Shown here: positions 1 to 64,000 of the stretch, piece by piece | Position numbering within the stretch: position 1 is the stretch's first letter | How the letters are laid out: the number at the start of each line of letters is the position of its first letter | NCBI GenBank assembly: GCA_016866875.1 | Contig: VGKY01000002.1 | Coordinates: 31,688 to 95,687 of the forward strand | Length of the DNA stretch: 64,000 bases | Source of the DNA: Candidatus Peribacteria bacterium | Lineage (GTDB): Bacteria > Patescibacteriota > Gracilibacteria > Peribacterales > Peribacteraceae | Reading direction: 5' to 3' | The notes under the pieces: generated by a model | The model's database searches: none | What the model was told of the DNA's origin: nothing | What the model saw: the letters and a program-made list of their open reading frames with translations, nothing else | Translations under genes and position numbers: made by a program

Positions 1-91
1 TCGAGCACCCCCCAGGCAGCGATCTCCTCGACGTACGTGATATTGGCCGAATCAAGAAACAGTTTCACGAACTACAGTATACTGCATTCCT

Positions 92-889
92 ATGAAATTG
101 GCCACCGCAACCATGCTGCTTGGTGCCGCGCTAGCCACCGCTTGCGGCGAGAGAAGCGAGCCTGCTTTGAAAGGGCGCTGGCAGCAGCTCTCCTCGGCTT
201 TGCCTGCTTCCGCTCCGAGTACCCCACGTCGATCACCCGCCAGCACGCCACAGATGGGTGAAACCCCGCCGGCTACCCTTCCCCGCAACGAAAGTAGCAG
301 AGCTGCCCCCACGACGCTCCCGAGCACGCTCCTCCTCCCCGTCCCATTCATCGTGCAGGCTCCCCACGCCGATTGGGACGCACTCCACCAGGAGGCATGC
401 GAGGAAGCCTCCCTCCTCATGGTGCACCATGCCCTTCAGGGACATACCGCAGCCGTTGCTGCCTCTGATGCCGAGCGCGACCTGCAGGCACTCGTTGCCT
501 GGCAGCAACGCAATGGATTTTTTGACGACGTCTCCATTGCGGAGCTCGCCACTATCGCGCAGAGGTACTACGGGCACAGTGCGCACATTGAGGACGATGT
601 GAGTATCGAGCGCATCAAGCAGATCCTCGCATCGGGAAGGCTGATCATCGTTCCTGCTGCGGGTAGAGACCTCGGCAATCCCTACTTCTCCGGCGAAGGA
701 CCTTGGTACCACATGCTCGTGATCCGTGGGTATGACCGCAACGAATTCATCGTCAACGACCCCGGTACACGCCGCGGAGAAGCCTTCAAGTACCCTTACG
801 ACACCCTGATCGACGCCATCCACGACTGGACGGGCGTGAAGGAGAATATCCGCAGTGGGGCAAAGAGGATGCTGATCCTTGAAAGGTAA
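92..889 (+). CDS. lipoprotein with C39-like cysteine peptidase domain (putative)
   Basis: N-terminus MKLATATMLLGAALATAC is a lipoprotein-type signal with a lipobox Cys. A Pro/Ser-rich linker follows. The C-terminal part (VPFIVQAPHADWDALHQEACEEASLLM...) resembles Peptidase_C39_2/YvpB-like domains from memory. Confidence 0.5.
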   Translation: MKLATATMLLGAALATACGERSEPALKGRWQQLSSALPASAPSTPRRSPASTPQMGETPPATLPRNESSRAAPTTLPSTLLLPVPFIVQAPHADWDALHQEACEEASLLMVHHALQGHTAAVAASDAERDLQALVAWQQRNGFFDDVSIAELATIAQRYYGHSAHIEDDVSIERIKQILASGRLIIVPAAGRDLGNPYFSGEGPWYHMLVIRGYDRNEFIVNDPGTRRGEAFKYPYDTLIDAIHDWTGVKENIRSGAKRMLILER

Positions 890-1329
890 ATACTCGAAGA
901 TTGCTACCTCTCAAGAGAGCGAACGCCATTTTCCAGTAAACCCTCCAGTTCAAGAGAAGAAGCTGAAGAGCAGGGAATGTGAGATGGGCGTTCAGCACCC
1001 AATCCAAGAACACGACGTATGTCTCTTTCAGATGTTAAACCATCTAGGTGTACAGAAGATGCAGGTACTACATACCCTTTCTTTGGCATTCGTCGGGCCA
1101 GTTCTTTCTGCACCTGTTGGCGATGTTCATCGTTGTTGAACCCTTCAACCTGCGCAAGATCTAGTCTTCTGGACATTATCGGGGGGGAAAAGTTGCGCGC
1201 ATTATTCTCCTCGCTCTACGGATGTCAAACGTATACGCTCTTTTCCAAGTTCAGAAGTACATAGGGTGGTAATTTTTGGCTTTCTAGAGCCATCGAGAAA
1301 GTACAACGATGTACCGCTACACCGTTGCG

Positions 1330-1662
1330 TCAGTATAGCCTTCCCCCGATGGGCACATCGCCAGTGGGTCGAATAAGAATGACACGACCCTGAGCATCAG
1401 GGACTCCAAGCGTCAGTACTTCAGAGAGAAAGGTCCCGATCTGCCGCGGGGGGAAATTCACAACGCCGAGCACAAGGCTCCCTACGAGATCCTCCATGCG
1501 GTAGTTTTCCGTAATCTGTACTGACGATCGCTTCGTACCGATCTTTGCACCAAAATCGATCATGAGTTTGTATGCAGGCTTATGCGCCTCGGGAAAAGCA
1601 TCGCAAGAGAGAACGCGACCCACGCGAATGTCCAGCTTCTGAAAATCCTCAATGGTTGCCAT
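1330..1662 (-). CDS. tRNA-binding domain protein (CsaA/YgjH-like)
   Basis: 110-aa ORF. KLDIRVGRVL...IDFGAKIGTKRSSVQIT...LVLGVVNFPPRQIGTFLSEVLTLG matches the OB-fold tRNA_bind domain. Confidence 0.8.
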   Translation of the reverse strand: MATIEDFQKLDIRVGRVLSCDAFPEAHKPAYKLMIDFGAKIGTKRSSVQITENYRMEDLVGSLVLGVVNFPPRQIGTFLSEVLTLGVPDAQGRVILIRPTGDVPIGGRLY

Positions 1663-1968
1663 GCCAAAAACTTACGCTCCCGTCATGATCATGAAGAGCG
1701 TCAGTACGACGATAGCCGAGATGTTTAAGCGCAAGAGAGACGCACACGAGAAACGTTTCCGAAGAGGATGCATAGGGAGTGACGAAGCCGATAGAACAGT
1801 GACACCCTAAAAACCCCTTGCCGCCCGGTCAATGCAGTGAAGTCGACACGGTGAGTACACAAAGGAGTCATAACTAGATGTTTTGGCATATCCTTGAGCA
1901 GATTTCCGTTGACGTTCTTTAGTAGACAGGACGACTAGCCATGGTGGAAACGGCATACCAGACCACAG

Positions 1969-4416
1969 ATGCGTGCCGATGTCTCCCGTGGCAAGCTCTT
2001 TCTCCGAAGGGACACTATCTCTACACTCACCGACGACATGTCCAAGCGACCCGATATCAACGCTCTGAGAAAAAGTGATTCTGTTCCAGCTTCGTGTCGC
2101 CGCATCCTTGAAAGTAGCAAGGCCCCCGAGCCAGTCTGGATTGGGTCGAAGGAGGCATCGGCGCTCAATGCAAAAGATCGTGCAGCGTACGAAGCTGCGT
2201 GGACGCTGATGCGCCACCTGTGCGTGCAAGCGCCGACGGCGCATGCCTCCGGACATCCGGGTGGCCCCCTTTCCGCATTCACGTTTGCGTACTTCCTGAG
2301 CAAGAGACGTGATCCATCCATCGATGAGCCACTGCGCTACAGCGCGGGGCACCTCTCGCTCCTCGCGTACGGTCTTCAGTGGATGTTTGGGAGAGAGGGC
2401 AACGACAAGCGGCTCGCATCGCCTCAAGCGATCATTGATACCTTCCGTACCCCTTCGGGACTTCCCGGGCATGTCGAGGCGGGCATCGGCGACATTCCCT
2501 TTGGCACGGGCCCACTCGGCAAAGGCGTCAGCAACGCTCTCGGCGTTGCCTTCGGCTACCAGTACCGATTACGCTCCAAGCTCCAAGCTCCAAGCTCCAA
2601 GCTTCCTATCGTTGATGTCGTTCTCGCCGACGGAGACAGTCAGGAAGGGCAGGTGATGGAGGCCTTTCGCCTGGCATCCCACCTCAGGGTCGACAATCTC
2701 GTCGTCCATGGCGATTGGAACGACGTGCAACTTTCGGGGCTTCCGAGCAAAACGGTTGCGAGCGACTTCGCGCGCATCGCCGAGGCATGCGGCTGGCAAG
2801 TGATCGAGGTGGAGAATGGCAACGACCCTTCGCAAGTCGTTGCCGCACACGATGCAGCGGATCGCTGCATCGGCAAGGGTGCCCCCATCTTCATCTGCTA
2901 CTACACGACCATGGGGCACGGCATAGCCATGATGGAAGAGGGCAGCAACACCGGGATGCGGAATTTTCACGGCACACCCCTATCGAAAGAAGATGCTGCA
3001 AAGGTACTTGAGGAACTCCCCGACCTGGATGCGGCTATCGCTACTTATGAACCGCTACGCAAAGAGCAGAAACAGAGGTACGGACGTAGACGATCGCAAG
3101 CAGCTTCCCTCAGGTGGGATGTCGTCGATCTGCAAAAGAAGGGATACGCCCGGACCATCACGAAGGAAAAAGGTGCAGCAAGAAAAGACCTCGGAGCTGT
3201 GCACCTACTGCAACTGATGAAGGCCGATCCACGGATCGTCGTCTTGCATGCGGACCTGGCGGGTTCTGGAGGATTCGACATCGTTGAGAAAGCACTGCCC
3301 GATCGCGTGATCAACGTGGGCGTTGCCGAGGGGAACATGGCGATGATGGCGGCGGGCATGCGCCAGGCAGGGCTGCTGCCCGTGACGTACACATTCGCCG
3401 CATTCGCAACCAATGAAGCCAGAGCATCGGCGAGGCTCATCGACATCAACTGCAGTCACACCCCGTGTGCAGTCCTTTACGACGCAACCCACACGGGCCT
3501 CTCCGTCGGTGAAGATGGTGAGACGCATCAGGAACGCCACTACCTCAATGTCCCCTTCGACCACACCCAGGTATGGAACCTCGCCGACAGCAACCAAGCT
3601 GCAGCTGCAGCGGAAAAGTCGATGGAGCTCATCGCCGAAGGCCATACGAGCGTTTTTGCATTTTCCCCACGCAGCGGTCACCCGCAGATCGTGAAGGCAG
3701 ACGGCAGCCCGTTATATGGCACGGACTACCAGTTTGACGGAAGAGCCGACATCGTCGCGGGCCATGGAGATCTTCGCGACAATGTCACGATCATCGCTAC
3801 AGGCATCACCGTGCATGCGGCAATTGCTGCTGCTAACCAGCTGTCATCACCTGTAGAGACGTCCCGTCGGGACGTCTCAACAACGCCACACGTGCGAGTC
3901 CTCAACGTCGCGAGCATCCGCCCGCTCGATGCTTCGGCAATCATCCAAGCGGCGCTCGAAACACGGCATCTGATCGTCGTGGAGGATCACTGCTCCGAGG
4001 GTGGCCTTGCAACCCAAGTCGCAGATCTTGTTGCAGACTTCGGTCTCCCCTGCACTCTCCGCAGGCTCGGCGTGAATCAGTACTACCCGTCAGCGACCGA
4101 CAAGGATCTCTTTCTCATGGCCGGGATCGATAGTGAAAGTATTGCAGAGGCCGTCGAGGACGAAGTCCGCAGAGAGGTGCGCAGCGGCGAAGAAGCGCTC
4201 GTGGTAGCTCTCTACGAGATGGCTCACGCAAGCAGCAAGAGCAGATTCCAAAAGGCCGCTCGGCCCTACATTGCTCGGATCATGGAAGACGATACGTATC
4301 TAAGTACCCTTCGAACCGCATGGGCAAAGGGCGCGCTCCTCGCAGAGAGACTCCCCAACAATGCTCGAATCATTGAGCGATTGGGGGGGTGCACGACGAA
4401 CGATTGGGTCTGGTGA
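1969..4416 (+). CDS. tkt: transketolase (N-terminal, pyrimidine-binding and C-terminal domains fused)
   Basis: Motifs: GHPGGPLSAF (TPP-binding), ADGDSQEG...HGDWNDVQ, VAEGNMAMMAAG, GEDGETHQ. In-frame ATGs at 1969 and 2038, so the start is uncertain. About 85 aa at the C-terminus extend past the expected end of the fold. Carries two in-frame repeat insertions (listed separately). Confidence 0.85.
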   Translation: MRADVSRGKLFLRRDTISTLTDDMSKRPDINALRKSDSVPASCRRILESSKAPEPVWIGSKEASALNAKDRAAYEAAWTLMRHLCVQAPTAHASGHPGGPLSAFTFAYFLSKRRDPSIDEPLRYSAGHLSLLAYGLQWMFGREGNDKRLASPQAIIDTFRTPSGLPGHVEAGIGDIPFGTGPLGKGVSNALGVAFGYQYRLRSKLQAPSSKLPIVDVVLADGDSQEGQVMEAFRLASHLRVDNLVVHGDWNDVQLSGLPSKTVASDFARIAEACGWQVIEVENGNDPSQVVAAHDAADRCIGKGAPIFICYYTTMGHGIAMMEEGSNTGMRNFHGTPLSKEDAAKVLEELPDLDAAIATYEPLRKEQKQRYGRRRSQAASLRWDVVDLQKKGYARTITKEKGAARKDLGAVHLLQLMKADPRIVVLHADLAGSGGFDIVEKALPDRVINVGVAEGNMAMMAAGMRQAGLLPVTYTFAAFATNEARASARLIDINCSHTPCAVLYDATHTGLSVGEDGETHQERHYLNVPFDHTQVWNLADSNQAAAAAEKSMELIAEGHTSVFAFSPRSGHPQIVKADGSPLYGTDYQFDGRADIVAGHGDLRDNVTIIATGITVHAAIAAANQLSSPVETSRRDVSTTPHVRVLNVASIRPLDASAIIQAALETRHLIVVEDHCSEGGLATQVADLVADFGLPCTLRRLGVNQYYPSATDKDLFLMAGIDSESIAEAVEDEVRREVRSGEEALVVALYEMAHASSKSRFQKAARPYIARIMEDDTYLSTLRTAWAKGALLAERLPNNARIIERLGGCTTNDWVW
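2573..2600. repeat. heptanucleotide tandem repeat GCTCCAA x4 inside tkt
   Basis: Direct reading gives gctccaa gctccaa gctccaa gctccaa, followed by gcttcc. It translates as RSKLQAPSSKLP in a loop that is variable among transketolases. Confidence 0.9.
3856..3878. repeat. perfect 10-bp inverted repeat (GAGACGTCCC gtc GGGACGTCTC) inserted in frame in tkt
   Basis: Read directly from the sequence. It encodes ETSRRDVS on both strands (compare the antisense ORF 3726..3944). It sits between the conserved AAANQL and VRVLNVASIRPLD blocks. Confidence 0.85.
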
Positions 4417-4441
4417 AAGCCTTCTGCTATCCTCCGCGTAC

Positions 4442-4732
4442 GGAAGGGTGGCCGAGTGGTCTATGGCGCCCCGCACTTTTTGGTACGATTTCACGGGAGC
4501 GTGCCAGAGTAGCCTGCCACGAACCGGAGCGCAGCGACTGGTTCTTTGATCGAACAATGCCCAAAAATATTGTATAATCCGTACGGAAGCGTGCCAGAGT
4601 GGTCGATTGGGCCTGACTTGAAATCAGGTAGACCCGCAAGGGTCTCAGAGGTTCGAATCCTCTCGCTTCCGCCAAATAGTGCGGGGTAGGTCCGCAAGGG
4701 CCTCGGGGGTTCGAATCCCTCCCCTTCCGCCA
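4442..4732 (+). tRNA. interrupted tRNA-Ser-like gene (5-prime half 4442-4473, 3-prime half 4682-4732)
   Basis: 5-prime half: GGAAGGG TG GCC GAGTGGTCTAT GGC G CCCCG. 3-prime half: CGGGG, long variable arm TAGGTCCGCAAGGGCCTC, T-arm GGGGG TTCGAAT CCCTC, acceptor CCCTTCC, then G CCA. The acceptor and anticodon stems are complementary between the two halves. No 7-nt anticodon loop can be defined. The halves are separated by 208 bp containing another tRNA. Confidence 0.45.
4585..4674 (+). tRNA. tRNA-Ser (anticodon UGA), CCA encoded
   Basis: Hand-folded cloverleaf: GGAAGCG TG CCA GAGTGGTCGAT TGG G CCTGA CT-TGA-AA TCAGG, variable arm TAGACCCGCAAGGGTCTC, AGAGG TTCGAAT CCTCT, CGCTTCC G CCA. A TATAAT lies 7 nt upstream. 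Confidence 0.9.
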
Positions 4733-4843
4733 TTGGAGAAAGAATTCATGCATAAAGACACCATTCTTAGGGAAGTATTAATACAACATTCCTAGGATTT
4801 ATAAAGAAACAACAAAAGCAAATTTATGGTAAAATACTAGGAT

Positions 4844-7786
4844 TTGAGACAAAAAACGCCAATTTCGGCATTCTTCATCGTCGCTATCCTTCTGCAGCAC
4901 ATATCCGCATATGCGAGCAGCTGGAATCCGGGACTCCTCGTGAATACCGAAACCTTTCAGGTGATCGACGATGCCGACACAACATCGGATCTCTACGTTC
5001 GGTTTGGAGACACATTGAATAAACGTCTCACATTCGAGCGCACGCTCGATCGCTTCAATTTCAATGACGATGTCTACGTGTCTGGCGATCTGAATGTGAA
5101 GGGAACCGCATCAGGTAAGACAATCTTCGGTATGGAATCCGTACGGTCCTCAGGTTCCCTCGTCTGGGAAGGAGCTGCATCCGGTGCAAGCCTGTGGGTG
5201 TCGCAGTTCAGGGGAGCGGGACTCGTCACCTCCTGCAATGCCGACAACGAGACTCTCGCCTGGAATGCCACGACGCAGCGGTTTGAATGTGGGGATGACG
5301 ATGGTGGAGGAAGCTCCACCCTTCAGCAAGCGTATGACGCCGACGCAAACGGCAATGATGCAAAAATTGCCTTAACAAGCGACGATGACTCGCTCGTCTT
5401 TTACAATCCAGCATCTGGAGGCACAGATAGCGGCTTTGTGCTTACAGTTCGTCAGTTGGCGACGGCGGGATCGGGCATGTACGTCGATTCCAATGCAACA
5501 AACGGAGCTGTTCTTGCTCTGAACAATCGTCGCGATGGTGGACAACAGCGCTTGGCGCCGCACATTATGTTTGGATACAATGGCGCCTTCTCGACGCGTC
5601 TGTATCAATCAGGAAGTAACACGCTCGCAACGAATGCGCACATACTCCCCGAAACGAAAAATACCTACGACCTCGGTTCACAATCACTTCGATGGCGAAG
5701 CCTCTACCTCTCAGGGTCGAGCCTGCACATTGGTGCAACGGGCAATGAGGCAACCGTCGGGTACAACAGCGCACAGGACTTCTTCTACATTGACCCGGCG
5801 GGCAATGGCACGCCGAGCGTCAGCGTCAAAGATAATGGAAATATGGGTATTGGTACCATTGCTCCTGAAACAAAACTGGAGGTGGTGGGAACCGCATCGG
5901 GCCGCATCATCCACGCGAATGATAAGCTTACGAGTTCTGGAGGAGCCATCATCGATGGCGGAAGCCTGATCATTGGAGCGCGGCAAAACGCAACCGAGCA
6001 CACGTTCACATCGGGATGCAACTGTCTCGATAACCCCGCCGCGGGTACCTTTGGCAATGATGCAAGCCGTAATGGAGTCGTGTCATCGGTTGTGTACAAG
6101 GGCAAGCTCTTCGTTGCAACGAACGAAACAGATGCCGGCGGTGTGTACCGCTACGATGGCGGCACGACATGGACGCTCGTCACCTATGCCGTAGGAGAAG
6201 CGATCTCGACTGATTCGGCGAACATCGACTCGTACGTTCTCGCCGTATTCGATAACACCCTCTACATCGGAAGCCAGGGTACAGCTGACACTGCGGGTCT
6301 CTACTCCAGTACGACTGCGCATACAACCGCCAATTCCTTCACGCTCGTCAACTCCACACGCGGCAGTTTCGGTATGGGTGAAACGGGCATCGACGGTATC
6401 AGTAGCATGACCGTCTGGAACGGTAACCTCATTATCTCCACGCAGGAAGCCAACGACTGGGAACTCGGACGCTACGATGGTGGCACCACCTTCAGCCAAA
6501 TCAACACTACTGGTGGCAAGTTCGTCGCCGCAGATACAGCGGACATCGACGGCGCCGTTCTCGCAGTCTACGGCGGAAGACTCTTCATCGGCGCCGCCAC
6601 GGCCAGCACGACCGCGCGCGTCGGCGTCCATGACGGAGTAGGCACCACCATCACCGATCTCAATGCCACAAAAGGCACGTTCGGCGCCGATACATCTACC
6701 GTCAACGTGACATCCTTGGCCGTGCACAACGGGCAGCTCTACGTCGGAACGAGTAAGACGAATGCGGGCGCAGTGTACCGATGGCTCCCCGATTTCCTCT
6801 CGTCGAGCACCTCCGTAACCAACTTCGACCGGGTGAACTTCGGGCTGGGTGAGATGACCTCGGGAGAAACGGCAAACCTCATCGATTCGGTCATTCTCCG
6901 TGTATACAATGGCAGACTCTACGCAGGAACACAAACGGGAACCGATAACGCAGCAGCGATTTACGTGTACGACGACGTCCCAGATAGCTGGACGATGATA
7001 AACGGAACCAGAGGTACGTTCGGCACCAATACAGGCGTGAATGATGTAGTAAGCATGCAAGTGTTCAACGATGAACTCTACGTAGGAACGGAAGAGACCG
7101 ATGCCGGATCTGTCTACAGCTGGAATAAGAACGAAGAGAATTCCTACAGCCTCAAGTTTGAAAGCGAGAACAGTAACTTCGGCTCTATTTCATTTGTAGG
7201 CACCAATGCTCTCGACACGCATGACCGGCACGGAACCTTCCGCCTCTCGCATGGCGTCGCGCTCAATACTGGGGCTTTCGATTACGCCGAGGACTATCCG
7301 ACGAGCGATACGTCGCTCGAAGCCGGCGAGATCGTCGCAATCTCCGAAACTGGGGGGGGAGCCGTCATGCGTGCAAACTCCAATAACGACGCCGTTGGTG
7401 TCATCTCAGAAAACCCGGGCTTCCTTTTGCAGCCAACTGTGGAGCAGAGCGCAGTATCGCACTACGTTCCCGTTGCGCTGGTCGGCAGAGTGCCTGTAAA
7501 AGTGAGTGCCGAGAATGGACCCATCACTCCGGGAGATTCCCTCACGGTCTCTTCAAAGCCGGGAATCGCCATGAAGGCAAAGGCATCTGGTCGCATCATC
7601 GGTCGTGCGATGAGCTTCTTTGAGGGGCCAGGGGTAGGCAGCGTGCTTCTCTTCATCAACATCTCGCACCACGCTGCAGACGATGAGCTGGCATCGCTTT
7701 CTGCTTCAACGGTAGAAAAGCTCGAAGCCCAGGTCAGGCAATTGCAACGAAAGATCAATGGCCTGCAGCGCAAAGCAAGAGATTGA
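4844..7786 (+). CDS. giant secreted surface protein (paralog family; 7 Kelch-like blades; C-terminal coiled coil)
   Basis: TTG start. Signal peptide ISAFFIVAILLQHISAYA. Family N-terminal block SSWNPGLLVNTETFQVIDD and the RFNFNDDVYVSGDL motif. Seven repeats of the type V(Y/F)xGxL(Y/F)(V/I)G(T/S)...G.VY.(W/Y). The C-terminal block YVPVALVGRVPVKVSAENGPITPGDSL is followed by a heptad-like tail. Confidence 0.8.
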   Translation: MRQKTPISAFFIVAILLQHISAYASSWNPGLLVNTETFQVIDDADTTSDLYVRFGDTLNKRLTFERTLDRFNFNDDVYVSGDLNVKGTASGKTIFGMESVRSSGSLVWEGAASGASLWVSQFRGAGLVTSCNADNETLAWNATTQRFECGDDDGGGSSTLQQAYDADANGNDAKIALTSDDDSLVFYNPASGGTDSGFVLTVRQLATAGSGMYVDSNATNGAVLALNNRRDGGQQRLAPHIMFGYNGAFSTRLYQSGSNTLATNAHILPETKNTYDLGSQSLRWRSLYLSGSSLHIGATGNEATVGYNSAQDFFYIDPAGNGTPSVSVKDNGNMGIGTIAPETKLEVVGTASGRIIHANDKLTSSGGAIIDGGSLIIGARQNATEHTFTSGCNCLDNPAAGTFGNDASRNGVVSSVVYKGKLFVATNETDAGGVYRYDGGTTWTLVTYAVGEAISTDSANIDSYVLAVFDNTLYIGSQGTADTAGLYSSTTAHTTANSFTLVNSTRGSFGMGETGIDGISSMTVWNGNLIISTQEANDWELGRYDGGTTFSQINTTGGKFVAADTADIDGAVLAVYGGRLFIGAATASTTARVGVHDGVGTTITDLNATKGTFGADTSTVNVTSLAVHNGQLYVGTSKTNAGAVYRWLPDFLSSSTSVTNFDRVNFGLGEMTSGETANLIDSVILRVYNGRLYAGTQTGTDNAAAIYVYDDVPDSWTMINGTRGTFGTNTGVNDVVSMQVFNDELYVGTEETDAGSVYSWNKNEENSYSLKFESENSNFGSISFVGTNALDTHDRHGTFRLSHGVALNTGAFDYAEDYPTSDTSLEAGEIVAISETGGGAVMRANSNNDAVGVISENPGFLLQPTVEQSAVSHYVPVALVGRVPVKVSAENGPITPGDSLTVSSKPGIAMKAKASGRIIGRAMSFFEGPGVGSVLLFINISHHAADDELASLSASTVEKLEAQVRQLQRKINGLQRKARD

Positions 7787-7935
7787 GCTTGGGTATGGAT
7801 CCCGCTAGCAACATCTGCTCTGCCCCTCTAGGGGCATCATCAGCCTGATGACTCCTCGCTTATGCGTGGGATTCAAGTGTCCTCAAGCATGCTTGTACGA
7901 AGTGCGAGACACATGCATACCTGTACACTGCAGTT

Positions 7936-8484
7936 GTGCTGGAGACGGTACTAGCGGCGGTAGCCCTTGCCCTCCTTGAGTGGTGGGGATCCCCGTGGTC
8001 TGCGCCCGTCGCTCTCCTTCTGCTGATACTCTGCCTCCCAGGAATCTGGTACATGCGCGGTGCAGCCCCCTTTATCACAACCTCAAAGCGGACCATGCAA
8101 GCGATGCTGACGCTCGCAAACATCAAGCACGATGAGCGAGTGTACGACCTCGGCTGCGGCGATGGCAGACTGATCTTTGCAGCTGCCGCTCAGGGGGCAG
8201 ATGCCATCGGCTTCGAGATGTCCATGCCCGTATATCTCCTCGCAAAATCCTCTTCCCTGTTGCGGAGAAACACCTCGATCCGCTACGGCAACCTCTGGAG
8301 GCAGGACTATCGCGATGCCGACGTGATCTTCTGCTACTTCCTCAAAGATACCATGCAGGACTTTTACAAACGGATCTGGCCCACACTGAAGCCGGGGTGT
8401 CGCGTGGTATCGCATGCGTTCACCATCGACGGCAAGGAGGCAGCAGCGAGAGATGGGGATGCGGTGCTCTATGTGAAGGGGTAA
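7936..8484 (+). CDS. membrane-anchored class I SAM-dependent methyltransferase
   Basis: GTG start. Two N-terminal hydrophobic segments, then motif I VYDLGCGDGRL and ADVIFCYF. Confidence 0.65.
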   Translation: MLETVLAAVALALLEWWGSPWSAPVALLLLILCLPGIWYMRGAAPFITTSKRTMQAMLTLANIKHDERVYDLGCGDGRLIFAAAAQGADAIGFEMSMPVYLLAKSSSLLRRNTSIRYGNLWRQDYRDADVIFCYFLKDTMQDFYKRIWPTLKPGCRVVSHAFTIDGKEAAARDGDAVLYVKG

Positions 8485-8490
8485 CCTTAT

Positions 8491-8910
8491 CCAGCGTACG
8501 TTTCTACGTGCGCTTTATGTGAATGGATAGACCCTATCCAGCGCACGTTTCTACGTGCGCGTCCGCCGTACATCCATGGCATGTTTGTAGGTGTAACAAA
8601 TATTCCAGCGTACGTTTCTACGTGCGCGTCCCATCCATATATTGGGGGGTGTGTAAACACATCCACGTAACCCAACGTATGTTTCCCCGTGCGCGTCCCA
8701 TCCATAATGTTTGTGTTTGAACCCGTGTTCCAAAAATCCAGCGCACGTTTCTACGTGCGCGTCCCCCATACATCCATGGCACGTTTCTACGTGTAGCAAA
8801 TATTCCAGCGTACGTTTCTACGTGCGCTTTCATCCAAAATTAATTGCGCACGAAGAATCGTGCGCTGGGGGGCAAATAAAATCACACCCCACGCACGTTT
8901 GCACGCGCGT
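8491..8910. repeat. REP array, left of RAYT
   Basis: Copies of CCAGCG(T/C)ACGTTTCTACGTGCGC(G) at 8491-8513, 8538-8561, 8605-8628, 8738-8761 and 8805-8827. Degenerate copies near 8575-8597, 8671-8695, 8778-8793 and 8889-8909. Variant GCGCACGA-AGAA-TCGTGCGCTGG at 8846-8868. Confidence 0.9.
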
Positions 8911-9025
8911 TCCATCCTCAAAAGGAACCGAAATCTTCGCTTTCCTACAAGGAAAATACTCACATCAAAACGCAACGTCATGCGATCTGCAATCCCAAGC
9001 AATCTCGATGCCGTAGCATCGCATA

Positions 9026-9475
9026 GTGACGCAAAGACATTGGATGCAACATAGTGCCTGCATGCTCATCACATCGGTGACACTTCATCGCGCACCGGTA
9101 TTTGCATGCGAAACGTATGCACGGGCAGCTGTAGAAGGAATGTATTTCGTCCAACAACGTTACCCATTCTTTCTGTATGCATTCGTGGTGATGCCCGACC
9201 ACTGCCATATGCTTTTGTCTGTGCCGGAAAGCGGATCCATCTCGCGCATCATGCACACGTACAAGCGACACGTTAGTTTTGCGTGCGCCAAAGGTCCGCT
9301 GTGGCAGAAGAGATTTCATTGCCGCCTGATTGAAGATACCGCTACGGCTGTGGAGTACATTCACCTCAATCCCGTGCGCGCAGGCCTATCAGAACATCCG
9401 GAAGACTATCGGTGGTCTTCCGCATCCGGGAAATGGGATATCACGTATGTCGATGGCATGGGATGCCACACATAG
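9026..9475 (+). CDS. REP-associated tyrosine transposase (RAYT, IS200/IS605 Y1 family)
   Basis: 149 aa. HUH motif in FVVMPDHCHMLL. C-terminal YIHLNPVRAGL carries the catalytic Tyr, followed by DYRWSS. Size and motif order are typical of RayT/TnpA-REP. Confidence 0.8.
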   Translation: MTQRHWMQHSACMLITSVTLHRAPVFACETYARAAVEGMYFVQQRYPFFLYAFVVMPDHCHMLLSVPESGSISRIMHTYKRHVSFACAKGPLWQKRFHCRLIEDTATAVEYIHLNPVRAGLSEHPEDYRWSSASGKWDITYVDGMGCHT

Positions 9476-9499
9476 CCACCGCACGCGTTGTGAAATGAT

Positions 9500-9791
9500 C
9501 CATCGCACGCTTCTACGTGGGCGTTTAATTGCGCACCAAGAATGGTGTATTAAACGCACGAAGAATCGTGCGCTGGGGGGCGAAAAACACACCCCACGTA
9601 TGTTTCCCCGTGCCCGCCGCATCCATAATGTTTGTTACAAATCCAGCGTACGTTTCTACGTGCGCGTCCCATCCATATATTGGGGGGCGGGAAAACGCAT
9701 CCACGTAACCCAGCGTACGTTTCTACGTGCGCGTCCCACAATGTTTGAACCCGTGTTCCAAAAATCCAGCGCACGATTCTTCGTGCGCTGG
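9500..9791. repeat. REP array, right of RAYT
   Basis: Core copies at 9643-9666 and 9710-9733. Degenerate copies at 9500-9523 and 9592-9615. Variant copies at 9554-9576 and a fully palindromic CCAGCGCACGA-TTCT-TCGTGCGCTGG at 9766-9791. The composite unit 9550-9617 is a direct repeat of 8843-8910. Confidence 0.9.
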
Positions 9792-9821
9792 AGATGGACT
9801 ACGCAGTAGTCATGCGATCAC

Positions 9822-12041
9822 CTACGGATTCTTCGTTTCCCAGTTCAGGGTGATGAACCCAGCGTTTGCCTGTCCTGAACTGTTGGCCGCGAGCTTCACG
9901 AGGATAGTGATGAAACCGCCCGGTGTGTACGTACCTGCACCCTGCGGTCCGGTAATGTTCGCCGTCGTGAAGGACGTATTGGCAAGGGTTGCGCCACCCG
10001 TGAGAGCAACGGCAGCACCTGTCGTGTCGAGCAGCTTCACGGTGATGTGGTTTTGGCTCGTGGTACCCGTCTTCGTACGGTAGCGAAGCTGCAGTGCTTT
10101 TACCGGATCCCAACGGACGAAGTTATCCGGAATCCGCACGCGCGTCGAGACCCAGTAGTCCTGGATGGCGCTCTTCGTGGATGACCACTGGTAGGTATTC
10201 TCGAATCCAGAGTTCAGACCTCCAGAACCCACAAGCTGACCGATGTATGTAGAACCAGATTGGTAGTAGATGGCATTCGGGTACTCCGGATGGATGGAGA
10301 GGATATCGCCGCTTCCCTCGTTAATGCCCGTAGACCAGCTCAGCACCCCTGCCCCATTTGTCCTCAGAACGGCGCCGGATACGCCGGCGTTGCCCGGAAA
10401 GGTCATGGCCTGGCCGCGGATGGTGATCGTCCCATCAACCGTGAGCGTGGAGCCCGAGAGATACCCGGTGGCCTTCACGTCGTCATCAAAGACGAATCGC
10501 GGATTGGCGTCGTTACTGAACGTCAGGGATGCCGTATCCGCATCGTTGCCGAAGGTCAGGACGGCGGCGGAATCGCCGTTGTCCTCGTTGATTGTAAGAT
10601 CAGCATCTGTCGTAATGTTCCCCGTCGTGTTGACCGTTCCCGTGACATCAAGGTCATCGCTGAAGGAAAAGTTGTTCGTCGTGTCGTTGAAGCGAATCGT
10701 CTCGACTCCACCGTCGTTACCGAAGGTGAGGATGGCATCCGCTCCCGTGTTATCCTCGTTGATCGTGAAGTTGCCGTCACCGGAAACCGTACCCGTTGCA
10801 TCAACGTTCCCCGTGACGTCAATGTCGTCGCTAATCGCAAAGTTATTGGTCGTGTCGTTGAAGCGCAGGGTCTCCGCGCCTCCATCATTGCCGAAGGTCA
10901 ATATGGCATCCGCACCACCGTTGTCACTGTTGATCGTCAGGTTGGTTTTGATGGACGCAGACCCGTCCAAGATCAAGGAACCCGAGGACTGGATCTTGTC
11001 ATTGGCATGCAAGATGCGACCGGAAGCGGTTCCAAGAATTTCCAAAGCAGTTCCGGAGAAACTCGGACTGAGGCTAAAGACTGTGCTCGTAAGCGTTAGT
11101 CCCTGACCCGCACTGTAGGTCGTGCCACTATCCGTTCCACAGACGAAGCGTTGCGTGGTTGCGTCCCATGTGAGTTTGCCCGTTGTGGAATCACAGGTGG
11201 AGACGAGTCCTGGTCCCTTGAACTGCGAAACCCACAAGCTTGCGCCGGAGGCAGCGCCTTCCCACACGAGTGTGCCGGAAGATGAGAGGCCGGTCGAAGC
11301 GTGAATGCTTCCCACCGTATCCAATTCATATGCAGGAGCAGCAGTTCCGATACCGACGCGATTGGCTGTGGCATCGATGCTGAGCGTATTGGAGTCAAAG
11401 TTGATACCGTTGACACCTCCAGTGAGAGCGACCGACGTATCGTTGGCAAACGTCCACGTAGAGCTGTTCACGGTTACGGCATCACCACCGGCATCACCGA
11501 TGGTCAGCGTACCGCCATCGAACTGCGCATTGCCATCAACCTCGAGGGTGTTTTGTACGTAGACATCATCGCTGAAATCAAAGCGGCCGGCAGAGTTACT
11601 GAAGGTTAGAGTCTCATTCGTTGATGGTTGTCCGAACGTGAGCACGGCATCCGCTGCCGTCTGATCGCTGTTGATCGTGAGATTGGCCTTTGTGGAGATG
11701 GCACCATCGGCAATGATCGTGCCCGTTGCCGTGAGGTTCCCTTGCACATGCACGTCGTCGGTAAACTCGAATCGACTCGTCTCGTAGTCCCAGAAGATCT
11801 TTTCATTGAGCGTACCGCCGAACCGGAGTTCGATGTCCGTCGTAGAGTCCCCATCATCGATCGTCTGGAAGGATTCTGTATTCACCAGGAGTCCCGGACT
11901 CCACGAAGAGGCAGCGAGGGCAACAGGTGTATGAGAAAGTAAAAGCCCAAGCATCGCTGCGACAGACACTGCCTTCATTGCGGTATGTGTGTATGCGTGT
12001 TTCATGAAATCCCACCATTGTAGCGCAAAACGGACTCTCAT
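9822..12041 (-). CDS. giant secreted surface protein (paralog family; tandem about 45-aa beta-helix-like modules)
   Basis: Signal peptide ...LLLSHTPVALA. Same N-terminal block SSWSPGLLVNTESFQTIDD. Five or more modules ending xF(x)F(S/T)DD(V/I/L)xV(T/Q)G. Shares the SSGTLVWEGAASGASLWVSQFKGPGLV..C....W.ATTQRF.CG block with the 4844 gene and its C-terminal domain with the 12153 gene. Confidence 0.8.
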   Translation of the reverse strand: MRVRFALQWWDFMKHAYTHTAMKAVSVAAMLGLLLSHTPVALAASSWSPGLLVNTESFQTIDDGDSTTDIELRFGGTLNEKIFWDYETSRFEFTDDVHVQGNLTATGTIIADGAISTKANLTINSDQTAADAVLTFGQPSTNETLTFSNSAGRFDFSDDVYVQNTLEVDGNAQFDGGTLTIGDAGGDAVTVNSSTWTFANDTSVALTGGVNGINFDSNTLSIDATANRVGIGTAAPAYELDTVGSIHASTGLSSSGTLVWEGAASGASLWVSQFKGPGLVSTCDSTTGKLTWDATTQRFVCGTDSGTTYSAGQGLTLTSTVFSLSPSFSGTALEILGTASGRILHANDKIQSSGSLILDGSASIKTNLTINSDNGGADAILTFGNDGGAETLRFNDTTNNFAISDDIDVTGNVDATGTVSGDGNFTINEDNTGADAILTFGNDGGVETIRFNDTTNNFSFSDDLDVTGTVNTTGNITTDADLTINEDNGDSAAVLTFGNDADTASLTFSNDANPRFVFDDDVKATGYLSGSTLTVDGTITIRGQAMTFPGNAGVSGAVLRTNGAGVLSWSTGINEGSGDILSIHPEYPNAIYYQSGSTYIGQLVGSGGLNSGFENTYQWSSTKSAIQDYWVSTRVRIPDNFVRWDPVKALQLRYRTKTGTTSQNHITVKLLDTTGAAVALTGGATLANTSFTTANITGPQGAGTYTPGGFITILVKLAANSSGQANAGFITLNWETKNP

Positions 12042-12152
12042 CCAACGCGAAAGATATTGCTGTATTTGACAAATAATGCTTTGGTATATAAGCGCTCTTC
12101 ATCGCATCATGGAGCGGTTCTCTGCCGCAATTTTGCAAGATTTGTCAATACC

Positions 12153-14525
12153 CTACTGCAGGAGCTCGCGCATCTGCACCTTCATGCTGGCAAGATGCAC
12201 CTCCGCGTTGCTCTTAGCGGCCAATGTGAACTTGATGAGGATATCCTGCCCTGCAGTGAAGGTTGGCGCACCGGAGAACTCGACCTGCGTCGTGGCCCAC
12301 GATGTACTTGCAAGGCTCGTCGTGGATCCCGAGAGGGTAACCGCATTTCCCGCAGTATCGTAGACCGCGACACCCAGGGTATTGGCGCTCGTTGATCCAC
12401 TGCTCGTGCGGTACGTCACCTGCAAGGGATTATCCACCCACCCGACGAAATCGCTTCCGAGAGACACACGCACGTAGACATCGTAGTCCTGAAGGGTGCT
12501 TCTGGTGCTCGTCCACAGATAGTAATTGCGCTTGCTTGTCGCATCGTGACTCACGCTGAGCTGCCCGACGTTGTTGCTGCCGTCCGCTTTCAATGCCACA
12601 CGCGAAAATGCCGCGTGCAAAAAATCCTCTACGGTTCTCTCGCGATCATCGCTGCTCGTTACGCGGCGGTCGGAAACCGAAGTAATTGCGCCACCGGAGG
12701 TGACCACCTGAGCAAGGCGGATGACACTTTCGTCCGACGGGAATCCGATCGTCGAAACCGCGAGCCCGCCGGAACCGAAGAAGACGTAATTCGACGCATT
12801 GTTGCTCACTGTCGTCGAGCTGCCGCCGTAGTTGGTGACGGAGCCATTGAGCCTGTATGAGCCAGCATTGATGGTGATATTGAGTCCCGCGCCACTGCTG
12901 ACTTTAAGAGGCGCGTTCCCGGCAAGCGTCGTCAGGTTGATACCGTTGATGACGCCGGTCACGGTGAGGTCACCCTGGATTTGGACATCATCATTGAAGT
13001 TAAACCTTCCATTGGACCCATCGTACGAAAGCTGACGTGTGACGGAATTCCCAAACTGCAGTGCAGTTGTGCTATCCGAGCCGTCGCGGTCGATGACGAA
13101 GGTTCCCGAGTTGGTGCCGCCAGGAATGCGGGCAGGGTGAAAGACCCCCCCCGAACCGAGAATGGCAATGTTGCCGCTGCCGGTTCCAATATCGCGCTGG
13201 TCGAGCAAATCGGCGTTGAGCGCAAACGGGACGGAGCGCAACGGAGAGCGATCTGATGTAGTGCTCGAGGTATCGAAATCCAAAAGCTCGTAGCTCGTAT
13301 CTGCTGAGGATCCGGCCTTCACCTCGACCTGAAGGTACAGACTCAGCAGAGTCGCAGTACTCATGGAACTGAAGTTCGGGAGAGACGTCACAGAGCCCAT
13401 TTCCAGGGAGAAGTACCCTTGGCTATTGGGCGTCACGCTGTGCACCTCGTTCCATGACGCGTAGGTACTTGCGGCGGTGTTCACTGCTCCTGTACCTGTC
13501 ACATCGCCACTCACGTAGTCACCGGAGTTCCAGAAACTGAAGCGAACCTTCACAGCACTAGTCACGGCAGTCCCCGAGTTATCAAGCAGGTGACCGTTAT
13601 AGACGATGCGCTGCGGAGCAGTTGTCGCAGCTCGTACGGTGATACCGTGGAGCACCATCCCCGGAAGAATCAGCATGAGCGCTAAGAATTTTCCGACCCG
13701 ACGCTTGTGAGCATGTGTCGCCTTCCACACGCGCTTCTTTTTCTCTTGATCCATGAGCCACCCACCGAAGAAGAACCGGCGCAGTAGGCGGCGATTGGCT
13801 ATACATGTACCCAGAGAGCAACCCGAAGTCAGAGACGCGATGCCCGCTAAGGTCACGACAAAGAGTGAGGCGAAAACAAAACTGATTGCGGAAACGGTTG
13901 AATATCCAAAGATTCCAGTGGACGCGACAGGTTCCGGAGGAGCGGTATGAAATGCAGAGGCAATGGTGCTCGAGGATTGCACCGAGCGAATAGGAAACCT
14001 GCTCTTCTGGAACTCTGATGGTGACGCCGCCTGTACAGGAAGCATGAACTCGCTTGTCGGTAATGACTGTTTTGTGAAGAACTCCAAATTCGAGGGGCCA
14101 GGTTCCACGATAAGTTCTGGGGTTGACCACGTAGATCTGCTCTGCAGCGAAGACGAAGCTGACTCCTCAGGGAGTTCAAAGATCGGATCGCGGTCTTGCC
14201 CCCTCCTCCCTCCACCGCTACGCTCGCCACCACTCGTCCCATCCGACGTCCCTGCTACGGAAGCGCTACTCGATGAACTGCTACTCGTCGCGTGAGGCGC
14301 GAGTACAACCTGATAGCTCGTCGATATGCCGGGCAGAGCTCTCCACGTGACCGTGTCACTATTCATGGTGTAGCTCAGGGATACCATCGGGCCCGTTGCT
14401 ACAGCATTGCCCGGATCTGCGTAGAGCTTGTACGACGTACTCTCCGCAGCGATTCCCCCACTCGGAAGAGCCGTGGCAATGCAGACCGCAAGAGCGCCGA
14501 GGAGCAAGCGAAAATTGATGTGCAT
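12153..14525 (-). CDS. surface protein (paralog family), apparently a two-part ORF
   Basis: 790-aa ORF. The N-terminal 257 aa have their own signal peptide, a poly-Ser tract, then a TM segment plus an Arg-rich tail. A second Met (13754) is followed by a second signal-like segment, then GRFNFNDDVQIQGDLTVTG and the family C-terminal domain. Confidence 0.7.
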   Translation of the reverse strand: MHINFRLLLGALAVCIATALPSGGIAAESTSYKLYADPGNAVATGPMVSLSYTMNSDTVTWRALPGISTSYQVVLAPHATSSSSSSSASVAGTSDGTSGGERSGGGRRGQDRDPIFELPEESASSSLQSRSTWSTPELIVEPGPSNLEFFTKQSLPTSEFMLPVQAASPSEFQKSRFPIRSVQSSSTIASAFHTAPPEPVASTGIFGYSTVSAISFVFASLFVVTLAGIASLTSGCSLGTCIANRRLLRRFFFGGWLMDQEKKKRVWKATHAHKRRVGKFLALMLILPGMVLHGITVRAATTAPQRIVYNGHLLDNSGTAVTSAVKVRFSFWNSGDYVSGDVTGTGAVNTAASTYASWNEVHSVTPNSQGYFSLEMGSVTSLPNFSSMSTATLLSLYLQVEVKAGSSADTSYELLDFDTSSTTSDRSPLRSVPFALNADLLDQRDIGTGSGNIAILGSGGVFHPARIPGGTNSGTFVIDRDGSDSTTALQFGNSVTRQLSYDGSNGRFNFNDDVQIQGDLTVTGVINGINLTTLAGNAPLKVSSGAGLNITINAGSYRLNGSVTNYGGSSTTVSNNASNYVFFGSGGLAVSTIGFPSDESVIRLAQVVTSGGAITSVSDRRVTSSDDRERTVEDFLHAAFSRVALKADGSNNVGQLSVSHDATSKRNYYLWTSTRSTLQDYDVYVRVSLGSDFVGWVDNPLQVTYRTSSGSTSANTLGVAVYDTAGNAVTLSGSTTSLASTSWATTQVEFSGAPTFTAGQDILIKFTLAAKSNAEVHLASMKVQMRELLQ

Positions 14526-14631
14526 TTCGTACTATTTTAACATTTATTTGCTATTTTGTCCATATATGCTCCAATGAAAGATATAGGCCGAATTTGTAAT
14601 TCCATGGGTCGTTTGCTAGCATTCTGTTCTA

Positions 14632-15669
14632 ATGCGGAATTCCTTTTGGAAGTTTCAGGCGGGTTGTACGGTTCTTGCTCTCTCCTTCGGGCTTTTGTCT
14701 GCTAGAGCTCACGCGCAAACAGCATCGTTTACCGATCTTTCTCCGGATCACCCGGTATATGCAGCGGGCGAGTACCTGAAATCCAAAGGCATCATCTCCG
14801 GCTACAGCGACGGTTCGTTCAAGCCGGATAAAGGCGTGATCCGCGCTGAGGCCATCAAGATCATCGTTGCTCCTCTTTTGGACTCCGCTTCGCTGGCCCA
14901 GATCACCACATCTCCTTTTTCCGATGTGAAGCAGGGGGATTGGTTCCTTGGCTACGTCGAAGCGGCGCGCCAGAATGGCATCGTCGACGGGCCGCCGGAG
15001 AAAACGGCATTCAACGGAGGCAACCCCGTGCTCAAAGCGGAATTCTTCAAGATGCTCCAGCAAGCACACAGCGCGAAACCGCTCGAGACCTTGAGTGAGA
15101 TCCAGCTCCCGCTTGCGCCGGATGTCGGAAGTCCCAGCGACTGGTTCTACCCCTACATGCGCTACGCCATCGCCTCGTCGATGACCATGATCGGTGCGGA
15201 CGGCTTGCTCCGTCCCGATCGACCGCTTACCCGGGGCGACTGCGCTCTGATCCTCCACCGCTTCCTCATGTACAAGGAAGGGCGCAGGACGCAGGCGCTT
15301 CTTTCCGAAGCCGAAAGCGAAATCATCATCATCCTCGGAGCACTCGACAAAAACGACATCGTCACAGCGGAGCACGCTTCTGCACGTGGACTGCTCGCCG
15401 CTCGTGGCGCTCACCTCATCAAGCCCGACGAGCCGATTGTCCAGGGAGCACTGAAGACAGCCGAGGCCTTTCGCGCTCTCGTGCGTGCGTACCGCGCAGG
15501 GCTGAACAAGGATTATGAGCAGGTAACGAAGCTTGCGGGCGACGCCTGGAACCTCTCTACTCGCGCCAAGGAGCTCGCCCCAAACCTTGCGGGGATCTCT
15601 GATCAGGTCCAGAAGATCGCCAAGGGCATGGCCGACAGCGCTCGCACGCTCATGCAGACGCCCCAGTGA
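14632..15669 (+). CDS. S-layer homology (SLH) domain protein
   Basis: Signal peptide. Three SLH-type repeats: FTDLSPDHPVYAAGEYLKSKGIISGYSDGSFKPD, FSDVKQGDWFLGYVEAARQNGIVDG, DWFYPYMRYAIASSMTMIGADGLLRPDRPLTRGD. Confidence 0.75.
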   Translation: MRNSFWKFQAGCTVLALSFGLLSARAHAQTASFTDLSPDHPVYAAGEYLKSKGIISGYSDGSFKPDKGVIRAEAIKIIVAPLLDSASLAQITTSPFSDVKQGDWFLGYVEAARQNGIVDGPPEKTAFNGGNPVLKAEFFKMLQQAHSAKPLETLSEIQLPLAPDVGSPSDWFYPYMRYAIASSMTMIGADGLLRPDRPLTRGDCALILHRFLMYKEGRRTQALLSEAESEIIIILGALDKNDIVTAEHASARGLLAARGAHLIKPDEPIVQGALKTAEAFRALVRAYRAGLNKDYEQVTKLAGDAWNLSTRAKELAPNLAGISDQVQKIAKGMADSARTLMQTPQ

Positions 15670-15703
15670 AGACACGGAGATCGGCTTGCCCTATGCTTGC
15701 GGC

Positions 15704-16090
15704 ATGCGGTTTTTAGCTCATGTTATCTCCGGATCCGGAGTCGCTCGACAGCAGAATGTCCCAACGCTGAACCTTGCCCTAAACGATGTTCCAGAGTCTT
15801 TAGAGCAAGGCATTTACGCTTGCCGAGTGAGGTTCGAACAAGAGAGCCCGTCTAAGCCGGATGCTAGATGGGCGGGCGCAGTCATGCACCATGGTCCACG
15901 CTTCGTTCATAGACTGCCTGTATCCTGTGAGGTACACCTGATCGAACGCATGCCTCCGGAAACACCTGCAGTCCTGAACGTGGAGATCGTACAGCGCCTG
16001 CGCAACGTCCAGGATTTCAACACACCGCAGGAACTACAAGACGCAATTGAAGCCGATATCGCCGCCGCGCGTGCTATCCTCGGTGCATGA
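15704..16090 (+). CDS. riboflavin kinase (monofunctional flavokinase domain)
   Basis: GSGVARQQNVPTLNL fits the G-x-G..R..G-PT-N flavokinase motif. CEVHLI...LNVEIVQRLRNVQDFNTPQELQDAIEADI fits the C-terminal part. Overlaps the next gene by ATGA. Confidence 0.6.
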   Translation: MRFLAHVISGSGVARQQNVPTLNLALNDVPESLEQGIYACRVRFEQESPSKPDARWAGAVMHHGPRFVHRLPVSCEVHLIERMPPETPAVLNVEIVQRLRNVQDFNTPQELQDAIEADIAAARAILGA

Positions 16091-17319
16091 TCCCGTGGTT
16101 GAAGCAGGCAATCGGCCAGCGCAGCGCTTTACGGATGTCGTACCATGCCGCAAAAGCATTGCTGGCTGCCGCAGCCTACGGGTTTCCTGCGCGGAATCTC
16201 ACCGTCATCGGCCTCACAGGAACGGATGGTAAGACCACCACCTGCTCGATGATTCGTCATGTGCTTACGAAAGCCCATTACCGTGTAGGCCTTGCGTCCA
16301 CTGCTTTCTTTGACGACGGGACAGGGCTCCAGGCAAATCCCTCTCATCTCACATCCATCAGTCCGTTTGTGTTGCAGAAATTGCTGCGCACGATGATGCG
16401 CAACGGCTGCACCCATGCGATCCTCGAGTGCTCCAGTCACGGTCTCGTCCAGCACCGCCTCGACTGGACGTTTCCGAAGGTGGCCGCCATCACCAATACC
16501 GCACCGGAGCACCTCGACTACCACGGCACTATGGAACTGTACCGTAAGGACAAGGGCATCCTCTTTCGGATGCTGCATGGACGAGGAACGAAGGTGCTGA
16601 ATGGCAACGATGAAACCTTCGCGATGTACTGCCGTATCGCGTCGACTGTAACCTTAGACTGGAATTCGCCTGAGGCTCGAGAGAATGCCGCTGCACTTTC
16701 CCTGCAGATCCCGGGCGCATTCAATCGCGACAATGCGCTCTGTGCGATGAGTGTGTGTAGCGCTCTCGGGCTCGATGTGGAGGCGTGCAAGAAGGCTCTG
16801 GCAACATTTCCCGGGGTTCCGGGTCGCATGGAACGCATCGACGAGGGGCAGCCCTTCGCCGTGTTTGTGGATTTTGCCGTTTCACCGCAGTCCTATGAAA
16901 AGGCATTGCAGACCCTCAGAGAGATGGTCGGGGAATCCGGAAACGTCATCGTCCTGTGCTCAAGCTGCGGCAATCGCATGCGCGAGAAGCGACCGGAGAT
17001 CGGCAGGATCTGCTCTGTGCTAGCAGACATCGTCATAGCAACCGAGGATGAAACGTACGGAGAAGATCCGCACGCGGTTCTGGAGGAGCTCTGGGCCGGC
17101 ATCGACCAAGCTCAGTGCGAAGCACACAACATCTTCGACCGAAGGGAAGCGATCATCTTCGCTTTGAAAAGTGCAAAGCCCGGAGACGCCGTCGTTTTTT
17201 GCGGCATGGGCCCCTTCACGACGATGACGAAGCTTACAGGGAGAGTGCCGTGGGACGAGCGGGCGATCGTGCGGGAGGAATTGGCAGCCATGGGATATGC
17301 ATCCTCCCCTCTCCCATAG
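16087..17319 (+). CDS. Mur ligase family protein (MurE-like UDP-MurNAc-peptide ligase)
   Basis: P-loop GLTGTDGKTTT. Also AITNTAPEHLDYHG, NRDNALCA, GRMERI, and TEDETYGEDP at the position of the MurE DNPR block. Confidence 0.7.
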   Translation: MIPWLKQAIGQRSALRMSYHAAKALLAAAAYGFPARNLTVIGLTGTDGKTTTCSMIRHVLTKAHYRVGLASTAFFDDGTGLQANPSHLTSISPFVLQKLLRTMMRNGCTHAILECSSHGLVQHRLDWTFPKVAAITNTAPEHLDYHGTMELYRKDKGILFRMLHGRGTKVLNGNDETFAMYCRIASTVTLDWNSPEARENAAALSLQIPGAFNRDNALCAMSVCSALGLDVEACKKALATFPGVPGRMERIDEGQPFAVFVDFAVSPQSYEKALQTLREMVGESGNVIVLCSSCGNRMREKRPEIGRICSVLADIVIATEDETYGEDPHAVLEELWAGIDQAQCEAHNIFDRREAIIFALKSAKPGDAVVFCGMGPFTTMTKLTGRVPWDERAIVREELAAMGYASSPLP

Positions 17320-17339
17320 GGAGAGGGGGTCTGTGTGTG

Positions 17340-17722
17340 TAACACCACTGATTGCAGGGTCTCTAATTGTGCGAATGTCATTCTGTGTTTTCTATGGGTT
17401 TGCCATTTCTTTGGCGCAAAGAAATGGCAGAAAGAAACAGTGTCGCTATCGGGATGATGCCTATGCATATCAGCTCACGCAGCGGAAAATGCGAACTCCT
17501 CGCTCGTCCGCTTCGGCGGACTCACTCGTCAAACATGCGCATTTTCTTGCGCTGCGCTCACTGTATGCATGACGGCATCATCCCGGAAGCGACCAAACCC
17601 TGTTTGTATCGCACATATTCTTCTATCGCTTGCGAATCGCATTTCCCTCTCCTCCCAGAGAGCCTGCCTGCGGCAGACAGGCCTACCTGCCGGTAGGCAG
17701 GGGTTAGGGAGAGGGGTCGTAT
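17340..17722. repeat. intergenic stack of short palindromes
   Basis: 12-bp perfect stem GCCATTTCTTTG gcg CAAAGAAATGGC at 17402-17428. GTCCGC TTCG GCGGAC at 17506-17521. Nested CCCTCTCC...GGAGAGGG (17645-17715) encloses CTGCC tgc GGCAG and CCTGCC ggta GGCAGG. Confidence 0.8.
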
Positions 17723-17728
17723 AGCAAA

Positions 17729-17754
17729 CCGGCGTTCCCAAAGGGGAACGCCGG
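17729..17754 (-). terminator. intrinsic terminator candidate for the small minus-strand ORFs
   Basis: 11-bp stem CCGGCGTTCCC / GGGAACGCCGG with a 4-nt loop. On the minus strand it is followed by TTTGCT. Confidence 0.5.
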
Positions 17755-17907
17755 AAATCTTTCAATCCTCTCCTAAGCAGTCGCCCTGCTGGCGAAGTCG
17801 TCGTCGCTCACGCCTGGAATCATTGATCCGAATCCAAGCGATCACGATGATTCCCAGCAAGGCCGCGCCAATGCGGATTGCTAAATGAAGAACCAAAAAG
17901 TCGGGCA

Positions 17908-18132
17908 TCATGAATGCACCTCCCATTCTTTCTTCATTCGCGCATCATCGCGCTTCCACTTCCGGTCGAGTGACCAGAGATAGAGCGCTACCGCCAAGAG
18001 AAAGAAAGCGTAGAGTGACGCCAGCACCGGGAAAAATCCCAGAAAGTCCAGCATCCACTCAACGCAATCATCCTCGGGTGGTCGGTTGTGAAACAAACCG
18101 TTCCACCACTGACACCACGTTGAAGGTTTCAT
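17908..18132 (-). CDS. small membrane protein (hypothetical)
   Basis: 74-aa ORF with one clear TM (FLGFFPVLASLYAFFLLAVALYLW). Its stop overlaps (ATGA) the start of a 47-aa second TM ORF at 17765..17908. Confidence 0.35.
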   Translation of the reverse strand: MKPSTWCQWWNGLFHNRPPEDDCVEWMLDFLGFFPVLASLYAFFLLAVALYLWSLDRKWKRDDARMKKEWEVHS

Positions 18133-18350
18133 ACCTTCCTCCTCCTCCTTGAAAGACAGCTACGTCCCCAGACAAGCGGCTCTGCCGCTAAAAGATCTGG
18201 AGACAGTCGCTGCCTCATGCGTATGATGTGAAGGAGCTGGGTATTAGTACTATTTTATAACTATTACATATTTTGTCAAATAGTGGATTTACGGCTCTTT
18301 GTGGGCATTTGTACACTTGAACGTTCAACTTCATCAGGATAGTACAAGGG

Positions 18351-18589
18351 ATGCTCCCCTATGACGTCTATATCGTGAATGCTCCGACGGGTCTTACTAC
18401 ACGGGAGTGAACAATGATGTGGAGCGTAGAGTTGGAGAGCACAACGAAGGCACAGACCCGAAGGCGTACACCTTCAAACGTCGACCGGTGACATTGGTCT
18501 ACGTATCGGACTTCGGGGACATATGGCAAGCCATCGATTATTATCTCAATGCATCAACCAGACACATTACGATCTCTACCGCAACATAG
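18351..18589 (+). pseudogene. GIY-YIG nuclease family gene, frameshifted
   Basis: Frame a: MLPYDVYIVNAPTGLTTRE-stop carries the GIY-like block. Another frame continues ECSDGSYYTGVNNDVERRVGEHNEG...RRPVTLVY (YIG block and conserved Arg/Glu). The usual C-terminal block is absent. Confidence 0.6.
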
Positions 18590-18591
18590 CA

Positions 18592-18664
18592 TGTCATGCT
18601 GAGCGTAGTCGAAGCAAGACACGCTACATTCTGCGACGTCCCTCGACTACGCTCGGGATGACAC
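18592..18664. repeat. palindromic element family A, copy 1
   Basis: TGTCATGCTGAGCGTAGTCGAAGC...CCTCGACTACGCTCGGGATGACA. The arms are reverse complements. Confidence 0.9.
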
Positions 18665-18667
18665 AGA

Positions 18668-19243
18668 ATGTACAGTAGCACTATGCCTTCCATCACTGCC
18701 GGCATCGACGAAGCGGGTAGAGGGCCTCTTGCAGGCCCTGTCGTTGCTGCTGCCTGTATCCTTCCCACTGGCACCACTGCCCCCTCCTTCATTCGTGACA
18801 GCAAAGCTCTCGAAGCAAACCAGAGGGAAGAGGCGTTTGCGTGGGTGCAGGAGCACTGCTGTGTGGGCATCGGTCTCAGTAGCGCATCCTTTATCGACCG
18901 CTTCGGGATCCTCGCCGCAACCGAGCGCGCGATGCAGCAGGCAGTTTCTATGCTTGCACTCGCAAAACGGCCGACGTACCTCCTCGTCGATGGCAGAGAC
19001 AAGTTTTGGTTTGATTACCCGCATAGCTCTATCATCAAGGGCGATATGCTCGAGCCCTGCATCTCAGCAGCCTCCATCATCGCGAAAGTCACCCGCGACC
19101 ATATGATGCGCGAGGCCGATAAGGCGTTTCCAGGATATGGCTTTGTGAGACACAAGGGGTATGGGTCAGAGGAGCATTATGCGATGCTCCGTAAGCTCGG
19201 AATGTGTGCAATCCATAGGAAAAGCTTTACTCGGCTGAGATGA
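18668..19243 (+). CDS. rnhB: ribonuclease HII
   Basis: AGIDEAGRGPLAGPVVAAA, LVDG, ASIIAKVTRD, GYGS. Confidence 0.85.
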   Translation: MYSSTMPSITAGIDEAGRGPLAGPVVAAACILPTGTTAPSFIRDSKALEANQREEAFAWVQEHCCVGIGLSSASFIDRFGILAATERAMQQAVSMLALAKRPTYLLVDGRDKFWFDYPHSSIIKGDMLEPCISAASIIAKVTRDHMMREADKAFPGYGFVRHKGYGSEEHYAMLRKLGMCAIHRKSFTRLR

Positions 19244-19266
19244 AACTCAAGCTTTCCATGTAACAA

Positions 19267-20052
19267 TCATTGTACTCTCGGTTTTCTGCCAAAATACAAG
19301 ACAAAGAGTCCTCCAATCACAATCGGCACCGAGTACACCTGCCCTCTGGTGAGGATCATCGGACCGATGATGAGCGCTGTGTGCGTCGGCTCTCGGAGGA
19401 ATTCCAATGCGAAGCGCAGCACTCCGTACAGTATCAGAAAGATTCCCGCAGTCTGTCCTTGGGACTTCATTGGCAATCGCAAATGAAGGAAGCAGACCCC
19501 TGCAATGAAGAGATCCTTCAACACGGCATAGAGCTGGGTAGGGTGCCGTAGTCCTTCTACGCCGGGGATCGCAATACCCCACGGGAGTGTAGTAGGAATG
19601 CCGTACAACTCCTGATTGATAAAGTTTCCCAGTCTCCCCAGAGCGAGTCCGATCGCCACCGGAACGACGACGATATCCCCGAGGGCAAGCAAGGAAATCT
19701 TGTGCTTCCGTGCCGAGAAGATGAGCGACAGGATCACGCCGATGAATCCTCCATGACTCGCCATGCCTCCTTTCCACACGGCAAGCACCTCTAGAGGATG
19801 CATGAGATAGTATCCAGGATCGTAGAAGAGCACATAGCCAAGGCGCCCTCCGAGAAGCACGCCCAGCACGCCCCACGCGAGGATATCTCCCCAGGCATCG
19901 CTATCGAGGCTGAGGCCACGGTACTTCTGCAGTCGGGGAAGGAGCAGGTAGGCAACGAGAAATCCTGCAAGGTACAGGAGTCCGTACCAGTGCACGTCGA
20001 AGCCAAAAACAGAAATTGCGACGGCGCGGGAGGGGAAGAGCGAAAGCATCAC
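19267..20052 (-). CDS. lgt: prolipoprotein diacylglyceryl transferase
   Basis: HWYGLLYLAGFLVAY, GGRLGYVLFY, WKGGMASHGG, GRLGNFINQELYG, HPTQLY. Confidence 0.9.
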   Translation of the reverse strand: MMLSLFPSRAVAISVFGFDVHWYGLLYLAGFLVAYLLLPRLQKYRGLSLDSDAWGDILAWGVLGVLLGGRLGYVLFYDPGYYLMHPLEVLAVWKGGMASHGGFIGVILSLIFSARKHKISLLALGDIVVVPVAIGLALGRLGNFINQELYGIPTTLPWGIAIPGVEGLRHPTQLYAVLKDLFIAGVCFLHLRLPMKSQGQTAGIFLILYGVLRFALEFLREPTHTALIIGPMILTRGQVYSVPIVIGGLFVLYFGRKPRVQ

Positions 20053-20075
20053 TATGGATCATAGCATTCATTGCA

Positions 20076-20174
20076 TGTCACGCTGAGCGTAGTCGAAGCG
20101 CGGCATGCAATGATCACGTGTCTCCTTCGACCCGTCCGAGTCGTCGGCCGAGGCGGGCTACGCTCAGGATGACA
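20076..20174. repeat. palindromic element family A, copy 2 (longer, right arm interrupted)
   Basis: TGTCACGCTGAGCGTAGTCGAAGCG...GGCTACGCTCAGGATGACA, located between lgt and the upstream membrane protein gene. Confidence 0.85.
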
Positions 20175-20187
20175 CACATTGAATGTG

Positions 20188-21642
20188 CTAATTCCCGCAC
20201 ATCGACTCCATCACCCACTCCCCTCTCTTCTGCAGACAAGGATCACCGTAGAAGCCTTTTACATACTCCCCGTAGTGATCGGTGAAGAGCGGTGTGAGGA
20301 CGAAGAGTGTTCCTTGGGGAAGACCGAAGAGGAGCAATCTGCGTTCCTCATGTGTGCCGTAGAGAAACTGCCCCCACTGGTCCTTGGTCCAACCGGGGAG
20401 ATCAAAGATGCCCGGACCACCGATAGTGCGCTCAGGAAGCCAGCCGAGGAGCCACGGCGCTCCGGCATTGTCGAGAGCAATCACTGGTGCAGACCCGGTA
20501 GAAACCTCGAGGGCGGAGGACTGAATCGCCCAGTAGGTATCCATATTGATGACGGGCACGCGCTCCCACGCGACACGGAAAGATATCGCCCCCTGAGCGA
20601 TGAGGAGCACTACGAGTGCGGCACGCAGTGCCGGCAAGCGCAAGCGCCTCCAGAGATCCTGCATGGCAATCGCAGCAAAGGGCAGGAGGAAGAAATCGCA
20701 CTGGAGAAAAAAGCGGCGATAGAACACGAGGCGAAAGATGATGAAGGGAAGTGTCCAGAGGACGGCAAGCTGCCACAGACTCCCCTTCTCCTTGCGCAGA
20801 GAAAGGAGAAATCCCCAGACACCGAGAGACAGAAGAATACCCGTCGTGCGAAGGTAGAAAACAGGATCGGGGAAAGAGCCACCCGGTGCGAGATCGCCGC
20901 GCAACTTGTAGATACTTGTGAAGGGATCGCGCACCGCCGCCGTCCAGTGCGGAAGGTAGAGGAGCAAGCTGAGGAGTGCGATCACTGCAAGAAATCCTCC
21001 CGTCATCCAGAGGCGACGGTCATACGGGCGAGAGCGCAGAGAGATCAGCCACCAAGAGCCGATGGTCAAGCCGAGGAGGAGCCCTGTCTGATGGTGGATG
21101 ATGAGCGCAAGGAATGCGAAGAGCGGCGCAAGCTTCGAGCGCCTCTCGAGAGCTCCGAAGGTGAAGATGGTGAAGAGCAGTGCGGCGTACGTCTTCCAGT
21201 ACATACCGACGAAACCATCGTAAAAGGGTAGCGAAAGGGCAGCTGCGAGAAGCACGAAGATACCAACGGCTCTCTCCTCCCTTCGGGAAAATTCCGCAGC
21301 AAGGGCAAGAGCGAGAACAATGGGGACAAAGTTCCACATCCAACCGAGGAGCCACTCAACCGGTGCACCGATCCTGAGGAGTGGTGCAGCAAGCAAAAAG
21401 AGTCCGGGAGGGTGCTCCCCTGCCCACCGCGGCAAGTCCGGAAGCAACGGAAAGCTCTCTGCGTACTTCAGAAAGAGGAAACGATAGATGCCCGGGTCAT
21501 ACCCGAGAGGGATGGGAAAGCGGAAAAAGGGCGTGAAAAACTTGATCGTGAGAAGCGCAAGAAGCACGTACCAAGCAATGACCGGCATGACCTTACGCAT
21601 GTTCGAGGAATGTAGCGGCATCCCCGATATGATAGAGGGCAA
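20188..21642 (-). CDS. polytopic membrane protein, GT-C/ArnT-PMT-like glycosyltransferase (putative)
   Basis: More than 10 hydrophobic segments, with a soluble C-terminal about 120 aa. No sharp motif recognised. An alternative start at MRKVMPVIAW is possible. Confidence 0.4.
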   Translation of the reverse strand: MPSIISGMPLHSSNMRKVMPVIAWYVLLALLTIKFFTPFFRFPIPLGYDPGIYRFLFLKYAESFPLLPDLPRWAGEHPPGLFLLAAPLLRIGAPVEWLLGWMWNFVPIVLALALAAEFSRREERAVGIFVLLAAALSLPFYDGFVGMYWKTYAALLFTIFTFGALERRSKLAPLFAFLALIIHHQTGLLLGLTIGSWWLISLRSRPYDRRLWMTGGFLAVIALLSLLLYLPHWTAAVRDPFTSIYKLRGDLAPGGSFPDPVFYLRTTGILLSLGVWGFLLSLRKEKGSLWQLAVLWTLPFIIFRLVFYRRFFLQCDFFLLPFAAIAMQDLWRRLRLPALRAALVVLLIAQGAISFRVAWERVPVINMDTYWAIQSSALEVSTGSAPVIALDNAGAPWLLGWLPERTIGGPGIFDLPGWTKDQWGQFLYGTHEERRLLLFGLPQGTLFVLTPLFTDHYGEYVKGFYGDPCLQKRGEWVMESMCGN

Positions 21643-21678
21643 TGAGAAACGAGCAACTGGAGCGCCCGACGCCTGTGC

Positions 21679-22425
21679 TCACGAAGCACTCTGCAGGAGC
21701 TTCGCACGCACCACAAAACGCTCTTTCGTGGTCCCGACGGGATAGCACGTGATGACCGTGAGCGTATCATCATCCATCTCCTTCAGATCGAGGATGGAGG
21801 TGTCTGACGAGGAAACGATGAAGGTATCGGTGACGGAGTACCGGTAGGGGGATCCTGCAACAGTCAACACAATCTCCTGACCGATGCCGATCGTCGGGAG
21901 ACGTGCGAAGACCGATCCGAACCTGCTCCCTTGCGATTCCTGCGTTGGAGGACTGCTGTGACCTGCAATCACCAGAGGTCCATGTCCGGGAAAGGACGAG
22001 TGCGGATACGCAACGGTCCCCCGCAGGAGCGCGGCCTGCATCTGTTGCTCGAGGAGGCTCCAGTAAGCGCGATCCCAGTATTGACGCGACGGCAGGATCA
22101 CCGGTGCACGAACCGCAAGGTCCGGAACGGAAATGGTGTACGCCGTACGCAGGCCCCACTGATCCATCTCCCGTTCATCTTTCGAAACTTCGGATGTCGA
22201 GGTGGCACGAGGCGATGGGGCAACCGCTGCAGGTTGAGGGGGTGCGGCATGAAGGAGGACATTTGGTGTTGGCTCGGGATCAAGGGAACGCTCTTGTGCC
22301 GGAGACGCAACGACCACGTCTGCAGGCATATTTCCAAAGACGAGGTGCATAGTTATCGCCGAGATAGTGGCCGAGCACAGCAAAGCTATGGCAAAGGCGT
22401 AAAGGATCCTCTTTTGTTTGTGCAT
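21679..22425 (-). CDS. sortase family transpeptidase
   Basis: N-terminal TM anchor, LVIAGHSS (catalytic His region), TLTVITCYP (TLxTC Cys motif), RFVVRA (Arg). Confidence 0.75.
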   Translation of the reverse strand: MHKQKRILYAFAIALLCSATISAITMHLVFGNMPADVVVASPAQERSLDPEPTPNVLLHAAPPQPAAVAPSPRATSTSEVSKDEREMDQWGLRTAYTISVPDLAVRAPVILPSRQYWDRAYWSLLEQQMQAALLRGTVAYPHSSFPGHGPLVIAGHSSPPTQESQGSRFGSVFARLPTIGIGQEIVLTVAGSPYRYSVTDTFIVSSSDTSILDLKEMDDDTLTVITCYPVGTTKERFVVRAKLLQSAS

Positions 22426-22446
22426 TATTGTTATTTTATACTACTT

Positions 22447-22474
22447 TTGACAATTTGTCTATTAATCGTATAAC
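22447..22474 (+). promoter_or_regulatory. sigma-70-like promoter candidate upstream of tsaD
   Basis: TTGACA (22447-22452), 16-nt spacer, TATAAC (22469-22474). About 90 nt upstream of the tsaD ATG. Confidence 0.4.
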
Positions 22475-22565
22475 AAATATTATACGGCCTACACCCTACG
22501 CCCTACCCCCTATTCCCTACCTCTTCCCCCTACTCCCTCCTTCCTTCATCACCTATCCTGCCCGC

Positions 22566-23639
22566 ATGCGAATCCTCGGTATAGAGACATCCTGCGACGA
22601 AACCTCTGCGGCAATCGTTGAGGGTGGCACCCTTGTCCGAAGTTGCGTCATCACATCGCAGCGAGCACTCTTCGCATCGACTGGAGGCGTGATCCCTGAA
22701 CAGGCGGCACGCGAGCAGGTGCAATGCATGCAACCGGTGCTCGCGGCTTGTCTACAGGAAGCAAGGCTGACGATACCGGAGATTGACGCCATCGCCGTGA
22801 CAAGCGGCCCCGGACTCATGGGATCACTGCTCGTGGGTACAGTATCCGCACGTGCGCTCGCGGCACTGCATAGAAAACCGCTCATCGGCGTCCACCACAC
22901 GCTCGGCCACTTAAGCTCCACGTGGCTCCTTGCGGATCATGATGACAAGCAAAATATCAAAGATGCACCGTGCCCTGAGCCCCTCTCCTCCTGCTCGTTT
23001 CCGATGCTGACTCTCTCCGCTTCCGGCGGTCATACCGACCTGTGGTACAGGACGAAGCATACCCGGGGAATACTCCTCGGCTCGACGCGCGACGATGCCG
23101 CGGGCGAGGCCTTCGATAAAGGCGCGTCGCTGCTTGGACTCCCCTACCCCGGCGGCCCCTCGATTGCGAAAGCTGCTGAGCACGGTAACCCACAGGAGTT
23201 TGCCTTCCCCCTTCCGCTACACGATGACCCGTCGCTCGACTTCAGCTTCTCCGGGCTCAAGACCGCACTGCGGTACACGCTCGAAGATCAGCAGGAGAAT
23301 GCCTTGCGATTATCCGACCTTGCCGCCTCCTACCAGCACGCAATATGCGCGCACCTCGTTGACCGCATCACGCGCGCTCTCCACCGCCACCCCGACAGCA
23401 GAGAGGTTCACATCGTCGGCGGAGTTTCGGCAAACACGTACCTCCGCAACATGCTTCGAGCATCGCTTGGGCGCCGCATCGTAGTCCGCTGGCCGGAGAA
23501 GCTCCTCTACTGCACAGATAACGCGGCGATGATCGCGGCTGCAGGAGAGTTCCTCGTCCAAGAACGTGGAGAAGACGCATACGAACCATTTGAGACAGTA
23601 GCATCGCTACCGCTCTCCACGGCGATACATCACCACTAG
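22566..23639 (+). CDS. tsaD: tRNA N6-adenosine threonylcarbamoyltransferase
   Basis: MRILGIETSCDETSAAIV, GVHHTLGHL, SGGHT, GEAFDK, GGVSAN. The start was moved to the conserved MRILGIETSCDE. The longer ORF 22428 begins in a CT-rich leader. Confidence 0.9.
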   Translation: MRILGIETSCDETSAAIVEGGTLVRSCVITSQRALFASTGGVIPEQAAREQVQCMQPVLAACLQEARLTIPEIDAIAVTSGPGLMGSLLVGTVSARALAALHRKPLIGVHHTLGHLSSTWLLADHDDKQNIKDAPCPEPLSSCSFPMLTLSASGGHTDLWYRTKHTRGILLGSTRDDAAGEAFDKGASLLGLPYPGGPSIAKAAEHGNPQEFAFPLPLHDDPSLDFSFSGLKTALRYTLEDQQENALRLSDLAASYQHAICAHLVDRITRALHRHPDSREVHIVGGVSANTYLRNMLRASLGRRIVVRWPEKLLYCTDNAAMIAAAGEFLVQERGEDAYEPFETVASLPLSTAIHHH

Positions 23640-23734
23640 GCGAATGCCGGAAGGATAGCGCCGAGAAGGATACCAACGAGTCCGAATATCGCGAGGATTT
23701 TCACGGGAGTGGATTTCTTCATGAGGGAAAAGGG

Positions 23735-25771
23735 TTAGGGCTCGATGGAAATTTGCTGCGACGTCGTGCTGCGTGCCCCTGTCGAGTCCTGCACCGTCAG
23801 GGTAACGTCATAGACTCCAGGTTGCTCGAAGACGTGCACAACACGGGTGGCAAGATCATCGCTCTGGGAGCCGTCATCGAAATCCCAGACAATCTTTTCA
23901 AGGTACCCCGAACTACAGGAACGATCGAAGGAAACACCGAAGGGTTTCCCCCCCATCTTGCCGACTTTGCGGCTCGGGATGAAGCATGCATCAAGGCGAG
24001 GGGGCAGAACGACGACGGTGCTAGAGGATTCATAGGTTTCGTCCGTCGTCGTGTAGACAATGAGCTTCACCGGGTACTTTCCCGGCTTCTCGAATGTGTT
24101 CTCCTCAATGGCAATTCCCTGCTTGCGGGTAATGCCCGTCGACTGATCCCCGAAGATCCATTCAAAGCCAGAAATAGTCTTTCCGGGGATGACGGTCTGC
24201 GATGCATCGAAGCGAACTTTGAAGGGCGCCACGCCGCTCTTCTTGTCCATCTGGAACGTCACAACAGAGGATGGAGGTTTGACCTCGACCGCGATGGGCA
24301 GGCGCATGGCCTTACCCTCGGGATCACTGCCCAGAAGCGTCAGCCTATACGTACCCGGGTATCGGTAGATCGCTTGGAGGGCATTTTCGGCAGATCCGAC
24401 ACTTGTGGCACCCGGGGCCTCCCAGGAGAAGTCGATGAGCGGCAATGTCGTGTTCGGAGTGATGCTGATACTCAAGGGGGCCTCACCGGTGATCTTGTTT
24501 CCTACAACAGCGGGAAACCCATCGAAGGTGAGATCGGGAATGCGCAGGATCTCGACGATCTGAACCAAGGCAGATGCCTCCGCAGTATCACCGGTCTTCG
24601 ATCTCGCTCGCGCAGTCACGCGAAACGACCCTATAACGTCAAACGTGTGACCCACCCTGTGCTGATCAACCGTTTTGACGATAGGAGATTTATCGGCAAA
24701 GTCCCACTCGACCTCACGGAGAGGCTCATCGGTCGTGAGCGTAAAGATCGTGCCGAATGGAGGCGGGCTGAGCAGTTTTTTGGGCTCCGAGACGAGGAGG
24801 ATATCGAAAGGCTGCGGTGGGGGATCCCGCACTTCAATGTCACGACGAAAGGTCTGCTGGGTCTGATTTTCCTGCAGTACGACAGCAGATACACGGTGCA
24901 CTCCCGTACGCGAGAAGATGTGGGTGACCTTGGAATCGGTCCGAATCTCGTCGACTTTGCCGTCATCGTCAAAATCCCAGCGGACCTCACGGATCATTTC
25001 CGTGTCCGCAACGAGATTCTCAACGCTGAAGGTCACAGGCTGATCCACAATCGGCTCTACGGGATCTACAGAATAGACTGCCTTCGGGATCACCACCCTT
25101 CTCGCAACGCGACGGGCCGATCCATCGACAAGAGTGATATCAACGGAAACCCCATATGCACCCGATCGGCCGAAGTAGGCCGTAATCTGTGGATCCAACG
25201 TTTCTTCGTTGGTCTTCCCGTCACCATCGAGATCCCAGAAGTAGCTGATGGGCTGGAGTCCCTTTCGCGCGAGGACGGCAAGCGCGCGGTCGACGCTGAA
25301 AGTGATCGCCACGGGAGCAACGAGATCCACGCCATCTTCCGGACTGAACTTTACGATATCGAGCGGCAGCGCAGGCTCGCGGACAATCATCACCGGAGTT
25401 GCAAGACTGAGGAGAAATGCAGGGGTGAGAAAAAGCGTAATTCTGCCAATAGCATTGGCCTTGCCGTAGCGCGTGGCCGTGCGATCCTTGAGTGCATGAC
25501 GGGACGTAGTCGCCATCATCCCCACAATGAGGAGCAGCACCATCCCGGAGGAGGCAAACGTCAGGGGAATCAGATTCTGATGTGTACCGGCGATATTGGG
25601 AAGGACGGAAAGGACGTACAGACACCAAGCAAGGTACGCGAAGTAGGGAATCAGGGCGCAGACAAAGATCGCGCGCACAGCGCGCATGCGGACATGCGGT
25701 GGCACCATCTGGGGCTGCGGCACCGGCGGCGTGGGACTCACGGCATCGACATTCTGTGGGGACTCGGTCAC
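23735..25771 (-). CDS. membrane-anchored PKD-repeat protein
   Basis: N-terminal TM segments, then repeated PKD-type modules with WDLDGDGKTNE, WDFDDDGKVD, WDFADKS, WIFGDQS, WDFDDGSQSDD. Confidence 0.7.
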   Translation of the reverse strand: MTESPQNVDAVSPTPPVPQPQMVPPHVRMRAVRAIFVCALIPYFAYLAWCLYVLSVLPNIAGTHQNLIPLTFASSGMVLLLIVGMMATTSRHALKDRTATRYGKANAIGRITLFLTPAFLLSLATPVMIVREPALPLDIVKFSPEDGVDLVAPVAITFSVDRALAVLARKGLQPISYFWDLDGDGKTNEETLDPQITAYFGRSGAYGVSVDITLVDGSARRVARRVVIPKAVYSVDPVEPIVDQPVTFSVENLVADTEMIREVRWDFDDDGKVDEIRTDSKVTHIFSRTGVHRVSAVVLQENQTQQTFRRDIEVRDPPPQPFDILLVSEPKKLLSPPPFGTIFTLTTDEPLREVEWDFADKSPIVKTVDQHRVGHTFDVIGSFRVTARARSKTGDTAEASALVQIVEILRIPDLTFDGFPAVVGNKITGEAPLSISITPNTTLPLIDFSWEAPGATSVGSAENALQAIYRYPGTYRLTLLGSDPEGKAMRLPIAVEVKPPSSVVTFQMDKKSGVAPFKVRFDASQTVIPGKTISGFEWIFGDQSTGITRKQGIAIEENTFEKPGKYPVKLIVYTTTDETYESSSTVVVLPPRLDACFIPSRKVGKMGGKPFGVSFDRSCSSGYLEKIVWDFDDGSQSDDLATRVVHVFEQPGVYDVTLTVQDSTGARSTTSQQISIEP

Positions 25772-26757
25772 TCGCTGGGGGGGGAGATAGCAGTGCGAGC
25801 GTGCTCATCGATCGCGGAGCGGATATCGCTCTCGGGTATGGGCAAGACCCCATCCTTCGCCTGAGCAGCGGGAACCAGTGTAGCACCACTTGGGAAGGGC
25901 CGGGCATCGGGGGGAATCTCTACGGGGGCAGCAGACCCAAATTGCGAGAGCTTTACAGAGATCTCTGCGCGCGCAACGGAACCCTCGGGCAGAGTGAGAG
26001 AAGGTATTTCCCACCGCACCTGCATCACCCGGAAATCTTTTGCAGAGATCCAGAGCTCACCCGTAGCCTGGAGCAAATGGATCTCCCTTCGAACTTTCTG
26101 CTCTTCAAACGGGTCACCCCGCTCCTCTGCCAAATCCCGGAGATACACAATGAGACGCTCCGGATCGAGTGCCACGCCGTAGTGGTAAGTCGGCTCACCA
26201 GAGAGACGCTCGACCCCTAACTCCCGCGTGACGCGGACAACGCTGGCTTGGGACTGCAAGAGTCGCGCGCTCGGTGCGACGGAGATTTCATCGCCACCAT
26301 CTTCCTTGGCAATCATCCACCACGCACCGGCAATTGACTGTATGACCGCAGGATCGAGGAGTCCGGCATCAGCGGGATCCGTCTGTAGGGCGCGCACGAA
26401 GAAGTAGAAGCGCTGAGCGGCGATGGAGACCGTATCGACGATGGCGTGGAGCGACTGCTCCGCACCCTCTGCATCACGATACCGCACAGTGGTGTCGATA
26501 GCGGCGCTCACGATTCTTCCGCCGTCATTGAGTGCACCCTCTATACGCATCACGCCGCCACCGTTACCAAATAGTCCGCCTCCGTACGCAAACGTGACAT
26601 CCGCCTGGTACGCAGCGGAAGTGAGCACCGCGCCTGCCGTAACAGCGTTCTGCAATACCTGCTCCGCGGGAAACGCCGGCACATCTGCCCTGCAAGCAAC
26701 GAGTGCGAGGGCGACGAGAGGGAACAGGGTTCTCCTGCGCGACATGGCCCCAAGCAT
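25768..26757 (-). CDS. lipoprotein, hypothetical
   Basis: Signal with lipobox LVAC. 4-nt overlap with the PKD gene, suggesting an operon. Confidence 0.55.
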   Translation of the reverse strand: MLGAMSRRRTLFPLVALALVACRADVPAFPAEQVLQNAVTAGAVLTSAAYQADVTFAYGGGLFGNGGGVMRIEGALNDGGRIVSAAIDTTVRYRDAEGAEQSLHAIVDTVSIAAQRFYFFVRALQTDPADAGLLDPAVIQSIAGAWWMIAKEDGGDEISVAPSARLLQSQASVVRVTRELGVERLSGEPTYHYGVALDPERLIVYLRDLAEERGDPFEEQKVRREIHLLQATGELWISAKDFRVMQVRWEIPSLTLPEGSVARAEISVKLSQFGSAAPVEIPPDARPFPSGATLVPAAQAKDGVLPIPESDIRSAIDEHARTAISPPSE

Positions 26758-26793
26758 ACTGCAGAACTCGCCCGACGCGAAGGCCTACCTCCT

Positions 26794-27648
26794 TCAGGAG
26801 GCATCCCGCGCCCGGAGATCAGAGGCTTCCTCGACAGTGAAGCGAATCGTGCGCCTTCGAGACGCCCGTACATCGGCGTGAAGTTCAAATATCCGTGAAG
26901 AACCGCGCGAAATCAGCACGGGAGGGTTCAGGCTGAGGCTGACCTTATCCCCTGTCATACGAGGAGCGATAGAAGAGACACGTTGAGCCCTGTTATCGTG
27001 CAGAGAGATATTCTGCAAGTCCGCATTGCGGGCCGATCCCTGGTTGGTGAAAACGACGTGCGTGACTTCTTGGTCCTCCGTACCGCTTGCCGTGAGGCGC
27101 AGGCGGGCAACGACACGATCTGCACCGTACGAGATACGTCGCAGAGCACTCAGAAGGTCGACACTGACGGACCCCACGCTGTAGGGAGCGGTGCGGACCT
27201 TCGTCTGCAGAGACGGAAGCACTGTTATGTTGATAAAAGCGCCCGGGGAGACGATCGGATCGCGATCAACGAGGGAAATCCGGTGCTCCGAAGCGACTTC
27301 TGCGGAAGAAGCGACGTCAGCCAGTATCGAGAGTTCTATCGCTTTACATGCAGGCACCGTGAGTGCCTGGAACCGCAAGGGGATCTCTCCCCGGCGATCC
27401 GGGACAGAAACGCGCGAGACGCGAACGCCGTCCATCTCCGCATAGACTGCTGCGATGTCTGTCGACAGACCGGGACCGGAACGCTTCAGGAGGATCTCCT
27501 CGATAGGAGCGTCCGCCGAACAATCGGCGCGCATGTGAAGAGCAAGTACCGGTACACGTTGGGCTCCGCGAGGAAGTGACCCAACAGCCAATTCCCGGGA
27601 AGTGACCGTCAGTGACGCCAGAGCAGAAAGCAGTAGGACAGGAAGCAC
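26794..27648 (-). CDS. secreted hypothetical protein
   Basis: Signal-like N-terminus MLPVLLLSALASLTVT. Same strand as, and close to, the two downstream genes. Confidence 0.5.
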   Translation of the reverse strand: MLPVLLLSALASLTVTSRELAVGSLPRGAQRVPVLALHMRADCSADAPIEEILLKRSGPGLSTDIAAVYAEMDGVRVSRVSVPDRRGEIPLRFQALTVPACKAIELSILADVASSAEVASEHRISLVDRDPIVSPGAFINITVLPSLQTKVRTAPYSVGSVSVDLLSALRRISYGADRVVARLRLTASGTEDQEVTHVVFTNQGSARNADLQNISLHDNRAQRVSSIAPRMTGDKVSLSLNPPVLISRGSSRIFELHADVRASRRRTIRFTVEEASDLRARDAS

Positions 27649-27703
27649 GGAGGGAGTGTAGCACGCTTACCGACAATGCGGATTTGAGGTATAGTAAACA
27701 GAT

Positions 27704-27907
27704 ATGTCCGGTCCAGAAATGCCTCACGGCCCAGAATGCATTCCTCAAGTATGTAATCCTGCAGAGGCAGCGACCCAGAGGATCGCGCAGCTGAATAGCA
27801 ACATCCTCGGGACTGCACTGGATCTTGCGCCTGCAGTGCTGGGCGTGGGATTGCTCGTGTACGGATTCCGTCAAATGTACAAGTCTACATTTCAGAAGAT
27901 CTCCTGA
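27704..27907 (+). CDS. small membrane protein (hypothetical)
   Basis: 67 aa with one C-terminal TM (ILGTALDLAPAVLGVGLLVYGF). No family recognised. Confidence 0.3.
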   Translation: MSGPEMPHGPECIPQVCNPAEAATQRIAQLNSNILGTALDLAPAVLGVGLLVYGFRQMYKSTFQKIS

Positions 27908-27931
27908 ACTTGGAGTAACGCTCACGGAGGA

Positions 27932-28855
27932 CTACCACTTTCCTCCTCCTCCCCCACCCCCAAACGAGCCTCCACCAAAGCCTCCAAATCCTCCGCCTCC
28001 TCCACCCATCCCGGAGCCGCCATACCAGATTCCCCTTCTGTGTCGTCGCACACCTCCGTTTCTGGAAACGAGATAGTCAAAGAGCAGGCCAAGACCCGCA
28101 AGCACGGGAATGCTCCACCACCAGACGAGCGATACGGCAAGAACAACACCGATAAGTCCTCCCACAACCCCCCCGAGCCACCAGGACTTGGTGCGCCCAA
28201 AGAGCGCGACGAGAAAATCGAATCCAACAAACAGGAGGAAGAAGAAAAATTGACCCAAGCCAGATGATCCACGGGATTCTGAGGCATAGCGATCGGCTGC
28301 ATACTCGCCGCCAATGTGCTTCATCAGCGACTCAATGCCGGTCTGCACCCCCTGCGCATACTTCCCCTCACGAAACGAAGGAGCAAAGTCCGTCTCCACG
28401 ATTCCTGCAGCAACGATGTCGGGAACGGCGCCCTCAAGACCATATCCTGTTGCGATAAACGACTGACGCTCTTCGTAGGCGATGAGGATGAGAATGCCAT
28501 TGTGATACTCCTTTGAACCAATGCCCCATTTGCGACCGATGGCAACTGCGACATCGGCGATAGGCTCGCCATCCAGGGTCGAAACAATGAGAATCGCAAT
28601 TTCATTGCTTGTCTGAGTGCGATACTCCCGCAGGGTCGATTCCAGGGACGCTTCCTCGTCTTCGGAAAGGACCGCCGCTGTATCTGTCACGTATCCATCA
28701 TTTGGCGGTACGGAATAGGCAAAAGCAACGGCAGGAAAGAGCAAAGAGCATAAGACGAGAACGAATAATCGTTTTTTGGTTTTTTGGTTTTTTCGTTCGC
28801 CGTACACCGCGCAGAGACGAGGAAATGAGCAAACGGGAAAACGCATAGCACGCAT
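27932..28855 (-). CDS. TPM-domain protein (YgcG-like) with Gly-rich tail
   Basis: GYVTDTAAVLSEDEEASLESTLREYRTQTSNEIAILIV...NGILILIAYEERQSFIATGYGLEG is a TPM fold signature. TM segments and a GGGGGGFGGFGGG tail follow. Confidence 0.8.
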   Translation of the reverse strand: MRAMRFPVCSFPRLCAVYGERKNQKTKKRLFVLVLCSLLFPAVAFAYSVPPNDGYVTDTAAVLSEDEEASLESTLREYRTQTSNEIAILIVSTLDGEPIADVAVAIGRKWGIGSKEYHNGILILIAYEERQSFIATGYGLEGAVPDIVAAGIVETDFAPSFREGKYAQGVQTGIESLMKHIGGEYAADRYASESRGSSGLGQFFFFLLFVGFDFLVALFGRTKSWWLGGVVGGLIGVVLAVSLVWWWSIPVLAGLGLLFDYLVSRNGGVRRHRRGIWYGGSGMGGGGGGFGGFGGGSFGGGGGGGKW

Positions 28856-28864
28856 AACGTCATA

Positions 28865-29422
28865 CTACTCAAAATCCACCGCAGGCGCGACATCGCTTCC
28901 CTGCTGCGCTTCGAAGAATGCTTCGGCGTCAAACCCGAACATGCCGGCAAGCACATTGCTCGGGAACCGCTTCACGCGGAGATTGTATCTGCGAACTTCC
29001 TCATTGTAATCGCGCCGCGCGACGGCAATACGGTTTTCGGTTCCTTCGAGCTGCGTCATGAGATCGCGGTACGCCTGTGTGGCCTGAAGCTGAGGGTAGT
29101 TCTCCACAGCCACGAGAAGGCGCGAGAGAGCAGACTCCACCTCACCTGCGGCCGCAATGCGATCGCTGCGCGTCGGTGCGGTCTGCCAACGACTCCTCGC
29201 CTCGGTGATCGCCATGAAAGTCTCCTGCTCAAAGGAAGCAGCTCCTTGAACGGTGCTCACCAAGTTCGGGATGAGATCAACCCTCCGTTGGTACTGCGTC
29301 TCCACCTGTGCCCACGATGCGGCAACCGACTCGCTCCCCGTGATGAGTCCGTTGTAACCAGACCAGAGCCAGAGTGCGAGAACTCCGACGATGCCGATGA
29401 GAATCCAATGGATGCGCTTCAT
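28865..29422 (-). CDS. LemA family protein
   Basis: N-terminal TM, then YNGLI..ESV...WAQVETQYQRRVDLIPNLV...TEAR...YPQL...L..LEGTENRIAVARRDYN. Forms the classical pairing with the downstream TPM gene. Confidence 0.85.
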   Translation of the reverse strand: MKRIHWILIGIVGVLALWLWSGYNGLITGSESVAASWAQVETQYQRRVDLIPNLVSTVQGAASFEQETFMAITEARSRWQTAPTRSDRIAAAGEVESALSRLLVAVENYPQLQATQAYRDLMTQLEGTENRIAVARRDYNEEVRRYNLRVKRFPSNVLAGMFGFDAEAFFEAQQGSDVAPAVDFE

Positions 29423-29474
29423 GCGTAGAGCATAGGGAAAAATTCTGCAAAAAAGAAGAGTGGTGATCGCGCGA

Positions 29475-30023
29475 TCATTGGACCTCTTTAGCCCTCTCGT
29501 AGACAGACGTTATCTTCGCGATCGCCAAGACCTTGCCCTTCATACGTTGCTCCAGTGCAGATCGCGTCGCCTCGTGCGAAAGGCCTATGGCATCATTCAC
29601 CGCGTAGAGCGAAAAGACGTAGTGATGAAGCCCGGATCCTGCTGGTGGACACGGCGGCTCGAAGCCCGTCGTTCCCGCACTCGTCGTGCCTTGCACCGCG
29701 GCCCCGGGAAGCGTGCTCTCATTGATCTCTACGACATCCACAGGGATATCCCAAACGACCCAGTGCACAAAGTGCCCGGACGGAGCATCGAGATCATCGA
29801 GGACGAGGGCAAGAGACTTCGTCCCAGGCGGAACGCCAGAGATCCGTAGCGCAGGGGCCATACCAAGACCATCGCAGGTGTACTGCGCCTGGAGCGCCTC
29901 ACCATCGGCGAAGGCGCTGGAAGATAGGCTAAATGGAAGTTGCTGCGCTACCTTTGCGGAGTTGCCGCACGCCGCGAGTATCAGTGTACTCAGGAGGATG
30001 ATGGAGGCTCTGAAACGGATCAC
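29475..30023 (-). CDS. YbhB/YbcL (PEBP, Raf-kinase-inhibitor-like) family lipoprotein
   Basis: GTG start chosen at 30023 ahead of the signal IILLSTLILAAC. YTCDGLGMAPALRISG, LDDLDAPSGHFVHWVVWDIP, PPCPPAGSGLHHYVFSLYA. The longer ORF to 30299 runs through a repeat element. Confidence 0.8.
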   Translation of the reverse strand: MIRFRASIILLSTLILAACGNSAKVAQQLPFSLSSSAFADGEALQAQYTCDGLGMAPALRISGVPPGTKSLALVLDDLDAPSGHFVHWVVWDIPVDVVEINESTLPGAAVQGTTSAGTTGFEPPCPPAGSGLHHYVFSLYAVNDAIGLSHEATRSALEQRMKGKVLAIAKITSVYERAKEVQ

Positions 30024-30324
30024 CGTACCATTGTACCTGAGAAGGCAAGGATTGATGATCGTACGTATGAGAATGAAATGTCTGCCCTGCCTAGCGGAAG
30101 GTGCTGGGTTGGGTGGAGTGCCGCGTGCGGCACGAGCAAGGGAAGAGACGCCTCGCTCTAGCTCAGATCCTGGGCGTTGAGTAGCATGAGCCTGATCGGG
30201 ACGTAGCTCTGCCTGCCGGTAGGTAGGTCGGTTGGGCTCGGCATCTCTCAAGATGCCGGCAAACATAAAGACGCACATGCGCTCTAGCTCCCGATGCATG
30301 CATTCCTATAGCATTCACCACAGT

Positions 30325-30401
30325 CGGGACGTAGCTCAGTTGGCTAGAGCGCACGGTTCGGGACCGTGAGGCCGGAGGTTCGAGTCCTCTCGTCCCGACC
30401 A
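30325..30401 (+). tRNA. tRNA-Pro (anticodon CGG), CCA encoded
   Basis: CGGGACG TA GCTC AGTTGGCTA GAGC G CACGG TT-CGG-GA CCGTG AGGCC GGAGG TTCGAGT CCTCT CGTCCCG A CCA. Confidence 0.9.
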
Positions 30402-30488
30402 CATTCCCACACATTGATTTGACTGGAGACCTTTTTCGCTTAGGATTGCCACAGATGCAGCGATCTCGCTCCATCATCAGCATTATCA

Positions 30489-30926
30489 TTATTCCGACGC
30501 TAGGCGCCCGGAGGTGATGTGCTGACTGACTGCTTCTCCCCGCGCCAAGGAAGGCGCGTTTTTTGTATTCACTACTCCCCTTCCCATGGACTCCACCGAC
30601 CGCACGCCGGATTTCGATGGCCTTGTACATGTACAGGGGCATCCCGTACGCCTGAGGCTTCGCCTCTCAAGCCACCACGCGGCCGCTTGCCAGCTCTTAT
30701 CCGAGGCTTTGAGGATCGTTTGGATGCGAGCGACCTTGCACTCGGCCTCTGCCTTTTTTATAGCCACAGAAAACACCGATTTCTCGGTCTGCCATGTGCG
30801 GAAGGTTTCGTAGCTGATTCCCTCCATGGCACAGGCATCTTTGAAGCTACAGCCTTTTTTGAGCCATTTGCAGAGAGCAGCCTGCATCTCAGGGCTGAAT
30901 TTCGAGTTTCTTCCCATCAGATACAT
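30489..30926 (-). CDS. phage terminase-small-subunit-like HTH protein
   Basis: GRNSKFSPEMQAALCKWLKKGCSFKDACAMEGISYETFRTWQ...AAAWWLERR resembles TerS-like HTH proteins (recalled pattern GRPSKxTPE ... W.AAAW.LERR). The last about 55 aa are GC-rich and probably not native. Confidence 0.35.
   Translation of the reverse strand: MYLMGRNSKFSPEMQAALCKWLKKGCSFKDACAMEGISYETFRTWQTEKSVFSVAIKKAEAECKVARIQTILKASDKSWQAAAWWLERRSLRRTGCPCTCTRPSKSGVRSVESMGRGVVNTKNAPSLARGEAVSQHITSGRLASE
30541..30564 (+). terminator. intrinsic terminator downstream of tRNA-Pro
   Basis: CGCGCC aaggaa GGCGCG followed by TTTTTT. Confidence 0.6.
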
Positions 30927-30961
30927 TTTACAGCATCTTCTGTGTACAACTTTGCATTAGA

Positions 30962-31711
30962 ATGCGCTCATGTGCGAAACATACCGACAATGTGACTATG
31001 AACTTCGACACAGCAATTTATGTCTTGAATGAACGTCTTCGGAAAGAGCAACCTGAGGAGATCAGCAGCTCGTGGATTTCCTCTCGGCTTCCTGCCGTCT
31101 ACCAATTCATCTGGCGCACTATTAGAACGCCACTCGGGGACATCAATTGGGATTGGGTCATTTCCCATCTGGAGTGGGAGCTGCAAAAGCTCTGGCATCC
31201 ACAGCGCTTCAGAAGGAAAGCAGAGTACACCGATGCTGTAGAGGTGCAGATCGCACTCGGAAACTACTACGACAAACGCTACGTGTTTTTCTCTGCACCA
31301 ACGGAAGTGGAGTGGGATATTCGGAGAAGAATCTGCGCCATCTTCGCTCGTCTTGCACAGCGTGGAAATAAAACGGCTGAGGAGGAATTCTTGGAACTCC
31401 TGCGCTTCATGGTGCAGAAGTGGATGGAGTACCGCCCGATGCTCTGGCGGTGGAAGGGATACCCTGAAGATTTGGATAAGGCTCTACGCCGTTGCATTCA
31501 CTGTTACCGCTACACGGGCAATTTCACTTCCTATCTGTATATTTCTCTCATCAAAGCAGGCAGAGGGCTGCCGAAATTCTACGTGTCATCGCTTGATAAG
31601 GTTCTATTCGATGACAGTAGAACGGAAGTGAGGCGACTGGATAGTGTTGTTCAAGACCCCGAAACAGGAGACATCAAGCTCTTTGAGAGAGCGGATTATG
31701 TAGCGGTGTAA
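30962..31711 (+). CDS. hypothetical protein, weak sigma-70 region-2-like segment
   Basis: FLELLRFMVQKWMEY...DLDKALRRCIHCYRYTGNFTSYLYISLIKA...SSLDKVLFDD is reminiscent of sigma region 2. Weak by-eye call. An alternative start at MNFDTAIY is possible. Confidence 0.25.
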   Translation: MRSCAKHTDNVTMNFDTAIYVLNERLRKEQPEEISSSWISSRLPAVYQFIWRTIRTPLGDINWDWVISHLEWELQKLWHPQRFRRKAEYTDAVEVQIALGNYYDKRYVFFSAPTEVEWDIRRRICAIFARLAQRGNKTAEEEFLELLRFMVQKWMEYRPMLWRWKGYPEDLDKALRRCIHCYRYTGNFTSYLYISLIKAGRGLPKFYVSSLDKVLFDDSRTEVRRLDSVVQDPETGDIKLFERADYVAV

Positions 31712-31719
31712 ATGAGATG

Positions 31720-34700
31720 CTATGCTCTCTGAATTCTCATTACCTCCTCAGGCTTTATCTGCATGGGAAGGAACTGTAGCAGTTGTGGGGTAAGTTCTCC
31801 TGTAGCCAGCGAGTGGCGCACAGCAGGCTCAATCTGCTGCCTATAAGGCTCCCTAAACGGCTCAGGCACCCTTGCAGCTACAGCTTCAAGTAAGGCGGTT
31901 TGCATGTGGGGGTGCATGCCATTCAAAAGTGCAGAAATGACGACACGCATTAGGTCATTCTTTTCCAAGAATTGCGTGTACTCGCCATCGGTCAGCAATC
32001 CCTTCTGAACTTCTGTTACAAACGGGTCAATTGAGCTTCCTGCACTCTGTAATCTTTCTCGTAGCAAACGCTCCTGCTCCACAAGGTCATTGAAGAATTG
32101 TTTCACAGTCTTCTCTCCATTAAGCGTACTGAGCAGAAGACCCGCAAACTGACGGTAGCCTTCCTCAGTCCAGCCATTCACAGGCATACATTTGAAATCA
32201 AAGTGTCCGATTTTATGTAGCTGCGGCTGCACCTTTACGTTTCCTCCATGCCTATCACAATCAAACCGTCCGCGTAGTTTGTTATTCAATTCAAAAGCCA
32301 AGATAGCCATTGCTTGTCTCTTCTTGGATGTTTTCTCTGCATCATTATTTTCAGGCAGTTCAATGAAATGTTGTCCCTGAATCTTGGACATTAAGAAGAA
32401 TTTTTCACCAGCAACGATGACATCAGCTGAGTCGAAATAAAACTGCTCGCCATCAACTGCAATGCTGGCTCCCCTGTATATTTCCCTTGCCGCGCCGTAC
32501 TGCTGCTTTGCAAGAGGACAATCTACTTCTAATCCCAAACGCTGGTTCGCTTGGTCAATAAGCTCACGAGTCGTCTGAACTATTGAATGGCCGCTATCCA
32601 ATTCTAAATTGTCAGACATGCGACGCATCGTTTCAAATCCTGCGCGTCCTCTGTTCTCAACGTCAGGACGCAGCAATGAAAGCATGTAGGAATTCCCATC
32701 ACTCATCTCAACTTCCACGACAACGTAGATTGAGCCTGAACCAACAACGTCCCCTATACGGCTGACTTTCGCAGCTTCTTGACTTCCCTGAACAGCATTA
32801 TATTCACGCTCAAGTTCAGAACGCGCACTTTCCACCCATTGTGTTACATCCCATCGTGCAGGTTCGCTTGCATGGAATTTAAGCCGCTTCAGGTCTTCAC
32901 GTATGTTCGTCGGAACCAATGGATGACTTTGTGCTGCCTGTCCAAATTTTGTTTCTGCTGGACCCATGTTTTCGAGGAAGTACGCAAGAGCTTCGCCAAG
33001 ACGCATATCGGATGAACCGCGTTTTTCTGCTGCTGCCATCATTGCACCTAAACAAAGATGCTTCTGATAGTGCGGCAAGGCATCAACATATCCTCTGAGG
33101 AAGAATCTGGCCTCCTCCTCATACAAGCTCCCACCTTTGAAGACTTTTGAAACGGTATAATCGAATGTTTCCTTATCCACCTGATTTACTACCTCCTCAG
33201 GGGAGACGAGCAATTCGCGCACAAGTACGGCTCGCGCCTCAATGGGGGAAGACCAGAAATTTTCATAGAAGTAACGCAGGAATTTGAGTGCGACCTGCTT
33301 CCTGTAAGCGAGAAGCATAGCCTTATCGCTCCCTTCTTCGTAATCTTCTTCCTTCAAGGTAAACCCACCCGACATTAGGTTGTATTTATCCACGAATTCC
33401 AAAGCCTCTTTTCCGCTATCCAGATAACGCTCACAGAAGTCATCGGATAGCGGAGTCGTAAGGAAATCCAGTGTCGCTTTGCGGTGGTCAGGCGACCTGC
33501 GAATGTTGTCTATCGTCGCGTCGGTGAACACTCCGTACAAAGACGACTGAGTGAATGTTTCTTCTGTGACTTCGTAAGCTCTCTTCTGTAGTTCGCAACT
33601 CAAATGATTCTGAGTTTCTAATTTCTTCGCCAAAGAACCTAGTATTTCTGCATGGTCAACGCGGTTCATAGTGGCTCTCACTCTGTCCGCAATGGCAATG
33701 ATGGCAGTTGCATATTCAGCGTCGCCTTTATCCATTCCATAAAGTTTCTTCGCGCTATCAGTCCAAGCATCAATCAGGCGAGTTCTTAGCTTCGGGTCTT
33801 GAATTCTCGCACCACCAAGAAGTTCCTCGCACATCTGCATACATTGCCTGTTTGCATCTGCTGAACCATTATTCAATTCAACAGACCTATCAACCAAAAT
33901 TCTTAGGATTTCATCTGATGTTTCAGGGAAAAGTAATTCAGCCTTAGAGAGGAGTTTCCATTGACGTACAGCACTGGGAAGGTCGGCTGTCTTTGCATTG
34001 TTTGTAGCGTAATTCTTTACTCTCTGTTTTAGCTTTTCTCGTAGGTGTCTTTGAAAATGGGAGTTTGCTACAAGGTCAGCCGTCATACGCTCAACGAAAT
34101 CAGCTGCCTGAGCCAAGGTAGGGATTTTGGTTTCGATAAGTTGTATCGCTTCACAATACAAGCATGACCTTGCTAGGGTCATCTCTTCGGAAAAACCGTT
34201 CACTTCCTGAATCAGTGACAGGAGCTTATTCCATGTGAGGGGTTTGAATTCATATCCATGACCTGTCTTATCGAGCTGCGGCTTTATCAAATTCACATAT
34301 TTTTCTCCAAGTTTGGCATCGTAGAGATCTACGTTTGCAACAAAGTGCGATTGAGGAGTTGATACATAGGAGAATTTCTCTTTCAGAAGCCATTTATCGC
34401 AAAAGGAAATTTTCTCCTCATCACTGAGAGCTTTACACTTCTCATCCAAGAGATAATCAAAGTAGGGATTAGTTCTAATTTCTTTTTTCCTTCCGCCGCT
34501 TCTAGCCGCGAGTCCCTCATCAATACCTGCTAGTGGCATTGTTGAAACGAGCGACTGAAGAATGATTTGCTCTCCACTCTTGGAGGTCAGGAAGTACCTG
34601 AATAACTCAGTGCCTTTCTCACCAAGACTTTCTAACTTTGAAATCAACATTCTCGCTGCGCGTCTGTCATCTTGTAGTGCAAACCAGTTCAGCTCTAGGA

Positions 34701-36747
34701 ATAGCTGGAAATTCTTTTCGCATACATCAAGACAAAGAAGTCCAAGTTTTTGACCTGACTTTGCATTAGAAAGACCCGCCCATGATTCGGAAATCTTTGA
34801 CAAGCGTCTTGCAGCTTCCTCATCTTGTTCTGCTAAAAGAAAATCATGTTCCGCCCAACCACTTAGGTATTGCTCGAATATCGCCTGTATCTTCTCTTCA
34901 TTCTCTATGTTATCACCAATATCAACATCCTTTACAGTGCCGTCTTCATTGAAAGTGAGGGCGTCTACAGTGGTGCCACCATCCCGTGGCCCCTGAGAAA
35001 TTGTGGCAATACTTCCCACTATGTCTCCCAAGGCTTGTGTCCGCATCCTAGCTGTTAAAGTCAGCGCCAAGTCTAAATGATTACAAAGAGCACGCATCAT
35101 AAAGGGGTCTCTTACCAGACCTAAGTACGCAGCTGCCTTTGCGACTTCAGGATGTTCTATAGCAATACTTCTGAGTTCTTCCCAAGCAACATGAACGCCA
35201 CCATCACGCCTTCGTAGGCGACGAATTTTCTCTGTGTCTGGAAAGTCAAATTGCGGCCAATCTATCTTATTCAAGAAATGCAAACCATCTGAACTCTCTA
35301 AGAAAGGCTCTCCTTTTTGTTCTTCCGAACCTTCCAGTAATTCGTTTACAGCTATTGCTGCCTCAATAACTGTTTCCTCATCCCCCTCATACTCCTCTAT
35401 TGATTGAACGAAAGTCTTCACTGCCTTACCTAGTCGCCTGAGCCTTCCTAAGGGCGGTGTACCAAGTGCACTGTAAAGTGTTCCAGCAAGTGCGCTATAT
35501 AGCGTGGACATCTTTGTGATGCTATCCCGCTCGCCAAACTGTAGTACGTGGTTTGCGAAGCTATGAACTGCCTTTCTGTCTTCTGGCGTCTGTACTTCAG
35601 GGCCAAGCTTTCTGATTTCCGCTGCCAAATCACCTATACGTACTTCCCATGTCGTCTTATCCATGTCATCCAGAACGCTCCTTAGAATTTCAATCTTCTC
35701 TATACACGTAGCTCCTGCATATTCAGGGTGTCTGCTCAGATCAGCCTGAACATACGATGTATGGGATGCGCCTTTCACAACTCTTATAATTTCATCATTA
35801 TCTGAATACTTTCCGACCTCTGGGACATCGGGTGCGAGAGTACCTTTTTCCTTCCGAAGATACGCAAGAGTGTCACTGACGATTGAATGGATGTTGTTAG
35901 TTGAGGGATGAACGTCCATGTACTCAAACCATGGGCTAGTGCCTTTGGATTGTTCCTTCATGGCATTGAATAAGCCTTCTCTACCATCTTCGCCAAGTAC
36001 TCTTTCTGGATTAAGCCCTAGCTGCTTGCCCTTCTCACACATCAGAATGAGAGGGAAGGAATACGCAAAGCCTTCCTCTATCTTGGAATTCGGAATGTTC
36101 CCATACACCTGTCTCATCTTCAGATGTGTCATCTCGTGACTCAGTATCGCTACGAAATCATTTGGGGTGCTTACTAAGGGTTGGCCTTTCTTTGCACTGA
36201 ATAGACATTCTGTGAAAACTATAATCGGAGGATTACTATGACGCACAAACCAAGCGTTAGGTTTAGGATCTTTCGATAACAGAAAACGCACGGGCTGTTT
36301 CTTGAAGTCATGTTGTCTAAATGCATGGTGGGGAAGATGTTCGCCGCCTTTTACTTCTGCATATAAATGTTCTCCTAATCCTTGGGCGATTTCCTGAAAC
36401 CTACGTCCTTCCATAGAGTCTGGACTGACGAGCCGCCATGCCTCTGCAAGTTGTGGGGGTATTTCACCTCGTTCCAATTGTTCTTTCATAATCGCTTTTT
36501 CATCTTTCTCTGTCTCTGACGTTTCTTCGTCAGCTTCTTCATCTTCAACAGCAGAAATTTTCTGGTTGTAGTCTCTCCTCATTCGTTGAGTTCGTTTTCT
36601 CACTCCCTTCGCAGCCATTGTCCTATCCTCCATTCCCTCACGTACTTCACCTTGTACGGCTCGCTGCGAGCGTTCCACTTCTAGATCAGGAACGCTAAAT
36701 TCCCTCGCTTCGCCTAATTCAAGCCGCTCCTTTGGGTCATTGACCAT
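31720..36747 (-). CDS. giant (1675 aa) protein: zincin HExxH metallopeptidase-like module plus C-terminal ABC1/UbiB-type kinase-like module
   Basis: No signal peptide. PNAWF...IIVFTECLF...FVAILSHEMTHL (HExxH at 36124-36138). C-terminus: LENMGPAETKFGQAAQSHPLVP, VGSGSIYVVVEV, DCDRHGGNVKV, IGHFDFK. Confidence 0.7.
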   Translation of the reverse strand: MVNDPKERLELGEAREFSVPDLEVERSQRAVQGEVREGMEDRTMAAKGVRKRTQRMRRDYNQKISAVEDEEADEETSETEKDEKAIMKEQLERGEIPPQLAEAWRLVSPDSMEGRRFQEIAQGLGEHLYAEVKGGEHLPHHAFRQHDFKKQPVRFLLSKDPKPNAWFVRHSNPPIIVFTECLFSAKKGQPLVSTPNDFVAILSHEMTHLKMRQVYGNIPNSKIEEGFAYSFPLILMCEKGKQLGLNPERVLGEDGREGLFNAMKEQSKGTSPWFEYMDVHPSTNNIHSIVSDTLAYLRKEKGTLAPDVPEVGKYSDNDEIIRVVKGASHTSYVQADLSRHPEYAGATCIEKIEILRSVLDDMDKTTWEVRIGDLAAEIRKLGPEVQTPEDRKAVHSFANHVLQFGERDSITKMSTLYSALAGTLYSALGTPPLGRLRRLGKAVKTFVQSIEEYEGDEETVIEAAIAVNELLEGSEEQKGEPFLESSDGLHFLNKIDWPQFDFPDTEKIRRLRRRDGGVHVAWEELRSIAIEHPEVAKAAAYLGLVRDPFMMRALCNHLDLALTLTARMRTQALGDIVGSIATISQGPRDGGTTVDALTFNEDGTVKDVDIGDNIENEEKIQAIFEQYLSGWAEHDFLLAEQDEEAARRLSKISESWAGLSNAKSGQKLGLLCLDVCEKNFQLFLELNWFALQDDRRAARMLISKLESLGEKGTELFRYFLTSKSGEQIILQSLVSTMPLAGIDEGLAARSGGRKKEIRTNPYFDYLLDEKCKALSDEEKISFCDKWLLKEKFSYVSTPQSHFVANVDLYDAKLGEKYVNLIKPQLDKTGHGYEFKPLTWNKLLSLIQEVNGFSEEMTLARSCLYCEAIQLIETKIPTLAQAADFVERMTADLVANSHFQRHLREKLKQRVKNYATNNAKTADLPSAVRQWKLLSKAELLFPETSDEILRILVDRSVELNNGSADANRQCMQMCEELLGGARIQDPKLRTRLIDAWTDSAKKLYGMDKGDAEYATAIIAIADRVRATMNRVDHAEILGSLAKKLETQNHLSCELQKRAYEVTEETFTQSSLYGVFTDATIDNIRRSPDHRKATLDFLTTPLSDDFCERYLDSGKEALEFVDKYNLMSGGFTLKEEDYEEGSDKAMLLAYRKQVALKFLRYFYENFWSSPIEARAVLVRELLVSPEEVVNQVDKETFDYTVSKVFKGGSLYEEEARFFLRGYVDALPHYQKHLCLGAMMAAAEKRGSSDMRLGEALAYFLENMGPAETKFGQAAQSHPLVPTNIREDLKRLKFHASEPARWDVTQWVESARSELEREYNAVQGSQEAAKVSRIGDVVGSGSIYVVVEVEMSDGNSYMLSLLRPDVENRGRAGFETMRRMSDNLELDSGHSIVQTTRELIDQANQRLGLEVDCPLAKQQYGAAREIYRGASIAVDGEQFYFDSADVIVAGEKFFLMSKIQGQHFIELPENNDAEKTSKKRQAMAILAFELNNKLRGRFDCDRHGGNVKVQPQLHKIGHFDFKCMPVNGWTEEGYRQFAGLLLSTLNGEKTVKQFFNDLVEQERLLRERLQSAGSSIDPFVTEVQKGLLTDGEYTQFLEKNDLMRVVISALLNGMHPHMQTALLEAVAARVPEPFREPYRQQIEPAVRHSLATGELTPQLLQFLPMQIKPEEVMRIQRA

Positions 36748-36913
36748 ATATACATTTTACAATATAAATATATAATAGTCCACATTATTCCGAGGGAACT
36801 AAACATCAAGAATTCCGTTTCCAGCAAATTTTGACGCGACTTTTTGTGTCACAGAATGTCTATTATGTTCAACACCTCAAGACAAAGAACACAGAAAATC
36901 GGTACTCAGGTCA

Positions 36914-37834
36914 TCAGTCTACTCGAATCGGCTGCAACATGACCGCGCTGTTCTTTAAGCGCTCTAGATTATGAAAATAGCGCTGCGTCGTATTGGGATT
37001 TGAATGACGGGCAAAGTCAGCGGCAGCTATGAGGCTCGCTCCTCCGTTGATCAGGTGAGTGATACTGCTATGTCGTAGGCTGTGCACAGAGATGTTTGGC
37101 CTGTTGATACCTATTCTTTTCAATCTCAGTCGTACCATGTGCTGAATCGTCCTTCTAGCGATTCTATCTTTTGCAGTGTGATTTGTTCCGATGAATAACG
37201 GGTCTGATGTTTTCAAACTACTTCGTGTTTTTAGGTATGACTGAATTACAGCATACACATCGTCTCTCATGCGCGTATCAATGTTCTTCCCGCCCTTACC
37301 TCTAATTCTCAGCACCTTAAGTCCATTCACTTCCGAAAGATCACCTATATTTGCACGAGCTACTTCACAAAGTCGAATGCCGTTAATAAGCAGCAATGCA
37401 CAAATTGCTTTATCTCTCTTTCCAAGGTTCGTTGAGGCATCAATTGAGGAGAGAAATTGGTTGCACTCAGCGAGGGTCAAAATACCTCTCACAGTTTCAT
37501 TACTGACCTTTGGTAGCTTTATTCCTGCACTTGGGTTTGTAGGGATGACTCCCTGCTCATACAGAAAGGTAAATAGCCTTCTAAGTACCGTAAGTTTCTT
37601 CGCAATCGTAGCAGCCTTTAATCCTCGTACCGTCAGGCTTTCCTTGTAGTTCAAAAGATCATGCAAAGTCACTTCATCTGCTCGTTTTCGTATTTTTCTA
37701 TAGAACAAACTGATTTCTTGGGCATACGTCTGCTTAGAGTTTTCACAGCTTTGGTTTGAAATAAATGATTTTGCGTATTCTGCTAATGGGTCACGAAGAG
37801 CTATTGCCTGTGGTGTTTGGGGAATCAATTGCAT
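36914..37834 (-). CDS. tyrosine recombinase / phage-type integrase
   Basis: N-terminal SAM-like domain. Catalytic region: LLINGIRLCEV (Arg), HSLRHSSITHLI (HxxR), ARHSNPNTTQRYFH (His, Tyr). Confidence 0.85.
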   Translation of the reverse strand: MQLIPQTPQAIALRDPLAEYAKSFISNQSCENSKQTYAQEISLFYRKIRKRADEVTLHDLLNYKESLTVRGLKAATIAKKLTVLRRLFTFLYEQGVIPTNPSAGIKLPKVSNETVRGILTLAECNQFLSSIDASTNLGKRDKAICALLLINGIRLCEVARANIGDLSEVNGLKVLRIRGKGGKNIDTRMRDDVYAVIQSYLKTRSSLKTSDPLFIGTNHTAKDRIARRTIQHMVRLRLKRIGINRPNISVHSLRHSSITHLINGGASLIAAADFARHSNPNTTQRYFHNLERLKNSAVMLQPIRVD

Positions 37835-37940
37835 GTCTGTATCCTAATAAATATATTTCTATTAGACAACTAATTATCAGTTGACTAACAGACAAACAAT
37901 TTCTTCCCAAAGTACACTCCCAAACACTATAATTTCTTTT

Positions 37941-38156
37941 ATGAAGAAACGTCCTAAAGCAATGGGAAGGATTGATGTAGCTTCCTATCTCAACATCACC
38001 CCTCAATACGTAGATGTTCTTGCTTCAAAAGGAAAACTCGAATTCCAAGAAACTACATCAGGAAAAATCTTCTTCGAAGATGACGTAAAGAAATATGAGC
38101 TAGAAAGAATAAAGAAAAGAGCAGGAGATAAGAGATTCAAGACAAAGAACTCTTAA
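37941..38156 (+). CDS. excisionase/MerR-like helix-turn-helix protein
   Basis: IDVASYLNITPQYVDVLASKGKLEF...IFFEDDVKKY is typical of small HTH_17/excisionase proteins. Divergent from the integrase. Confidence 0.5.
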   Translation: MKKRPKAMGRIDVASYLNITPQYVDVLASKGKLEFQETTSGKIFFEDDVKKYELERIKKRAGDKRFKTKNS

Positions 38157-38235
38157 AAGAAGAATTAAACGTACTCTACCTACTCCTATAGGCTCTTCTA
38201 CCTCTATTACTATAGTTCGAGGTACAGCAGGGCTA

Positions 38236-38604
38236 TTATGACAGGACTGCGTAACTGGCTTCATTCTGCCATGCGTGTTTTCTGCCGTACTCGAATGACG
38301 GGTCAAAGATGCGAATGACCTCAGCGTACCGTTTGCCAAGATGACCGTGTTCCCTGTGGTGATTCCTGATGCGTTCGACCAACAGACGCTCGATGAAGCC
38401 GATGGGCTGATGTTCCTCGTACAGTTGCCGCAGATAGCCGTCGTACACGTTGTCCTCGTAGGTAGTACGCAGCACACCGAGGATGCCGTGTTTCTTCGCG
38501 TTCCAGCGAACGACGGATTTCCCGCGCTCTGTCTTCACGCCGCCGCGCTTGGCATTGCTTTTGTTCGCGGCGATTTTGGCGGGAGAGGTGACGGCCATAA
38601 ACAA
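38236..38604 (-). CDS. hypothetical protein
   Basis: 122-aa ORF with GC like the host. A truncated paralog lies at 39352..39567. Confidence 0.4.
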   Translation of the reverse strand: MFMAVTSPAKIAANKSNAKRGGVKTERGKSVVRWNAKKHGILGVLRTTYEDNVYDGYLRQLYEEHQPIGFIERLLVERIRNHHREHGHLGKRYAEVIRIFDPSFEYGRKHAWQNEASYAVLS

Positions 38605-38737
38605 CTATAAGGATACAGCAATATAGTAGTTTCCGTGAATCCACTGCCTCATTGCCCATAGAGGGCTCAAAAATAGGATTTGACACTCTGAAATAAAGAG
38701 TGTATTATGTACATATTATCTTTTACCACAGTCTACT

Positions 38738-39274
38738 ATGGAAGCAAAGAAAGACCGCATACAACAGGCACGGGAAACGTATGCAGACAATCCTCTCACG
38801 GCGGCGGAGCTCGCAGTCTTTGAGGCTTTTAGTTCTTTGCCCGAAGATCAGTGGCAGCCCGAAGAAATTCCTACATACTATGCAGGAAAAAAAAAGGGAA
38901 CATTCAAGGTTTTGAATACTGAACTCGATCTAGGCGGCGGGAAAGTCGTTACCTTCAAGAATGTTGTAGTGGACGGATACGGTACGTGGTGGAGGGCTGG
39001 CAACGGTGGAACAATCGAAGTAAAAAAGGAAAATGACACCTTGAAGATTCAACAGGACGATGGAATCTATTTTTCATTCAATGGCGTGCCGCTCGACTAC
39101 CATAGTGGCACGGAAAACTCCGCAACTCTCACGCAGAAGATTTTCGATGTCGTCGAAGGCGTGAAGGCCGTCGGTGAGAAAATGAAGCAGGACATTGAGG
39201 ATCAGCGCAACGGTGAAGTAGACGCACGCAGAAGGGAGATGGCAGAAAAGCTCGAAGGACTTGCTGATTTTTGA
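38738..39274 (+). CDS. hypothetical protein
   Basis: 178-aa ORF followed by a clean intrinsic terminator. No family recognised. Confidence 0.45.
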   Translation: MEAKKDRIQQARETYADNPLTAAELAVFEAFSSLPEDQWQPEEIPTYYAGKKKGTFKVLNTELDLGGGKVVTFKNVVVDGYGTWWRAGNGGTIEVKKENDTLKIQQDDGIYFSFNGVPLDYHSGTENSATLTQKIFDVVEGVKAVGEKMKQDIEDQRNGEVDARRREMAEKLEGLADF

Positions 39275-39300
39275 GCGCCATACCAGCTTCGAGTTTCAGG

Positions 39301-39327
39301 AACCCCGCTCATGCGGGGTTTCTTTGA
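39301..39327 (+). terminator. intrinsic terminator
   Basis: AACCCCGC tcat GCGGGGTT followed by TCTTTG. Confidence 0.7.
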
Positions 39328-39351
39328 ATCATGTCTACGTGCGAGAAAGGG

Positions 39352-39567
39352 TCAGCTTATAATAAGACTGGGTATTTTTTGGCTGATGGATGCCAACTCT
39401 TTTTCAGTCCGAGGATGATAGTTCGGGATGAACATGCGAATGACCTCCACGTACCTTTTGCCGAGATTACCGTGTTCCCTGTGGTAGGATTGTAGGCGTT
39501 CGAGTTGGGCTGCTACTGCCCGACCATCGTCAGTTTTCTCCCGTTTCGCCCACTCCTCAGTCGACTC
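39352..39567 (-). pseudogene. truncated paralog of 38236..38604 (C-terminal fragment, no start codon)
   Basis: Translates ...ERLQSYHREHGNLGKRYVEVIRMFIPNY, versus ERIRNHHREHGHLGKRYAEVIRIFDPSF in the intact copy. An in-frame stop lies immediately upstream. Confidence 0.55.
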
Positions 39568-40287
39568 TCAGAGAAAACGGCAGCAAAATGTATGCTGGAA
39601 ATGTTTCCATAAAATATTTCCGCGTTAAGACAATGTGTTATTATAAAACATTTCTGTTCGCTTTGTGACCAACCATACCGCGAAAATCGAGAAAATGGCG
39701 AAAGAAGAGAACGCTCTCTTTGTGCAAATTTTAGGCCATTTCGGCAATTTTGCTGTAATTTGAACCGAGCGAATACAAGTTTAGTTCACCTGCATCTAGA
39801 CAATACATTGAGTATCAGTACACTGCCGCACTCCCCTTCGGGAGGCTACTATGAAGATCGTGGAGCTCATGCTTCGCAAAGCTTCACTGGAGCCCGTGGC
39901 GACCCACGTGCTGCTCATCACCCTCCTCTCTGTCGTCTTGGTGGTGAGCCTCCCTGCGCATCCGTAAGGGGGTCTAGTGAACAACACGGCAGAAATCTCC
40001 GCCTCAAGCGGAGATACACACACCTTCCCCCGTCTCGAAAGAGACCACCGGACAGTGGGGGTGTTGAACCGTGTGTGGTTTTCCGGAGCCCATCCAATGG
40101 CGAATCGGAAGAGAACGTGTATGCCGCATCATGGTATAGACGAAAAGCAATGCTTGCAGCGGGAGCAGACCGAGCCTAGTCTTACATCGTGATTGGCGCT
40201 TACATCCTCTTCTGCTCCCCCTCCTCCTCCTGCTCTTCGAGCCTGTGGGTGGGTTGCGCGTAGCAGAAAAGGATCCGCGCATACTCC

Positions 40288-40311
40288 ACCCGCACGGAGC
40301 GGGTTCTTTTT
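40288..40311 (+). terminator. intrinsic terminator ending an ORF-poor, hairpin-rich stretch
   Basis: ACCCGC acgga GCGGGT followed by TCTTTTT. Confidence 0.5.
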
Positions 40312-40567
40312 ATTCGCCATACTTCCTCCCCACCCATGCAACCACACTCTCCAAAACAATACCATCCCCAAAGCATCCCAAGGCTGCAGAAATGGCTCAA
40401 GGGCTTCGATCGCTACAGCGAACCGAGTGTCGACGCGCAACGAGCGATCGGCGGATTTCGCGAGGAACTTGTGAGAGCGCTCAGCACCAACCCTCAAGAT
40501 CACGCGGTCATCTCTCACATGCTCAGCGAACTTCTGCGGGAAGAGCAGCGCATCATGGGTACGACAA

Positions 40568-41083
40568 CTACCTCCGCTTCGTCGGCTTGAGCGTTGCGGT
40601 TGCTACGATGTGTGTAGACGCCTCGGTGTTGCCGTCGTCCTTCTCGAGGGTGACGCGCACATCGAGGTACCTGCGTAGATCCTCTGAAGACTCGAGCTTG
40701 AACCCATGGCGCGCGTCGCCGAAGTGATTGACGAGGTGACCTGCAGAGACGCCTTGCTGAGTCTCGAGATCACGGATCCAGACTTCATAGAACGTTCCCT
40801 CCTTCGCCGGCTCCACATTGACTTGGCCCGTGACGATCGTCGCACCGTCTTCAAACACATGACTGGTGACAACCCCGTTGGCGGGAGTCCACTGATTTCC
40901 TGCGACAGCGCCATAGGCAAACCACTTCTCTTCACCATGCCCCGGGACCTCCACTCTGCCGTTGACGGGCATGATCTGCTCGAGGGACTGACCGCCGATG
41001 GGAGGGTCTTCGATGGTCGTGGTCTCAGGGCCACAGGCGACAAGGGAGAGTCCGAGGACGAAAACGATAGGCAATGTCTTCAT
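40568..41083 (-). CDS. lipoprotein, hypothetical
   Basis: MKTLPIVFVLGLSLVAC signal with a lipobox. All-beta-looking sequence with a YEVWIRD motif. Confidence 0.55.
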   Translation of the reverse strand: MKTLPIVFVLGLSLVACGPETTTIEDPPIGGQSLEQIMPVNGRVEVPGHGEEKWFAYGAVAGNQWTPANGVVTSHVFEDGATIVTGQVNVEPAKEGTFYEVWIRDLETQQGVSAGHLVNHFGDARHGFKLESSEDLRRYLDVRVTLEKDDGNTEASTHIVATATLKPTKRR

Positions 41084-41143
41084 AGGGGTCTAAGGGTAGA
41101 CAGATTTTCCCTGGCAGAAAAGGGGGGAACCCAAGAAAGACGA

Positions 41144-43147
41144 TCACCAGAGATACCCCGGAGGCCTGCTACGCGCGAGCAGTCGCTCGCGGCGCATAGC
41201 GAAATCCGCGCGGGCAGCGAGAACATCGTAGCGCGGCGCATCCTTGGGATACTCGTCTTTCAGAAGTGCCGTGAGTGCAATGGCATCCTCAGCATTGTGG
41301 GAGAGGGCGATGAAGTGCGCATTGCGCGTGATGGCTTCGACGAAGGCCTGAAGGAGCGCATCGATCTCGGGCTTGAGCGCGAAGAGTTCCTCGGTGTGGC
41401 CGCCGATGCGCAACGCTTCGGCCAGAGCATAGGTGATGCTGAGGTCATTCCAGCGACCGCGATGGTAGGCCTCGGTGTAGGCATCCCGTGCCTCATCCAG
41501 ATCACCGCGCAGCATCGCCGCGTCACCGCGCAGGCGCCAACCACGAGGATCCTCTGCATTCACGAGCGCATAGCGACGTACCGAGTCTTCTGCACGAAGG
41601 GTGTCGTCACTGAGCGTCGCAAGCAGTGCGCGGCTGAGGAGGAGATCGCGGCTGAACCACTCCGAGAGACTGCGGTCATACCATCGCAGTGCAACCGCAT
41701 GATCGCTACGCACTTCAGCGTGGCGACCGAGAGACGACGTGACGAGATACCCTCCCTCTCTCAAGGCAACGAGAAGGAGGATAATAGCTATAGATAAATC
41801 TAATAATTGAACACTTTTTTTACTCGTACTTGTCGCGCTGAGCGTGGTTGATGGCGCGAGCTTCAGAGGGGGCATCGATCGGTGTGCGAGTAATCCCAAA
41901 GCAATCCAGAAAGGCAGGGCTATGCCGACGAATTGGAGATTGTAATCGATGAGGTTATGGGCGAGGACACCGAGGATGACGACGGCGAGGAGGCAAGTCC
42001 GTTGGTCCACCGCTCCTGCGGAATTGTGCCGATACCTAAACAACGCGAACACCGACCTGCCGGTGGGCAAGAGAACAATCACGAACATCGCAACGAGCAA
42101 CAGAGCCGCCGCCACCCCGCGCTCGACGGCGATCTTCAGGAAAAGATTGTGCGGATGATCAGAGGTTTGGAGCACCCCAGTCTGCAGCTTCTGATGCACG
42201 AAGCGGAAACTATACGGCCCCCATCCAAGCACGGGACGTTCAGCAGAGAGATGCAGCGACTGGCTCCAAAACGCCTTACGTTCGCTCACCGAGGAAGCAC
42301 CCTCGTCCGCCGTAAAGGTCACCTTCTCCGCAACGCTCTCTACGGGGTGAAACTGTGCGCGCAGCGCATTGACCCCGAAAAACATGCTAGAAGCAATGAG
42401 GACGGTCAGAGCGACCATGCACGCATCGGATTGTGTATATCGCCGTTGCTGACCTCTCCTGCACCATGCAAGCAACGCCAACTGTCCCACGCAGGCAATG
42501 AGCGCTCCACGGGAGTAGCTCAGGAGCAAGGCTCCGAAGAGCAAGCCCAAAAGAACGGGAATCGTCCGCCTCGCCCTCCCTGCCGCATCCAAAGCAAGCA
42601 GGAGAATCATCGGCCAGCTAAGGAGCAGGTACTGCGCCCATGCATTGGGCCAGTAGTCCGTGTGAAAACGGTAATCGAAGAAGCTCCCCACGAAGCGGTT
42701 CACGGGCTGCAGAGCATAGACGAGTACCCCGAGGAGGACGGCGAGGAGAGCGGCAAGGACGACGCAGAAGGCAAACCTCCGAATGAAGGCGGCATCGGGA
42801 GAACGCCTCACATAGCGCATCGTCCACAGGAAGATGAGGACGAGGGCACCATCACGGAGCAACTCATCGAGGCCATAGTTTTTCGTGGAAGACGTGAGGT
42901 AACTACCCAACGTCCAGACGAGAAATCCAAACGCACAGATGCGAAGCCCCTTGTCAGACGCCTGCATAGAGCCGGTGGGACGAAGATGCTGCGCACGTAC
43001 CTCGATAACGAGCAAAGCAGCGGCAAGGGCGACGAGCATCCACGTGACCTCAAGGCTTTTTCCCCCCCGGAGCAAAGTAGCAAGCAACAGGAAACCGAGC
43101 AGAACATGCTCACTGAGCGGGGCACGCGAAAGGGATCGCGAAAGCAT
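41144..43147 (-). CDS. O-antigen ligase/polymerase-like (Wzy_C) membrane protein with C-terminal TPR region
   Basis: SYSRGALIA and HPHNLFLKIAVERG are typical Wzy_C blocks. More than 10 TM segments. The C-terminal about 200 aa are TPR-like. Confidence 0.65.
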   Translation of the reverse strand: MLSRSLSRAPLSEHVLLGFLLLATLLRGGKSLEVTWMLVALAAALLVIEVRAQHLRPTGSMQASDKGLRICAFGFLVWTLGSYLTSSTKNYGLDELLRDGALVLIFLWTMRYVRRSPDAAFIRRFAFCVVLAALLAVLLGVLVYALQPVNRFVGSFFDYRFHTDYWPNAWAQYLLLSWPMILLLALDAAGRARRTIPVLLGLLFGALLLSYSRGALIACVGQLALLAWCRRGQQRRYTQSDACMVALTVLIASSMFFGVNALRAQFHPVESVAEKVTFTADEGASSVSERKAFWSQSLHLSAERPVLGWGPYSFRFVHQKLQTGVLQTSDHPHNLFLKIAVERGVAAALLLVAMFVIVLLPTGRSVFALFRYRHNSAGAVDQRTCLLAVVILGVLAHNLIDYNLQFVGIALPFWIALGLLAHRSMPPLKLAPSTTLSATSTSKKSVQLLDLSIAIILLLVALREGGYLVTSSLGRHAEVRSDHAVALRWYDRSLSEWFSRDLLLSRALLATLSDDTLRAEDSVRRYALVNAEDPRGWRLRGDAAMLRGDLDEARDAYTEAYHRGRWNDLSITYALAEALRIGGHTEELFALKPEIDALLQAFVEAITRNAHFIALSHNAEDAIALTALLKDEYPKDAPRYDVLAARADFAMRRERLLARSRPPGYLW

Positions 43148-43200
43148 CGAGCGCAGTATGCAGGAGGATACTGAGAAGCAGAAGAGGCCGTGGGATCTTT

Positions 43201-43623
43201 TTGCAGAATGGGCTTTGTGCTAGAATACTTCGAAACATGCACATCGCCCCCGAGTCACCACAGCATACCGAACGCGTCTTAGCTCTGCAGATGATCTTCC
43301 TGGGTCTCTCGGTGCTCCTCGGACTCGTCGTCCTGATCCAGTTCGGATCCCCAAGCCACCGCATGAATGCGGACGGGGTCTACTCCACCGCTCCGAGCTA
43401 CGGCGTTCCACGCTATCCTCGTCCGATTGAGGAGTACATTGAAGAGGATGATAACGATCACGAGGGAGGGTCTGCATCATCGGTGAGAAGCAGTGCATCA
43501 AGTGCAAGTGCACGGAGCACCGAGTATAACCGCAAGACCCGCCGTGCACGGGGGGGACTGCGCGCCCGCGTCTCAGGCGGCGATGAAGACAGAGCATTCG
43601 CTCCGGGGTGGTTCAGGCGATAG
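43201..43623 (+). CDS. hypothetical membrane protein
   Basis: One TM (LALQMIFLGLSVLLGLVVLIQF) and a Ser/Arg-rich tail. The start may be MHIAPES. Confidence 0.3.
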   Translation: MQNGLCARILRNMHIAPESPQHTERVLALQMIFLGLSVLLGLVVLIQFGSPSHRMNADGVYSTAPSYGVPRYPRPIEEYIEEDDNDHEGGSASSVRSSASSASARSTEYNRKTRRARGGLRARVSGGDEDRAFAPGWFRR

Positions 43624-43792
43624 GCTCGTACGATCAATCCCTGCCGTCCACCTCAGCGGTTTCGATGTGTGCGGTGTCGGGCAAGAGGAGCATCGCAAGG
43701 TCCGCGAGGCGTTCACTTCCTGCGATGCTCCAGATCAACAACAAGCCTTTCGCTCGGCACGGCAGAGGGAATGTGATAAGGTTGTGGTGCTT

Positions 43793-43879
43793 GCCGACGT
43801 GGCGGAATTGGTAGACGCGCACGCTTCAGGAGCGTGTGGGAGTAATCCTGTGAGAGTTCGAGTCTCTCCGTCGGCACCA
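43793..43879 (+). tRNA. tRNA-Leu (anticodon CAG), CCA encoded
   Basis: GCCGACG TG GCGGAATTGGTAGACGC G CACGC TT-CAG-GA GCGTG, variable arm, GAGAG TTCGAGT CTCTC CGTCGGC A CCA. Confidence 0.9.
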
Positions 43880-44120
43880 TTCGATTCGGCGCTTCGCGCC
43901 TCACTCATGGTCCTCGGCCATCGGCCTCGGGCCATTCAACATGCCGAATCGAATGACAGTGAGCGAGGCCGCAGCCGAGTCCAACTGCCCAAAATCCATG
44001 CATCATCACCTTTGACAAATATGCGATTTGTACAGATTGATAGAGCTCACCTTCACGCTGTGAACGTGGCAATTCGCTCGTTCACAGGATTGGCAGTTTG
44101 ATGTAGGCGAGGATTATCAT

Positions 44121-44552
44121 GTGCGTATGCACGTGCCGCATCTGGGAAAAAAGTTACGGGTGTTAGCAGCAACGCTAACCGTCATGCTCCTGGCGGGCAT
44201 CGCTGCAGGCTTACGCGCTCGATCCGCAGGCGCGTCACAGATTGAATTCTTCGACGTGGAGCAACGAGACTTCGTAGCGGAGTCTCACAACATCCGTCGT
44301 ATGGAAGTATGGCTCGTGCCCCAGGGCGCGCAAAGTGAAACGCAGTGGAAGACCCTTGGCCTGATGAAGGGCAGATCGCACTGGTTTTCCTGGGCAGCTT
44401 GGACGCTGCCTATCCCCGAAAAGCCACTCGATGTGCTGCAGATCATGGTACGAGGGTACGATAAAACCGGAACGGAAGTGGACAGAGTGTCGCTTCCCTG
44501 GCTTGGACCGGAAACACTGAAGAGAGAGGTCTGGGGAATGGAAATCAATTAG
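44121..44552 (+). CDS. hypothetical membrane-anchored protein
   Basis: N-terminal TM (LRVLAATLTVMLLAGIAAGL). No family recognised. Confidence 0.4.
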   Translation: MRMHVPHLGKKLRVLAATLTVMLLAGIAAGLRARSAGASQIEFFDVEQRDFVAESHNIRRMEVWLVPQGAQSETQWKTLGLMKGRSHWFSWAAWTLPIPEKPLDVLQIMVRGYDKTGTEVDRVSLPWLGPETLKREVWGMEIN

Positions 44553-44559
44553 TGGAGCG

Positions 44560-44628
44560 TGTCACGCTGAGCGTAGTCGAAGCGCGACACGAAAAATGTT
44601 ATGTCCCTCGACTACGCTCGGGATGACA
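44560..44628. repeat. palindromic element family A, copy 3
   Basis: TGTCACGCTGAGCGTAGTCGAAGCG...CCCTCGACTACGCTCGGGATGACA, between two convergent genes. Confidence 0.9.
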
Positions 44629-44644
44629 CATTTTACTTCATTAT

Positions 44645-46264
44645 TCATTCATCATTATTCATTCTTAATTCCTCTAGGGCTCTCTTCGCATCCACCTCCA
44701 GCGGACTACTCTCCACAGCTCGTTCATAGGCCTGCCGAGCAAGGTCCTTTTTTCCCTGTGCACGCAAAATCTGCCCGACGTTGTACCACGTTGTCGCATC
44801 ATCGCGGATCTGGAGTGCCTTGGTGTACGCACGCAATCCTTCATGCAAGTTGCCGCGTCGCACCTCGTCTGTGCCGATGTTGCTCCAGGCTACGTAGGAA
44901 TGCGGTTGCACATGGGCAACGTGGGAAAAGAGCGTGTGTGTGTCCTTCCAAAATAATGATTGACGGTAGGAAAGGTTGGAGAAGACGAAGAGAACGAAAA
45001 AGACGCAGAGGGACAAAAGCTTCGGGAATCGGTCGGCAGCATTCGCAATCATCCAACCGACAACCAGCAACAAACCGATCGAAGGAAGATAGGCATAGCG
45101 ATCGGACGTGATGTAGATATCCAATAGTTCATTGTGACCTTTGGTGATGTTGGAGAATGACGGCGCAAGGAACAGCAAGAACCACCCCCATGCAAAAAGA
45201 GGCAACCGCACTCCCCTTCTTACTGCGAGCCAGAGAGCGAACACCGAGACGCAGAGGACGAAAAGGACGGAGAAGAGTAGTTCCGGCGAGAAGAGAGAAA
45301 TGGGTTTCGTAAAAGGGTAGAGCGCAGACAAGCCTGTAGGCCAGAAGAACTTCTGGAGAAGCAGGGTGACTGCGCGGCAACCCATCAGGAATTTTTCCAA
45401 GAGGAATCCCGTGTTGGCGATTTTTCCTCCAAGCGCGACTATGCCGAAGATGATGGAAAGGATGAAAAAGGGCACAGCCCTCAATAATGACAACTGCGTT
45501 GTCATCCTGAGCGTAGTCGAAGGAGACAATGCAGGACGTGCCATGGTTCGACTACGCTCACCATGACTCTCATGCTGCACTGCAGCATTTCCCTGGTACC
45601 AATCCATGAGTACCATCAATACCGGCCACGTGAGAACGGAGACCTTGGAGAGAAGTGCGAGGAGAAACATCCCAACACTTGCCCAGTACCATCTTCTCCC
45701 TGTGCCATCCCGAGCGTAGTCGAGGGATGTTTCATGCAAAGAGGCTTCGACTACGCTCAGCCTGACTCGCGATTTCATATACAAAAGCATCGTCCACAGA
45801 AAGAAGAACACCGAGAGCACATCCTTTCTCGCAGCAGCCCACACGACTGCTTCCGTGTGAAGAGGATGCAGTGCAAAGATTAGGCTCGTGAAAATACTGC
45901 AGAATGAAGAATGAAGAATGAAGAATTGTTCTCCAGTCTTCTGTAGCAGCTTTTGCACGATCATCCCCACCATTACCGCATTGGCAATGTGCAACAGAAG
46001 ATTCCCAAGGTGATACCCAAACGGCTCCAATCCTCCTACGACGTAATTGATCTGATAACTGACAAAAGTGAGCGGGATATAGAGCTCCGGATCGTACGAT
46101 GTAAATGCAAGCCAGAGATTGTGAAAAGAAAGTCCGCGAATGATCGGATTTTCCGTAATCAGCAGTCCGTCATCCCACGTCACAAAACCATTGCCAAGCG
46201 ACTGGGCATAGAGAGCGATCGGCAACAACATGCATAAGCCAAGGACAGCATGACGACGAAGCAT
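44645..46264 (-). CDS. TPR-containing polytopic membrane protein (TMTC/PMT_2-like glycosyltransferase, putative)
   Basis: Start set at MLRRHAVLGLCMLL. WDDGLLITENP, TSYDPELYIPLTFVSYQINY, FGYHLGNLLLH. C-terminal TPRs (WSNIGTDEVRRGNLHEGLRAYTKAL..., WYNVGQILRAQGKKDLARQAYERAV). Carries two family-A elements and a heptamer array in frame. Confidence 0.6.
   Translation of the reverse strand: MLRRHAVLGLCMLLPIALYAQSLGNGFVTWDDGLLITENPIIRGLSFHNLWLAFTSYDPELYIPLTFVSYQINYVVGGLEPFGYHLGNLLLHIANAVMVGMIVQKLLQKTGEQFFILHSSFCSIFTSLIFALHPLHTEAVVWAAARKDVLSVFFFLWTMLLYMKSRVRLSVVEASLHETSLDYARDGTGRRWYWASVGMFLLALLSKVSVLTWPVLMVLMDWYQGNAAVQHESHGERSRTMARPALSPSTTLRMTTQLSLLRAVPFFILSIIFGIVALGGKIANTGFLLEKFLMGCRAVTLLLQKFFWPTGLSALYPFTKPISLFSPELLFSVLFVLCVSVFALWLAVRRGVRLPLFAWGWFLLFLAPSFSNITKGHNELLDIYITSDRYAYLPSIGLLLVVGWMIANAADRFPKLLSLCVFFVLFVFSNLSYRQSLFWKDTHTLFSHVAHVQPHSYVAWSNIGTDEVRRGNLHEGLRAYTKALQIRDDATTWYNVGQILRAQGKKDLARQAYERAVESSPLEVDAKRALEELRMNNDE
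45500..45567. repeat. palindromic element family A, copy 4 (inside CDS, in frame)
   Basis: TGTCATCCTGAGCGTAGTCGAAGGA...GGTTCGACTACGCTCACCATGAC. Translated on the minus strand as SHGERSRTMARPALSPSTTLRMT. Confidence 0.85.
45703..45766. repeat. palindromic element family A, copy 5 (inside CDS, in frame)
   Basis: TGCCATCCCGAGCGTAGTCGAGGGA...GCTTCGACTACGCTCAGCCTGAC. Translated on the minus strand as VRLSVVEASLHETSLDYARDG, a different element phase from copy 4. Confidence 0.85.
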
Positions 46265-46425
46265 CCTCAATACTCTATAAGTAGGTGGGGCTCCGCCGCC
46301 ACGGGGGGTGTTGCGGCAAGCGGAGGAGCTTTGGAGGCGGTGCGTTTTTCTTTCTCCACTTTCTTTTGTCGGGGAGACAAAAGAAAGTGGAATCTGCAAT
46401 AAGCAGCAACCCTTGTACCTAACTC

Positions 46426-46465
46426 TTGACGCCAGAAATTAGCACTCTATAATTCCGACTGCTAA
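46426..46465 (+). promoter_or_regulatory. groESL promoter with CIRCE-like operator
   Basis: TTGACG (46426-46431), 16-nt spacer, TATAAT (46448-46453). TTAGCACTC-N9-GACTGCTAA (46439-46465) has one mismatch to the CIRCE consensus TTAGCACTC-N9-GAGTGCTAA. Confidence 0.7.
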
Positions 46466-46533
46466 CGCAGGTATATACCCTGCGCCACGGCATTTTCCAT
46501 CGCTTTCTCTACTTCCCTTCCCTTACTACACCT

Positions 46534-46866
46534 ATGGCAAAAGATGATGTGCAGCTTGCCACGCATTTAGAACCCATCGGCGACCGCGTGGTGGTCCGCC
46601 CCCTTGAAAAGGAACAGGTCACGGCCTCGGGTATCGTGATCCCCGATACGGCTTCCGGCGAGAAGCCTCAAGAAGGCGTGGTGATCGCCCTCGGGAAGGG
46701 CGGCGTGGGCAAGGACTGCTCGAACCCCAAAGACTTCCTCAAAGTCGGCGACAAAGTGCTCTTTGGCAAGTACGCCGGCGACGACGTGAAGCTCAAAGAC
46801 AAGTCCGGCAAGGACATCGAAGTGAAGATCCTTCATCTCGACTCTGTCCTCGCCATCGTAAAATAA
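46534..46866 (+). CDS. groES: co-chaperonin GroES
   Basis: PIGDRVVVRPLE..., SGIVIPDTA..KPQEGVVIALG, G..V.FGKYAG. Confidence 0.95.
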   Translation: MAKDDVQLATHLEPIGDRVVVRPLEKEQVTASGIVIPDTASGEKPQEGVVIALGKGGVGKDCSNPKDFLKVGDKVLFGKYAGDDVKLKDKSGKDIEVKILHLDSVLAIVK

Positions 46867-46887
46867 TTCTTCACTCTTCATTCATAA

Positions 46888-48534
<1,647 letters not shown>

Positions 48535-48554
48535 ATGCCCATACAATCGATTCT

Positions 48555-48582
48555 GCAGCGGAGGTTCATGAACCTCCGCTGC
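48555..48582 (+). terminator. palindromic element family B, copy 1, positioned as the groEL terminator
   Basis: GCAGCGGAGG ttcatgaa CCTCCGCTGC followed by GGTTTCTG, 20 nt after the groEL stop. Confidence 0.6.
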
Positions 48583-48632
48583 GGTTTCTGTAAAGATGCC
48601 CCTCGTGCATCCACAACTGCTACAATTTTTGC

Positions 48633-49205
48633 ATGCCTCTCATCGTCCTCGAAGGCCCCGACGGCGCAGGAACCACAAAGCACAGCAAGCTTCTTGCTGA
48701 GCGCCTGAAGCAGGAGGGACACGATGTCGTGCTCACGGCCGAGCCAACGGACGGGCCGATTGGCACGCAGATCCGCACGATGCTCAAGGGTGATCGCCTC
48801 CCGGATCCCAAGGCAGTACAGCTGCTCTTCTGCGCCGACCGCGCCGATCACGTTGCAGGGGTGATCCTGCCCGCACTCGCTGCAGGAAAAACGGTCATCA
48901 CCGACCGCTATACGCTCTCGACGATCGTCTACGGCGCGGCACAAGGACTCGACGCTTCGTGGCTGCTCGCCATCAATGATGCATTTCCAAGGCCCGATCA
49001 GACCTTTCTCCTGCTCCCTCCCTACAAAGTCTGCGCGAAGCGCGTTTGGAGACGTGCAGCGAAGGATCAGTTTGAAGTCGATGCCTTTCAGAGAAAAGTC
49101 TACGGTCTCTACGAACAAGCATGTCAGCCGGATGTCCTGAGGATCGATTCCTCAGGAAAAATGGAGGAAGTTGCGGAGAAGATCTGGATGATGACTAGAA
49201 GCTGA
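48633..49205 (+). CDS. tmk: thymidylate kinase
   Basis: IVLEGPDGAGTTKHSKLL, EPTDGPIG, DRY..S..VYG. Confidence 0.85.
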   Translation: MPLIVLEGPDGAGTTKHSKLLAERLKQEGHDVVLTAEPTDGPIGTQIRTMLKGDRLPDPKAVQLLFCADRADHVAGVILPALAAGKTVITDRYTLSTIVYGAAQGLDASWLLAINDAFPRPDQTFLLLPPYKVCAKRVWRRAAKDQFEVDAFQRKVYGLYEQACQPDVLRIDSSGKMEEVAEKIWMMTRS

Positions 49206-49230
49206 AAGCTGAAAGCTCTACGCTATATCC

Positions 49231-50082
49231 ATGTCCGCCCTCCTCCTCTCCGGCCGCGAGGCAGCTGCAGCGATACTCGCCGACTTGAAACCAAAGATTG
49301 CACATCTCGACCCCAAGCTCGTTGTCGTGCAAGTGGGAGATGATCCGGGAAGCTCAAGCTACATCCTGCAGAAGATGAAGAGCTGTGCCGAGGTTGGGAT
49401 GCGCTCCGAGCACCGACACCTTCCAAAAGCAGTGACGCTCGAGGAGCTGCTTGCGGAAATCGATCGACTCAATGCCGATGCCGATGTGACGGGCTTCATC
49501 ATCCAGCTCCCCCTGCCAGCCCACCTCCAATCGCACGTCCCAAGTATCATTCGAGCAATCGATCCCAAGAAAGACGTCGATGGATTTGGGGCCTACAACC
49601 TCGGAAAGATGTTCCTCTCAACGGAATTCGAGCACCTTCCTCCGGCAACCCCGGCAGGCATCGTCATGCTTCTTGAGCACTTCGAGATTCCCGTTGCAGG
49701 CAAGCACGCCGTGATCGTCGGAAGGAGCAACATCGTAGGAAAACCCCTTTCGATGATGCTCCTCAATCGCGATGCAACCGTCAGCGTCTGCCATAGCAAG
49801 ACCAAGCAGCTCGCTTCCATCACCAAGCAGGGCGATATCCTCATTGCTGCTGTCGGCAAACCCGGGATGATCACGGCAGACATGGTGAAGCGCGGGGCAG
49901 TGGTGATCGACGTAGGCACAAACCGTGTCGGCGGAAAGCTTGTTGGGGACGTGGACTTCGATGGCGTACAGGACGTGGCATCGGCGATTACCCCCGTACC
50001 GGGAGGGGTAGGACCGATGACCGTTTGTTCTTTGATCAAAAATTGTGTTCAAGCAAAGCAGCGGCAGCTCGCAAAGATCTGA
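49231..50082 (+). CDS. folD: bifunctional methylenetetrahydrofolate dehydrogenase/cyclohydrolase
   Basis: VVQVGDDPGSSSYI, KDVDGF, TPAGI, VIVGRSNIVGKPLSMMLL, PVPGGVGPMT. Confidence 0.92.
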   Translation: MSALLLSGREAAAAILADLKPKIAHLDPKLVVVQVGDDPGSSSYILQKMKSCAEVGMRSEHRHLPKAVTLEELLAEIDRLNADADVTGFIIQLPLPAHLQSHVPSIIRAIDPKKDVDGFGAYNLGKMFLSTEFEHLPPATPAGIVMLLEHFEIPVAGKHAVIVGRSNIVGKPLSMMLLNRDATVSVCHSKTKQLASITKQGDILIAAVGKPGMITADMVKRGAVVIDVGTNRVGGKLVGDVDFDGVQDVASAITPVPGGVGPMTVCSLIKNCVQAKQRQLAKI

Positions 50083-50114
50083 GTCCCAGTCCCTGAGATG
50101 ATCGGAGCGCTTTT

Positions 50115-51041
50115 CTAGGCAGTTTTTTCCTTCCTCGCGGCTATCCTCCTCTCCTGGAAACCCGCTGATCCTTTCACGCTATGGCATTGATCTGTCGGCT
50201 TGCGCACGATGCGCTTGATGTTGGAGAGGATACGATCCACGCGCTCTCGCAGAGCTCTTCTGGCACTCCGTACATCGGATTGATCGAGCATTTCATGGCT
50301 ACGCATCTTCGGGGCGAGCACGCGCCACACCGTATCGCGGAGGCAACCCATGTACACGTCACCGACGCGGAAGCGTTCCTCAAGAACGTTAATGGCAATG
50401 CACATGAGGTACTCCTTCTGCTGCTGCTGAGAAAACTTCCTAATGCAATCCTCGGGGATGCAATCTTGGAGGCGCGTGTCGCGAGCTTCCATCTGCCCGT
50501 GGCCATTGCCGTTCTGACCATCATCCGCATTGGCGGCGATCGCCTCCTCCTGGTTGTAAGGAATCGCATCCAGAGGCGCATCCGCGACAGTAGCGTCTGT
50601 ATCCCCATGCAAGCGCTCAGTCGATGACGAGGCAGCGGGAGTTTTCGGGCGACGACGCGCCGGCACTTGACGAGGTTGAGGGGGTGGGAACTCGGAGAGC
50701 ACCCCCGTGCTAATGAGTACGCGTCGAAGCCCCTGCGTGACCTGCTCTGCAATATCATCCGGGGGAAGGACGCGGTGGTTGAAGGTCTCAAGGACGCATG
50801 CGACCTCAGTCATCAGGAGTTCTTTGTGATCAGGCGCAAGTCGAAAAGCATCGCGGATCGCTCCGGCAACGTGGGCATTTGCGAAATAGAGCTGTCCATT
50901 CTTAAGCCACTGCGGAGGGTAGTGCTCTGGGAGAATCTCGTGCCAGCGGCTGCCCCACTGGACATCGTCTCCGAGATCCATTGCCGGAGCATTGCGCGTT
51001 TCCATGTCAATGCATTGTGCTGAAAATCCACAGGATTTCAA
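50115..51041 (-). CDS. hypothetical protein
   Basis: 308-aa ORF with no recognised motif and a Pro/Arg-rich linker in the middle. The start may be METRNAP (51005). Confidence 0.4.
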   Translation of the reverse strand: MKSCGFSAQCIDMETRNAPAMDLGDDVQWGSRWHEILPEHYPPQWLKNGQLYFANAHVAGAIRDAFRLAPDHKELLMTEVACVLETFNHRVLPPDDIAEQVTQGLRRVLISTGVLSEFPPPQPRQVPARRRPKTPAASSSTERLHGDTDATVADAPLDAIPYNQEEAIAANADDGQNGNGHGQMEARDTRLQDCIPEDCIRKFSQQQQKEYLMCIAINVLEERFRVGDVYMGCLRDTVWRVLAPKMRSHEMLDQSDVRSARRALRERVDRILSNIKRIVRKPTDQCHSVKGSAGFQERRIAARKEKTA

Positions 51042-51202
51042 GTGTACTCGGCGCGAATATCACGCTTGCGGCGAAGAAAATCCTCTGTAGAATTCTTGCG
51101 TGGAGGATCACTTCCCTTCCGTTTCGACGCTCCGGACACCCGTCCGCAGGGTCTTCTTGAGCGTGCCTACAACCTACGCCCTACCCCCAACGCCCTAAGT
51201 CC

Positions 51203-52714
51203 ATGTGCGGCATCATTGCTGTCTCCGGCTTCCGCGACGTCATCCAAGATCTCTATGACGGTCTCATCGTCCTCCAACACCGCGGACAGGACGCCGCGGG
51301 CATCGTCACCTGTAACGACCAGTTCCATCTCAAGAAGAGCAATGGCATGGTCCGCGACGTCTTCCATGCCAAGTCCCTGCAGCGTCTTCAAGGCCCCATG
51401 GGCATAGGGCACGTGCGCTACCCGACCGCAGGTTGCAGCAGTGAGTTTGAGGCACAGCCCTTCTTCATCTCCACACCCTTCGGCATCGCCCTTGCCCACA
51501 ACGGCAACCTCACCAATGCTGCAGACCTCCGAAGAAGACTGATGGAGAAGGAGTACCACCACCTCAATACCAATTCGGATTCTGAAGTCCTTCTCAACGT
51601 CTTTGCCGTAGGACTCAGACACCAGCATCCAAAGAAACTGACGCCCGACCATGTCTTCGGCGCGGTGAAAACGGTCATGGGAAAGTGCAAGGGTGCGTAC
51701 TCGGCAGTTGCGCTCATCGGAGGCCAGGGCATCCTCGGTTTCCGCGATCCACACGGCATCCGCCCGCTGCAGCTAGGCAAGCGTCGCTACGGCATGAAGG
51801 AGGAGTACATGATCACCTCGGAGAATACGGTCTTCCACGCTCTCGACTTCGAATTCGTCCGCGACATCCGCCCCGGAGAAGCGGTTTTCATCGACCACAA
51901 GAACCGACTGCATAGCAGGCAGATCGCGAAGGGTCACTTAAGCCCCTGCATGTTCGAGTGGGTCTACCTCGCGGCACCGGACTCAACAATCGACGGCGTG
52001 AACGTGTACAAGGCCCGCGTGCGCATGGGAGAAGCCCTCGCCCAACAGATCAAGAAAGCAGGCGTGAAGATCGACTCGGTCATTCCCATTCCCGATACCG
52101 GACGCCCAGCCGCTGCCGGCCTCGCGGACAAACTCAAGGTGCGCTACCGAGAAGGGTTTGTGAAGAACCGCTACATCGGGCGAACCTTCATCATGCCAGG
52201 GCAATCCATGCGTAAGCGTTCCCTAAAGTTCAAGCTGCACCCCATCGACCTCGAGTTTAAAAACCAGAATGTCCTCCTTGTGGACGACTCCATCGTGAGA
52301 GGCAATACCAGCAAGAAGATCGTCGAGATCGCGCGCGAAGCGGGAGCCAAAAAAGTCTACTTCGCCTCGGCATCCCCACCGATCATCAGTCCAGATCCCT
52401 ACGGCATCGATCTCCCGACGACAAACGAGCTCATCGCTGCCAACATGAGCATCGAGCAAATTCGCAAGTACATCGGAGCTGACGGTCTCTTCTATAACTC
52501 CATCGAAGACATTCGTTCTGCCGTCCGGTATGGAAACCCGCAGATCAAGAAATTCTCCGAGGGCTGCTTCACCGGAAAGTATCCGACTCCCGAAGTAAGT
52601 AAGAAGCTCCTCAGAGATCTCGGCTCTGGCCGCAATGAGACGCGCGAAGCTTTCGATGCAGAGCAGATGGCTGAGGACAATAGTGGGGATCAGAAGATGA
52701 TGGCGTTGGTGTAA
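51203..52714 (+). CDS. purF: amidophosphoribosyltransferase
   Basis: MCGIIAV (Ntn Cys), LQHRGQDAAGI, HVRYPT, PRTase motif LLVDDSIVRGNTS. Confidence 0.93.
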   Translation: MCGIIAVSGFRDVIQDLYDGLIVLQHRGQDAAGIVTCNDQFHLKKSNGMVRDVFHAKSLQRLQGPMGIGHVRYPTAGCSSEFEAQPFFISTPFGIALAHNGNLTNAADLRRRLMEKEYHHLNTNSDSEVLLNVFAVGLRHQHPKKLTPDHVFGAVKTVMGKCKGAYSAVALIGGQGILGFRDPHGIRPLQLGKRRYGMKEEYMITSENTVFHALDFEFVRDIRPGEAVFIDHKNRLHSRQIAKGHLSPCMFEWVYLAAPDSTIDGVNVYKARVRMGEALAQQIKKAGVKIDSVIPIPDTGRPAAAGLADKLKVRYREGFVKNRYIGRTFIMPGQSMRKRSLKFKLHPIDLEFKNQNVLLVDDSIVRGNTSKKIVEIAREAGAKKVYFASASPPIISPDPYGIDLPTTNELIAANMSIEQIRKYIGADGLFYNSIEDIRSAVRYGNPQIKKFSEGCFTGKYPTPEVSKKLLRDLGSGRNETREAFDAEQMAEDNSGDQKMMALV

Positions 52715-52800
52715 GGATAAAAGGACGAAGAAGGCGAAGGGGACTCAAAAGACAGAGAAGACATGCTATCCTTGGATTACCTTTCATCATTGTCCGTTCC

Positions 52801-54126
52801 ATGAAGATTCTCCTCGTTTCCTCCTCCGCTCGTGGGCACGCCATCGCCGAGGCGCTCATGCGCAGTCGCCATAAGCCCCGTCTCGTCGCACTCAGTCCCA
52901 ATGACAACGTGGGGATCGCAAAAATCGCGGAGTATCACCAAGCGGTCGACATCATGGATTTTTCAAAGGTGCTCAGTATCGCTCAGGAGCACAAGCCGGA
53001 CTTTGCCCTCATCGGACCCGATGATCCGATTGGCGGGGGTCTTGCTGATGCGCTCGAAGAGATCGGCATACCCTGCATCGCGCCGAGGAAATCCCTTGCA
53101 CGCATCGAGAGCTCGAAGGCATTTGCGAGAGAGTTGATGCACAAGAACGGCATCGAGTCGTATCCTAAGTTTATGGCTTTCCAAAGGGCTGACCCCGAAT
53201 TGATGAATGCATTCGTCGAGAGGTGCGATGGTGAATTCGTCGTGAAGTACGACGCTCTCAAGGGAGGAAAAGGCGTGAAAGTCAGCGGAGAGCATTTTCA
53301 GAAGCGCGAGGAAGGTATTGCCTACGCAGAGGAGTGCATTGCAGAGTGCGGCACCGTCGTTCTCGAGGAAAAACTCGTTGGCGTAGAGTTCAGTCTCATG
53401 AGTTTTGTCTCGGGAACATCCGTCGTCGATATGCCTGCTGTGCAAGATCACAAGAGAGCCTACGAGGGAGATACAGGACCCAATACAGGGGGCATGGGAA
53501 CGTACTCCTGCGTAGATCATGCACTCCCCTTCCTCACAAATGCCGATCTCGCTGAGGCAAAGAGGATCAATCGCAGCATTGCACAGGCGCTGATCAAAGA
53601 ATGCGGACATCCCTACCGCGGCATCCTGTACGGCGGCTTCATAGCGGTAAGAGATGGAGTACGCGTGATCGAATACAATGCGCGGTTTGGTGATCCGGAG
53701 GCACTCAACGTACTACCGATCCTTGAGTCGGACTTTGTAGATCTCTGCCTTGGGATGATCGAAGGCTCGATCGATGATGGGATGGCGCGCTTCCAAAAGA
53801 AGGCAACTGTCTGCAAGTACGTGACGCCAGCAAGCTACCCGAGTGCAAAGCTTGAGGTGGGAAAGCCTATAGATATTCCCAAGGGTGATACTACCAATGC
53901 GCGCGTGTACCTCGGCGATGTTTCACAGGATTCCCACGGAAGACTCCTGCTTGGAGGCTCACGATCTATAGGAGTTGTGGGAATAGGTTCAACCCTAGAG
54001 GAAGCGGAGGAAATTGCGCAAAAAATGTGCTCAGGTATTCAGGGTCCTGTGCGATTTCGTAGAGACATCGGCACGCAAACTCTGATCCAGAAGCGCATCG
54101 ATACCATGCAATCGCTCCGTAACTGA
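52801..54126 (+). CDS. purD: phosphoribosylamine-glycine ligase
   Basis: MKILLVSSSARGHAIAEAL, ATP-grasp blocks FVVKYDALKGGKGV, EEKLVGVEFS, GPNTGGMG, IEYNARFGDPE. Confidence 0.9.
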   Translation: MKILLVSSSARGHAIAEALMRSRHKPRLVALSPNDNVGIAKIAEYHQAVDIMDFSKVLSIAQEHKPDFALIGPDDPIGGGLADALEEIGIPCIAPRKSLARIESSKAFARELMHKNGIESYPKFMAFQRADPELMNAFVERCDGEFVVKYDALKGGKGVKVSGEHFQKREEGIAYAEECIAECGTVVLEEKLVGVEFSLMSFVSGTSVVDMPAVQDHKRAYEGDTGPNTGGMGTYSCVDHALPFLTNADLAEAKRINRSIAQALIKECGHPYRGILYGGFIAVRDGVRVIEYNARFGDPEALNVLPILESDFVDLCLGMIEGSIDDGMARFQKKATVCKYVTPASYPSAKLEVGKPIDIPKGDTTNARVYLGDVSQDSHGRLLLGGSRSIGVVGIGSTLEEAEEIAQKMCSGIQGPVRFRRDIGTQTLIQKRIDTMQSLRN

Positions 54127-54216
54127 CGTGAAGCGCATCGATCTCTCGACGGCGCTGATCCCATTTGTCACCTTCACCCTTCGACACGCTCAGGGTGAAC
54201 TACACACTGCGACAGT

Positions 54217-55530
54217 ATGAAGAAGTTCGATCTCTCATTAGCATTAATTCCCTTCGTGTATTTCATCGCGGGAGCATCGAGTCTCGCCGGTGTTGCCACA
54301 ACGTTTTTCTACAAAGACGAGCTAGGTCTGAGCTTAGAGCAGCTCGGGATCCTCGGATCGATTGCGATCATGCCCTGGAGCATCAAGCCTCTCTACGGGC
54401 TGATCTCCGATCGCGTTCCCCTACGGGGACTTCGCAGAAAGCCGTACCTGATATTGAGCGGCATGCTTGGGAGCATCGGTTACCTCTCCCTGGCAACCTG
54501 GGTGAAGGACTTTTCCGGCGTCCTCTTTGCTGAGACTATTTCCGCTCTTGGATTTGCGCTCGCGGATGTGATCGTCGATGGGATCGTAGCGGAGCGAAGC
54601 AAATCGCATGCCGCCGCAGGAAAGCTCCAGAGCATCTGCAGAGCAGCAATCATGTTTGGCGGACTCACCGTTGCCTACGCGTCTGGAGTGCTCACAGAAT
54701 CCATTGGTGCGCGCAGAGTGTTTCTCCTGACGGCAATGCTGCCGCTGCTCACGTCGCTCGTTGCCGTATTTCTCCACGAGTCACCGGCTGATCGAGTGAC
54801 GTGGAACATCCGAGATACATGGAGGAAATTTCGAGAGGCGCTGACGCCCGCGATCCTCTGGTCGGCACTCTTCCTCTTCGTGTGGCGTGCAACCCCCAGT
54901 AGCGGAGGTGCACTTGGGTACTACATGATCGACGAGCTGCACTTTGATCCGGAGTTCTTCGGCAGGCTTTCTGTTCTCAGCAGGCTCATGGGCATCATCG
55001 GCGTGCTGATCTTCCGCAAATGGCTGATCGCTATTCCCATGAAAAAGCTCCTCTTTGGGATCGTACTTGCAAGCGTGATCCTCAGTCTTCCAACCCTTGG
55101 GCTCGTGTACCGATGGTACGAACTCCTCGGCGTCAGCCCCAAGCTCTTTGCCATGGCTGATACGCTGATCTCTGCGCCACTCACCGAGATCGGCTTCCTC
55201 CCGCTCCTCGTGCTCGTCGCACGCGTGTGCCCGAAGGGAGTGGAGGCAACGGTCTTTGCGGTGCTCGCGAGCATCATGAATATCGGACTCGCGCTCAGTG
55301 ACATCGGGGGAGCTGCTCTCGTAAACCTCTTCGATGTACACCAAGCCACAGAGACGCTCGCGGCGAACTACACCCATCTCGACAAAGTGTTGTGGATCGC
55401 GATCCTGAGTAGCTTCCTCCCCCTCCCCCTCCTACCGCTTCTCCCGGAAACGCGAACATCGGAGGAACTGCCGAGGGACATATCCCCCTCGAGAATGGCT
55501 TCTCAAAGCGAGGGGAAGGAGGTTGTGTAG
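54217..55530 (+). CDS. folate/biopterin transporter family (BT1) MFS protein
   Basis: About 12 TM segments. MPWSIKPLYGLISDRVPLRGLRRKPY is the characteristic BT1 block. Confidence 0.7.
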   Translation: MKKFDLSLALIPFVYFIAGASSLAGVATTFFYKDELGLSLEQLGILGSIAIMPWSIKPLYGLISDRVPLRGLRRKPYLILSGMLGSIGYLSLATWVKDFSGVLFAETISALGFALADVIVDGIVAERSKSHAAAGKLQSICRAAIMFGGLTVAYASGVLTESIGARRVFLLTAMLPLLTSLVAVFLHESPADRVTWNIRDTWRKFREALTPAILWSALFLFVWRATPSSGGALGYYMIDELHFDPEFFGRLSVLSRLMGIIGVLIFRKWLIAIPMKKLLFGIVLASVILSLPTLGLVYRWYELLGVSPKLFAMADTLISAPLTEIGFLPLLVLVARVCPKGVEATVFAVLASIMNIGLALSDIGGAALVNLFDVHQATETLAANYTHLDKVLWIAILSSFLPLPLLPLLPETRTSEELPRDISPSRMASQSEGKEVV

Positions 55531-55659
55531 GTCAGCCGTAGGACTTGCTTATTTTGTATGTAGTTGTACTATATAATTAAGTCTGAGCCAATTCGGCTGG
55601 GAATTGTGGCGCAGCCGTCCCTCAGACTAGGACGCTGCTCTTTAAATCATGGGGGCATC

Positions 55660-55995
55660 ATGTTACGGGAAATTGCGGGAATTCTGCTTGTCGCCAGCGT
55701 TGTGGCGATCTTCAGCGCGGTGTCTGCAAAAAGAGGTCAGATTGCCGAGAGTCTCTGGGCTGTCGCAGCAATGACGGTCATCACTCTGGGGATTTACTTC
55801 TTTGGCATCGTGTACGACATGTACCGAGTGACCAGTGACCAGGTGATGGGAGCATTGGCTTTCGGGCTCATCATCGCAGGTCTCTGCCTGCACTATGCAC
55901 GATCCCGCAAGTGGAAAATGATCACGGGATCCGTGGCTTGCGGCATTATCGTCGCCCAGGGATTTATCGCGGTCTGTGCTCAGCCATGGCGATAG
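55660..55995 (+). CDS. small membrane protein (hypothetical)
   Basis: Four hydrophobic segments. Start set at MLREIAGILLV. Confidence 0.4.
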   Translation: MLREIAGILLVASVVAIFSAVSAKRGQIAESLWAVAAMTVITLGIYFFGIVYDMYRVTSDQVMGALAFGLIIAGLCLHYARSRKWKMITGSVACGIIVAQGFIAVCAQPWR

Positions 55996-56047
55996 CGTTC
56001 TTCCACAAAGTCCCGGCTCTCCTCTGGAGCCGGGCAATTTTGATTGT

Positions 56048-57106
56048 TCACGACTTTGCCTTCATACGCTCAGCGGTATCGGCCTCGCCGAGTGCTGTGA
56101 CAATGTCACCGAGATCGCCATCCATCACTGCCGGGATATTGCTGAAGTTTTCGTTGATGCGGTGATCGGTGATGCGGTCTTGGGGAAAGTTATACGTGCG
56201 GATCTTCTCGCTCCTGTCTCCTGTGCCGATCTGGCTGCTACGGAGATCTCCTCGTTCCTTCGCCTTGCGCTCCTGCTCAGCGGCGTAGAGACGGCTGCGG
56301 AGAAGCGACATCGCATTCATCCTATTTTGGAGCTGCGAGCGCTCCGTCTGGCATGCCACCACTACACCCGTGGGAATGTGCGTGATACGGATCGCAGACT
56401 CGACTTTGTTGACGTTCTGACCTCCTGCGCCACCGCTGCGGAAGGTATCGATCCGCAGATCATTGGGGTTGATGACGATATCGACCTCCTCCACTTCCGG
56501 AAGGATGGCAACGGTGACGGTAGAGGTGTGCACGCGACCCTTGGCTTCCGTCTCGGGGATGCGCTGGACACGGTGCACGCCGGACTCAAACTTCAGTGCC
56601 CCGTACACACCATCACCCGTGATGCGCGCAGTCGCGTTTTTGATTCCACCCGCATCGGCATGGGAACTGTCGACAAGCTCAGACTTCCATCCCTGGTTTT
56701 CGCTGTAGCGAAGGTACATCTTGAGAAGTTCAGCGGCAAAGAGTCCTGCCTCGTCTCCCCCAGCACCCGAGCGCACTTCGAGGATGACGGAACGATCGTC
56801 GTCCGGATCCTTCGGCACCATGCGCTTACGGATTTCCTCTTCAAGGGCAGGCAGGCGCTTCTGGGCATCTGCTGCTTCAGCGAGAGCAATGTCTTTGAGT
56901 TCGGCGTCTCCCTCAAACTCCTCTGCAGATGCGATGGCGCGTAGCGCCGCATCGCGCTCATCGGCAAGCTTCATGATGGGCTCGAGCTCCTTGCGACGCT
57001 TGCTGAGGGCTTTGAGCTTCTGCACATCACTAAACACGGCAGGATCCTCGAGGGACACATTGACCTCTGCAAATTCCTTCCGAAGAGCGACGATGCGTTC
57101 GTCCAT
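56048..57106 (-). CDS. prfA: peptide chain release factor 1
   Basis: GGQ motif in SGGAGGQNVNKVESAIRITHIPTG. RF1-type tripeptide position RIPETE (PxT class). Confidence 0.93.
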   Translation of the reverse strand: MDERIVALRKEFAEVNVSLEDPAVFSDVQKLKALSKRRKELEPIMKLADERDAALRAIASAEEFEGDAELKDIALAEAADAQKRLPALEEEIRKRMVPKDPDDDRSVILEVRSGAGGDEAGLFAAELLKMYLRYSENQGWKSELVDSSHADAGGIKNATARITGDGVYGALKFESGVHRVQRIPETEAKGRVHTSTVTVAILPEVEEVDIVINPNDLRIDTFRSGGAGGQNVNKVESAIRITHIPTGVVVACQTERSQLQNRMNAMSLLRSRLYAAEQERKAKERGDLRSSQIGTGDRSEKIRTYNFPQDRITDHRINENFSNIPAVMDGDLGDIVTALGEADTAERMKAKS

Positions 57107-57148
57107 GGCAATATGATAAAGGAAAACAAGGACGAAGAAGACGAAAAA

Positions 57149-57172
57149 GACGAAGAGGAATTCCTCTTCGTC
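57149..57172 (-). terminator. perfect 24-nt palindrome, terminator for 57205..58293
   Basis: GACGAAGAGGAATTCCTCTTCGTC. On the minus strand it is followed by TTTTTCG. Confidence 0.6.
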
Positions 57173-57204
57173 CTCGTAGTCCTTTTCGACTTTTTCTTCC
57201 TATC

Positions 57205-58293
57205 CTAAGGCAGATTCATCACTGCCGCGTCAAACGTGTAGCAGTGCTTTCCTGCGGGGTGATCCCAGAATGGCGCGTACTGCTCGCGATTCTCGAAGGA
57301 GAACACCGCACAGACAGAGAAGTGCGTGCGATCGACAACGGAGTAGACGTACGGGGCTCCTGTGCCGTCACTGAGGGGAACGCGCTGGCGCTCACTTCCC
57401 TGAGCGATGTCCTCTAAGGATTTGGGGAGAGACTTGATCGGGCCAGAGGACACCGGTCTGCTCCAGCGATCGGTACCGTGCACGACATCGAGCGTTGCTT
57501 CAGCGATCGTACGAATGTCATTCACGCGCTGAGCGTCGATCTTCCGCAGACGTTCCGTACCGGGTGAGCCCACGAGCACCAGTCCGTAGATAAACGAGGC
57601 GAGGACAGCGACGGTTGTTACCGAACCGTACTTCTTATTGAGAGCACTAAGCGCACCAGGATCGATGCGCAGGGACTGGAAGTAGTAGAGGAACACCGAT
57701 CCGGTCACCACAAACACCACGAGAGCCTTGAGGAAGAACCTCAGCGTGATCTCACCATTGAGCAGCGAGAAGATCAGTGCGATGACGTCTCCCATCAGCA
57801 CAGAGGCCGCGACAAAGAGCGTGAGGTACGTCAGCCACCTGCGCACACCTCCACTGACTTTTTCGGGATGTGCTTTGAGCTCGGAAAGGAGAATCCTTGA
57901 GATCCACACAAAGACCGGATACGCGACGATGATCGCCGAAAGCGACCAGCGAATCGACATGCGGAAACCCTCCTCAGTTGCGTACGGCTCGAGCGCGACA
58001 TCCGGAAGCCAGCGGTTGATGTAGGCGTAGGCAAGGATGAGGAAACTGATGACGACGGCATAGAGTCCTGCAAAGGTAAGTAGATGATAAAAAGCATCAC
58101 GCGCACCTCCAGCATCGGCGGGGATGGGCACGGGCATATCGAGCCCCTGCTCCGCAGTCGCCGCAGCGATGTCTCGCTCCTTCCATCCTGCAGAAAGCAG
58201 AAGCATGCGGATCGTCTGGTGGTCCATGCCTTTCTGACGTGCATGAGCGATGAAAGATTCGAGTGATGAAGAAGATTTAGACATGGAACCCAT
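57205..58293 (-). CDS. membrane protein (DUF5671-like)
   Basis: N-terminal soluble helix bundle FIAHARQKGMDHQTIRMLLLSAGW, then 6 or more TM segments and a C-terminal soluble domain. This architecture is recalled as DUF5671. Confidence 0.5.
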   Translation of the reverse strand: MGSMSKSSSSLESFIAHARQKGMDHQTIRMLLLSAGWKERDIAAATAEQGLDMPVPIPADAGGARDAFYHLLTFAGLYAVVISFLILAYAYINRWLPDVALEPYATEEGFRMSIRWSLSAIIVAYPVFVWISRILLSELKAHPEKVSGGVRRWLTYLTLFVAASVLMGDVIALIFSLLNGEITLRFFLKALVVFVVTGSVFLYYFQSLRIDPGALSALNKKYGSVTTVAVLASFIYGLVLVGSPGTERLRKIDAQRVNDIRTIAEATLDVVHGTDRWSRPVSSGPIKSLPKSLEDIAQGSERQRVPLSDGTGAPYVYSVVDRTHFSVCAVFSFENREQYAPFWDHPAGKHCYTFDAAVMNLP

Positions 58294-58456
58294 TGTAATG
58301 GTTATCCTTACAATGGAAATAGAAAAAGGGGCGTTTGCTCGGTTCTTCGCCTACCGGACAGGTAGGTTTGTTGGTTTGTTTGTTTGTTTGAATAGCATCC
58401 ACGAAAAAATGAAAAAACGTTTTCAGCGACATTCGGAGCATCGTACCATCAAAGCT

Positions 58457-59572
58457 ATGCGCGTACTCGTGGCCCTCTCCGGTGGCATAGATAGCTCCGT
58501 CGTAGCGTATCTGCTCAAAAGAGCAGGCCACGAACTGGTTGCTGTACGCTTTCTCCTCTGGACTGATCCGCTCGCGCCAGCACTAGCCGAGATCCTTCCG
58601 AGCAAGTGCTGCACAACCCAAAATGCCATGCGTGCGCAGAAGGTCGCCGAGACGCTGAGTATCCCCTATCACATCGTCGACCTGAGCGAGGAATTCAAAA
58701 GCAGTGTCGTCGATCCGTACCTCGAGAGTCATAGAAAAGGCCTGACGCCCAATCCCTGTATCGGCTGCAACCGCACGATCAAGTTTGGAAAACTCATCGA
58801 GCTCATGAGGGAGTACGGCTGTGAAAAACTTGCAACGGGACACTACGCGCGCGTTGCGGTTGAGGAATCAGCCTCCGCAGCGGAGGTTCATGAAGCTCCG
58901 CTGCGGAGGTGTCTGCTCCTTGAGGCTGTCGACAAAACCAAAGATCAAAGCTACTACCTCTACGGTCTTTCGCAGGAGCAACTATCCCATTGCTTATTTC
59001 CCCTGGGGGCAATGCAGAAGTCCCAGGTCTATGGTCTCGCCAAAGAATTCGGTGTGCCATTTGATGACATTTCCTACCGGGAGAGCCAGGATCTCTGCTT
59101 CTTTCCCGAGAAGACTCCCGAGGAATTTCTCAAGAGGCACCTCAGCGATGCGCTCAAGCCAGGCCCGATTGTGCGCAGGGACGGCACGGTGATGGGCACT
59201 CACGAGGGACTTGCGCTCTACACCCTGGGGCAGCGCAAAGGTCTCGGAATCGGTGGCCTCAAGATCCCCCTCGAGGTCGTAGAAAAGCGCACTCAGGAAA
59301 ACGCACTCGTCGTTGCCGACCGCGGCAGCGAGCAAGTGAACGACGTGACCATCGGAGACATCGCTTGGGTATCGTGGAAACCCGAGGAATCGCTGGAAGC
59401 ACCCTTCGAGTGCCGTACGCGATCACTCTCCACAAAGCACCGCGGCGTGCTCAGCTACAGTGGTACAAAAGGGGTATTTCGGCTCACTACACCCCTTCCA
59501 CCGCAAAGTCCCGGTCAAGCGCTGGTGCTGTACCGCGGCGAGGAGATCGTCGGAGGGGGCATCATCCAGTGA
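58457..59572 (+). CDS. mnmA: tRNA 2-thiouridine(34) synthase
   Basis: MRVLVALSGGIDSSV (PP-loop), NPCIGCNR, ATGHYAR, KDQSYYLY. Carries an in-frame family-B palindrome. Confidence 0.9.
   Translation: MRVLVALSGGIDSSVVAYLLKRAGHELVAVRFLLWTDPLAPALAEILPSKCCTTQNAMRAQKVAETLSIPYHIVDLSEEFKSSVVDPYLESHRKGLTPNPCIGCNRTIKFGKLIELMREYGCEKLATGHYARVAVEESASAAEVHEAPLRRCLLLEAVDKTKDQSYYLYGLSQEQLSHCLFPLGAMQKSQVYGLAKEFGVPFDDISYRESQDLCFFPEKTPEEFLKRHLSDALKPGPIVRRDGTVMGTHEGLALYTLGQRKGLGIGGLKIPLEVVEKRTQENALVVADRGSEQVNDVTIGDIAWVSWKPEESLEAPFECRTRSLSTKHRGVLSYSGTKGVFRLTTPLPPQSPGQALVLYRGEEIVGGGIIQ
58872..58909. repeat. palindromic element family B, copy 2 (inside mnmA, in frame)
   Basis: CCTCCGCAGCGGAG gttcatgaag CTCCGCTGCGGAGG. 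Shares an identical 18-mer GCAGCGGAGGTTCATGAA with 48555-48572. Encodes ASAAEVHEAPLRR. Confidence 0.9.
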
Positions 59573-59656
59573 TATGCGCGTATATAATTGGCATTTCTCA
59601 AAGCCTAGATTCCGGCTTACACTAGTGCATCCCAAGGCATTTTCCTGTATACTTCC

Positions 59657-60973
59657 GTGATACCTCTCGACCCCCGCCAACACCGTGCCCAGATCCTCCC
59701 CGATGGCAGCATCGTGCTTCCGTCTGAGGATATGAGTGAGCAAGCATCGAGCGATCAGATGGATCCTTCATGCCAAGCCTGCAAAGAGTCCACCCAGCAA
59801 GAGCATGAAGAGCAATCCACAGCAACCGGAGAGGAGACAGTGGTATGGGAAGTAACGTCAAAACAGCAGGAGGATTCCCAGGCACAGGAAGCGACCGTCG
59901 ACGAAGCTCCGCATGGTAGCGCTCCTCAGCGCAGATGCTTGCGACCGAAGGAGGCGATCGCACTCCTGCAATCGGGAAAGCTGGCGGCATACCGCACGGC
60001 GATGAGCGCTATGGAGGAGAGTGCCAGACAGTACAAAATGAGTGCCGCAGACCTCGTCGCAGCTCTGCGCAGCGCACGCTCATCGTGCGGACGCATGCAT
60101 GAAGCGTGCTGGGGATTTCTGAGCCAACCGGTCTGGATCATCCGGAAGAACGCGGAGCCGAAGCGCTACAGCCGCGGAACGCTCTTCGTCCTCGACACCG
60201 TGCGATTTGGCTGCACGTTCGCAGCGCTCTTCACCGCGATTTTCCTCACGCTGAACTACCAGAGCTTCTGGGAGATCGTCCGCAGCAACGCTCGCCCGAT
60301 TCAGTCGATCCAAAGCGCCCAGGATCTCGCTTCGACGGTCGACGAAGCCCTCAGAGACAAGCTCCTGAAGAGCCCGTCACTGGCGGTTGCCGGGAGAGCC
60401 GCAGGGGATCTGCTGAGCTTCCTTCCTGAGGTGGGACCTCCCGATAACCGCGTGATCATCCCGAAGCTCAACCTCAACGTCCCGCTCGTTACGCCCTCCT
60501 ACCAAAATCTCCTGCAGGAAAACTGGGTGGGAGTGGAGACAGACATCCAAGACGCGCTGCAGCACGGCATCGTCCACTACCCGGGAACCGCGCGACCGGG
60601 TCAGGCGGGAAACTTCTTCGTCACGGGCCATAGCTCCTACTACCCATGGGCACCCGGGCACTACAAAAACGTCTTTGCTAGGCTCCATGAGCTTGCTGTC
60701 GGCGACGAGTACTGGGTGTTTTTCGGAGGCGACAGGCACCGCTACCGCATCGTGCAGAAGAAGGAGGTGAAGTCCAGTGATGTCACTGTGCTCGACCAAC
60801 CTGTGGATCGTCGCACGGCAACACTCATGACCTGCACGCCCGTCGGCACGACCTTACGACGCCTCATCGTCACCGCAGAGGAGATCGACCCGATCACCGG
60901 AGAGTCCCTCGCTGTTGGAGAGCACGGCGGACACTCCCCGCCAAAACTCAACGTCGAGCAGCTGCCGATCTAA
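59657..60973 (+). CDS. sortase family transpeptidase with long N-terminal extension
   Basis: GTG start. TM FGCTFAALFTAIFLTL. FFVTGHSS (His), TLMTCTP (Cys), RRLIVTA (Arg). Confidence 0.75.
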   Translation: MIPLDPRQHRAQILPDGSIVLPSEDMSEQASSDQMDPSCQACKESTQQEHEEQSTATGEETVVWEVTSKQQEDSQAQEATVDEAPHGSAPQRRCLRPKEAIALLQSGKLAAYRTAMSAMEESARQYKMSAADLVAALRSARSSCGRMHEACWGFLSQPVWIIRKNAEPKRYSRGTLFVLDTVRFGCTFAALFTAIFLTLNYQSFWEIVRSNARPIQSIQSAQDLASTVDEALRDKLLKSPSLAVAGRAAGDLLSFLPEVGPPDNRVIIPKLNLNVPLVTPSYQNLLQENWVGVETDIQDALQHGIVHYPGTARPGQAGNFFVTGHSSYYPWAPGHYKNVFARLHELAVGDEYWVFFGGDRHRYRIVQKKEVKSSDVTVLDQPVDRRTATLMTCTPVGTTLRRLIVTAEEIDPITGESLAVGEHGGHSPPKLNVEQLPI

Positions 60974-60989
60974 GGTACAATGGTGCTAT

Positions 60990-61079
60990 GCCGCCGTGGT
61001 GAAATGGTATACACGGGGGACTTAAAATCCCCTGCCTCCTTACCGGGGCATGCTGGTTCAAGTCCAGCCGGCGGCACCA
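60990..61079 (+). tRNA. tRNA-Leu (anticodon UAA), CCA encoded
   Basis: GCCGCCG TG GTGAAATGGTATACAC GGGGA CT-TAA-AA TCCCC, long variable arm, GCTGG TTCAAGT CCAGC CGGCGGC A CCA. Confidence 0.9.
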
Positions 61080-61581
61080 TTATGGTTCACTAGAGTTATT
61101 GAAATTCCCCATTGTAAGAGTTAATTATTTATGTTATAATAAACACACTAGAAAACACCAGAACACCAGTTCTTTGATGTCGCTCCAGTATCTAATCCAA
61201 CGGATGAGATTAAAAATTGTATTGTTATTCGGCAAGGAACAAGACCTCAGTTAGAAGAGATTATGAGAGCCGCTAAGGAAAATGATGCATTTGATAGCAC
61301 ATTTTTGGTGGACGATGCAGGGGACGACTATTTTAGTGTCCAATTTCCTGGTTGTGAGCAGGAGACTCTTGATCCCGATTTTCTCAGAATCAGATTGCGA
61401 AGGCATTTGGGCCTTGATGTGGACGAAGACGAATAACACATGATGGAACATCGACCACCAGAAGACAAAATGCCTGGTTTCCCATCCCAGCATGCCTTCA
61501 TTGAGAAAGTGCATCGGTCATCAATCAACGACCCCTGAGGCAAATTGTCCGAAGAAAGATATGATGATATAATGCTTTGAT

Positions 61582-62580
61582 ATGTCTCTTCGCGCACTTC
61601 GCGTACCACTCCGTGTCTTGCATCGCCCCAAAACCTCAACCGCTGTGGGGTGGAGCGCCCTCGGCATCGCAATCCTCGCCGGATCGACATCCGTGACGTT
61701 TGCCGCAGCCCTTGCGGGAGCTCTTTCGCCGCTCTCGATGCTCTTCATCAGCGAATCGCTGATGATGCTCTTCACCATACTCTCGTTCGGAGTCATTCCG
61801 ATCACTCAACGCCTGATGCGCCTGAACCGCGGAACATGGATGGCGATCATCACTGTGGCGCTCAGTAACAGTGTCATTGCCCCGCTGCTTGTATTCACCG
61901 GAATTCGCATGACGGGGCCGGTCAACGCCGAGCTCTTCATTCGCTTCGAAAACATCGTTCTCGTGATTCTCGCGGTACTCCTCTTGCGGGAACGGATGAT
62001 GTGGAACCAGACGCTTGGAGCACTCTGCATTTTCGCCGGAGTCGCCATTGTCGCCTTGCGAGGCTTCTCGCAAGGCATAGCTCTTTCCATGGGGGACGCG
62101 TACATCTTGCTCGCATCGATCTTCTACGGCTGTGGCGGCATTGTCTTTAGGCGGCATCTGCACAAGGTACCCCCGGAACTCGTGATGTTCTGTCGCGCCT
62201 GTGCCGGCATGGGGGTCTTCTTCCTCTTATCGCCCTTTATGCTCCAAACGCTTCTTAAGGAACTCCGAGCCTTTCCCATGGAACTCATCGTCGCGCTTAT
62301 CGGATACGGATTTTTTTCTCGGTTCCTCAACCTCTTCTGCTTCTACGAGGCTATGGAGCGGTTGCCGGTGTATCGAGTATCGCTGCTGCTCAATCTCACC
62401 ATCATCGCAAGTTTGGCATTTGCTAACGCGTACTTAGGAAGCCCCATCAAGCCATATCATATTGCCGGTGCCGGATTCATCCTCATGGGATCGGTGCTCA
62501 TGGAAATCAACATGCTTCACTCGCACAAATCCAAACTCATTGCCGCGAGCCTCAAGCAGAGACACCGAAGCCACGTCTAG
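61582..62580 (+). CDS. EamA/DMT family transporter
   Basis: About 10 TM segments in two similar halves, each ending in a short Gly/Ala-rich helix (FAGVAIVAL, GAGFILMGSVLM). Confidence 0.6.
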   Translation: MSLRALRVPLRVLHRPKTSTAVGWSALGIAILAGSTSVTFAAALAGALSPLSMLFISESLMMLFTILSFGVIPITQRLMRLNRGTWMAIITVALSNSVIAPLLVFTGIRMTGPVNAELFIRFENIVLVILAVLLLRERMMWNQTLGALCIFAGVAIVALRGFSQGIALSMGDAYILLASIFYGCGGIVFRRHLHKVPPELVMFCRACAGMGVFFLLSPFMLQTLLKELRAFPMELIVALIGYGFFSRFLNLFCFYEAMERLPVYRVSLLLNLTIIASLAFANAYLGSPIKPYHIAGAGFILMGSVLMEINMLHSHKSKLIAASLKQRHRSHV

Positions 62581-62605
62581 TCGGGGACTGGTGAGAGGGC
62601 GGGCA

Positions 62606-63462
62606 TCACAATCCTCCGTACAGCTCTCTCGCGAGTATGACGATCATGGCGACCTCTGCTAGATTGACCGCATCGAGTGGGCCGAAGCGGCCCGTGGGAT
62701 TTCCCTCTGCATCCGCATACCCCGAAACGATGCGATCCTCGTGTGCGCGCAAGATCGCTGACCGAAATTCGGTCGAACTGTCGATATCGGCGAAGGGTGT
62801 GGCATCGATGGCAACAAGCTCTACCCCGAATGCCTGGAGGAGAGTCACCACCACTTCAGCGCGTGTTGCCGGTCGCAAAAGATCCACAGATCCATCGGCA
62901 TACACAGCCCACTGGAGGCGCTCGGCGCAGGAAATGAATAACTCTGACCACCGCGTGCGCGCTGCTGCCTTGAGGGGGAATCCCGAACACGACACCGCAT
63001 CTATGCCTGCAGCCAGGAGCGCGATCTTCGCAAGCTGCTCGATGGTAACCGAATCCGAAGGGCCGTACCTCCCGAGCGGCAACCCTGTAGGCCCCGATAC
63101 CCCGAGACTATTCCCAGATCGGCCGCAGAGCGTACATAGGGAGCGAACCAGCTCCTGGACGGAACATCTTCGAGATCCACGGGAACGCCATCCACTCGGA
63201 TCTGCACGAGGCCCTGCTCCGTACTCTCCTCAAGTTTGCCTGTGCGCCTCTCTTCGTCGAGAGACCACACATCTTGTGATTCTTGATCCCGCTCATCGCG
63301 TTCGCTCCAGCCTGACTGCTCCCGCAGCATCTGAAGATCACGCTCGATATCTTCGGCATCGTTGAGCAGATAATCGCGAGGTCCCGCTGCAGATACGTAT
63401 AGCGGCACGGAGAGGAAAACGGAGAACCATGCGATACGGTGCATGGATATCGGTATTCCCAC
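62606..63462 (-). pseudogene. SLH-domain protein interrupted by a frameshift at a C4/G4 run
   Basis: ORF 63001..63462 has a signal peptide and ...SWFAPYVRSAADLGIVSGYRG. The sequence continues in another frame in ORF 62606..63082 as (G)PTGLPLGRYGPSDSVTIEQLAKI plus a second SLH repeat. The frames switch at GCCCC (63091-63095). Confidence 0.6.
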
Positions 63463-63525
63463 TGGAGAAATTTTTTTTCGTTTTCACTTTCCCACGTTCC
63501 CATTTTCGCCTACGCTCCACCGGAC

Positions 63526-64000
63526 ATGATCGCGAACAAGGACGTCGGCTCCTCCGGCGCCCATACGGGCGGGAGGGGGGCGTTTTCCTCAATTAAAACA
63601 GTTTTACTCCTAGGATCCGGTGCATTGAAGATCGGAGAAGCCGGCGAATTTGACTACTCCGGAAGCCAGGCGATCAAAGCCTTCAAGGAAGAGGGGCTAC
63701 GCGTGGTGCTCATCAACCCCAATATCGCTACCAACCAAACGAGTTGGGGACTCGCTGATCGTGTGTACTTTGAGCCGGTGACTCCCGGCTTCGTGGAGAG
63801 GATCATCGGAATCGAGAAGCCTCAGGCGATCGCGCTGAGCTTCGGTGGACAGACGGCCCTAAACTGCGGTGTGGCCCTCGACGATCAGGGAATCCTCAAG
63901 AAACATGACGTTACGGTGCTCGGAACGCCCGTGGAGAGCATTCGCAAAACGGAGGATCGAGCGCTCTTCAATGCCGAACTGAATTCCATCGGCGTGGATG
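63526..64000 (+). CDS. carB: carbamoyl-phosphate synthase large subunit (5-prime partial, runs off the window)
   Basis: [44 protein letters not shown]...GGQTALN. Open to the window end. Confidence 0.85.

Follow-up and report, generated by a model that had tools for sequence, protein, structure and literature searches.

How does a complete tRNA gene come to stand inside the anticodon arm of another tRNA gene, and what has become of the gene that it interrupts? The question is raised by a 291-bp region in a 64,000-nucleotide stretch of Peribacteria DNA (the whole stretch analysed, hereafter the window), where two halves of a tRNA-Ser gene, together called A, flank a 208-bp insert (4474-4681) that takes the place of A's anticodon loop and holds a complete tRNA-Ser(UGA), called B. 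The features are as follows:

1969..4416, + strand: T, transketolase-family gene of 815 aa (Pfam Transketolase_N, Transket_pyr and Transketolase_C)
4425..4433, + strand: pA, putative promoter, an extended -10-like box TGcTATCCT located 8 nt 5' of A5' (sequence reading)
4442..4473, + strand: A5', 5' half of the outer tRNA-Ser, with the acceptor 5' strand, the D arm and the anticodon-stem 5' strand CCCCG
4469..4483, + strand: left arm of the inverted repeat, CCCCG followed by CACTTTTTGG, the final 3 nt being the TGn of the next -10 box
4484..4489, + strand: pB', putative promoter, a -10-like box TACGAT located 5 nt 5' of the B' fragment
4495..4519, + strand: B', 5' fragment of a B-type tRNA-Ser, with a D-loop deletion after nt 1-16 and then the first part of the anticodon stem, CCTGC
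4521..4544, + strand: hairpin GAACCGG-AGCGCAGCGA-CTGGTTC, adjoining B' and followed by TTT
4573..4578, + strand: pB, promoter, a TATAAT box located 6 nt 5' of B (sequence reading)
4585..4674, + strand: B, inner tRNA-Ser(UGA) (ARAGORN; Rfam tRNA, 56.6 bits; syntenic with relatives)
4672..4686, + strand: right arm of the inverted repeat, consisting of the CCA of B, AATAGTG and CGGGG (repeat search)
4682..4732, + strand: A3', 3' half of the outer tRNA-Ser, with the anticodon-stem 3' strand, long variable arm, T arm, acceptor 3' strand, G73 and CCA
4844..7786, + strand: D, conserved downstream neighbour of 980 aa with a weak Peptidase_G2 match

An outer tRNA-Ser gene in two halves

Nesting of this kind could reflect a chimeric join of two tRNA-Ser loci: assemblers can be confused by tRNA paralogues, and two related contigs stop exactly at tRNA 3' ends (L003 at 4732 and L144 at the CCA of B). 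However, the 291-bp region, with both flanks present, is 100% identical in five independent assemblies made from different runs and with different assemblers (ERZ27247963, SRR16108670, SRR16108673, ERR14789950 and ERR14822414), which elsewhere show 0-16 substitutions in 7.4 kb relative to the window. An artefact of a single assembly is thereby ruled out, misassembly was rejected on the same grounds, and a chimeric join retains next to no probability. The earlier note, made from the letters alone, had named as its own undoing two ordinary tandem tRNA-Ser genes in relatives together with a misassembly here; there is no sign of misassembly, and a tandem of two intact tRNA-Ser genes was seen in none of the ~35 related loci.

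Read along the strand, A5' has the layout GGAAGGG-TG-GCCG-AGTGGTCTA-TGGC-G-CCCCG and A3' the layout CGGGG-T-AGGTCCGCAAGGGCCT-C-GGGGG-TTCGAAT-CCCTC-CCCTTCC-G-CCA. The stems of both halves all pair, and between them the halves have the canonical parts of a bacterial tRNA: acceptor stem, D, T and variable arms, discriminator base and CCA. What the outer gene lacks is an uninterrupted 7-nt anticodon loop with its U33 and anticodon; CACTTTT follows directly 3' of CCCCG and AATAGTG stands directly 5' of CGGGG, with U33 in neither, and it is for want of this loop that the halves are unable to decode. With any 7-nt Ser anticodon loop placed between them, ARAGORN recognised a 90-nt tRNA-Ser. The description given in the earlier note, of a class II tRNA-Ser in two halves that have no anticodon loop between them, was thus borne out, as was its account of the insert: 208 bp long, with ends that match as inverted repeats at 9 of 10 positions and extend the 5-bp stem to 15, a 16-nt fragment (4495-4510) copying the start of the inner tRNA, a TATAAT box, and an intact tRNA-Ser(UGA) with its CCA inside the right repeat, the last seen by ARAGORN, by Rfam and in the sequence.

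Standard tools pass over the outer gene. Neither ARAGORN in its default mode nor Rfam called it, the single call being the inner tRNA, and with intron detection over 4430-4745 ARAGORN again returned the inner tRNA alone. Neither half in isolation was significant in Rfam, where A3' gave just a 9-bit truncated match to the tRNA-like domain of tmRNA, and we therefore used a lineage-specific profile HMM, derived from 19 further tRNA-Ser(UGA) genes of Peribacteria and searched against the 64-kb window with nhmmer. Three places only had an E value below 0.01: the inner tRNA (80 bits, model positions 1-90), A3' (33 bits, E 2.7e-9, model 43-90) and A5' (14.7 bits, E 0.0016, model 1-29). The outer gene A, although in two pieces, is a genuine member of the tRNA-Ser family of Peribacteria. 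The intact tRNA-Ser(UGA) genes of the related loci L150 and L188 equal A5' over nucleotides 1-27 without a change, that of L047 equals A3' over its last 31 nt, and the best overall matches of A are tRNA-Ser(UGA) genes linked to T (72/83). Its closest relatives are UGA isoacceptors, and A matches the tRNA-Ser(UGA) type found in other Peribacteria at the same transketolase-linked locus. A3' is the sole orphan T-loop among the ~55 Peribacteria loci scanned. A contig scan for an intact A elsewhere, made with a 28-mer of A3', gave, among the matches listed, more than 119 unrelated genomes, mostly Verrucomicrobiota, because the combination of T-arm and acceptor sequence is common; of the matches listed, L047, from Peribacteria, was the one of use. 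As for the expression of A, the putative box pA has an equivalent at the same place in L144 (TGgTATACT); it was not called by a sigma-70 scan, as it has no -35 box.

The insert and its locus in relatives

Judged by synteny and conservation, B is the conserved, resident and functional tRNA-Ser(UGA) gene that accompanies T across Peribacteria. A tRNA-Ser(UGA) adjoins T in about 30 related loci, the homologues of T carrying the names Peribacteria or Peregrinibacteria, and B is 97-99% identical to the T-linked tRNA of L004, L008, L009, L143, L145 and L146. The region 5' of D aligns with L008, L143 and L146, where D comes directly after B. The spacing of 6 nt from the -10 box to position +1 of the tRNA is found in nearly all Peribacteria tRNA-Ser loci, and the -10-like boxes within the insert are correctly spaced before B' and before B. 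The upstream fragment B' matches the start of the inner tRNA at 15 of 16 positions (4495-4510) and is otherwise present in L004-L007 only; its box TACGAT aligns with TATGAT in L004, L148 and L144, with TACACT in L232 and with TACTAT in L189. The hairpin at 4521-4544 received no terminator call, and B' with the hairpin was rejected as a candidate structured RNA, its fold being no better than shuffles (z about -0.2).

The inverted repeat 4469-4483/4672-4686 (15 nt, 93% complementary in the repeat search) consists of the 5-bp anticodon stem and 9 of 10 further positions, with one T-T mismatch in an otherwise continuous helix and the arms 188 nt apart; by our own arithmetic, pairing this far past the stem would arise by chance with a probability of about 3e-5. 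Reverse-complementing the left junction, CCCCG+CACT(T)TT, gives the right one, AATAGTG+CGGGG. On the left, CACTTTTTGG has homologues in the promoter regions of L004, L148, L144, L232 and L189, including relatives that have no outer tRNA and in which it is promoter DNA upstream of the same tRNA; on the right, the 7-nt filler AATAGTG has no homologue 3' of B in relatives. We found no common-core direct repeat and no loop remnant at the junctions of the insert. A junction motif CCGCA[C/G] recurs at the cassette borders of B-type loci, its overall enrichment not being significant (p = 0.11). The minimum-free-energy fold of 4442-4732 retains the outer cloverleaf and the 15-bp helix (z = -3.3), a high score that three tRNA-like units would be expected to give, whatever their function.

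Among relatives, the T-linked tRNA-Ser locus is a recombination hot spot. Partial tRNAs lie beside an intact conserved tRNA, vary from one relative to the next and are in some cases decayed. In L143, L009/L010, L189 and L047, a stretch of 16-19 nt from the tRNA 3' end is repeated 70-100 bp downstream; L145 has an A-like 3' end in inverted position; and the orientation of the tRNA relative to T is inverted in several lineages. The earlier note's proposal of recombination scars between tRNA-Ser genes, in its general form, agrees well with these 5' fragments, duplicated 3' ends and inversions. The order in L144 is T, promoter, a decayed A5', CCCCG abutting CAC, promoter and B, the contig ending at the CCA of B. 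Its A5' relic matches at 17 of 18 positions at the start, lacks the D-stem 3' strand and has about five changes in all, with a G6A change in the acceptor strand, from which it is clear that outer halves do decay. The junction sequence in L144 to which a 3' half would pair is CACCATTTG. Nucleotides 1-18 of A5' and CCCCGCAC are kept between the window and L144, and the adjoining leader is at chance identity (10/25). Similar relics of A5' were considered in L232, L004, L148, L008, L146 and L143 and rejected, their similarity being no better than that of shuffles; L144 alone was significant.

Both halves of A occur together in the window species only, and a search of JGI metagenomes with the A5' junction pattern gave no further split copies. 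Coexistence of A and B was seen in 2 of the ~35 loci, a rarity that is expected if the state is transient. The tRNA type is decoupled from host phylogeny: it does not agree with the tree of T, in which the B-type appears in three separate places, and while L155 (B-type) and L188 (A-type) share 79% identity in T and 75% in the tRNA, the window and L155 share 63% in T and 93% in the tRNA. This mismatch between tRNA type and the tree of T suggests horizontal movement of tRNA-Ser(UGA) alleles among Peribacteria (CPR). At fourfold degenerate sites, the window and the closest of the relatives sampled have diverged to saturation (0.35 identity, 0.28 being the chance level), and the pristine state of the halves thus means that either the event was recent or the halves are constrained.

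How the nested arrangement may have arisen

Integrative elements do exist in this genome, as shown by a tyrosine integrase, the nearest to the insert, located 32 kb away in a low-GC island adjoining a tRNA-Pro; a search of the island borders for a second copy of the tRNA-Pro 3' end was negative. Neither the insert nor the DNA beside it holds an integrase or other mobility gene, and no ORF between T and D has a recombinase domain. IMG/VR had no contig with the sequences of A5', A3', B or the B'-hairpin; two matches to the anticodon-stem pattern there were not tRNAs and were rejected, and GenBank phages showed generic tRNA-Ser similarity only. The mobile insertion proposed in the earlier note has two sides: the broad idea that tRNA-bearing DNA interrupts a tRNA-Ser gene fits, whereas its MITE form is not supported. 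A MITE or other small transposon would have entered the anticodon loop with 10-bp terminal inverted repeats and carried the tRNA by chance, and the 9/10 match of the insert ends is what it has in its favour. The junction sequences are indeed inverted and not direct repeats, but neither the insert nor its ends has another copy in the window or in any of the 230 fetched loci; no target-site duplication is present, the flanks CCCCG and CGGGG sharing at most a possible CG; the loop is gone and not split; relatives that lack the outer gene have a homologue of the left "terminal repeat" as the promoter of B or B', and the right one takes in the CCA of a tRNA; and B and B' are both syntenic with relatives. 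We consider this origin very improbable. Even less can be said for the suggested unusual intron, self-spliced or enzyme-spliced from the outer tRNA, which is scarcely credible. The anticodon-arm position is that of bacterial group I and archaeal introns, and a helix does stand at the base of the insert, but Rfam found no group I or group II intron family over 4300-4900 at E<=10, removal of the insert would leave no anticodon-loop residues, and the segment carries two -10 boxes and a complete independent tRNA. The geometry of a bulge-helix-bulge is likewise absent, the 15-bp helix being continuous and the loop not restorable.

The explanation that we favour, with a roughly even chance of being correct, is that the region is a scar or intermediate of the in-place replacement of one tRNA-Ser gene by another. 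A resident A-type, tRNA-Ser(UGA)-like gene would have been broken at its anticodon loop once a self-promoted B-type cassette came to lie inside it; the outer "tRNA" would now be a dead gene, and decoding would be performed by B, transcribed from its own TATAAT box. We infer that B entered A, instead of the two having been brought together by more complex shuffling of tandem copies, and that the agent that moved B, be it an integrative element or an illegitimate repair event, was later lost. The 10-bp inverted repeat may be a mechanical by-product of the formation of the junction, with fold-back or template-switch synthesis for which the quasi-palindromic anticodon stem was the primer and the CCA/TGG microhomology the point of joining. 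In favour of replacement we count the synteny of B, the missing loop in a genuine tRNA-Ser, the decay seen in L144, the hot-spot character of the locus, the decoupling of tRNA type from the tree of T, and the fact that relatives without A have ordinary promoter DNA where the insert has its left end. Against it stand the lack of a mobility gene, of a core repeat or loop remnant at the junctions and of viral contigs with A- or B-type sequence, and the pristine state of the halves. The junction of CCCCG with CAC that recurs in L144 and the block of B' and hairpin, 45/47 identical to that of L004, likewise speak against replacement unless explained; both could be due to recent exchange, to a site-specific mechanism or to selection.

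Two further explanations deserve more weight than those based on transposons or introns. Local rearrangement of resident tandem A and B paralogues would require no incoming DNA: unequal crossing-over, microhomology deletions or template switching would have left A5' before and A3' after B, and the patchy distribution of tRNA types elsewhere would reflect differential loss of old paralogues. B' is a second copy of the 5' part of B, placed 90 bp before it, and L148 and L004 differ in the presence of the segment from B' to B, as recombination between direct repeats would produce. Only in the window do A5' and B share the stretch from -10 box to leader, TAT(C/A)(C/A)TCCG(CG)TAC-GGAAG, pointing to local duplication or gene conversion, and a possible CCG microhomology marks the left junction, with L232 having CCGCAC and no detectable A5'. 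Against this stand the lack of any intact tandem pair among the related loci, the need for at least three deletions, or a duplication and deletions, before the halves could flank B, and the 10-bp inverted repeat, which the model itself does not explain; we regard local rearrangement as unlikely, though a serious contender. More doubtful still, and in our view rather improbable, is that the outer tRNA functions as a split molecule. Once RNase P and 3' processing had cut B out of a common precursor, the halves would be held together by the 7-bp acceptor stem and a helix of 12-15 bp, and would serve as a scaffold for the processing or stability of B or as an anticodon-less tRNA-Ser-like substrate of SerRS outside translation. 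SerRS identifies its tRNA by acceptor stem, G73 and long variable arm, not by the anticodon, and such a molecule could therefore be charged. All stems are intact even though neutral sites are saturated between the sampled lineages; the start of A5' is unchanged relative to L150 and L188, whereas the relic in L144 has about five changes, and what is conserved with L144 adjoins a leader at chance identity; the helix extension is improbable by chance and the predicted fold keeps it; and both the A5' relic and the block of B' and hairpin are conserved across lineages. However, decoding is impossible without the loop, the arrangement with both halves is confined to one species, and the outer gene must be dispensable, given its absence from most relatives and its decay in L144. 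The left arm of the helix is promoter DNA, conserved by descent, and the high z-score would be expected anyway.

If in-place replacement is the true history, the locus captures an intermediate of tRNA gene displacement at a fixed chromosomal position, a process usually known by its end products, and displacement would be possible by means of a self-promoted tRNA placed within the anticodon stem-loop of the resident gene. In practice, tRNA finders silently pass over this locus, which could be taken for an intron or for a split tRNA. If, on the other hand, the outer halves do function together, they would form the first split tRNA-like RNA of bacteria, a counterpart of the split tRNAs of archaea.

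Comparison with known systems

In quasipalindrome template-switch mutations and templated repair insertions, an imperfect inverted repeat is lengthened by copying the opposite arm. The present locus resembles these in having its junction at a short microhomology (CCA/TGG), whereas the known cases are short-range and lie within one hairpin; here the arms are far apart and the event would be read from the junction sequence.

Integration within tRNA genes has reportedly been sorted into sublocation classes by Williams in 2002. The usual pattern of an integrative element is a complete hybrid tRNA with a single displaced 3' (or 5') fragment at the distal end of a kilobase-sized element. Such elements leave tRNA gene fragments behind (van der Gulik et al. 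2023, PMC9897764; PMC3293823), and in Caldiarchaeum a tRNA 5' fragment and a recombinase-bearing insertion lie 5' of a full tRNA (Sugahara et al. 2012, PMC3293823). Like these, our locus has a partial beside a complete tRNA, upstream 5' fragments and a breakpoint in the anticodon stem-loop, and in relatives the tRNA 3' end is duplicated downstream; unlike them, it has both halves of one gene persisting 208 bp apart around a different, complete tRNA.

Split, tri-split and intron-containing tRNAs are found in archaea such as Nanoarchaeum and Caldivirga (PMC10714607, PMC4390854). The break is similarly located at the anticodon arm, and a helix that extends the anticodon stem could in principle join the halves. 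The archaeal halves, however, keep the anticodon loop and a bulge-helix-bulge and are spliced into a decoding tRNA, whereas the window is from a bacterium, with no loop, no bulge-helix-bulge and a complete tRNA between the halves.

In the tRNA-dependent lysogeny of actinobacteriophages, a host tRNA gene is split and not rebuilt, and the cognate tRNA is carried by the phage (Guerrero-Bustamante & Hatfull 2024, PMC10865867). The insert there is a prophage of 40-50 kb with a tyrosine integrase, arm sites and a common core of 8-17 bp at both junctions (PMC10865867), whereas here it measures 208 bp and lacks an integrase, a core repeat and a loop remnant, its mobility would have to be inferred, and the inner tRNA is the conserved resident type of the whole clade. 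The anatomy of the tRNA genes is that of tRNA-dependent lysogeny or of an integrative element, while the integrase and an attL/attR common core are missing. In both systems, the insert interrupts a tRNA gene in the anticodon region without rebuilding it (PMC10865867), and in-place replacement, if it took place, would be a 208-bp counterpart of what the prophage does in tRNA-dependent lysogeny.

Structure of the split gene and its insert

The sequence 4442-4732 reads exactly as the earlier note claimed: a tRNA-Ser gene (A) is split in two, with a complete tRNA-Ser(UGA) (B) inside it. The 10-bp inverted repeats, the 16-nt 5′ fragment (the start of B′, a 5′ piece of a B-type gene) and the TATAAT box are all present, and the stretch contains no anticodon loop of the outer gene. 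Together the halves supply all stems of a class II tRNA, the sole non-Watson–Crick pairs being G-U, and the inverted repeat at the insert ends (15 nt, 93%) consists of the 5-bp stem and nine of the ten positions beyond it.

Elements of the nested locus
4442-4473, A5′: GGAAGGG-TG-GCCG-AGTGGTCTA-TGGC-G-CCCCG
4474-4681, insert, 208 bp
4495-4519, B′
4573-4578, TATAAT box
4585-4674, B
4682-4732, A3′: CGGGG-T-AGGTCC-GCAA-GGGCCT-C-GGGGG-TTCGAAT-CCCTC-CCCTTCC-G-CCA

ARAGORN and Rfam make a single call here, the inner tRNA; when A5′ and A3′ are joined through any 7-nt serine anticodon loop, ARAGORN calls a 90-nt tRNA-Ser. Failure of the outer halves to score as tRNA parts was named earlier as a possible refutation. 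The generic Rfam model scores neither in isolation, as expected of half molecules; a profile HMM made from 19 tRNA-Ser(UGA) genes of other Peribacteria recognizes both, and these and the inner tRNA are its only three matches with E below 0.01 in the 64-kb window.

Profile HMM matches
Inner tRNA: 80 bits, E 6e-24, model positions 1-90
3′ half: 33 bits, E 2.7e-9, model positions 43-90
5′ half: 14.7 bits, E 0.0016, model positions 1-29

Misassembly, named earlier as a possible refutation, is ruled out, as the 291-bp region is identical across five independent assemblies of one species from separate sequencing runs; the nested arrangement is real. Two of the explanations then offered for the insert are not supported. 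It is not an unusual intron: no Rfam intron family matches, the loop residues are gone, and two correctly spaced -10 boxes precede B′ and B. Nor is it a MITE, being single copy, without target duplication and with a left "terminal repeat", CACTTTTTGG, that can be aligned to B or B′ promoter sequence of relatives lacking the outer gene (L numbers denote related loci; CATTTTTGCTATGAT in L004/L148, CACCTTCCTGGTACACT in L232, CTTTTCTGGTACTAT in L189). The TGG of CACTTTTTGG is the TGn of an extended -10 box, and the right "repeat" combines B's CCA with 7 nt for which the relatives have no homologue.

Conservation of the inner gene and probable exchange of tRNA types

The upstream gene T (1969-4416) encodes a transketolase-family protein; a database entry with the identical sequence is assigned to Candidatus Peribacteria, and homologues come from Peribacteria or Peregrinibacteria (CPR/Patescibacteria). 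A tRNA-Ser(UGA) adjoins T, in either orientation, in ~30 related loci. Every member of the window's clade has a T-linked tRNA 97-99% identical to B, and in L008, L143 and L146 the order is simply T, B and then D (orthologous to window 4844-7786); this conservation and gene order mark B as the working gene, conserved and syntenic. The TATAAT box of B lies 6 nt before +1, the same spacing as at nearly all Peribacteria tRNA-Ser loci examined: a -10-like hexamer (TATAAT, TACAAT, TATACT, TATGAT) ends exactly 6 nt, occasionally 5-9, before the tRNA +1 (window 4573-4584 and 4428-4441; upstream of tRNA-Ser in L004, L008, L009, L143, L146, L150, L188 and L173). Transcription is thus predicted to start at or beside the mature 5′ end, which would leave little or no 5′ leader for RNase P.

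The window's T ORF has a C-terminus ~7-10 codons longer than its relatives' (4385-4416). The extra stretch contains CGATTGGGTCTGGTGAAAG, resembling inner tRNA nucleotides 20-38 (CGATTGGGCCTGACTTGAAAT; 11/12 over the first 12 nt), perhaps as another tRNA fragment, perhaps by chance (about 0.2 such matches expected in the region). In some relatives, the conserved block upstream of T includes small 23S_rRNA_IVP-family genes (PF05635; L005 1565-1819; L144 397-651; L231 1640-2092), which the window lacks.

Several tRNA-Ser(UGA) sequence types occupy the T locus among Peribacteria, and the outer halves are of the GGAAGGG type (A-type). A5′ agrees with the intact L150 and L188 genes at every one of nucleotides 1-27, and A3′ with L047 throughout its last 31 nt; overall, T-linked UGA isoacceptors match best (72/83). 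The anticodon stem CCCCG/CGGGG occurs in no intact gene sampled.

B-type tRNA has three separate occurrences on a neighbour-joining tree of T: in the window's clade, in L155 and L189 (together sister to A-type L150 with L188), and in L163 (sister to A-type L164).

Identity of T and of the linked tRNA
L155 (B-type) vs L188 (A-type): T 79%, tRNA 75%
Window vs L155: T 63%, tRNA 93%

Mean tRNA identity is 95% for B-B pairs with T identity below 70%, 84% for non-B type pairs and 76% for mixed pairs. The tRNA type is decoupled from host phylogeny, through either horizontal replacement of tRNA alleles at the T locus or differential loss of two old paralogues. None of ~35 loci has two intact tRNA-Ser genes, so that coexistence is rare and probably short-lived, which favours replacement.

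Recombination beside the transketolase gene

The tRNA-Ser locus beside T is a recombination hot spot, and the suggestion of scars between tRNA-Ser genes is supported in general by fragments, 3′-end copies and inversions in relatives. B′ and a hairpin upstream of B recur in L004 (45/47 identical) and are missing from its close relative L148. L144 has the order T, -10 box, decayed A5′, promoter, B; its A5′ is GGAAGAGTGGCCGAGTGGCTTAAG-CCCCG followed by CAC, the same CCCCG/CAC junction as the window's. Copies of the tRNA 3′ end, 16-19 nt long, lie 70-100 bp downstream in L143 (twice), L009/L010, L189 and L047, an A-like 3′ end lies inverted shortly before B in L145, and in several lineages the tRNA is inverted relative to T. 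The SRR16108673 contig ends at exactly 4732.

Blocks recurring around tRNA-Ser
B′ + hairpin: window 4495-4555; L004 6463-6523
3′-end-copy units: L143 5456-5629; L009 7399-7485 (-); L189 downstream of tRNA; L047 2924-3027; L146 3218-3265; L188 about 5530-5560
CCGCA(C/G) sites: window 4471-4476, 4679-4684; tRNA-Ser flanks in L144, L232, L145, L146, L143, L009, L189, L155

The 3′ copies end units of ~88-105 nt after tRNA-Ser(UGA), two in tandem in L143, with a common motif, TCCG(G/T)CT.CGTCTGCGGACT.CGCCG, across lineages whose neutral divergence is saturated; the units may be scars resembling att sites, or else a small element, mobile or structured. A second conserved block lies 1-70 nt downstream of tRNA-Ser(UGA) in L155 and L173, one B-type and one A-type locus distant on the T tree; it starts (C/T)AGTTGAATTCGAGCTGAG and, after ~20 less conserved nt, continues AGCACGAAGCCGAAGATACT(G/A)TGTCCCGC. 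Short-read contigs of three different samples stop at or within a tRNA-Ser 3′ end (L003 at 4732, L144 at the CCA of B, L232 inside B), a sign that the DNA just downstream may differ between strains or contain repeats. At B-cassette borders in B-type loci, the hexamer CCGCA(C/G) or its complement turns up repeatedly, directly abutting the inverted A-like 3′ end in L145; its enrichment over all loci is not significant (p = 0.11, for a motif noticed post hoc).

Elsewhere in the window, a tyrosine integrase lies in a low-GC island beside tRNA-Pro(CGG). The island (31000-40000; 41-48% vs ~56% for the window), probably an integrated element, starts just after the tRNA (30325-30401). Its tyrosine recombinase is encoded at 36914-37834 (minus strand; Phage_integrase, 90.8 bits), and another ORF in it, of 1675 aa, matches Peptidase_M48 and ABC1 weakly; the window has no repeat of the tRNA-Pro 3′ end, leaving the island's borders undefined.

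Origin and comparison with known systems

A working gene B lies inside a broken gene A, A's type occurs intact at the same locus elsewhere, and recombination here is frequent. The feature is most likely an intermediate, non-functional but preserved unusually well, in the replacement in place of one tRNA gene by another at a CPR tRNA locus that is prone to recombination and horizontally exchanged. A B cassette (promoter and tRNA, in this lineage with the older B′ fragment in front) would have settled in the anticodon stem-loop of A, and B would then have taken over decoding; with 208 bp left and no recombinase, any vehicle would have been lost, or never existed. Neither a transposon nor a selected helix is needed to account for the inverted repeat. 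Apart from one change, AATAGTG+CGGGG at the right junction is the reverse complement of CCCCG+CACTTTT at the left, and the right junction ends at B's CCA, opposite the promoter's TGG. Templated fill-in might produce this: the 3′ end ...CCCCG of the broken A3′ side would anneal to the complement of the A5′ stem, copy ~10 nt and join at the CCA/TGG microhomology.

At four-fold degenerate sites of T, the window is 33-36% identical to L144, L004, L008 or L232 (chance, 28%), so neutral DNA is saturated. Despite this, the outer halves are pristine; the A5′ relic of L144 matches the window at 17/18 positions at its start and also shares CCCCGCAC, its adjacent leader being at chance identity (10/25); and B′ and the hairpin are conserved in L004, next to a spacer that is not (about 45% over the next 26 nt). 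The saturation rules all three out as neutral relics of shared ancestry; either they are constrained, or they are young, products of recent events that may have been site-specific or involved horizontal exchange. A box-to-leader sequence common to A5′ and B (TATCCT-CCGCGTAC vs TATAAT-CCGTAC) occurs in the window alone and suggests local gene conversion. These conserved pieces keep two other readings alive. That resident tandem copies were shuffled we regard as unlikely, if a serious contender; that the locus encodes a functional split tRNA-like RNA or processing scaffold is more doubtful still. The minimum-free-energy fold retains both the outer cloverleaf and the helix of 15 bp (z = -3.3), but such a value is expected of three tRNA-like units. 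The B′ and hairpin block folds no better than shuffles.

Our literature search turned up no account of a bacterial tRNA lying inside another tRNA's anticodon arm. The closest described process to the replacement that we favour is tRNA-dependent lysogeny, in which a phage integrates at a short core within the anticodon region of a host tRNA and leaves that gene unrestored; the cognate tRNA comes from the phage, and lysogens rely on this copy (PMC10865867). The locus would work like a miniature version of this, but it has neither the integrase nor the common core of that family. A related precedent comes from Caldiarchaeum, where an insertion with a recombinase lies between a tRNA 5′ fragment and a full tRNA (PMC3293823); the window's insert is only 208 bp and has no recombinase. 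With archaeal split tRNAs the locus has in common a helix prolonging the anticodon stem, but not their loop or bulge-helix-bulge motif. Integrase-generated tRNA fragments are also alike, except that here a different, complete tRNA is flanked by the two halves of a single gene.

Follow-up and report, generated by a model that had tools for sequence, protein, structure and literature searches.

A RAYT gene among its cognate hairpin repeats: a REPtron in a small-genome Peregrinibacteria bacterium

Introduction

A 1.34-kb intergenic region of a Peribacteria/Peregrinibacteria (CPR) bacterium is, with a probability that we put at about 0.85, a REPtron, that is, a domesticated HUH-Y1 RAYT gene together with its cognate hairpins, set out in an array that arose mainly by local duplication. 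The REPtron is a well-known kind of element, found here in a small-genome member of the Peregrinibacteria, and work on RAYT/REP systems has been nearly confined to Proteobacteria with large genomes. A 2018 phylogenomic survey established that RAYT-bearing genomes are significantly larger than RAYT-less ones (PMC6006769), and a literature search, weak as negative evidence since it covers open-access papers only, turned up no relevant report of RAYT/REP from CPR bacteria or Peregrinibacteria. The window analyzed here is the whole 64-kb stretch of DNA that contains the region. A sequence-only reading of it had proposed that a RAYT/TnpA-REP gene lies embedded in cognate hairpins, a central claim that the analyses described below support, and had remarked that the locus falls outside the classical proteobacterial range, which is correct given the lineage.

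Genomic setting of the locus

On one side the region is bordered by a gene for a 182-aa methyltransferase (7936-8484), which lies directly upstream of the REP array, and on the other by a minus-strand gene for a 739-aa surface protein. The locus had been described as wedged between two convergent giant surface-protein paralogs, a picture that holds only in part: on the left the methyltransferase gene stands in between, and the similarity between the 980-aa and 739-aa proteins is limited to an N-terminal domain of ~150 aa with 37% identity. The three nearby "giant" proteins (980, 739, and 790 aa) have only partial domains in common. No tnpB-like or cas gene was found among the neighbors, no sigma-70-like promoter was detected in 7800-10200, and no clear ribosome-binding site was identified. 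GC skew is too weak for leading or lagging strand assignment, and an Rfam scan of the locus at permissive E-values returned sub-threshold noise only, with no family near threshold. A hairpin-dense kilobase at 17.3-18.7 kb of the window was considered as the same repeat and rejected, as it does not belong to the REP family of the locus.

The RAYT gene and its product

The RAYT (TnpA-REP) gene occupies 9026..9475 on the plus strand and codes for a protein of 149 aa from a GTG start. Both motifs pointed out by the earlier reading, VVMPDHCHMLL and YIHLNPVRAGL, are present as described; they supply the HuH residues H59-C60-H61 and the catalytic Tyr111 in YIHLNP, and W93-Q94 lies between them. Homologs begin MTQRHW, which supports the GTG at 9026 as the start. 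Public gene calls place the RAYT start at ATG 9062, 12 codons too late, and include a spurious 72-aa ORF within the array, and in relatives the ends of the RAYT ORF as called take in hairpin copies. At REPtron loci of this sort, public annotation is unreliable.

The profile check proposed along with the earlier reading came out positive, both for Pfam PF01797 (Y1_Tnp; 39.8 bits vs a cutoff of 23) and for the curated NCBIfam equivalog NF047646, REP_Tyr_transpos (105.5 bits vs a cutoff of 80). The sole sequence match in the PDB is 4ER8, the E. coli TnpA-REP, with which the HuH and Tyr motifs align (H59, H61, and Y111 with H59, H61, and Y115 of 4ER8). An AlphaFold model of the protein (pLDDT 91.8) also has 4ER8 as its best Foldseek match (E 3.4e-11, TM 0.77), followed by the IS200/IS608/ISDra2 transposases (~2e-6, TM 0.55). 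As modeled, the protein has the RAYT fold and the catalytic residues. H59, H61, Y111, and W93-Q94 are invariant across 50 clade members, W130-S131-S132 is likewise invariant in the clade, and YIHxNP or a similar Y motif is found in all 120 close homologs (120/120). The form D/N-H-C-H occurs in 105 of these 120 and in only ~1/70 of the distant representatives. In the 2018 survey the middle HuH residue is hydrophobic (L, V, I, F, Y, or M; PMC6006769), whereas the residue here is Cys60. Nor are the GTAG-contact residues of the E. coli enzyme (PMC6006769, PMC8266576) conserved: E100 aligns with Cys99, R104 lies within a stretch of 3 residues that is deleted here, and there is no counterpart of the C-terminal tail that carries G160/E161. 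Hairpin recognition must therefore differ in detail.

The hairpin array and its growth

Two hairpin types make up the array. Type A is a 23-nt hairpin, CCA-GCGYACGT-TTCT-ACGTGCGC, and type B is a compensatory variant, GCGCACGA-AGAA-TCGTGCGCTGG, which the earlier reading had already recognized as a sister form and which exists at 8846-8868 and 9554-9576, with its reverse complement at 9766-9788. A search of the 64-kb window with GCGYACGTTTCTACGTGCGC, allowing up to 3 mismatches, gave 11 matches, all within 8494-9788, where shuffled sequences lead one to expect 0.00. A systematic inventory raises the count to 17 copies, 10 intact and 7 degenerate, with 10 upstream of the RAYT gene and 7 downstream, so the initial estimate of about 15 copies was a fair one. 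As single-stranded DNA, the predicted 8-bp stem does fold (z-scores between -3.9 and -6.0): the C variant of type A reaches -11.0 kcal/mol, the T variant, which has one G.T pair, -7.5 kcal/mol, and type B -11.2 kcal/mol.

Upstream of the gene, the plus strand carries intact type A copies at 8491..8513 (T variant, 6 nt past the methyltransferase stop), 8538..8560 (perfect 8-bp stem), 8605..8627 (T variant), and 8738..8760 (perfect stem), interspersed with degenerate type A copies at 8574..8596, 8672..8694 (folding lost), and 8774..8796. There follows an inverted doublet of the REPIN/BIME-like kind at 8805..8868, composed of a forward type A (8805-8827), an 18-nt linker, and a reverse type B on the minus strand (8846-8868), which folds as a single long hairpin (-22.5 kcal/mol, z -5.7). 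A further degenerate type A copy (8888..8910, plus strand) adjoins a unique, non-repeat leader at 8911..9025 that runs up to the RAYT start. Downstream, a second inverted doublet at 9500..9576 joins a degenerate forward A (9500-9522), a decayed B-like reverse copy (9531-9553), and an intact reverse type B on the minus strand (9554-9576), and folds at -26.7 kcal/mol (z -7.6). The test for REPIN-style inverted doublets suggested at the outset thus finds two, one on each side of the gene. Beyond them lie a degenerate type A at 9593..9615 and intact type A copies at 9643..9665 and 9710..9732, all on the plus strand, and finally the outermost REP, whose type B core (9766-9788) is oriented on the plus strand. 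Taken on the minus strand, this last hairpin (9765..9792) has an extended 12-bp stem (-16.5 kcal/mol), is followed by TTTTTGG, and stands ~30 nt past the stop of the minus-strand 739-aa gene, features that give it the look of an intrinsic terminator. Its core is 100% complementary to 8846-8868, and the two form a perfect 23-nt inverted pair on either side of the RAYT gene.

Several levels of duplication are evident in the array. A left composite block of 157 nt with three REPs and their linkers (8604..8760, plus strand) is repeated directly as a right block at 9642..9788 with 87.3% identity; the third hairpin of the right block is type B where the left has type A, through a paired T>A / A>T compensatory change. 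The three composite-unit repeats reported earlier hold up at 77.8%, 84.9%, and 78.6% identity, vs at most 56% in shuffles, and prove to be parts of this larger direct repeat. On the plus strand, 8536..8827 is a tandem array with a 67-nt period, a REP plus a linker of ~44 nt, in 4.4 copies, and 8466..8560 is a 47-nt tandem duplication (2 copies, 87%). The first unit of the latter reaches into the methyltransferase gene and contains its last 19 nt, which means that local tandem duplication built at least a portion of the array. In this genome, growth was chiefly through local duplication, both segmental and tandem, with periods of 47, 67, and ~200 nt and a 157-nt block copied across the gene; 7 of the 17 copies then decayed. 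Tandem-duplication growth of this kind requires no RAYT activity.

Within the ~83 kb examined, the hairpins are confined to the surroundings of the RAYT gene. No match with up to 5 mismatches was found elsewhere in the 64-kb window, and the same holds for the whole ~82 kb outside the locus once the search was extended ~10 kb past each end of the window (19 kb of extensions), a span that corresponds to ~7% of a genome assumed to be ~1.2 Mb. Across 11 genomes, only 2 dispersed hairpin sites were seen in ~261 kb. An exact-pattern scan of genome and metagenome contig collections, from which the window's own organism is absent, located the exact hairpin once in a Peregrinibacteria MAG, that bearing locus L008, beside its RAYT. 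Six further exact matches in unrelated high-GC genomes have no RAYT nearby and are attributed to chance.

Cognate hairpins and inheritance in relatives

The homologous gene was followed in ten relatives (L008, L013, L015, L016, L017, L023, L024, L025, L026, and L027), and cognate hairpins flank it in all of them (10/10, or 11/11 counting the window). A further candidate, L007, was rejected as a syntenic locus, as it has no genes in common with the window. Among the 16 hairpin types compared, there are 0 mismatched stem pairs even though 2-5 pair types occur at each of stem positions 3-8. The hairpin foot, A|GC...GC|G, is invariant over all 16: one strand reads (C/G/T)A|GC and the opposite strand (A/G)(C/A)C|GC. 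A pyrimidine-rich loop is conserved; this loop is TTCT in the window vs TCCCT in L013 and is common to both hairpin types inside each genome. Perfect covariation in the stem combined with an invariant foot shows co-evolution of enzyme and hairpin. The canonical 5' GT[AG]G foot is absent from all 16 types. GTAG/CTAC does occur at the stem-loop junction of type A and in some relatives, where it was considered as a conserved tag, but it was rejected as it is missing in L017, L023, L024, L025, and L026. A C|T step at the 3' foot, on the strand with the AGAA loop, is conserved in 15 of the 16 types.

These data bear on the alternative that fares best, namely that the array is a product of local slippage or unequal recombination that acts as a terminator or insulator between convergent genes, with the RAYT as a non-acting relic. 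Such a view would accommodate the 47-nt and 67-nt periods and the 157-nt block carried across the gene, which show duplication that needs no transposase, and it is also consistent with the terminator-like outer hairpins on the minus strand, the lack of any dispersed copy in ~82 kb, and the ongoing decay of 7 of 17 copies. We nevertheless consider it unlikely. The RAYT gene is intact, with catalytic residues invariant across the clade, and its homologs in at least five unrelated contexts are always bracketed by their own hairpins, which is unexpected for mere local terminators. Moreover, stems that covary while foot and loop are conserved point to recognition by a co-evolving protein, and hairpins also occur in dispersed positions in two relatives, as a REPIN-like doublet in L017 and as three variant copies in L027.

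The pattern of inheritance speaks to a second alternative, an active insertion sequence of the IS200/IS605 family whose left and right ends are the hairpins and which moves as a unit. The locus does resemble members of this family (IS608, ISDra2) in its HUH-Y1 catalytic fold and in having a gene bordered by palindromes, and the subterminal hairpins of IS200/IS605 elements are recognized as single-stranded DNA; the perfect 23-nt inverted pair around the gene and the different genomic contexts of the homologs in distant relatives would fit as well. Yet the protein scores only 23.5 bits against the IS200 NCBIfam model (cutoff 55), its Y motif is Y---NP, the class 2 signature, and not the Y---Q of class 1 / IS200 (PMC6006769), and its modeled structure lies ~5 orders of magnitude nearer to TnpA-REP than to the IS transposases. 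There are 17 hairpins here and not two defined ends, and no tnpB accompanies them. Finally, the gene is present in one copy in 83 kb, at a fixed position, and its synteny holds in two independent genome pairs, with divergence like that of its neighbors: the RAYT proteins of the window and L013 are 65.5% identical (syntenic neighbors, 58-76%), and those of L017 and L024 are 63% identical (neighbors, 45-86%). The 66% protein identity of the first pair implies that synonymous sites are saturated. A single-copy, syntenic gene that has diverged as its neighbors have is best seen as domesticated rather than as an active IS, and we regard the latter as very improbable.

Stability of the locus across assemblies

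The locus is base-identical in seven independent assemblies, which derive from at least five JGI samples (3300020197, 3300020198, 3300020084, 3300020214, and 3300020109) and one ENA assembly (ERZ27247963); all are short-read. Between them the DNA is 99.96-100% identical, with no more than 2 SNPs in stretches of up to 19 kb. The comparison of copy number across assemblies called for by the earlier reading therefore reveals no change, and with no structural or copy-number variant seen among the seven, its suggestion of a recombination hotspot is unsupported. Two apparent exceptions were rejected as strain or structural variants, a downstream gene call of 718 aa instead of 739 aa in L003 and two contigs that break just outside the repeats; at this level of DNA identity, both are put down to gene calling and coverage. 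The least probable reading of all is that the region is an artefact of assembly or a CRISPR-like array of 23-nt palindromic repeats and ~44-nt "spacers". The regular 67-nt period in 8536-8827 gives it a superficial likeness to a repeat-spacer array, and every assembly is of short-read origin, but the seven assemblies agree base for base, the "spacers" resemble each other and recur on both flanks of the gene, the repeats occur in both orientations, the neighbors include no cas gene, and no Rfam family is close to threshold.

Comparison with known systems

As a REPtron, the locus departs from the textbook in four respects, all with published precedent: the HuH motif is H-C-H, a GT[AG]G foot is lacking, dispersed copies are very few, and the array has grown through local duplication. 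Its best match in sequence and structure is the E. coli K-12 REPtron (tnpA-REP / rayT / yafM with y and z2 REPs; 4ER8), assigned to group 2, subclass 2.2 (Quentin et al. 2018). Both encode an HUH-Y1 nuclease with Y---NP, both are single-copy and vertically inherited, and both carry on either flank two REP subtypes arranged as inverted doublets, BIME/REPIN (PMC6006769). However, identity to E. coli TnpA-REP is only ~25-30%, the 149-aa protein has no counterpart of the ~20-aa C-terminal extension, and its H-C-H replaces the H-M-H of 4ER8, where the subclass consensus is DHLH. The E. coli REPs are imperfect palindromes of 30-40 nt with a bulge and an essential 5' GTAG, whereas those described here are perfect 23-nt palindromes that have A|GC at the foot and lack GT[AG]G, and against the ~584 dispersed REPs of E. 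coli (PMC3333891) stand none outside the locus in ~82 kb.

The locus also has features in common with the group 3 / subclass 2.5 REPtrons of Stenotrophomonas maltophilia (Sm), Marinomonas MWYL1 (Mb), and Pseudomonas, which likewise combine a short protein (~151 aa) bearing D-H-x-H and WQ motifs with short perfect-palindrome REPs. The Sm REP has an 8-bp stem and a 3-nt loop, 23 nt in total, and the loop is critical for recognition (PMC8266576). The REPs of Marinomonas, concentrated near the tnpA-REP genes, parallel the local clustering seen here; that clustering is ascribed to recent arrival, whereas the present locus is old, being syntenic at 66% protein identity. Group 3 / subclass 2.5 REPs also have GTAG at or 1-2 nt from the foot, which those of the locus lack, the Y motif of these enzymes is YI[VI]ANP as opposed to YIHxNP, and the host species are Gammaproteobacteria with large genomes, which often carry several REPtrons and have REPs by the hundreds. 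Hairpins without GT[AG]G are shared instead with subclass 2.6 of the Bacteroidetes and with class 3 TnpA-Y1, which have "atypical secondary structures" (PMC6006769). In subclass 2.6 the WQ motif recurs, the Y motif resembles YIH[QN]NP, and the tail has an "SS" motif, comparable to the W130-S131-S132 of the present clade, but the proteins carry N-H-[LIV]-H, are ~179 aa long with insertions, and go with weak secondary structures, unlike the D-H-C-H, the 149 aa, and the strong, perfect, GC-rich stems of 6-8 bp found here. Class 3 TnpA-Y1 differs from the locus in its Y----Q motif.

A possible mechanism

By analogy with TnpA-REP of E. coli, S. maltophilia, and Marinomonas (PMC3333891, PMC8266576), the enzyme would bind the folded, single-stranded hairpin, probably through the loop and the apical stem as with the short perfect REPs of group 3. 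Cleavage and rejoining might then take place nearby, most plausibly at the conserved C|T of the 3' foot on the AGAA-loop strand, and might occasionally seed new REP or REPIN copies of the sort represented by the dispersed doublets in two relatives. For this clade we infer binding, cleavage site, and strand transfer from those better-known enzymes. The outermost hairpins probably also serve the genes on either side by terminating transcription or as insulators.

Implications

The locus and its ten relatives represent a compact, co-evolving, and vertically maintained RAYT-REP subfamily in very small CPR genomes, recognizable by the signature of D-H-C-H, an A|GC...GC|G foot, and no GTAG, and they extend the host range of these systems. 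They also offer a minimal case for asking why domesticated RAYTs are retained and how perfect-palindrome REPs are recognized. More speculatively, and with the odds rather against it, the H-C-H subfamily of Peregrinibacteria RAYTs may have been domesticated anciently and have lasted as an essentially self-contained cis unit, consisting of the gene, the hairpins that flank it, and no more than a few dispersed doublets, whose REPs never populated the genome at large. If so, maintenance of a RAYT would be independent of a large REPIN population and would point to a local, host-beneficial function in streamlined ~1-Mb genomes, for example termination or insulation between convergent genes or the processing of single-stranded DNA at the site, and the locus would provide a minimal model system for what RAYTs are for.

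A compact REPtron in Peribacteria

The intergenic space at 8485-9821, between a methyltransferase gene (182 aa, 7936-8484, + strand) and a gene for a 739-aa protein (9822-12041, - strand), contains a single ORF (9026-9475, + strand, 149 aa) that carries both motifs from which a REP-associated tyrosine transposase (RAYT) had been proposed, VVMPDHCHMLL and YIHLNPVRAGL. That assignment held in profile searches: the ORF passed the Pfam Y1_Tnp model (39.8 bits, cutoff 23) and the NCBIfam equivalog model for REP-associated tyrosine transposases (105.5 bits, cutoff 80), and failed the NCBIfam IS200 model (23.5 bits, cutoff 55).

With ≤3 mismatches allowed, the hairpin unit GCGYACGTTTCTACGTGCGC matches the 64-kb window 11 times, and every match falls within 8494-9788 (0.00 expected from shuffles); none lies elsewhere in the window even at ≤5 mismatches, where the extra matches are degenerate copies at the locus. 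A systematic inventory recognizes 17 copies, 7 decayed and 10 intact, the latter comprising seven of type A (+ strand) and three of type B (two on the - strand, one on the + strand), which differs from type A in the base pair that closes the loop (a paired T>A / A>T change). Folded as ssDNA, the units adopt the predicted structure, an 8-bp stem closed by a tetraloop (-7.5 to -11.2 kcal/mol, z -3.9 to -6.0); the copy farthest to the right has a stem lengthened to 12 bp (-16.5 kcal/mol), and the decayed copies have lost the fold. With RAYT models passed and 17 hairpin copies around the gene, the interpretation of 8485-9821 as a REPtron, a RAYT gene with cognate hairpins on both sides, is supported. 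The locus is base-identical in seven assemblies from different samples and therefore is not an artefact of one assembly; no copy-number variants of the array occur among the seven. Public annotations place a 72-aa minus-strand gene at 8551-8769, wholly within the hairpin array, a call that is probably spurious.

The RAYT protein and its subfamily

A PDB sequence search returned 4ER8 (E. coli TnpA-REP in complex with a REP hairpin) as its sole match, with H59/H61 aligned on the HuH motif and Y111 on its Y115. A confident AlphaFold model (50 homologues as input, pLDDT 91.8, pTM 0.87) likewise found 4ER8 as its best structural match (E 3.4e-11, TM 0.77), some five orders of magnitude ahead of the IS200, IS608, and ISDra2 transposases. 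Because homologues begin MTQRHW, GTG 9026 is taken as the true start; public calls of 137 aa begin at ATG 9062 and omit the first 12 codons, which are conserved (MTQRHW...). The annotated RAYT ORF of two relatives contains a hairpin copy, which overlaps the 3' end in L025 (10450-10472) and, in L026 (10031-10052), lies in an N-terminal extension ahead of the conserved MSQRHP start. REP sequence has thus been absorbed into these gene calls, and possibly into the proteins themselves.

The named relatives of the window's RF-1 (63-77% identity) are all Patescibacteria, Peregrinibacteria, or Peribacteria, as are the closest named RAYT relatives, which places the host among the Peribacteria-class CPR bacteria. 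Searched exhaustively, 1.84 billion cluster representatives yielded 10,472 superfamily members at E ≤ 1e-3 and only 10 at E ≤ 1e-30; the window RAYT is a member of a compact subfamily. Its signature includes D-H-C-H, found in 105 of 120 close homologues (two N-H-C-H counted in) versus ~1 of 70 distant representatives, together with WQ, YIHxNP, and an invariant WSS tail. The 2018 TnpA-Y1 survey, which was based on complete genomes and makes no mention of CPR, listed no middle HuH residue other than L, V, I, F, Y, or M (PMC6006769).

Hairpins of the window and its relatives lack the GT[AG]G foot of canonical REPs. The GTAG-contact residues of E. coli TnpA-REP (PMC6006769; PMC8266576) are not conserved in the window protein, where E100 stands opposite C99, R104 has no counterpart because of a 3-residue deletion, and the tail at the C-terminus that bears G160/E161 is absent. 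In protein length and hairpin geometry the closest likeness is to group 3 / subclass 2.5, whereas subclass 2.6 shares the absence of the GT[AG]G tag. The E. coli and S. maltophilia enzymes cleave at C|T, and a C|T conserved at the 3' foot of the AGAA-loop strand is thus the predicted cleavage site.

Ten homologous loci were compared (L008, L013/L014, L015, L016, L017, L023, L024, L025, L026, and L027), and in 10/10 the RAYT is bracketed by short, GC-rich, perfect, lineage-specific hairpins, mostly arranged as an inverted pair or doublets. Across 16 hairpin types from nine genomes there are no mismatched stem pairs; stem positions 3-8 vary among 2-5 Watson-Crick pair types, the foot always consists of the pairs G-C and C-G, and the unpaired flanking bases are 5' A in 15/16 and 3' G in 13/16 types. 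Stems that covary over a constant foot point to co-evolution of enzyme and hairpin. The loop is TTCT in both window types and TCCCT in both types of L013, a 66%-identical relative, as would be expected if the protein reads the loop; such reading has been shown experimentally for group-3 REPs (PMC8266576). These CPR bacteria harbor a distinct H-C-H RAYT subfamily with short perfect REPs of non-GTAG type.

Growth and possible side functions of the array

Three pairs of composite units noticed in the sequence-only reading were confirmed at 78-85% identity (≤56% in shuffles) and are parts of a 157-nt block (8604-8760) that recurs across the gene as a direct repeat (9642-9788, 87% identity), with type A in the left copy and type B at the homologous position in the right. 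Tandem Repeats Finder detected a 47-nt duplication at 8466-8560, whose first unit extends into the methyltransferase gene and covers its final 19 nt, and an array with a 67-nt period (4.4 copies); BLAST showed a ~100-nt block recurring 200 nt apart, besides the 157-nt block copied across the gene. Given these tandem and block duplications and the seven decaying copies, most of the array is explained by local segmental duplication and subsequent decay; events mediated by the RAYT are possible but not needed. The suggestion that the locus is a recombination hotspot found no backing, as comparison across assemblies gave no evidence of recombination.

In L013 (~6454-6520), a complete hairpin is followed by four extra tandem copies of the 3' arm only, (ATCTACGTGCGC)(CTACGTGCGC)(CGTTCTACGTGCGC)(TACGTGCGC), and the pattern returns in the downstream flank (7108-7564). 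Such half-hairpin copies suggest that the DNA broke and rejoined repeatedly, or slipped, at the boundary of the loop or the 3' arm. The window array, unlike L013, lacks half-arm runs of this kind.

On the minus strand, the rightmost hairpin (9792-9765) consists of the 12-bp stem and then TTTTTGG, ~30 nt beyond the stop codon of the 739-aa gene. A similar geometry is seen in two further copies, and L013 carries a hairpin and T-run at the equivalent place. A role as terminator or insulator is a plausible candidate side function.

Genomic surroundings

The locus had been described as wedged between two convergent giant surface-protein paralogs. Partial paralogy stands: the upstream 980-aa protein (4844-7786, + strand) and the 739-aa protein have a common ~150-aa N-terminal domain (37% identity), and the latter shares a C-terminal region (31% identity) with a 790-aa protein (12153-14525, - strand). 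None of the three has a Pfam domain; they form a mosaic family with this N-terminal module and repeated 'FGN...F.F.DDV.V.G' units, and their L013 orthologues are 58-75% identical. Signal-peptide-like N-termini and an SLH protein nearby make them probably cell-surface or cell-envelope proteins. The wedging is less exact, since the methyltransferase gene lies between the 980-aa gene and the array.

A ~450-nt non-coding stretch after a Mur ligase gene (17303-17760) contains several nested, unrelated inverted repeats, with GC-rich hairpins and a 20-nt long-range pair (17442-17461 with 17574-17593). It is not part of the REP family, has no Rfam match, and could be a structured RNA or terminator stack. 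At ~18345-18560, a GIY-YIG/UPF0213-like frame read by eye as 'YDVYIVNAPTGLTTRE*' and then 'NNDVERRVGEHNEGTDPKAYTFKRRPVTLVYVSDF' in another frame appears frameshifted, and is followed by a 21-nt inverted repeat (18592-18663). The stretch at ~28000-40000 (GC 45-50% versus 55-56% elsewhere, negative GC skew), which includes a 1675-aa ORF (31720-36747, - strand), may be an acquired island.

A gene for a VirD4/TrwB-like coupling protein (T4SS-DNA_transf, DUF87; L019, 5276-7510) lies ~2.5 kb left of the window start, and a similar one is directly upstream of the RAYT in L025 (7327-9819). Type IV secretion or competence genes handle ssDNA and could supply the RAYT with substrate, or the proximity could be coincidence.

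Domestication, and few hairpins found away from the gene

L013/L014 are syntenic with the window (182-aa protein, RAYT, large minus-strand proteins, SLH protein, flavokinase), with RAYT identity of 65.5% and neighbours at 58-76%. L017 and L024 share another position (TyrRS, Band_7, RAYT, integrase, DUF218, PGK), with RAYTs 63% and neighbours 45-86% identical. L024 (GCA_021734665.1, JAIPIN010000006.1) is labelled Kiritimatiellales, yet it is syntenic gene for gene with the Peribacteraceae L017 at 45-86% protein identity, and the contig is probably mis-binned. In L016, a Peribacteraceae MAG, RAYT and hairpins (10001-12010) sit between thrS and dnaA, directly beside dnaA, and therefore adjoin the likely replication origin.

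An active IS was rejected on the synteny, the neighbour-like divergence, a single RAYT copy within 83 kb, and the absence of tnpB from the window locus, all of which indicate a domesticated gene; single copy, vertical inheritance, and lack of tnpB are hallmarks of RAYT groups 2 and 3 (PMC5581495).

No dispersed hairpin copies occur in ~82 kb around the locus, and in the MAG holding L008 the exact hairpin is found once only, beside the RAYT. Only two dispersed sites emerged from ~261 kb of non-REPtron DNA in 11 genomes: a REPIN-like doublet in L017, where it lies between convergent genes, and three variant copies one gene away from the RAYT in L027. REPs of Marinomonas MWYL1 are similarly clustered near their RAYT, which was put down to recent arrival (PMC8266576), but the window locus is old. 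One possible reading, less likely than not, is that a RAYT-REP pair can persist over long times with no REPIN population spread through the genome.

Follow-up and report, generated by a model that had tools for sequence, protein, structure and literature searches.

The 64,000-nt window analysed here stems from an uncultured Peribacteria (CPR) lake bacterium and carries a gene for tRNA-Pro(CGG) (30325..30401, plus strand; detected by ARAGORN), which is the target of an integrative element. The element spans positions 30402..39526 (9,125 bp, with one copy of the repeat counted; GC 0.460), as determined by comparison with an empty site. The latter is found in contig L039 of a near-identical strain lacking the insert, in which both flanks are at least 99.9% identical to the window in blastn: positions 1-8959 of the reverse-complemented contig (L039rc) correspond to window positions 21443-30401, and positions 8952-13261 correspond to 39519-43828. 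The two segments overlap by 8 nt, CCCGACCA. This overlap and the junction sequences define the attL core (30394..30401), made up of the terminal 4 nt of the acceptor stem followed by the discriminator A and the encoded CCA. At the right end of the element (39498..39526), a tRNA T-arm-like GTTCGAGT (39498-39505) is followed by the attR core (39519-39526) with the same 8 bp. The tRNA gene is intact in the occupied as well as in the empty site and is identical in L039. An earlier note on this DNA had proposed an integrative island next to tRNA-Pro, AT-richer than its flanks and ending at 38160. The empty site and the 8-bp direct repeats bear out the island, and the relative without the insert defines the att sites precisely. 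The right boundary had to be shifted: the AT-rich core indeed ends near 38.2 kb, but the mobile unit reaches 39526 according to L039. Possibly the empty site is simply ancestral and does not testify to excision.

Windowed GC and tetranucleotide profiles confirmed the aberrant composition, the element being an outlier in both. In 500-bp windows GC is 0.38-0.49 at ~31.5-38.0 kb as compared to 0.55-0.62 in the flanks, and compared to 0.460 for the element, the 147 other 9.1-kb windows all lie between 0.547 and 0.576. In tetranucleotide composition, its distance from the remainder of the window amounts to 0.0316, while the maximum among other windows is 0.0142. The element itself is a mosaic, in which the module comprising the integrase, Xis-like and giant genes has a GC of 0.36-0.46 and the terS and 120-aa genes have 0.55-0.56. 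It is virtually certain that window 30402-39526 is a site-specific integrative element that has inserted at the very 3' terminus of tRNA-Pro(CGG). With Islander-type tDNA islands (PMC4383910), the element shares insertion at a tRNA 3' end with regeneration of the tRNA, the direct repeat at the far end, an internal tyrosine integrase, foreign composition and a relative with an empty site. Unlike in these islands, the block of identity comprises a mere 8 bp (acceptor end and encoded CCA only), the integrase lies 6.5 kb from the tRNA rather than adjoining it, and the host is a CPR bacterium.

The first gene of the island (30489..30926, minus strand; GC 0.55) encodes a 145-aa homolog of small terminase subunits (TerS), which matches phrog_4102 (E 5.8e-22) and Sf6_terminase (28.4 bits, exceeding the gathering score of 27 bits). 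There are 44 relatives in IMG/VR viral contigs, and in 8 out of 10 of those tested the next gene encodes TerL. Identity of the island protein to the closest viral TerS is no more than 43%. Alignments with viral TerS mostly cover residues 1-95, but some extend over residues 5-135 and 7-145, and the relatives concerned are TerS-sized; the region also matches HTH_Tnp_1 (24.6 bits). The protein is a genuine phage-family small terminase, in agreement with the previous call of a TerS-like HTH protein. A palindrome, GATGGCCTTGTACATGTACAGGGGCATC (30616..30643), is located within the 3' third of the terS ORF, and a terminator-like hairpin is present nearby at 30541-30558(+).

A XerC/D-like tyrosine integrase of 306 aa is encoded at 36914..37834 (minus strand), 166 nt upstream of the giant gene and on the same strand. 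The assignment as tyrosine recombinase holds, as the protein matches Pfam Phage_integrase (E 1.1e-25, profile positions 4-169 of 172), TIGR02225 XerD (E 4.8e-41) and phrog_1 (E 1.3e-42), and the catalytic R..K..HxxR..H..Y residues are all readable in its sequence (GIRLCE, GKGGK, HSLRH, RHSNPNTTQRY). Divergent from the integrase gene and separated from it by a 106-nt AT-rich spacer, a gene at 37941..38156 (plus strand) encodes a Xis-like HTH protein of 71 aa (91 aa from TTG at 37881), next to a promoter-like site at 37904-37933. A divergent HTH gene is thus present as claimed before, but its identity as an excisionase is only weakly supported (phrog_4691 excisionase, E 3.8e-4; HTH_17, E 0.07-0.11; TIGR01764, E 0.08). 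In contig L012, a homolog of this HTH protein (E 4e-13) abuts a homolog of the giant gene.

Three further genes are ORFans. The first (30998..31711, plus strand; 237 aa, or 249 aa if the upstream ATG at 30962 is used) is convergent with the giant gene and had been regarded as weakly sigma-region-2-like. This view received no support, as neither Pfam, NCBIfam, PHROGs and PADLOC nor a PDB sequence search yielded a match; two weak IMG/VR relatives share 29-30% identity over ~85 aa. The second (38236..38598, minus strand; 120 aa, or 122 aa from TTG at 38604; GC 0.56) has no family in Pfam, NCBIfam, PHROGs or PADLOC, and a 91%-identical copy resides on a related element fragment (L003, 1-181). A duplicate of its 3' end (38299-38360; 85% identity, repeat family D1) at 39424..39485 is probably a gene remnant. 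The third (38738..39274, plus strand; 178 aa) has no significant match in Pfam, NCBIfam or PHROGs and is preceded by the best promoter-like site of the island (38680-38708). Searches of Pfam, NCBIfam and PHROGs detected no TerL, capsid, tail, replication or conjugation genes among the island ORFs, which substantiates the reported absence of capsid and tail genes, and no island ORF matched structural, replication or defence families when PADLOC was also included.

The giant gene (31720..36747, minus strand) encodes a soluble protein of 1675 aa, in which an M48 zincin, an alpha-solenoid and a UbiB-like kinase fold succeed each other. The ORF call and the hydropathy profile confirm that its N-terminus is acidic and devoid of a signal-like segment, and the Kyte-Doolittle value is at most 1.16 in every 19-residue window. 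The zincin core (residues ~130-300; 35848..36360, minus strand) contains the motifs HEMTH (204-208; nt 36124-36138), NSKxEE (220-225) and DVHP (278-281). Pfam Peptidase_M48 matches residues 142-216 with 23 bits, exceeding the gathering score of 20.3 bits, and a family profile aligns to BepA (6ait; E 7e-11) across HExxH, ExxAD and HP, in support of the zincin module formerly suspected at residues ~160-215. In common with soluble BepA-type M48 peptidases (6ait, 6sar), the protein has HExxH, the downstream Glu in ExxA(D/Y), the HP histidine, which caps zinc in BepA, and the N-terminal 'NAwf' strand motif. It differs from them by the absence of a signal peptide, of the TPR domain and of a ~40-residue stretch between HExxH and the Glu motif, and by the fusion of its M48 domain to a 1,400-residue solenoid-kinase. 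The alpha-helical solenoid (residues ~300-1229, ~900 aa; 33061..35847, minus strand) is apparent from AF2 models, which are almost all-helical (pLDDT 87.9 for residues 60-1000 and 90.1 for residues 978-1675). Foldseek retrieved only generic HEAT/ARM-repeat matches for it (TM at most 0.2) and no known domain.

The C-terminal UbiB/ABC1-fold kinase-like domain (residues 1230-1675; 31723..33060, minus strand) carries KFGQ (1267-1270), GSGS (1336-1339), E1407, DCDRHGGN (1496-1503) and HFDF (1515-1518). TIGR01982 matches residues 1229-1521 (E 5.6e-11), and the C-terminal AF2 model (pLDDT 90.1, pTM 0.88) has MSMEG_1954, COQ8A and Rv3197 as top Foldseek PDB matches (E ~1e-7). The ABC1/UbiB-like C-terminus recognized earlier by eye is hence borne out by TIGR01982 and Foldseek, although Pfam ABC1 itself scores 18 bits, below its gathering score of 22.9 bits; likewise, the fusion of zincin and ABC1-kinase-like domain in a single protein withstood the HMM, structure-prediction and Foldseek checks. 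With UbiB/ABC1 kinases (COQ8A 4ped/5i35, Rv3197 5yjz, MSMEG_1954 7cyr) the domain has in common the fold, KxGQ, the Gly/Ala-rich loop, the αC Glu, the catalytic D-x-H-x-x-N loop and the DFG-like Asp. In contrast to these kinases, it is preceded by a helical solenoid and Ser1357 occupies the position of the β3 lysine in the pairwise alignment to Rv3197. This lysine is replaced by Ser/Ala across the whole family, while the catalytic Asp and KxGQ are kept, and therefore ATP chemistry may be atypical or absent. As the score of 41.7 bits compares to a UbiB equivalog cut-off of 487 bits, the giant protein is not a UbiB orthologue. Among 55 homologs with 20-46% identity, HExxH, EE, DxHP, KxGQ, E1407, D1498 and D1517 are invariant or at least 90% conserved.

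Public data contain at least 278 clusters (50% identity) of full-length homologs, whose annotations do not go beyond hypothetical, 'AarF/UbiB family' or 'M48 family'. The earlier statement that no such family has been described stands insofar as the literature yielded no published account of the protease-kinase fusion, but the fusion is not unique. Based on about a dozen named sequences, the family occurs in MAGs of Bdellovibrionota, Bacteriovoracaceae, Melainabacteria (Caenarcanales), Patescibacteria and Peregrinibacteria. Most neighbourhoods are ordinary chromosomal ones (PurH, PPDK/PfkB, NUDIX, GPAT, type IV pilus operon), with one homolog directly upstream of the type IV pilus operon. At a second Peribacteraceae locus (L011/L017), a homolog with 45% identity is flanked by a large serine recombinase on one side and by the 3' end of tRNA-Ser(CGA) on the other, in an element that has neither terS nor phage genes. 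This locus, the Xis-like neighbour in L012 and the low GC of the integrase-Xis-giant module support mobility of the cargo. Since the giant gene makes up 55% of the island, it is the main cargo, but it is not strictly the sole cargo as initially assumed. Beyond the previously assumed end at 38160, the island holds two further ORFans and a gene fragment.

Taken as a whole, we hold it to be slightly better than an even guess that the locus is an integrative element which spreads as a satellite and carries a two-enzyme cargo. The integrase, aided by the divergent Xis-like HTH protein, would excise and integrate the element, TerS would steer the terminase of a helper phage to its DNA, and spread would resemble that of PICIs or PICI-like tycheposons. 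As TerL, capsid, replication and conjugation genes are missing and the sole transfer-related gene is a phage terS, satellite spread appears the most likely route, and membership in a bona fide phage TerS family adds to this. Like PICIs/SaPIs and the PICI-like tycheposons of Prochlorococcus (bioRxiv 10.1101/2020.12.28.424599), the element is small (~10 kb) and tRNA-associated, encodes integrase and excisionase, possesses a lone phage terS while capsid, tail and TerL genes are lacking, and carries accessory cargo in a streamlined host genome. It deviates from them in having no recognisable primase, helicase, rep module or repressor and in devoting more than half of its length to one 5-kb gene. 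With the PICMIs of Vibrionaceae (PMC10803314) it shares the minimalist satellite size, the few genes and an integrase with an AlpA/Xis-like HTH protein; PICMIs have fis as the neighbour of their integration site, depend on a primase and are devoid of terS, whereas the island targets a tRNA, has terS and lacks a recognisable primase. Since no circular (attP) junction was found among the contigs carrying the terS gene and neither a replication module nor a repressor or helper phage could be identified, we infer the satellite lifestyle rather than prove it, and by itself consider it plausible but somewhat short of probable. The 43% identity of the closest viral TerS, the short repeat and the possibly ancestral empty site speak against it as well.

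Alternatively, internal deletion could have removed the structural and lysis genes from a once complete temperate Peribacteria phage, leaving both att sites, int, xis and terS behind, and the giant gene would be a former moron; such a remnant might still excise but would spread neither alone nor as a satellite. The phage family of terS, whose members adjoin TerL, the GC mosaicism, the duplicated gene fragment at 39424-39485 and a population variant, in which a TerS'::Int fusion disrupts int, would fit such decay. However, every gene that remains is an intact ORF and the order is compact, the integrase retains its full set of catalytic residues, and the element is 99.95-100% identical over more than 10 samples with polymorphic presence, which indicates recent mobility. 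Together with the second small element of recombinase and giant gene at a tRNA (L011/L017), which lacks phage genes, this makes a prophage remnant rather unlikely. That same element, the lack of other phage-related genes in the island, the HTH_Tnp_1 score and the concentration of viral alignments on residues 1-95 would instead suit a non-phage, tycheposon-like cargo carrier, in which the TerS-like protein is just an HTH regulator or recombination-directionality factor. Transfer between cells would then rely on natural transformation or vesicles, with the integrase inserting the element afterwards, and CPR bacteria are thought to take up DNA by type IV pili and ComEC (PMC8080830). We regard this as distinctly unlikely, as the phrog_4102 match (E 6e-22) is far stronger than that to the transposase HTH and some viral relatives of TerS-like size align over residues 5-135 and 7-145.

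As to the cargo of the presumed satellite, the alpha-solenoid is predicted to connect a zinc protease of the M48 type with an ATP-dependent domain of UbiB fold in an accessory, horizontally traded two-enzyme machine. The solenoid might bind a target, which the two catalytic heads would cleave and phosphorylate, or process using ATP. Instead of housekeeping, the machine would serve in conflicts with other organisms or in their exploitation, be they prey, host or phage. The lineage pattern given above counts in favour of this reading, as does protein P0007, in which the solenoid end and the UbiB module are joined to SidE_PDE and ankyrin repeats. We propose such an effector role tentatively and would not call it probable: the giant protein has no signal peptide, no link to a secretion system and no match in PADLOC, and the ordinary chromosomal neighbourhoods of most homologs count against it. 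A cytoplasmic enzyme for quality control or lipid handling would agree with these housekeeping contexts, including the homolog upstream of the type IV pilus operon, with the conservation of both catalytic centres and with BepA and Rv3197/COQ8A as closest solved relatives. The island copy would then be a transferred paralog, and the fusion could serve to extract membrane proteins or scavenged lipid-linked molecules and to cleave them, in organisms living off other cells. Substrates associated with membranes predominate among M48 proteases (Ste24, HtpX, BepA, Oma1) and UbiB proteins (COQ8, Rv3197). But no membrane anchor or amphipathic signal was detected in the giant protein, the gene is dispensable at strain level as evident from the empty site, and it is repeatedly linked to recombinases, so that this role is unlikely. 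Even more doubtful is an anti-phage defence of the abortive-infection type, in which the solenoid would serve as sensor of a phage component, with the protease and kinase heads disabling the cell or the phage. Defence cargo is common on PICIs and tycheposons (PMC10803314; bioRxiv 10.1101/2020.12.28.424599), and the giant gene is carried by mobile elements at least twice and occurs patchily over distant phyla. Nevertheless, PADLOC gave no match, none of the inspected homologs lies in a defence-island-like neighbourhood, and the very stable architecture and strong conservation are unusual for fast-evolving defence sensors. In structural terms, the helical region and kinase module are nearest to giant-virus ABC1 proteins of ~760-840 aa.

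The extent of the element was read from an empty site. Among metagenome contigs encoding exactly the flanking RskA_C-domain protein, one empty-site contig was found (L039; Logan ERR14822415_129409), which joins position 30401 of the window directly to 39519. Nucleotides 1-8959 of its reverse complement correspond to 21443-30401 of the window (99.91% identity) and nucleotides 8952-13261 to 39519-43828 (99.95% identity), i.e. the flanks are 99.9% identical, and the gene order runs from Wzy_C and RskA_C directly to PEBP, LemA and TPM. The two matches overlap by 8 nt, which read CCCGACCA, and this octamer is present in the occupied site at 30394-30401 and again at 39519-39526. From this overlap it follows that the element spans 30402-39526, i.e. 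9,125 bp. In the left copy, the final 4 nt of the acceptor stem are followed by the discriminator A and the encoded CCA of tRNA-Pro(CGG), which was located by ARAGORN at 30325-30401(+) and is identical in the occupied and the empty site. The earlier note, which had proposed a comparison with relatives lacking the insert, had placed the island at 30402-38160, just 3' of this tRNA gene. Its left end and the adjoining tRNA are thereby confirmed, whereas the right end has to be moved 1.37 kb outwards to 39526. A tyrosine integrase encoded within, insertion at the 3' end of a tRNA gene with a distal repeat, and an empty site in a relative, the features by which tDNA islands are recognized, are all present. 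Thus, the element is a site-specific insertion at the 3' end of tRNA-Pro with an 8-bp crossover repeat, and its presence or absence is polymorphic between near-identical strains.

By sequence alone, the 8-bp core is one of many shared 8-mers, and its proof comes only from the empty site; a sequence-only search for repeats of at least 11 nt shared by the tRNA region and the stretch at 36.7-41.5 kb returned none that was meaningful. A T-arm-like remnant, GTTCGAGT, is located just inside the right end (39498-39505), and therefore the attP site would be expected to mimic the 3' end of the tRNA in part. No circular attP junction was detected among contigs carrying the TerS gene, and a scan of metagenome contigs for the flanking PEBP protein yielded two loci, neither of which was informative on the empty site. 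Many freshwater metagenomes have yielded assemblies of the same locus, at 99.95-100% identity. Four independent left-flank Logan contigs (L032-L035) all end at 30369, a position within tRNA-Pro that lies 32 nt short of the att core, and the samples that gave these contigs also gave island contigs. Such ends are expected from a branch of the assembly graph at the att site and are compatible with, but not proof of, co-existing occupied and empty alleles in those samples.

The composition of the element deviates strongly from that of its surroundings, in line with the AT-richness already noticed by eye. Its GC content is 0.460 as compared to 0.547-0.576 in all 147 other 9.1-kb windows, and its tetranucleotide distance is 0.0316, the maximum elsewhere being 0.0142; both deviations argue for a foreign origin. 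In 500-bp windows, GC values of 0.38-0.49 were obtained at ~31.5-38.0 kb versus 0.55-0.62 outside, and values remained at or below 0.48 until ~40 kb. Within the element the GC content is mosaic: terS (0.55) and the p120 gene (0.56) are host-like and the 237-aa ORF (0.50) is intermediate, while the AT-rich genes are the giant gene (0.457), int (0.43) and xis (0.36). This mosaic suggests that an int-xis-giant module was acquired from a donor of lower GC content, e.g. the ~40% GC Peribacteraceae represented by locus L011, and was set as a foreign module into an older backbone.

Apart from the giant gene, the element encodes a full-length XerC/D-like tyrosine recombinase (36914-37834, minus strand), which matches Phage_integrase (E 1.1e-25), XerD (E 4.8e-41) and phrog_1 (E 1e-42). 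The R-K-HxxR-H-Y set is readable in the motifs GIRLCE, GKGGK, HSLRH and RHSNPNTTQRY, showing the integrase to be intact at the sequence level, so the recombinase assignment of the earlier note is upheld. Divergent from int, across an AT-rich spacer of 106 nt with a promoter-like site, is the gene for a 71-aa Xis-like HTH protein (37941-38156, plus strand). The divergent arrangement had been described correctly, but the excisionase identity is weak (phrog_4691, E 4e-4; HTH_17, E 0.07); a homolog of this protein (E 4e-13) directly adjoins a giant-gene homolog in locus L012. Counts of promoters and terminators were not above shuffled expectation.

The TerS-like protein was recovered in profile searches. 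This 145-aa protein (30489-30926, minus strand) matches phrog_4102 (E 6e-22) and exceeds the Pfam gathering score of Sf6_terminase. It has 44 relatives on viral contigs of IMG/VR, and in 8 of the 10 such contigs tested the next large ORF after the TerS relative encodes TerL (Terminase_6N/6C or Terminase_3). By these homologies, it is a real member of the phage small-terminase family, as had been proposed from the sequence. Truncation of TerS by the att boundary was ruled out, since the ORF lies wholly within the element. A 28-nt palindrome (30616-30643) and a strong terminator-like hairpin (30541-30558, plus strand) both fall within the last third of the TerS ORF, near attL; they could represent recombination or packaging sites or could alternatively mean that the true TerS is shorter than 145 aa.

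The remaining genes are three ORFans of 237 aa (30998-31711, plus strand), 120 aa (p120; 38236-38598, minus strand) and 178 aa (p178; 38738-39274, plus strand), and a gene fragment at 39424-39485 duplicates the 3' end of the p120 gene at 85% identity. Searches of Pfam, NCBIfam, PHROGs, PADLOC and PDB sequences gave no significant match for any of the three ORFans, which leaves the former description of the 237-aa product as sigma-region-2-like unsupported in these databases; p120 and p178 also have no relatives in IMG/VR. No primase, helicase, rep or relaxase match was found among the ORFs of the element, and none of seven island proteins matched a defence-system model of PADLOC-DB 2.0 at E <= 0.1.

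We propose that the integrase and the Xis-like HTH protein would mediate excision and that the element would pass between cells like a satellite, inside the capsids of a helper phage. As its only transfer-related gene is a terS of a phage family, such hitch-hiking would be the most economical route. The rivals are a decayed prophage remnant and a non-phage islet spread by transformation. Capsid, portal, tail, TerL and lysis families are absent from the element according to Pfam, PHROGs and NCBIfam; the lack of capsid and tail genes had been noted before. A replication module, a repressor, a circular junction and a helper phage were not found, and because of these gaps we consider a satellite lifestyle a serious possibility that falls somewhat short of probable.

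The satellite reading can be measured against known systems. PICIs and the PICI-like tycheposons of Prochlorococcus hitch-hike in helper capsids, and the latter are small tRNA-associated elements with a lone terS or MCP gene (bioRxiv 10.1101/2020.12.28.424599). Like these, the present element is a small island (9,125 bp) devoid of structural, lysis and TerL genes, and among the packaging-hijack genes (terS, ppi, cpm, rpp or MCP) it has a candidate by TerS homology only. Of the replication module expected in PICIs (primase/rep and ori), no primase, helicase or rep match was detected, the three ORFans (237, 120 and 178 aa) being without a family assignment, and of the master repressor and divergent regulatory region, the only candidate is the weakly Xis/HTH_17-like protein divergent from int. 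By analogy, the element may resemble PICIs and tycheposons in its workings, which does not establish membership in either family. PICMIs integrate next to fis, carry an int-alpA-prim core, need the primase and lack terS (PMC10803314); assignment to PICMIs was rejected, since the element targets tRNA-Pro, has terS and yields no primase match. A limited literature search returned no paper on satellites or other mobile elements of CPR bacteria, an absence of matches only.

A variant of the element was observed in contigs L003/L029/L047 (1-1871; JGI 3300020197, Ga0194128_10001037), which carry a p120-like gene (91% identical) and a novel ORF of 407 aa lacking relatives in IMG/VR. In this variant the 5' part of a TerS-like gene (90% identical) continues in frame into integrase residues 123-306, the fusion point being an 8-nt microhomology, GAGTGCAA (window 37468 and 30736-30765). 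Contigs of at least three other assemblies end exactly at 37468 or 30765. These data suggest that the same lake population harbours either a second, related element or a tandem array that has suffered a deletion. The 407-aa ORFs of L003 and L011 were also considered as one protein, which was rejected as they share no similarity.

The bulk of the element is a single ~5-kb gene (31720-36747, minus strand), and its 1675-aa product indeed has no signal peptide and an acidic, not signal-like N-terminus, as had been stated. No TM segment was detected (maximum 19-residue hydropathy 1.16). The zincin module recognized earlier by eye was recovered in profile searches: Peptidase_M48 scores 23 bits in the giant protein, above the Pfam gathering score of 20.3, and a profile built from 55 homologs aligns to BepA, an M48 protease (E 7e-11), including the NAwf strand, the HExxH motif, the ExxAD-type Glu and the His of the HP motif. 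Residues H204, E205, H208, N220, K222, E224, E225, D278 and H280 are conserved in at least 90% of the 55 homologs. The N-terminal domain is a true M48 zincin by these signatures, with peptidase activity as a prediction only. AF2 models based on 42-sequence alignments reached a pLDDT of 87.9 for residues 60-1000 and of 90.1 (pTM 0.88) for residues 978-1675, and the region between the two enzyme domains is almost wholly helical in these models. The Foldseek comparison suggested in the earlier note was informative for one half of the protein: the model of residues 60-1000 retrieved generic HEAT/ARM solenoids only, whereas for the C-terminal model the best 12 PDB matches were all of the UbiB family, comprising MSMEG_1954, COQ8A/ADCK3 and Rv3197.

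For the ABC1/UbiB-like C-terminus, the fold and the match to TIGR01982 (UbiB, E 5.6e-11) bear out the former alignment by eye, but the Pfam threshold and one key residue do not. The KxGQ extension is conserved (K1267 in 53 and Q1270 in all 55 homologs), G1336 and S1339 are invariant or nearly so, no variation occurs at E1407, D1498 and D1517, and position 1503 is conserved as N/Q. Accordingly, the αC Glu, the catalytic loop and the DFG Asp of the UbiB catalytic set are present, while the β3 Lys is absent: its position, 1357, is Ser in the giant protein and Ala or Ser in 41/55 homologs. Residue 1357 aligns to the Lys of AVKIQYP in Rv3197, the corresponding stretch being MLSLLRP, and the invariant Arg1360 follows. 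With PF03109, the giant protein scores 18 bits, below the gathering score of 22.9, which the homolog P0002 passes with 28.2 bits. Its TIGR01982 score of 41.7 bits is far under the equivalog cut-off of 487.55, which places it in a distant clade and not among UbiB orthologues. Hence, the C-terminal domain represents a separate and distant clade of the UbiB fold, and its nucleotide chemistry may be non-canonical. In BFVD, the best matches of residues 978-1675, which cover the helical region and the UbiB-like module, were ABC1 proteins (~760-840 aa, over ~800 columns) of Klosneuvirus-like giant viruses such as Edafosvirus (E 2.5e-14) and Hyperionvirus; these matches are better than those to any cellular UbiB protein of solved structure.

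Residues 60-1259 were used as query in an exhaustive phmmer search of 1.84 billion cluster representatives, which detected 278 proteins at E <= 1e-3, 150 of them at E <= 1e-10, mostly of 1,450-1,750 aa. Narrower searches performed poorly, returning one match with the C-terminal region as query and six with the 55-sequence alignment, and IMG/VR contained no relatives of the giant protein family. The HExxH motif and the C-terminal domain occur together in 118/154 retrieved sequences. The fusion had been presented as lacking a described family; indeed, no paper on an M48-UbiB fusion was found, but the family comprises at least 278 clusters at 50% identity in public sequence data, whose members are annotated there as hypothetical, 'AarF/UbiB family' or 'M48 family metalloprotease'. 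Named members come from Peregrinibacteria/Peribacteria, Patescibacteria, Bdellovibrionota, Bacteriovoracaceae and Melainabacteria of the order Caenarcanales (class Vampirovibriophyceae), as well as from one 'Pseudomonadota' MAG; one 'Methanobacteriota' MAG contig (L017) evidently is a misbinned Peribacteraceae contig.

In this second Peribacteraceae locus (L011/L017), the gene for a large serine recombinase is followed immediately by that of a homolog (45% identity), whose 3' end is turned towards the 3' end of tRNA-Ser(CGA). A 10-nt repeat, CATGGCGGAG, is present at L017 8060-8069 and 15395-15404, i.e. at the 3' end of tRNA-Ser(CGA) and upstream of the recombinase (E 0.23 in a small search). 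If these copies are att sites, which is unproven, they would bracket a ~7.3-kb unit consisting of the recombinase and the giant-gene homolog only. Other homologs reside among ordinary genes, such as FAD oxidoreductase and NUDIX, PPDK and PfkB (the gene being split), GPAT, or PhnA and GSCFA genes. In another relative, P0007 (2677 aa; L013 2564-10597), a SidE phosphodiesterase domain (E 4e-34) and ankyrin repeats are joined to a C-terminal module of ~650 residues that shares homology with the giant protein (residues 978-1623), an architecture that looks like that of a eukaryote-targeting effector.

The solenoid might hold a target for proteolysis and ATP-dependent modification by the two catalytic heads. 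Based on the conserved active sites, the strain-level dispensability, the repeated linkage to recombinases, the lineage pattern and the effector-like P0007, we favour the inference that the giant protein is an accessory two-headed enzyme for interaction with other cells or phages. Against this role speak the housekeeping-like neighbourhoods of homologs, the absence of a secretion signal from the giant protein and the small number of named sequences from which the lineage pattern is drawn. We regard the locus as a well-delimited CPR mobile element that carries a member of an unstudied, widespread giant enzyme family. A bolder reading, which we judge unlikely, would make it the first recognizable phage-satellite-type element of CPR bacteria, with cargo from an unnoticed class of 'giant-gene cassettes', i.e. 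~1,600-aa M48-solenoid-UbiB enzymes shuttled into tRNA genes by tyrosine or large serine recombinases. The enzyme, with ATP chemistry lacking the canonical kinase lysine, would then be a weapon or harvesting machine of predatory and episymbiotic bacteria (Peregrinibacteria, Patescibacteria, Bdellovibrionota and Vampirovibrio-class Melainabacteria) against the cells they live on.

Irrespective of its role, the locus is a precisely bounded, naturally polymorphic CPR example with exact att sites, and therefore questions of excision, packaging and helper phage are testable in existing lake metagenomes and viromes. The family itself is uncharacterized and horizontally moved; its protease-solenoid-kinase architecture is fixed, its active sites are conserved, and its named members are mostly from predatory or epibiotic lineages. 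If this lineage link holds, the family would be a candidate both for a molecular marker of cell-on-cell parasitism and for a tool used in it, and would also represent a biochemically new version of the UbiB fold lacking the β3 lysine.

Three further homologs are of note. The closest one (61% identity in the C-terminal half; L014 1424-6272) is split into ORFs of 725 and 902 aa with a 38-nt overlap, reflecting either a frameshift/pseudogene or a sequencing error, and is located between genes for a PEP-utilising enzyme and PfkB. At 5715 aa, P0047 from an ENA metagenome exceeds the giant protein more than threefold in length; this relative shares the C-terminal UbiB-like domain, and its sequence contains HExxH twice. 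Finally, in L096 (5474-14624) the gene for P0009 (38% identity) immediately precedes, in the same orientation, genes for a response regulator, a PilB-type ATPase (T2SSE), PilC (T2SSF) and pilin-like proteins, and a prepilin peptidase gene is found further upstream.
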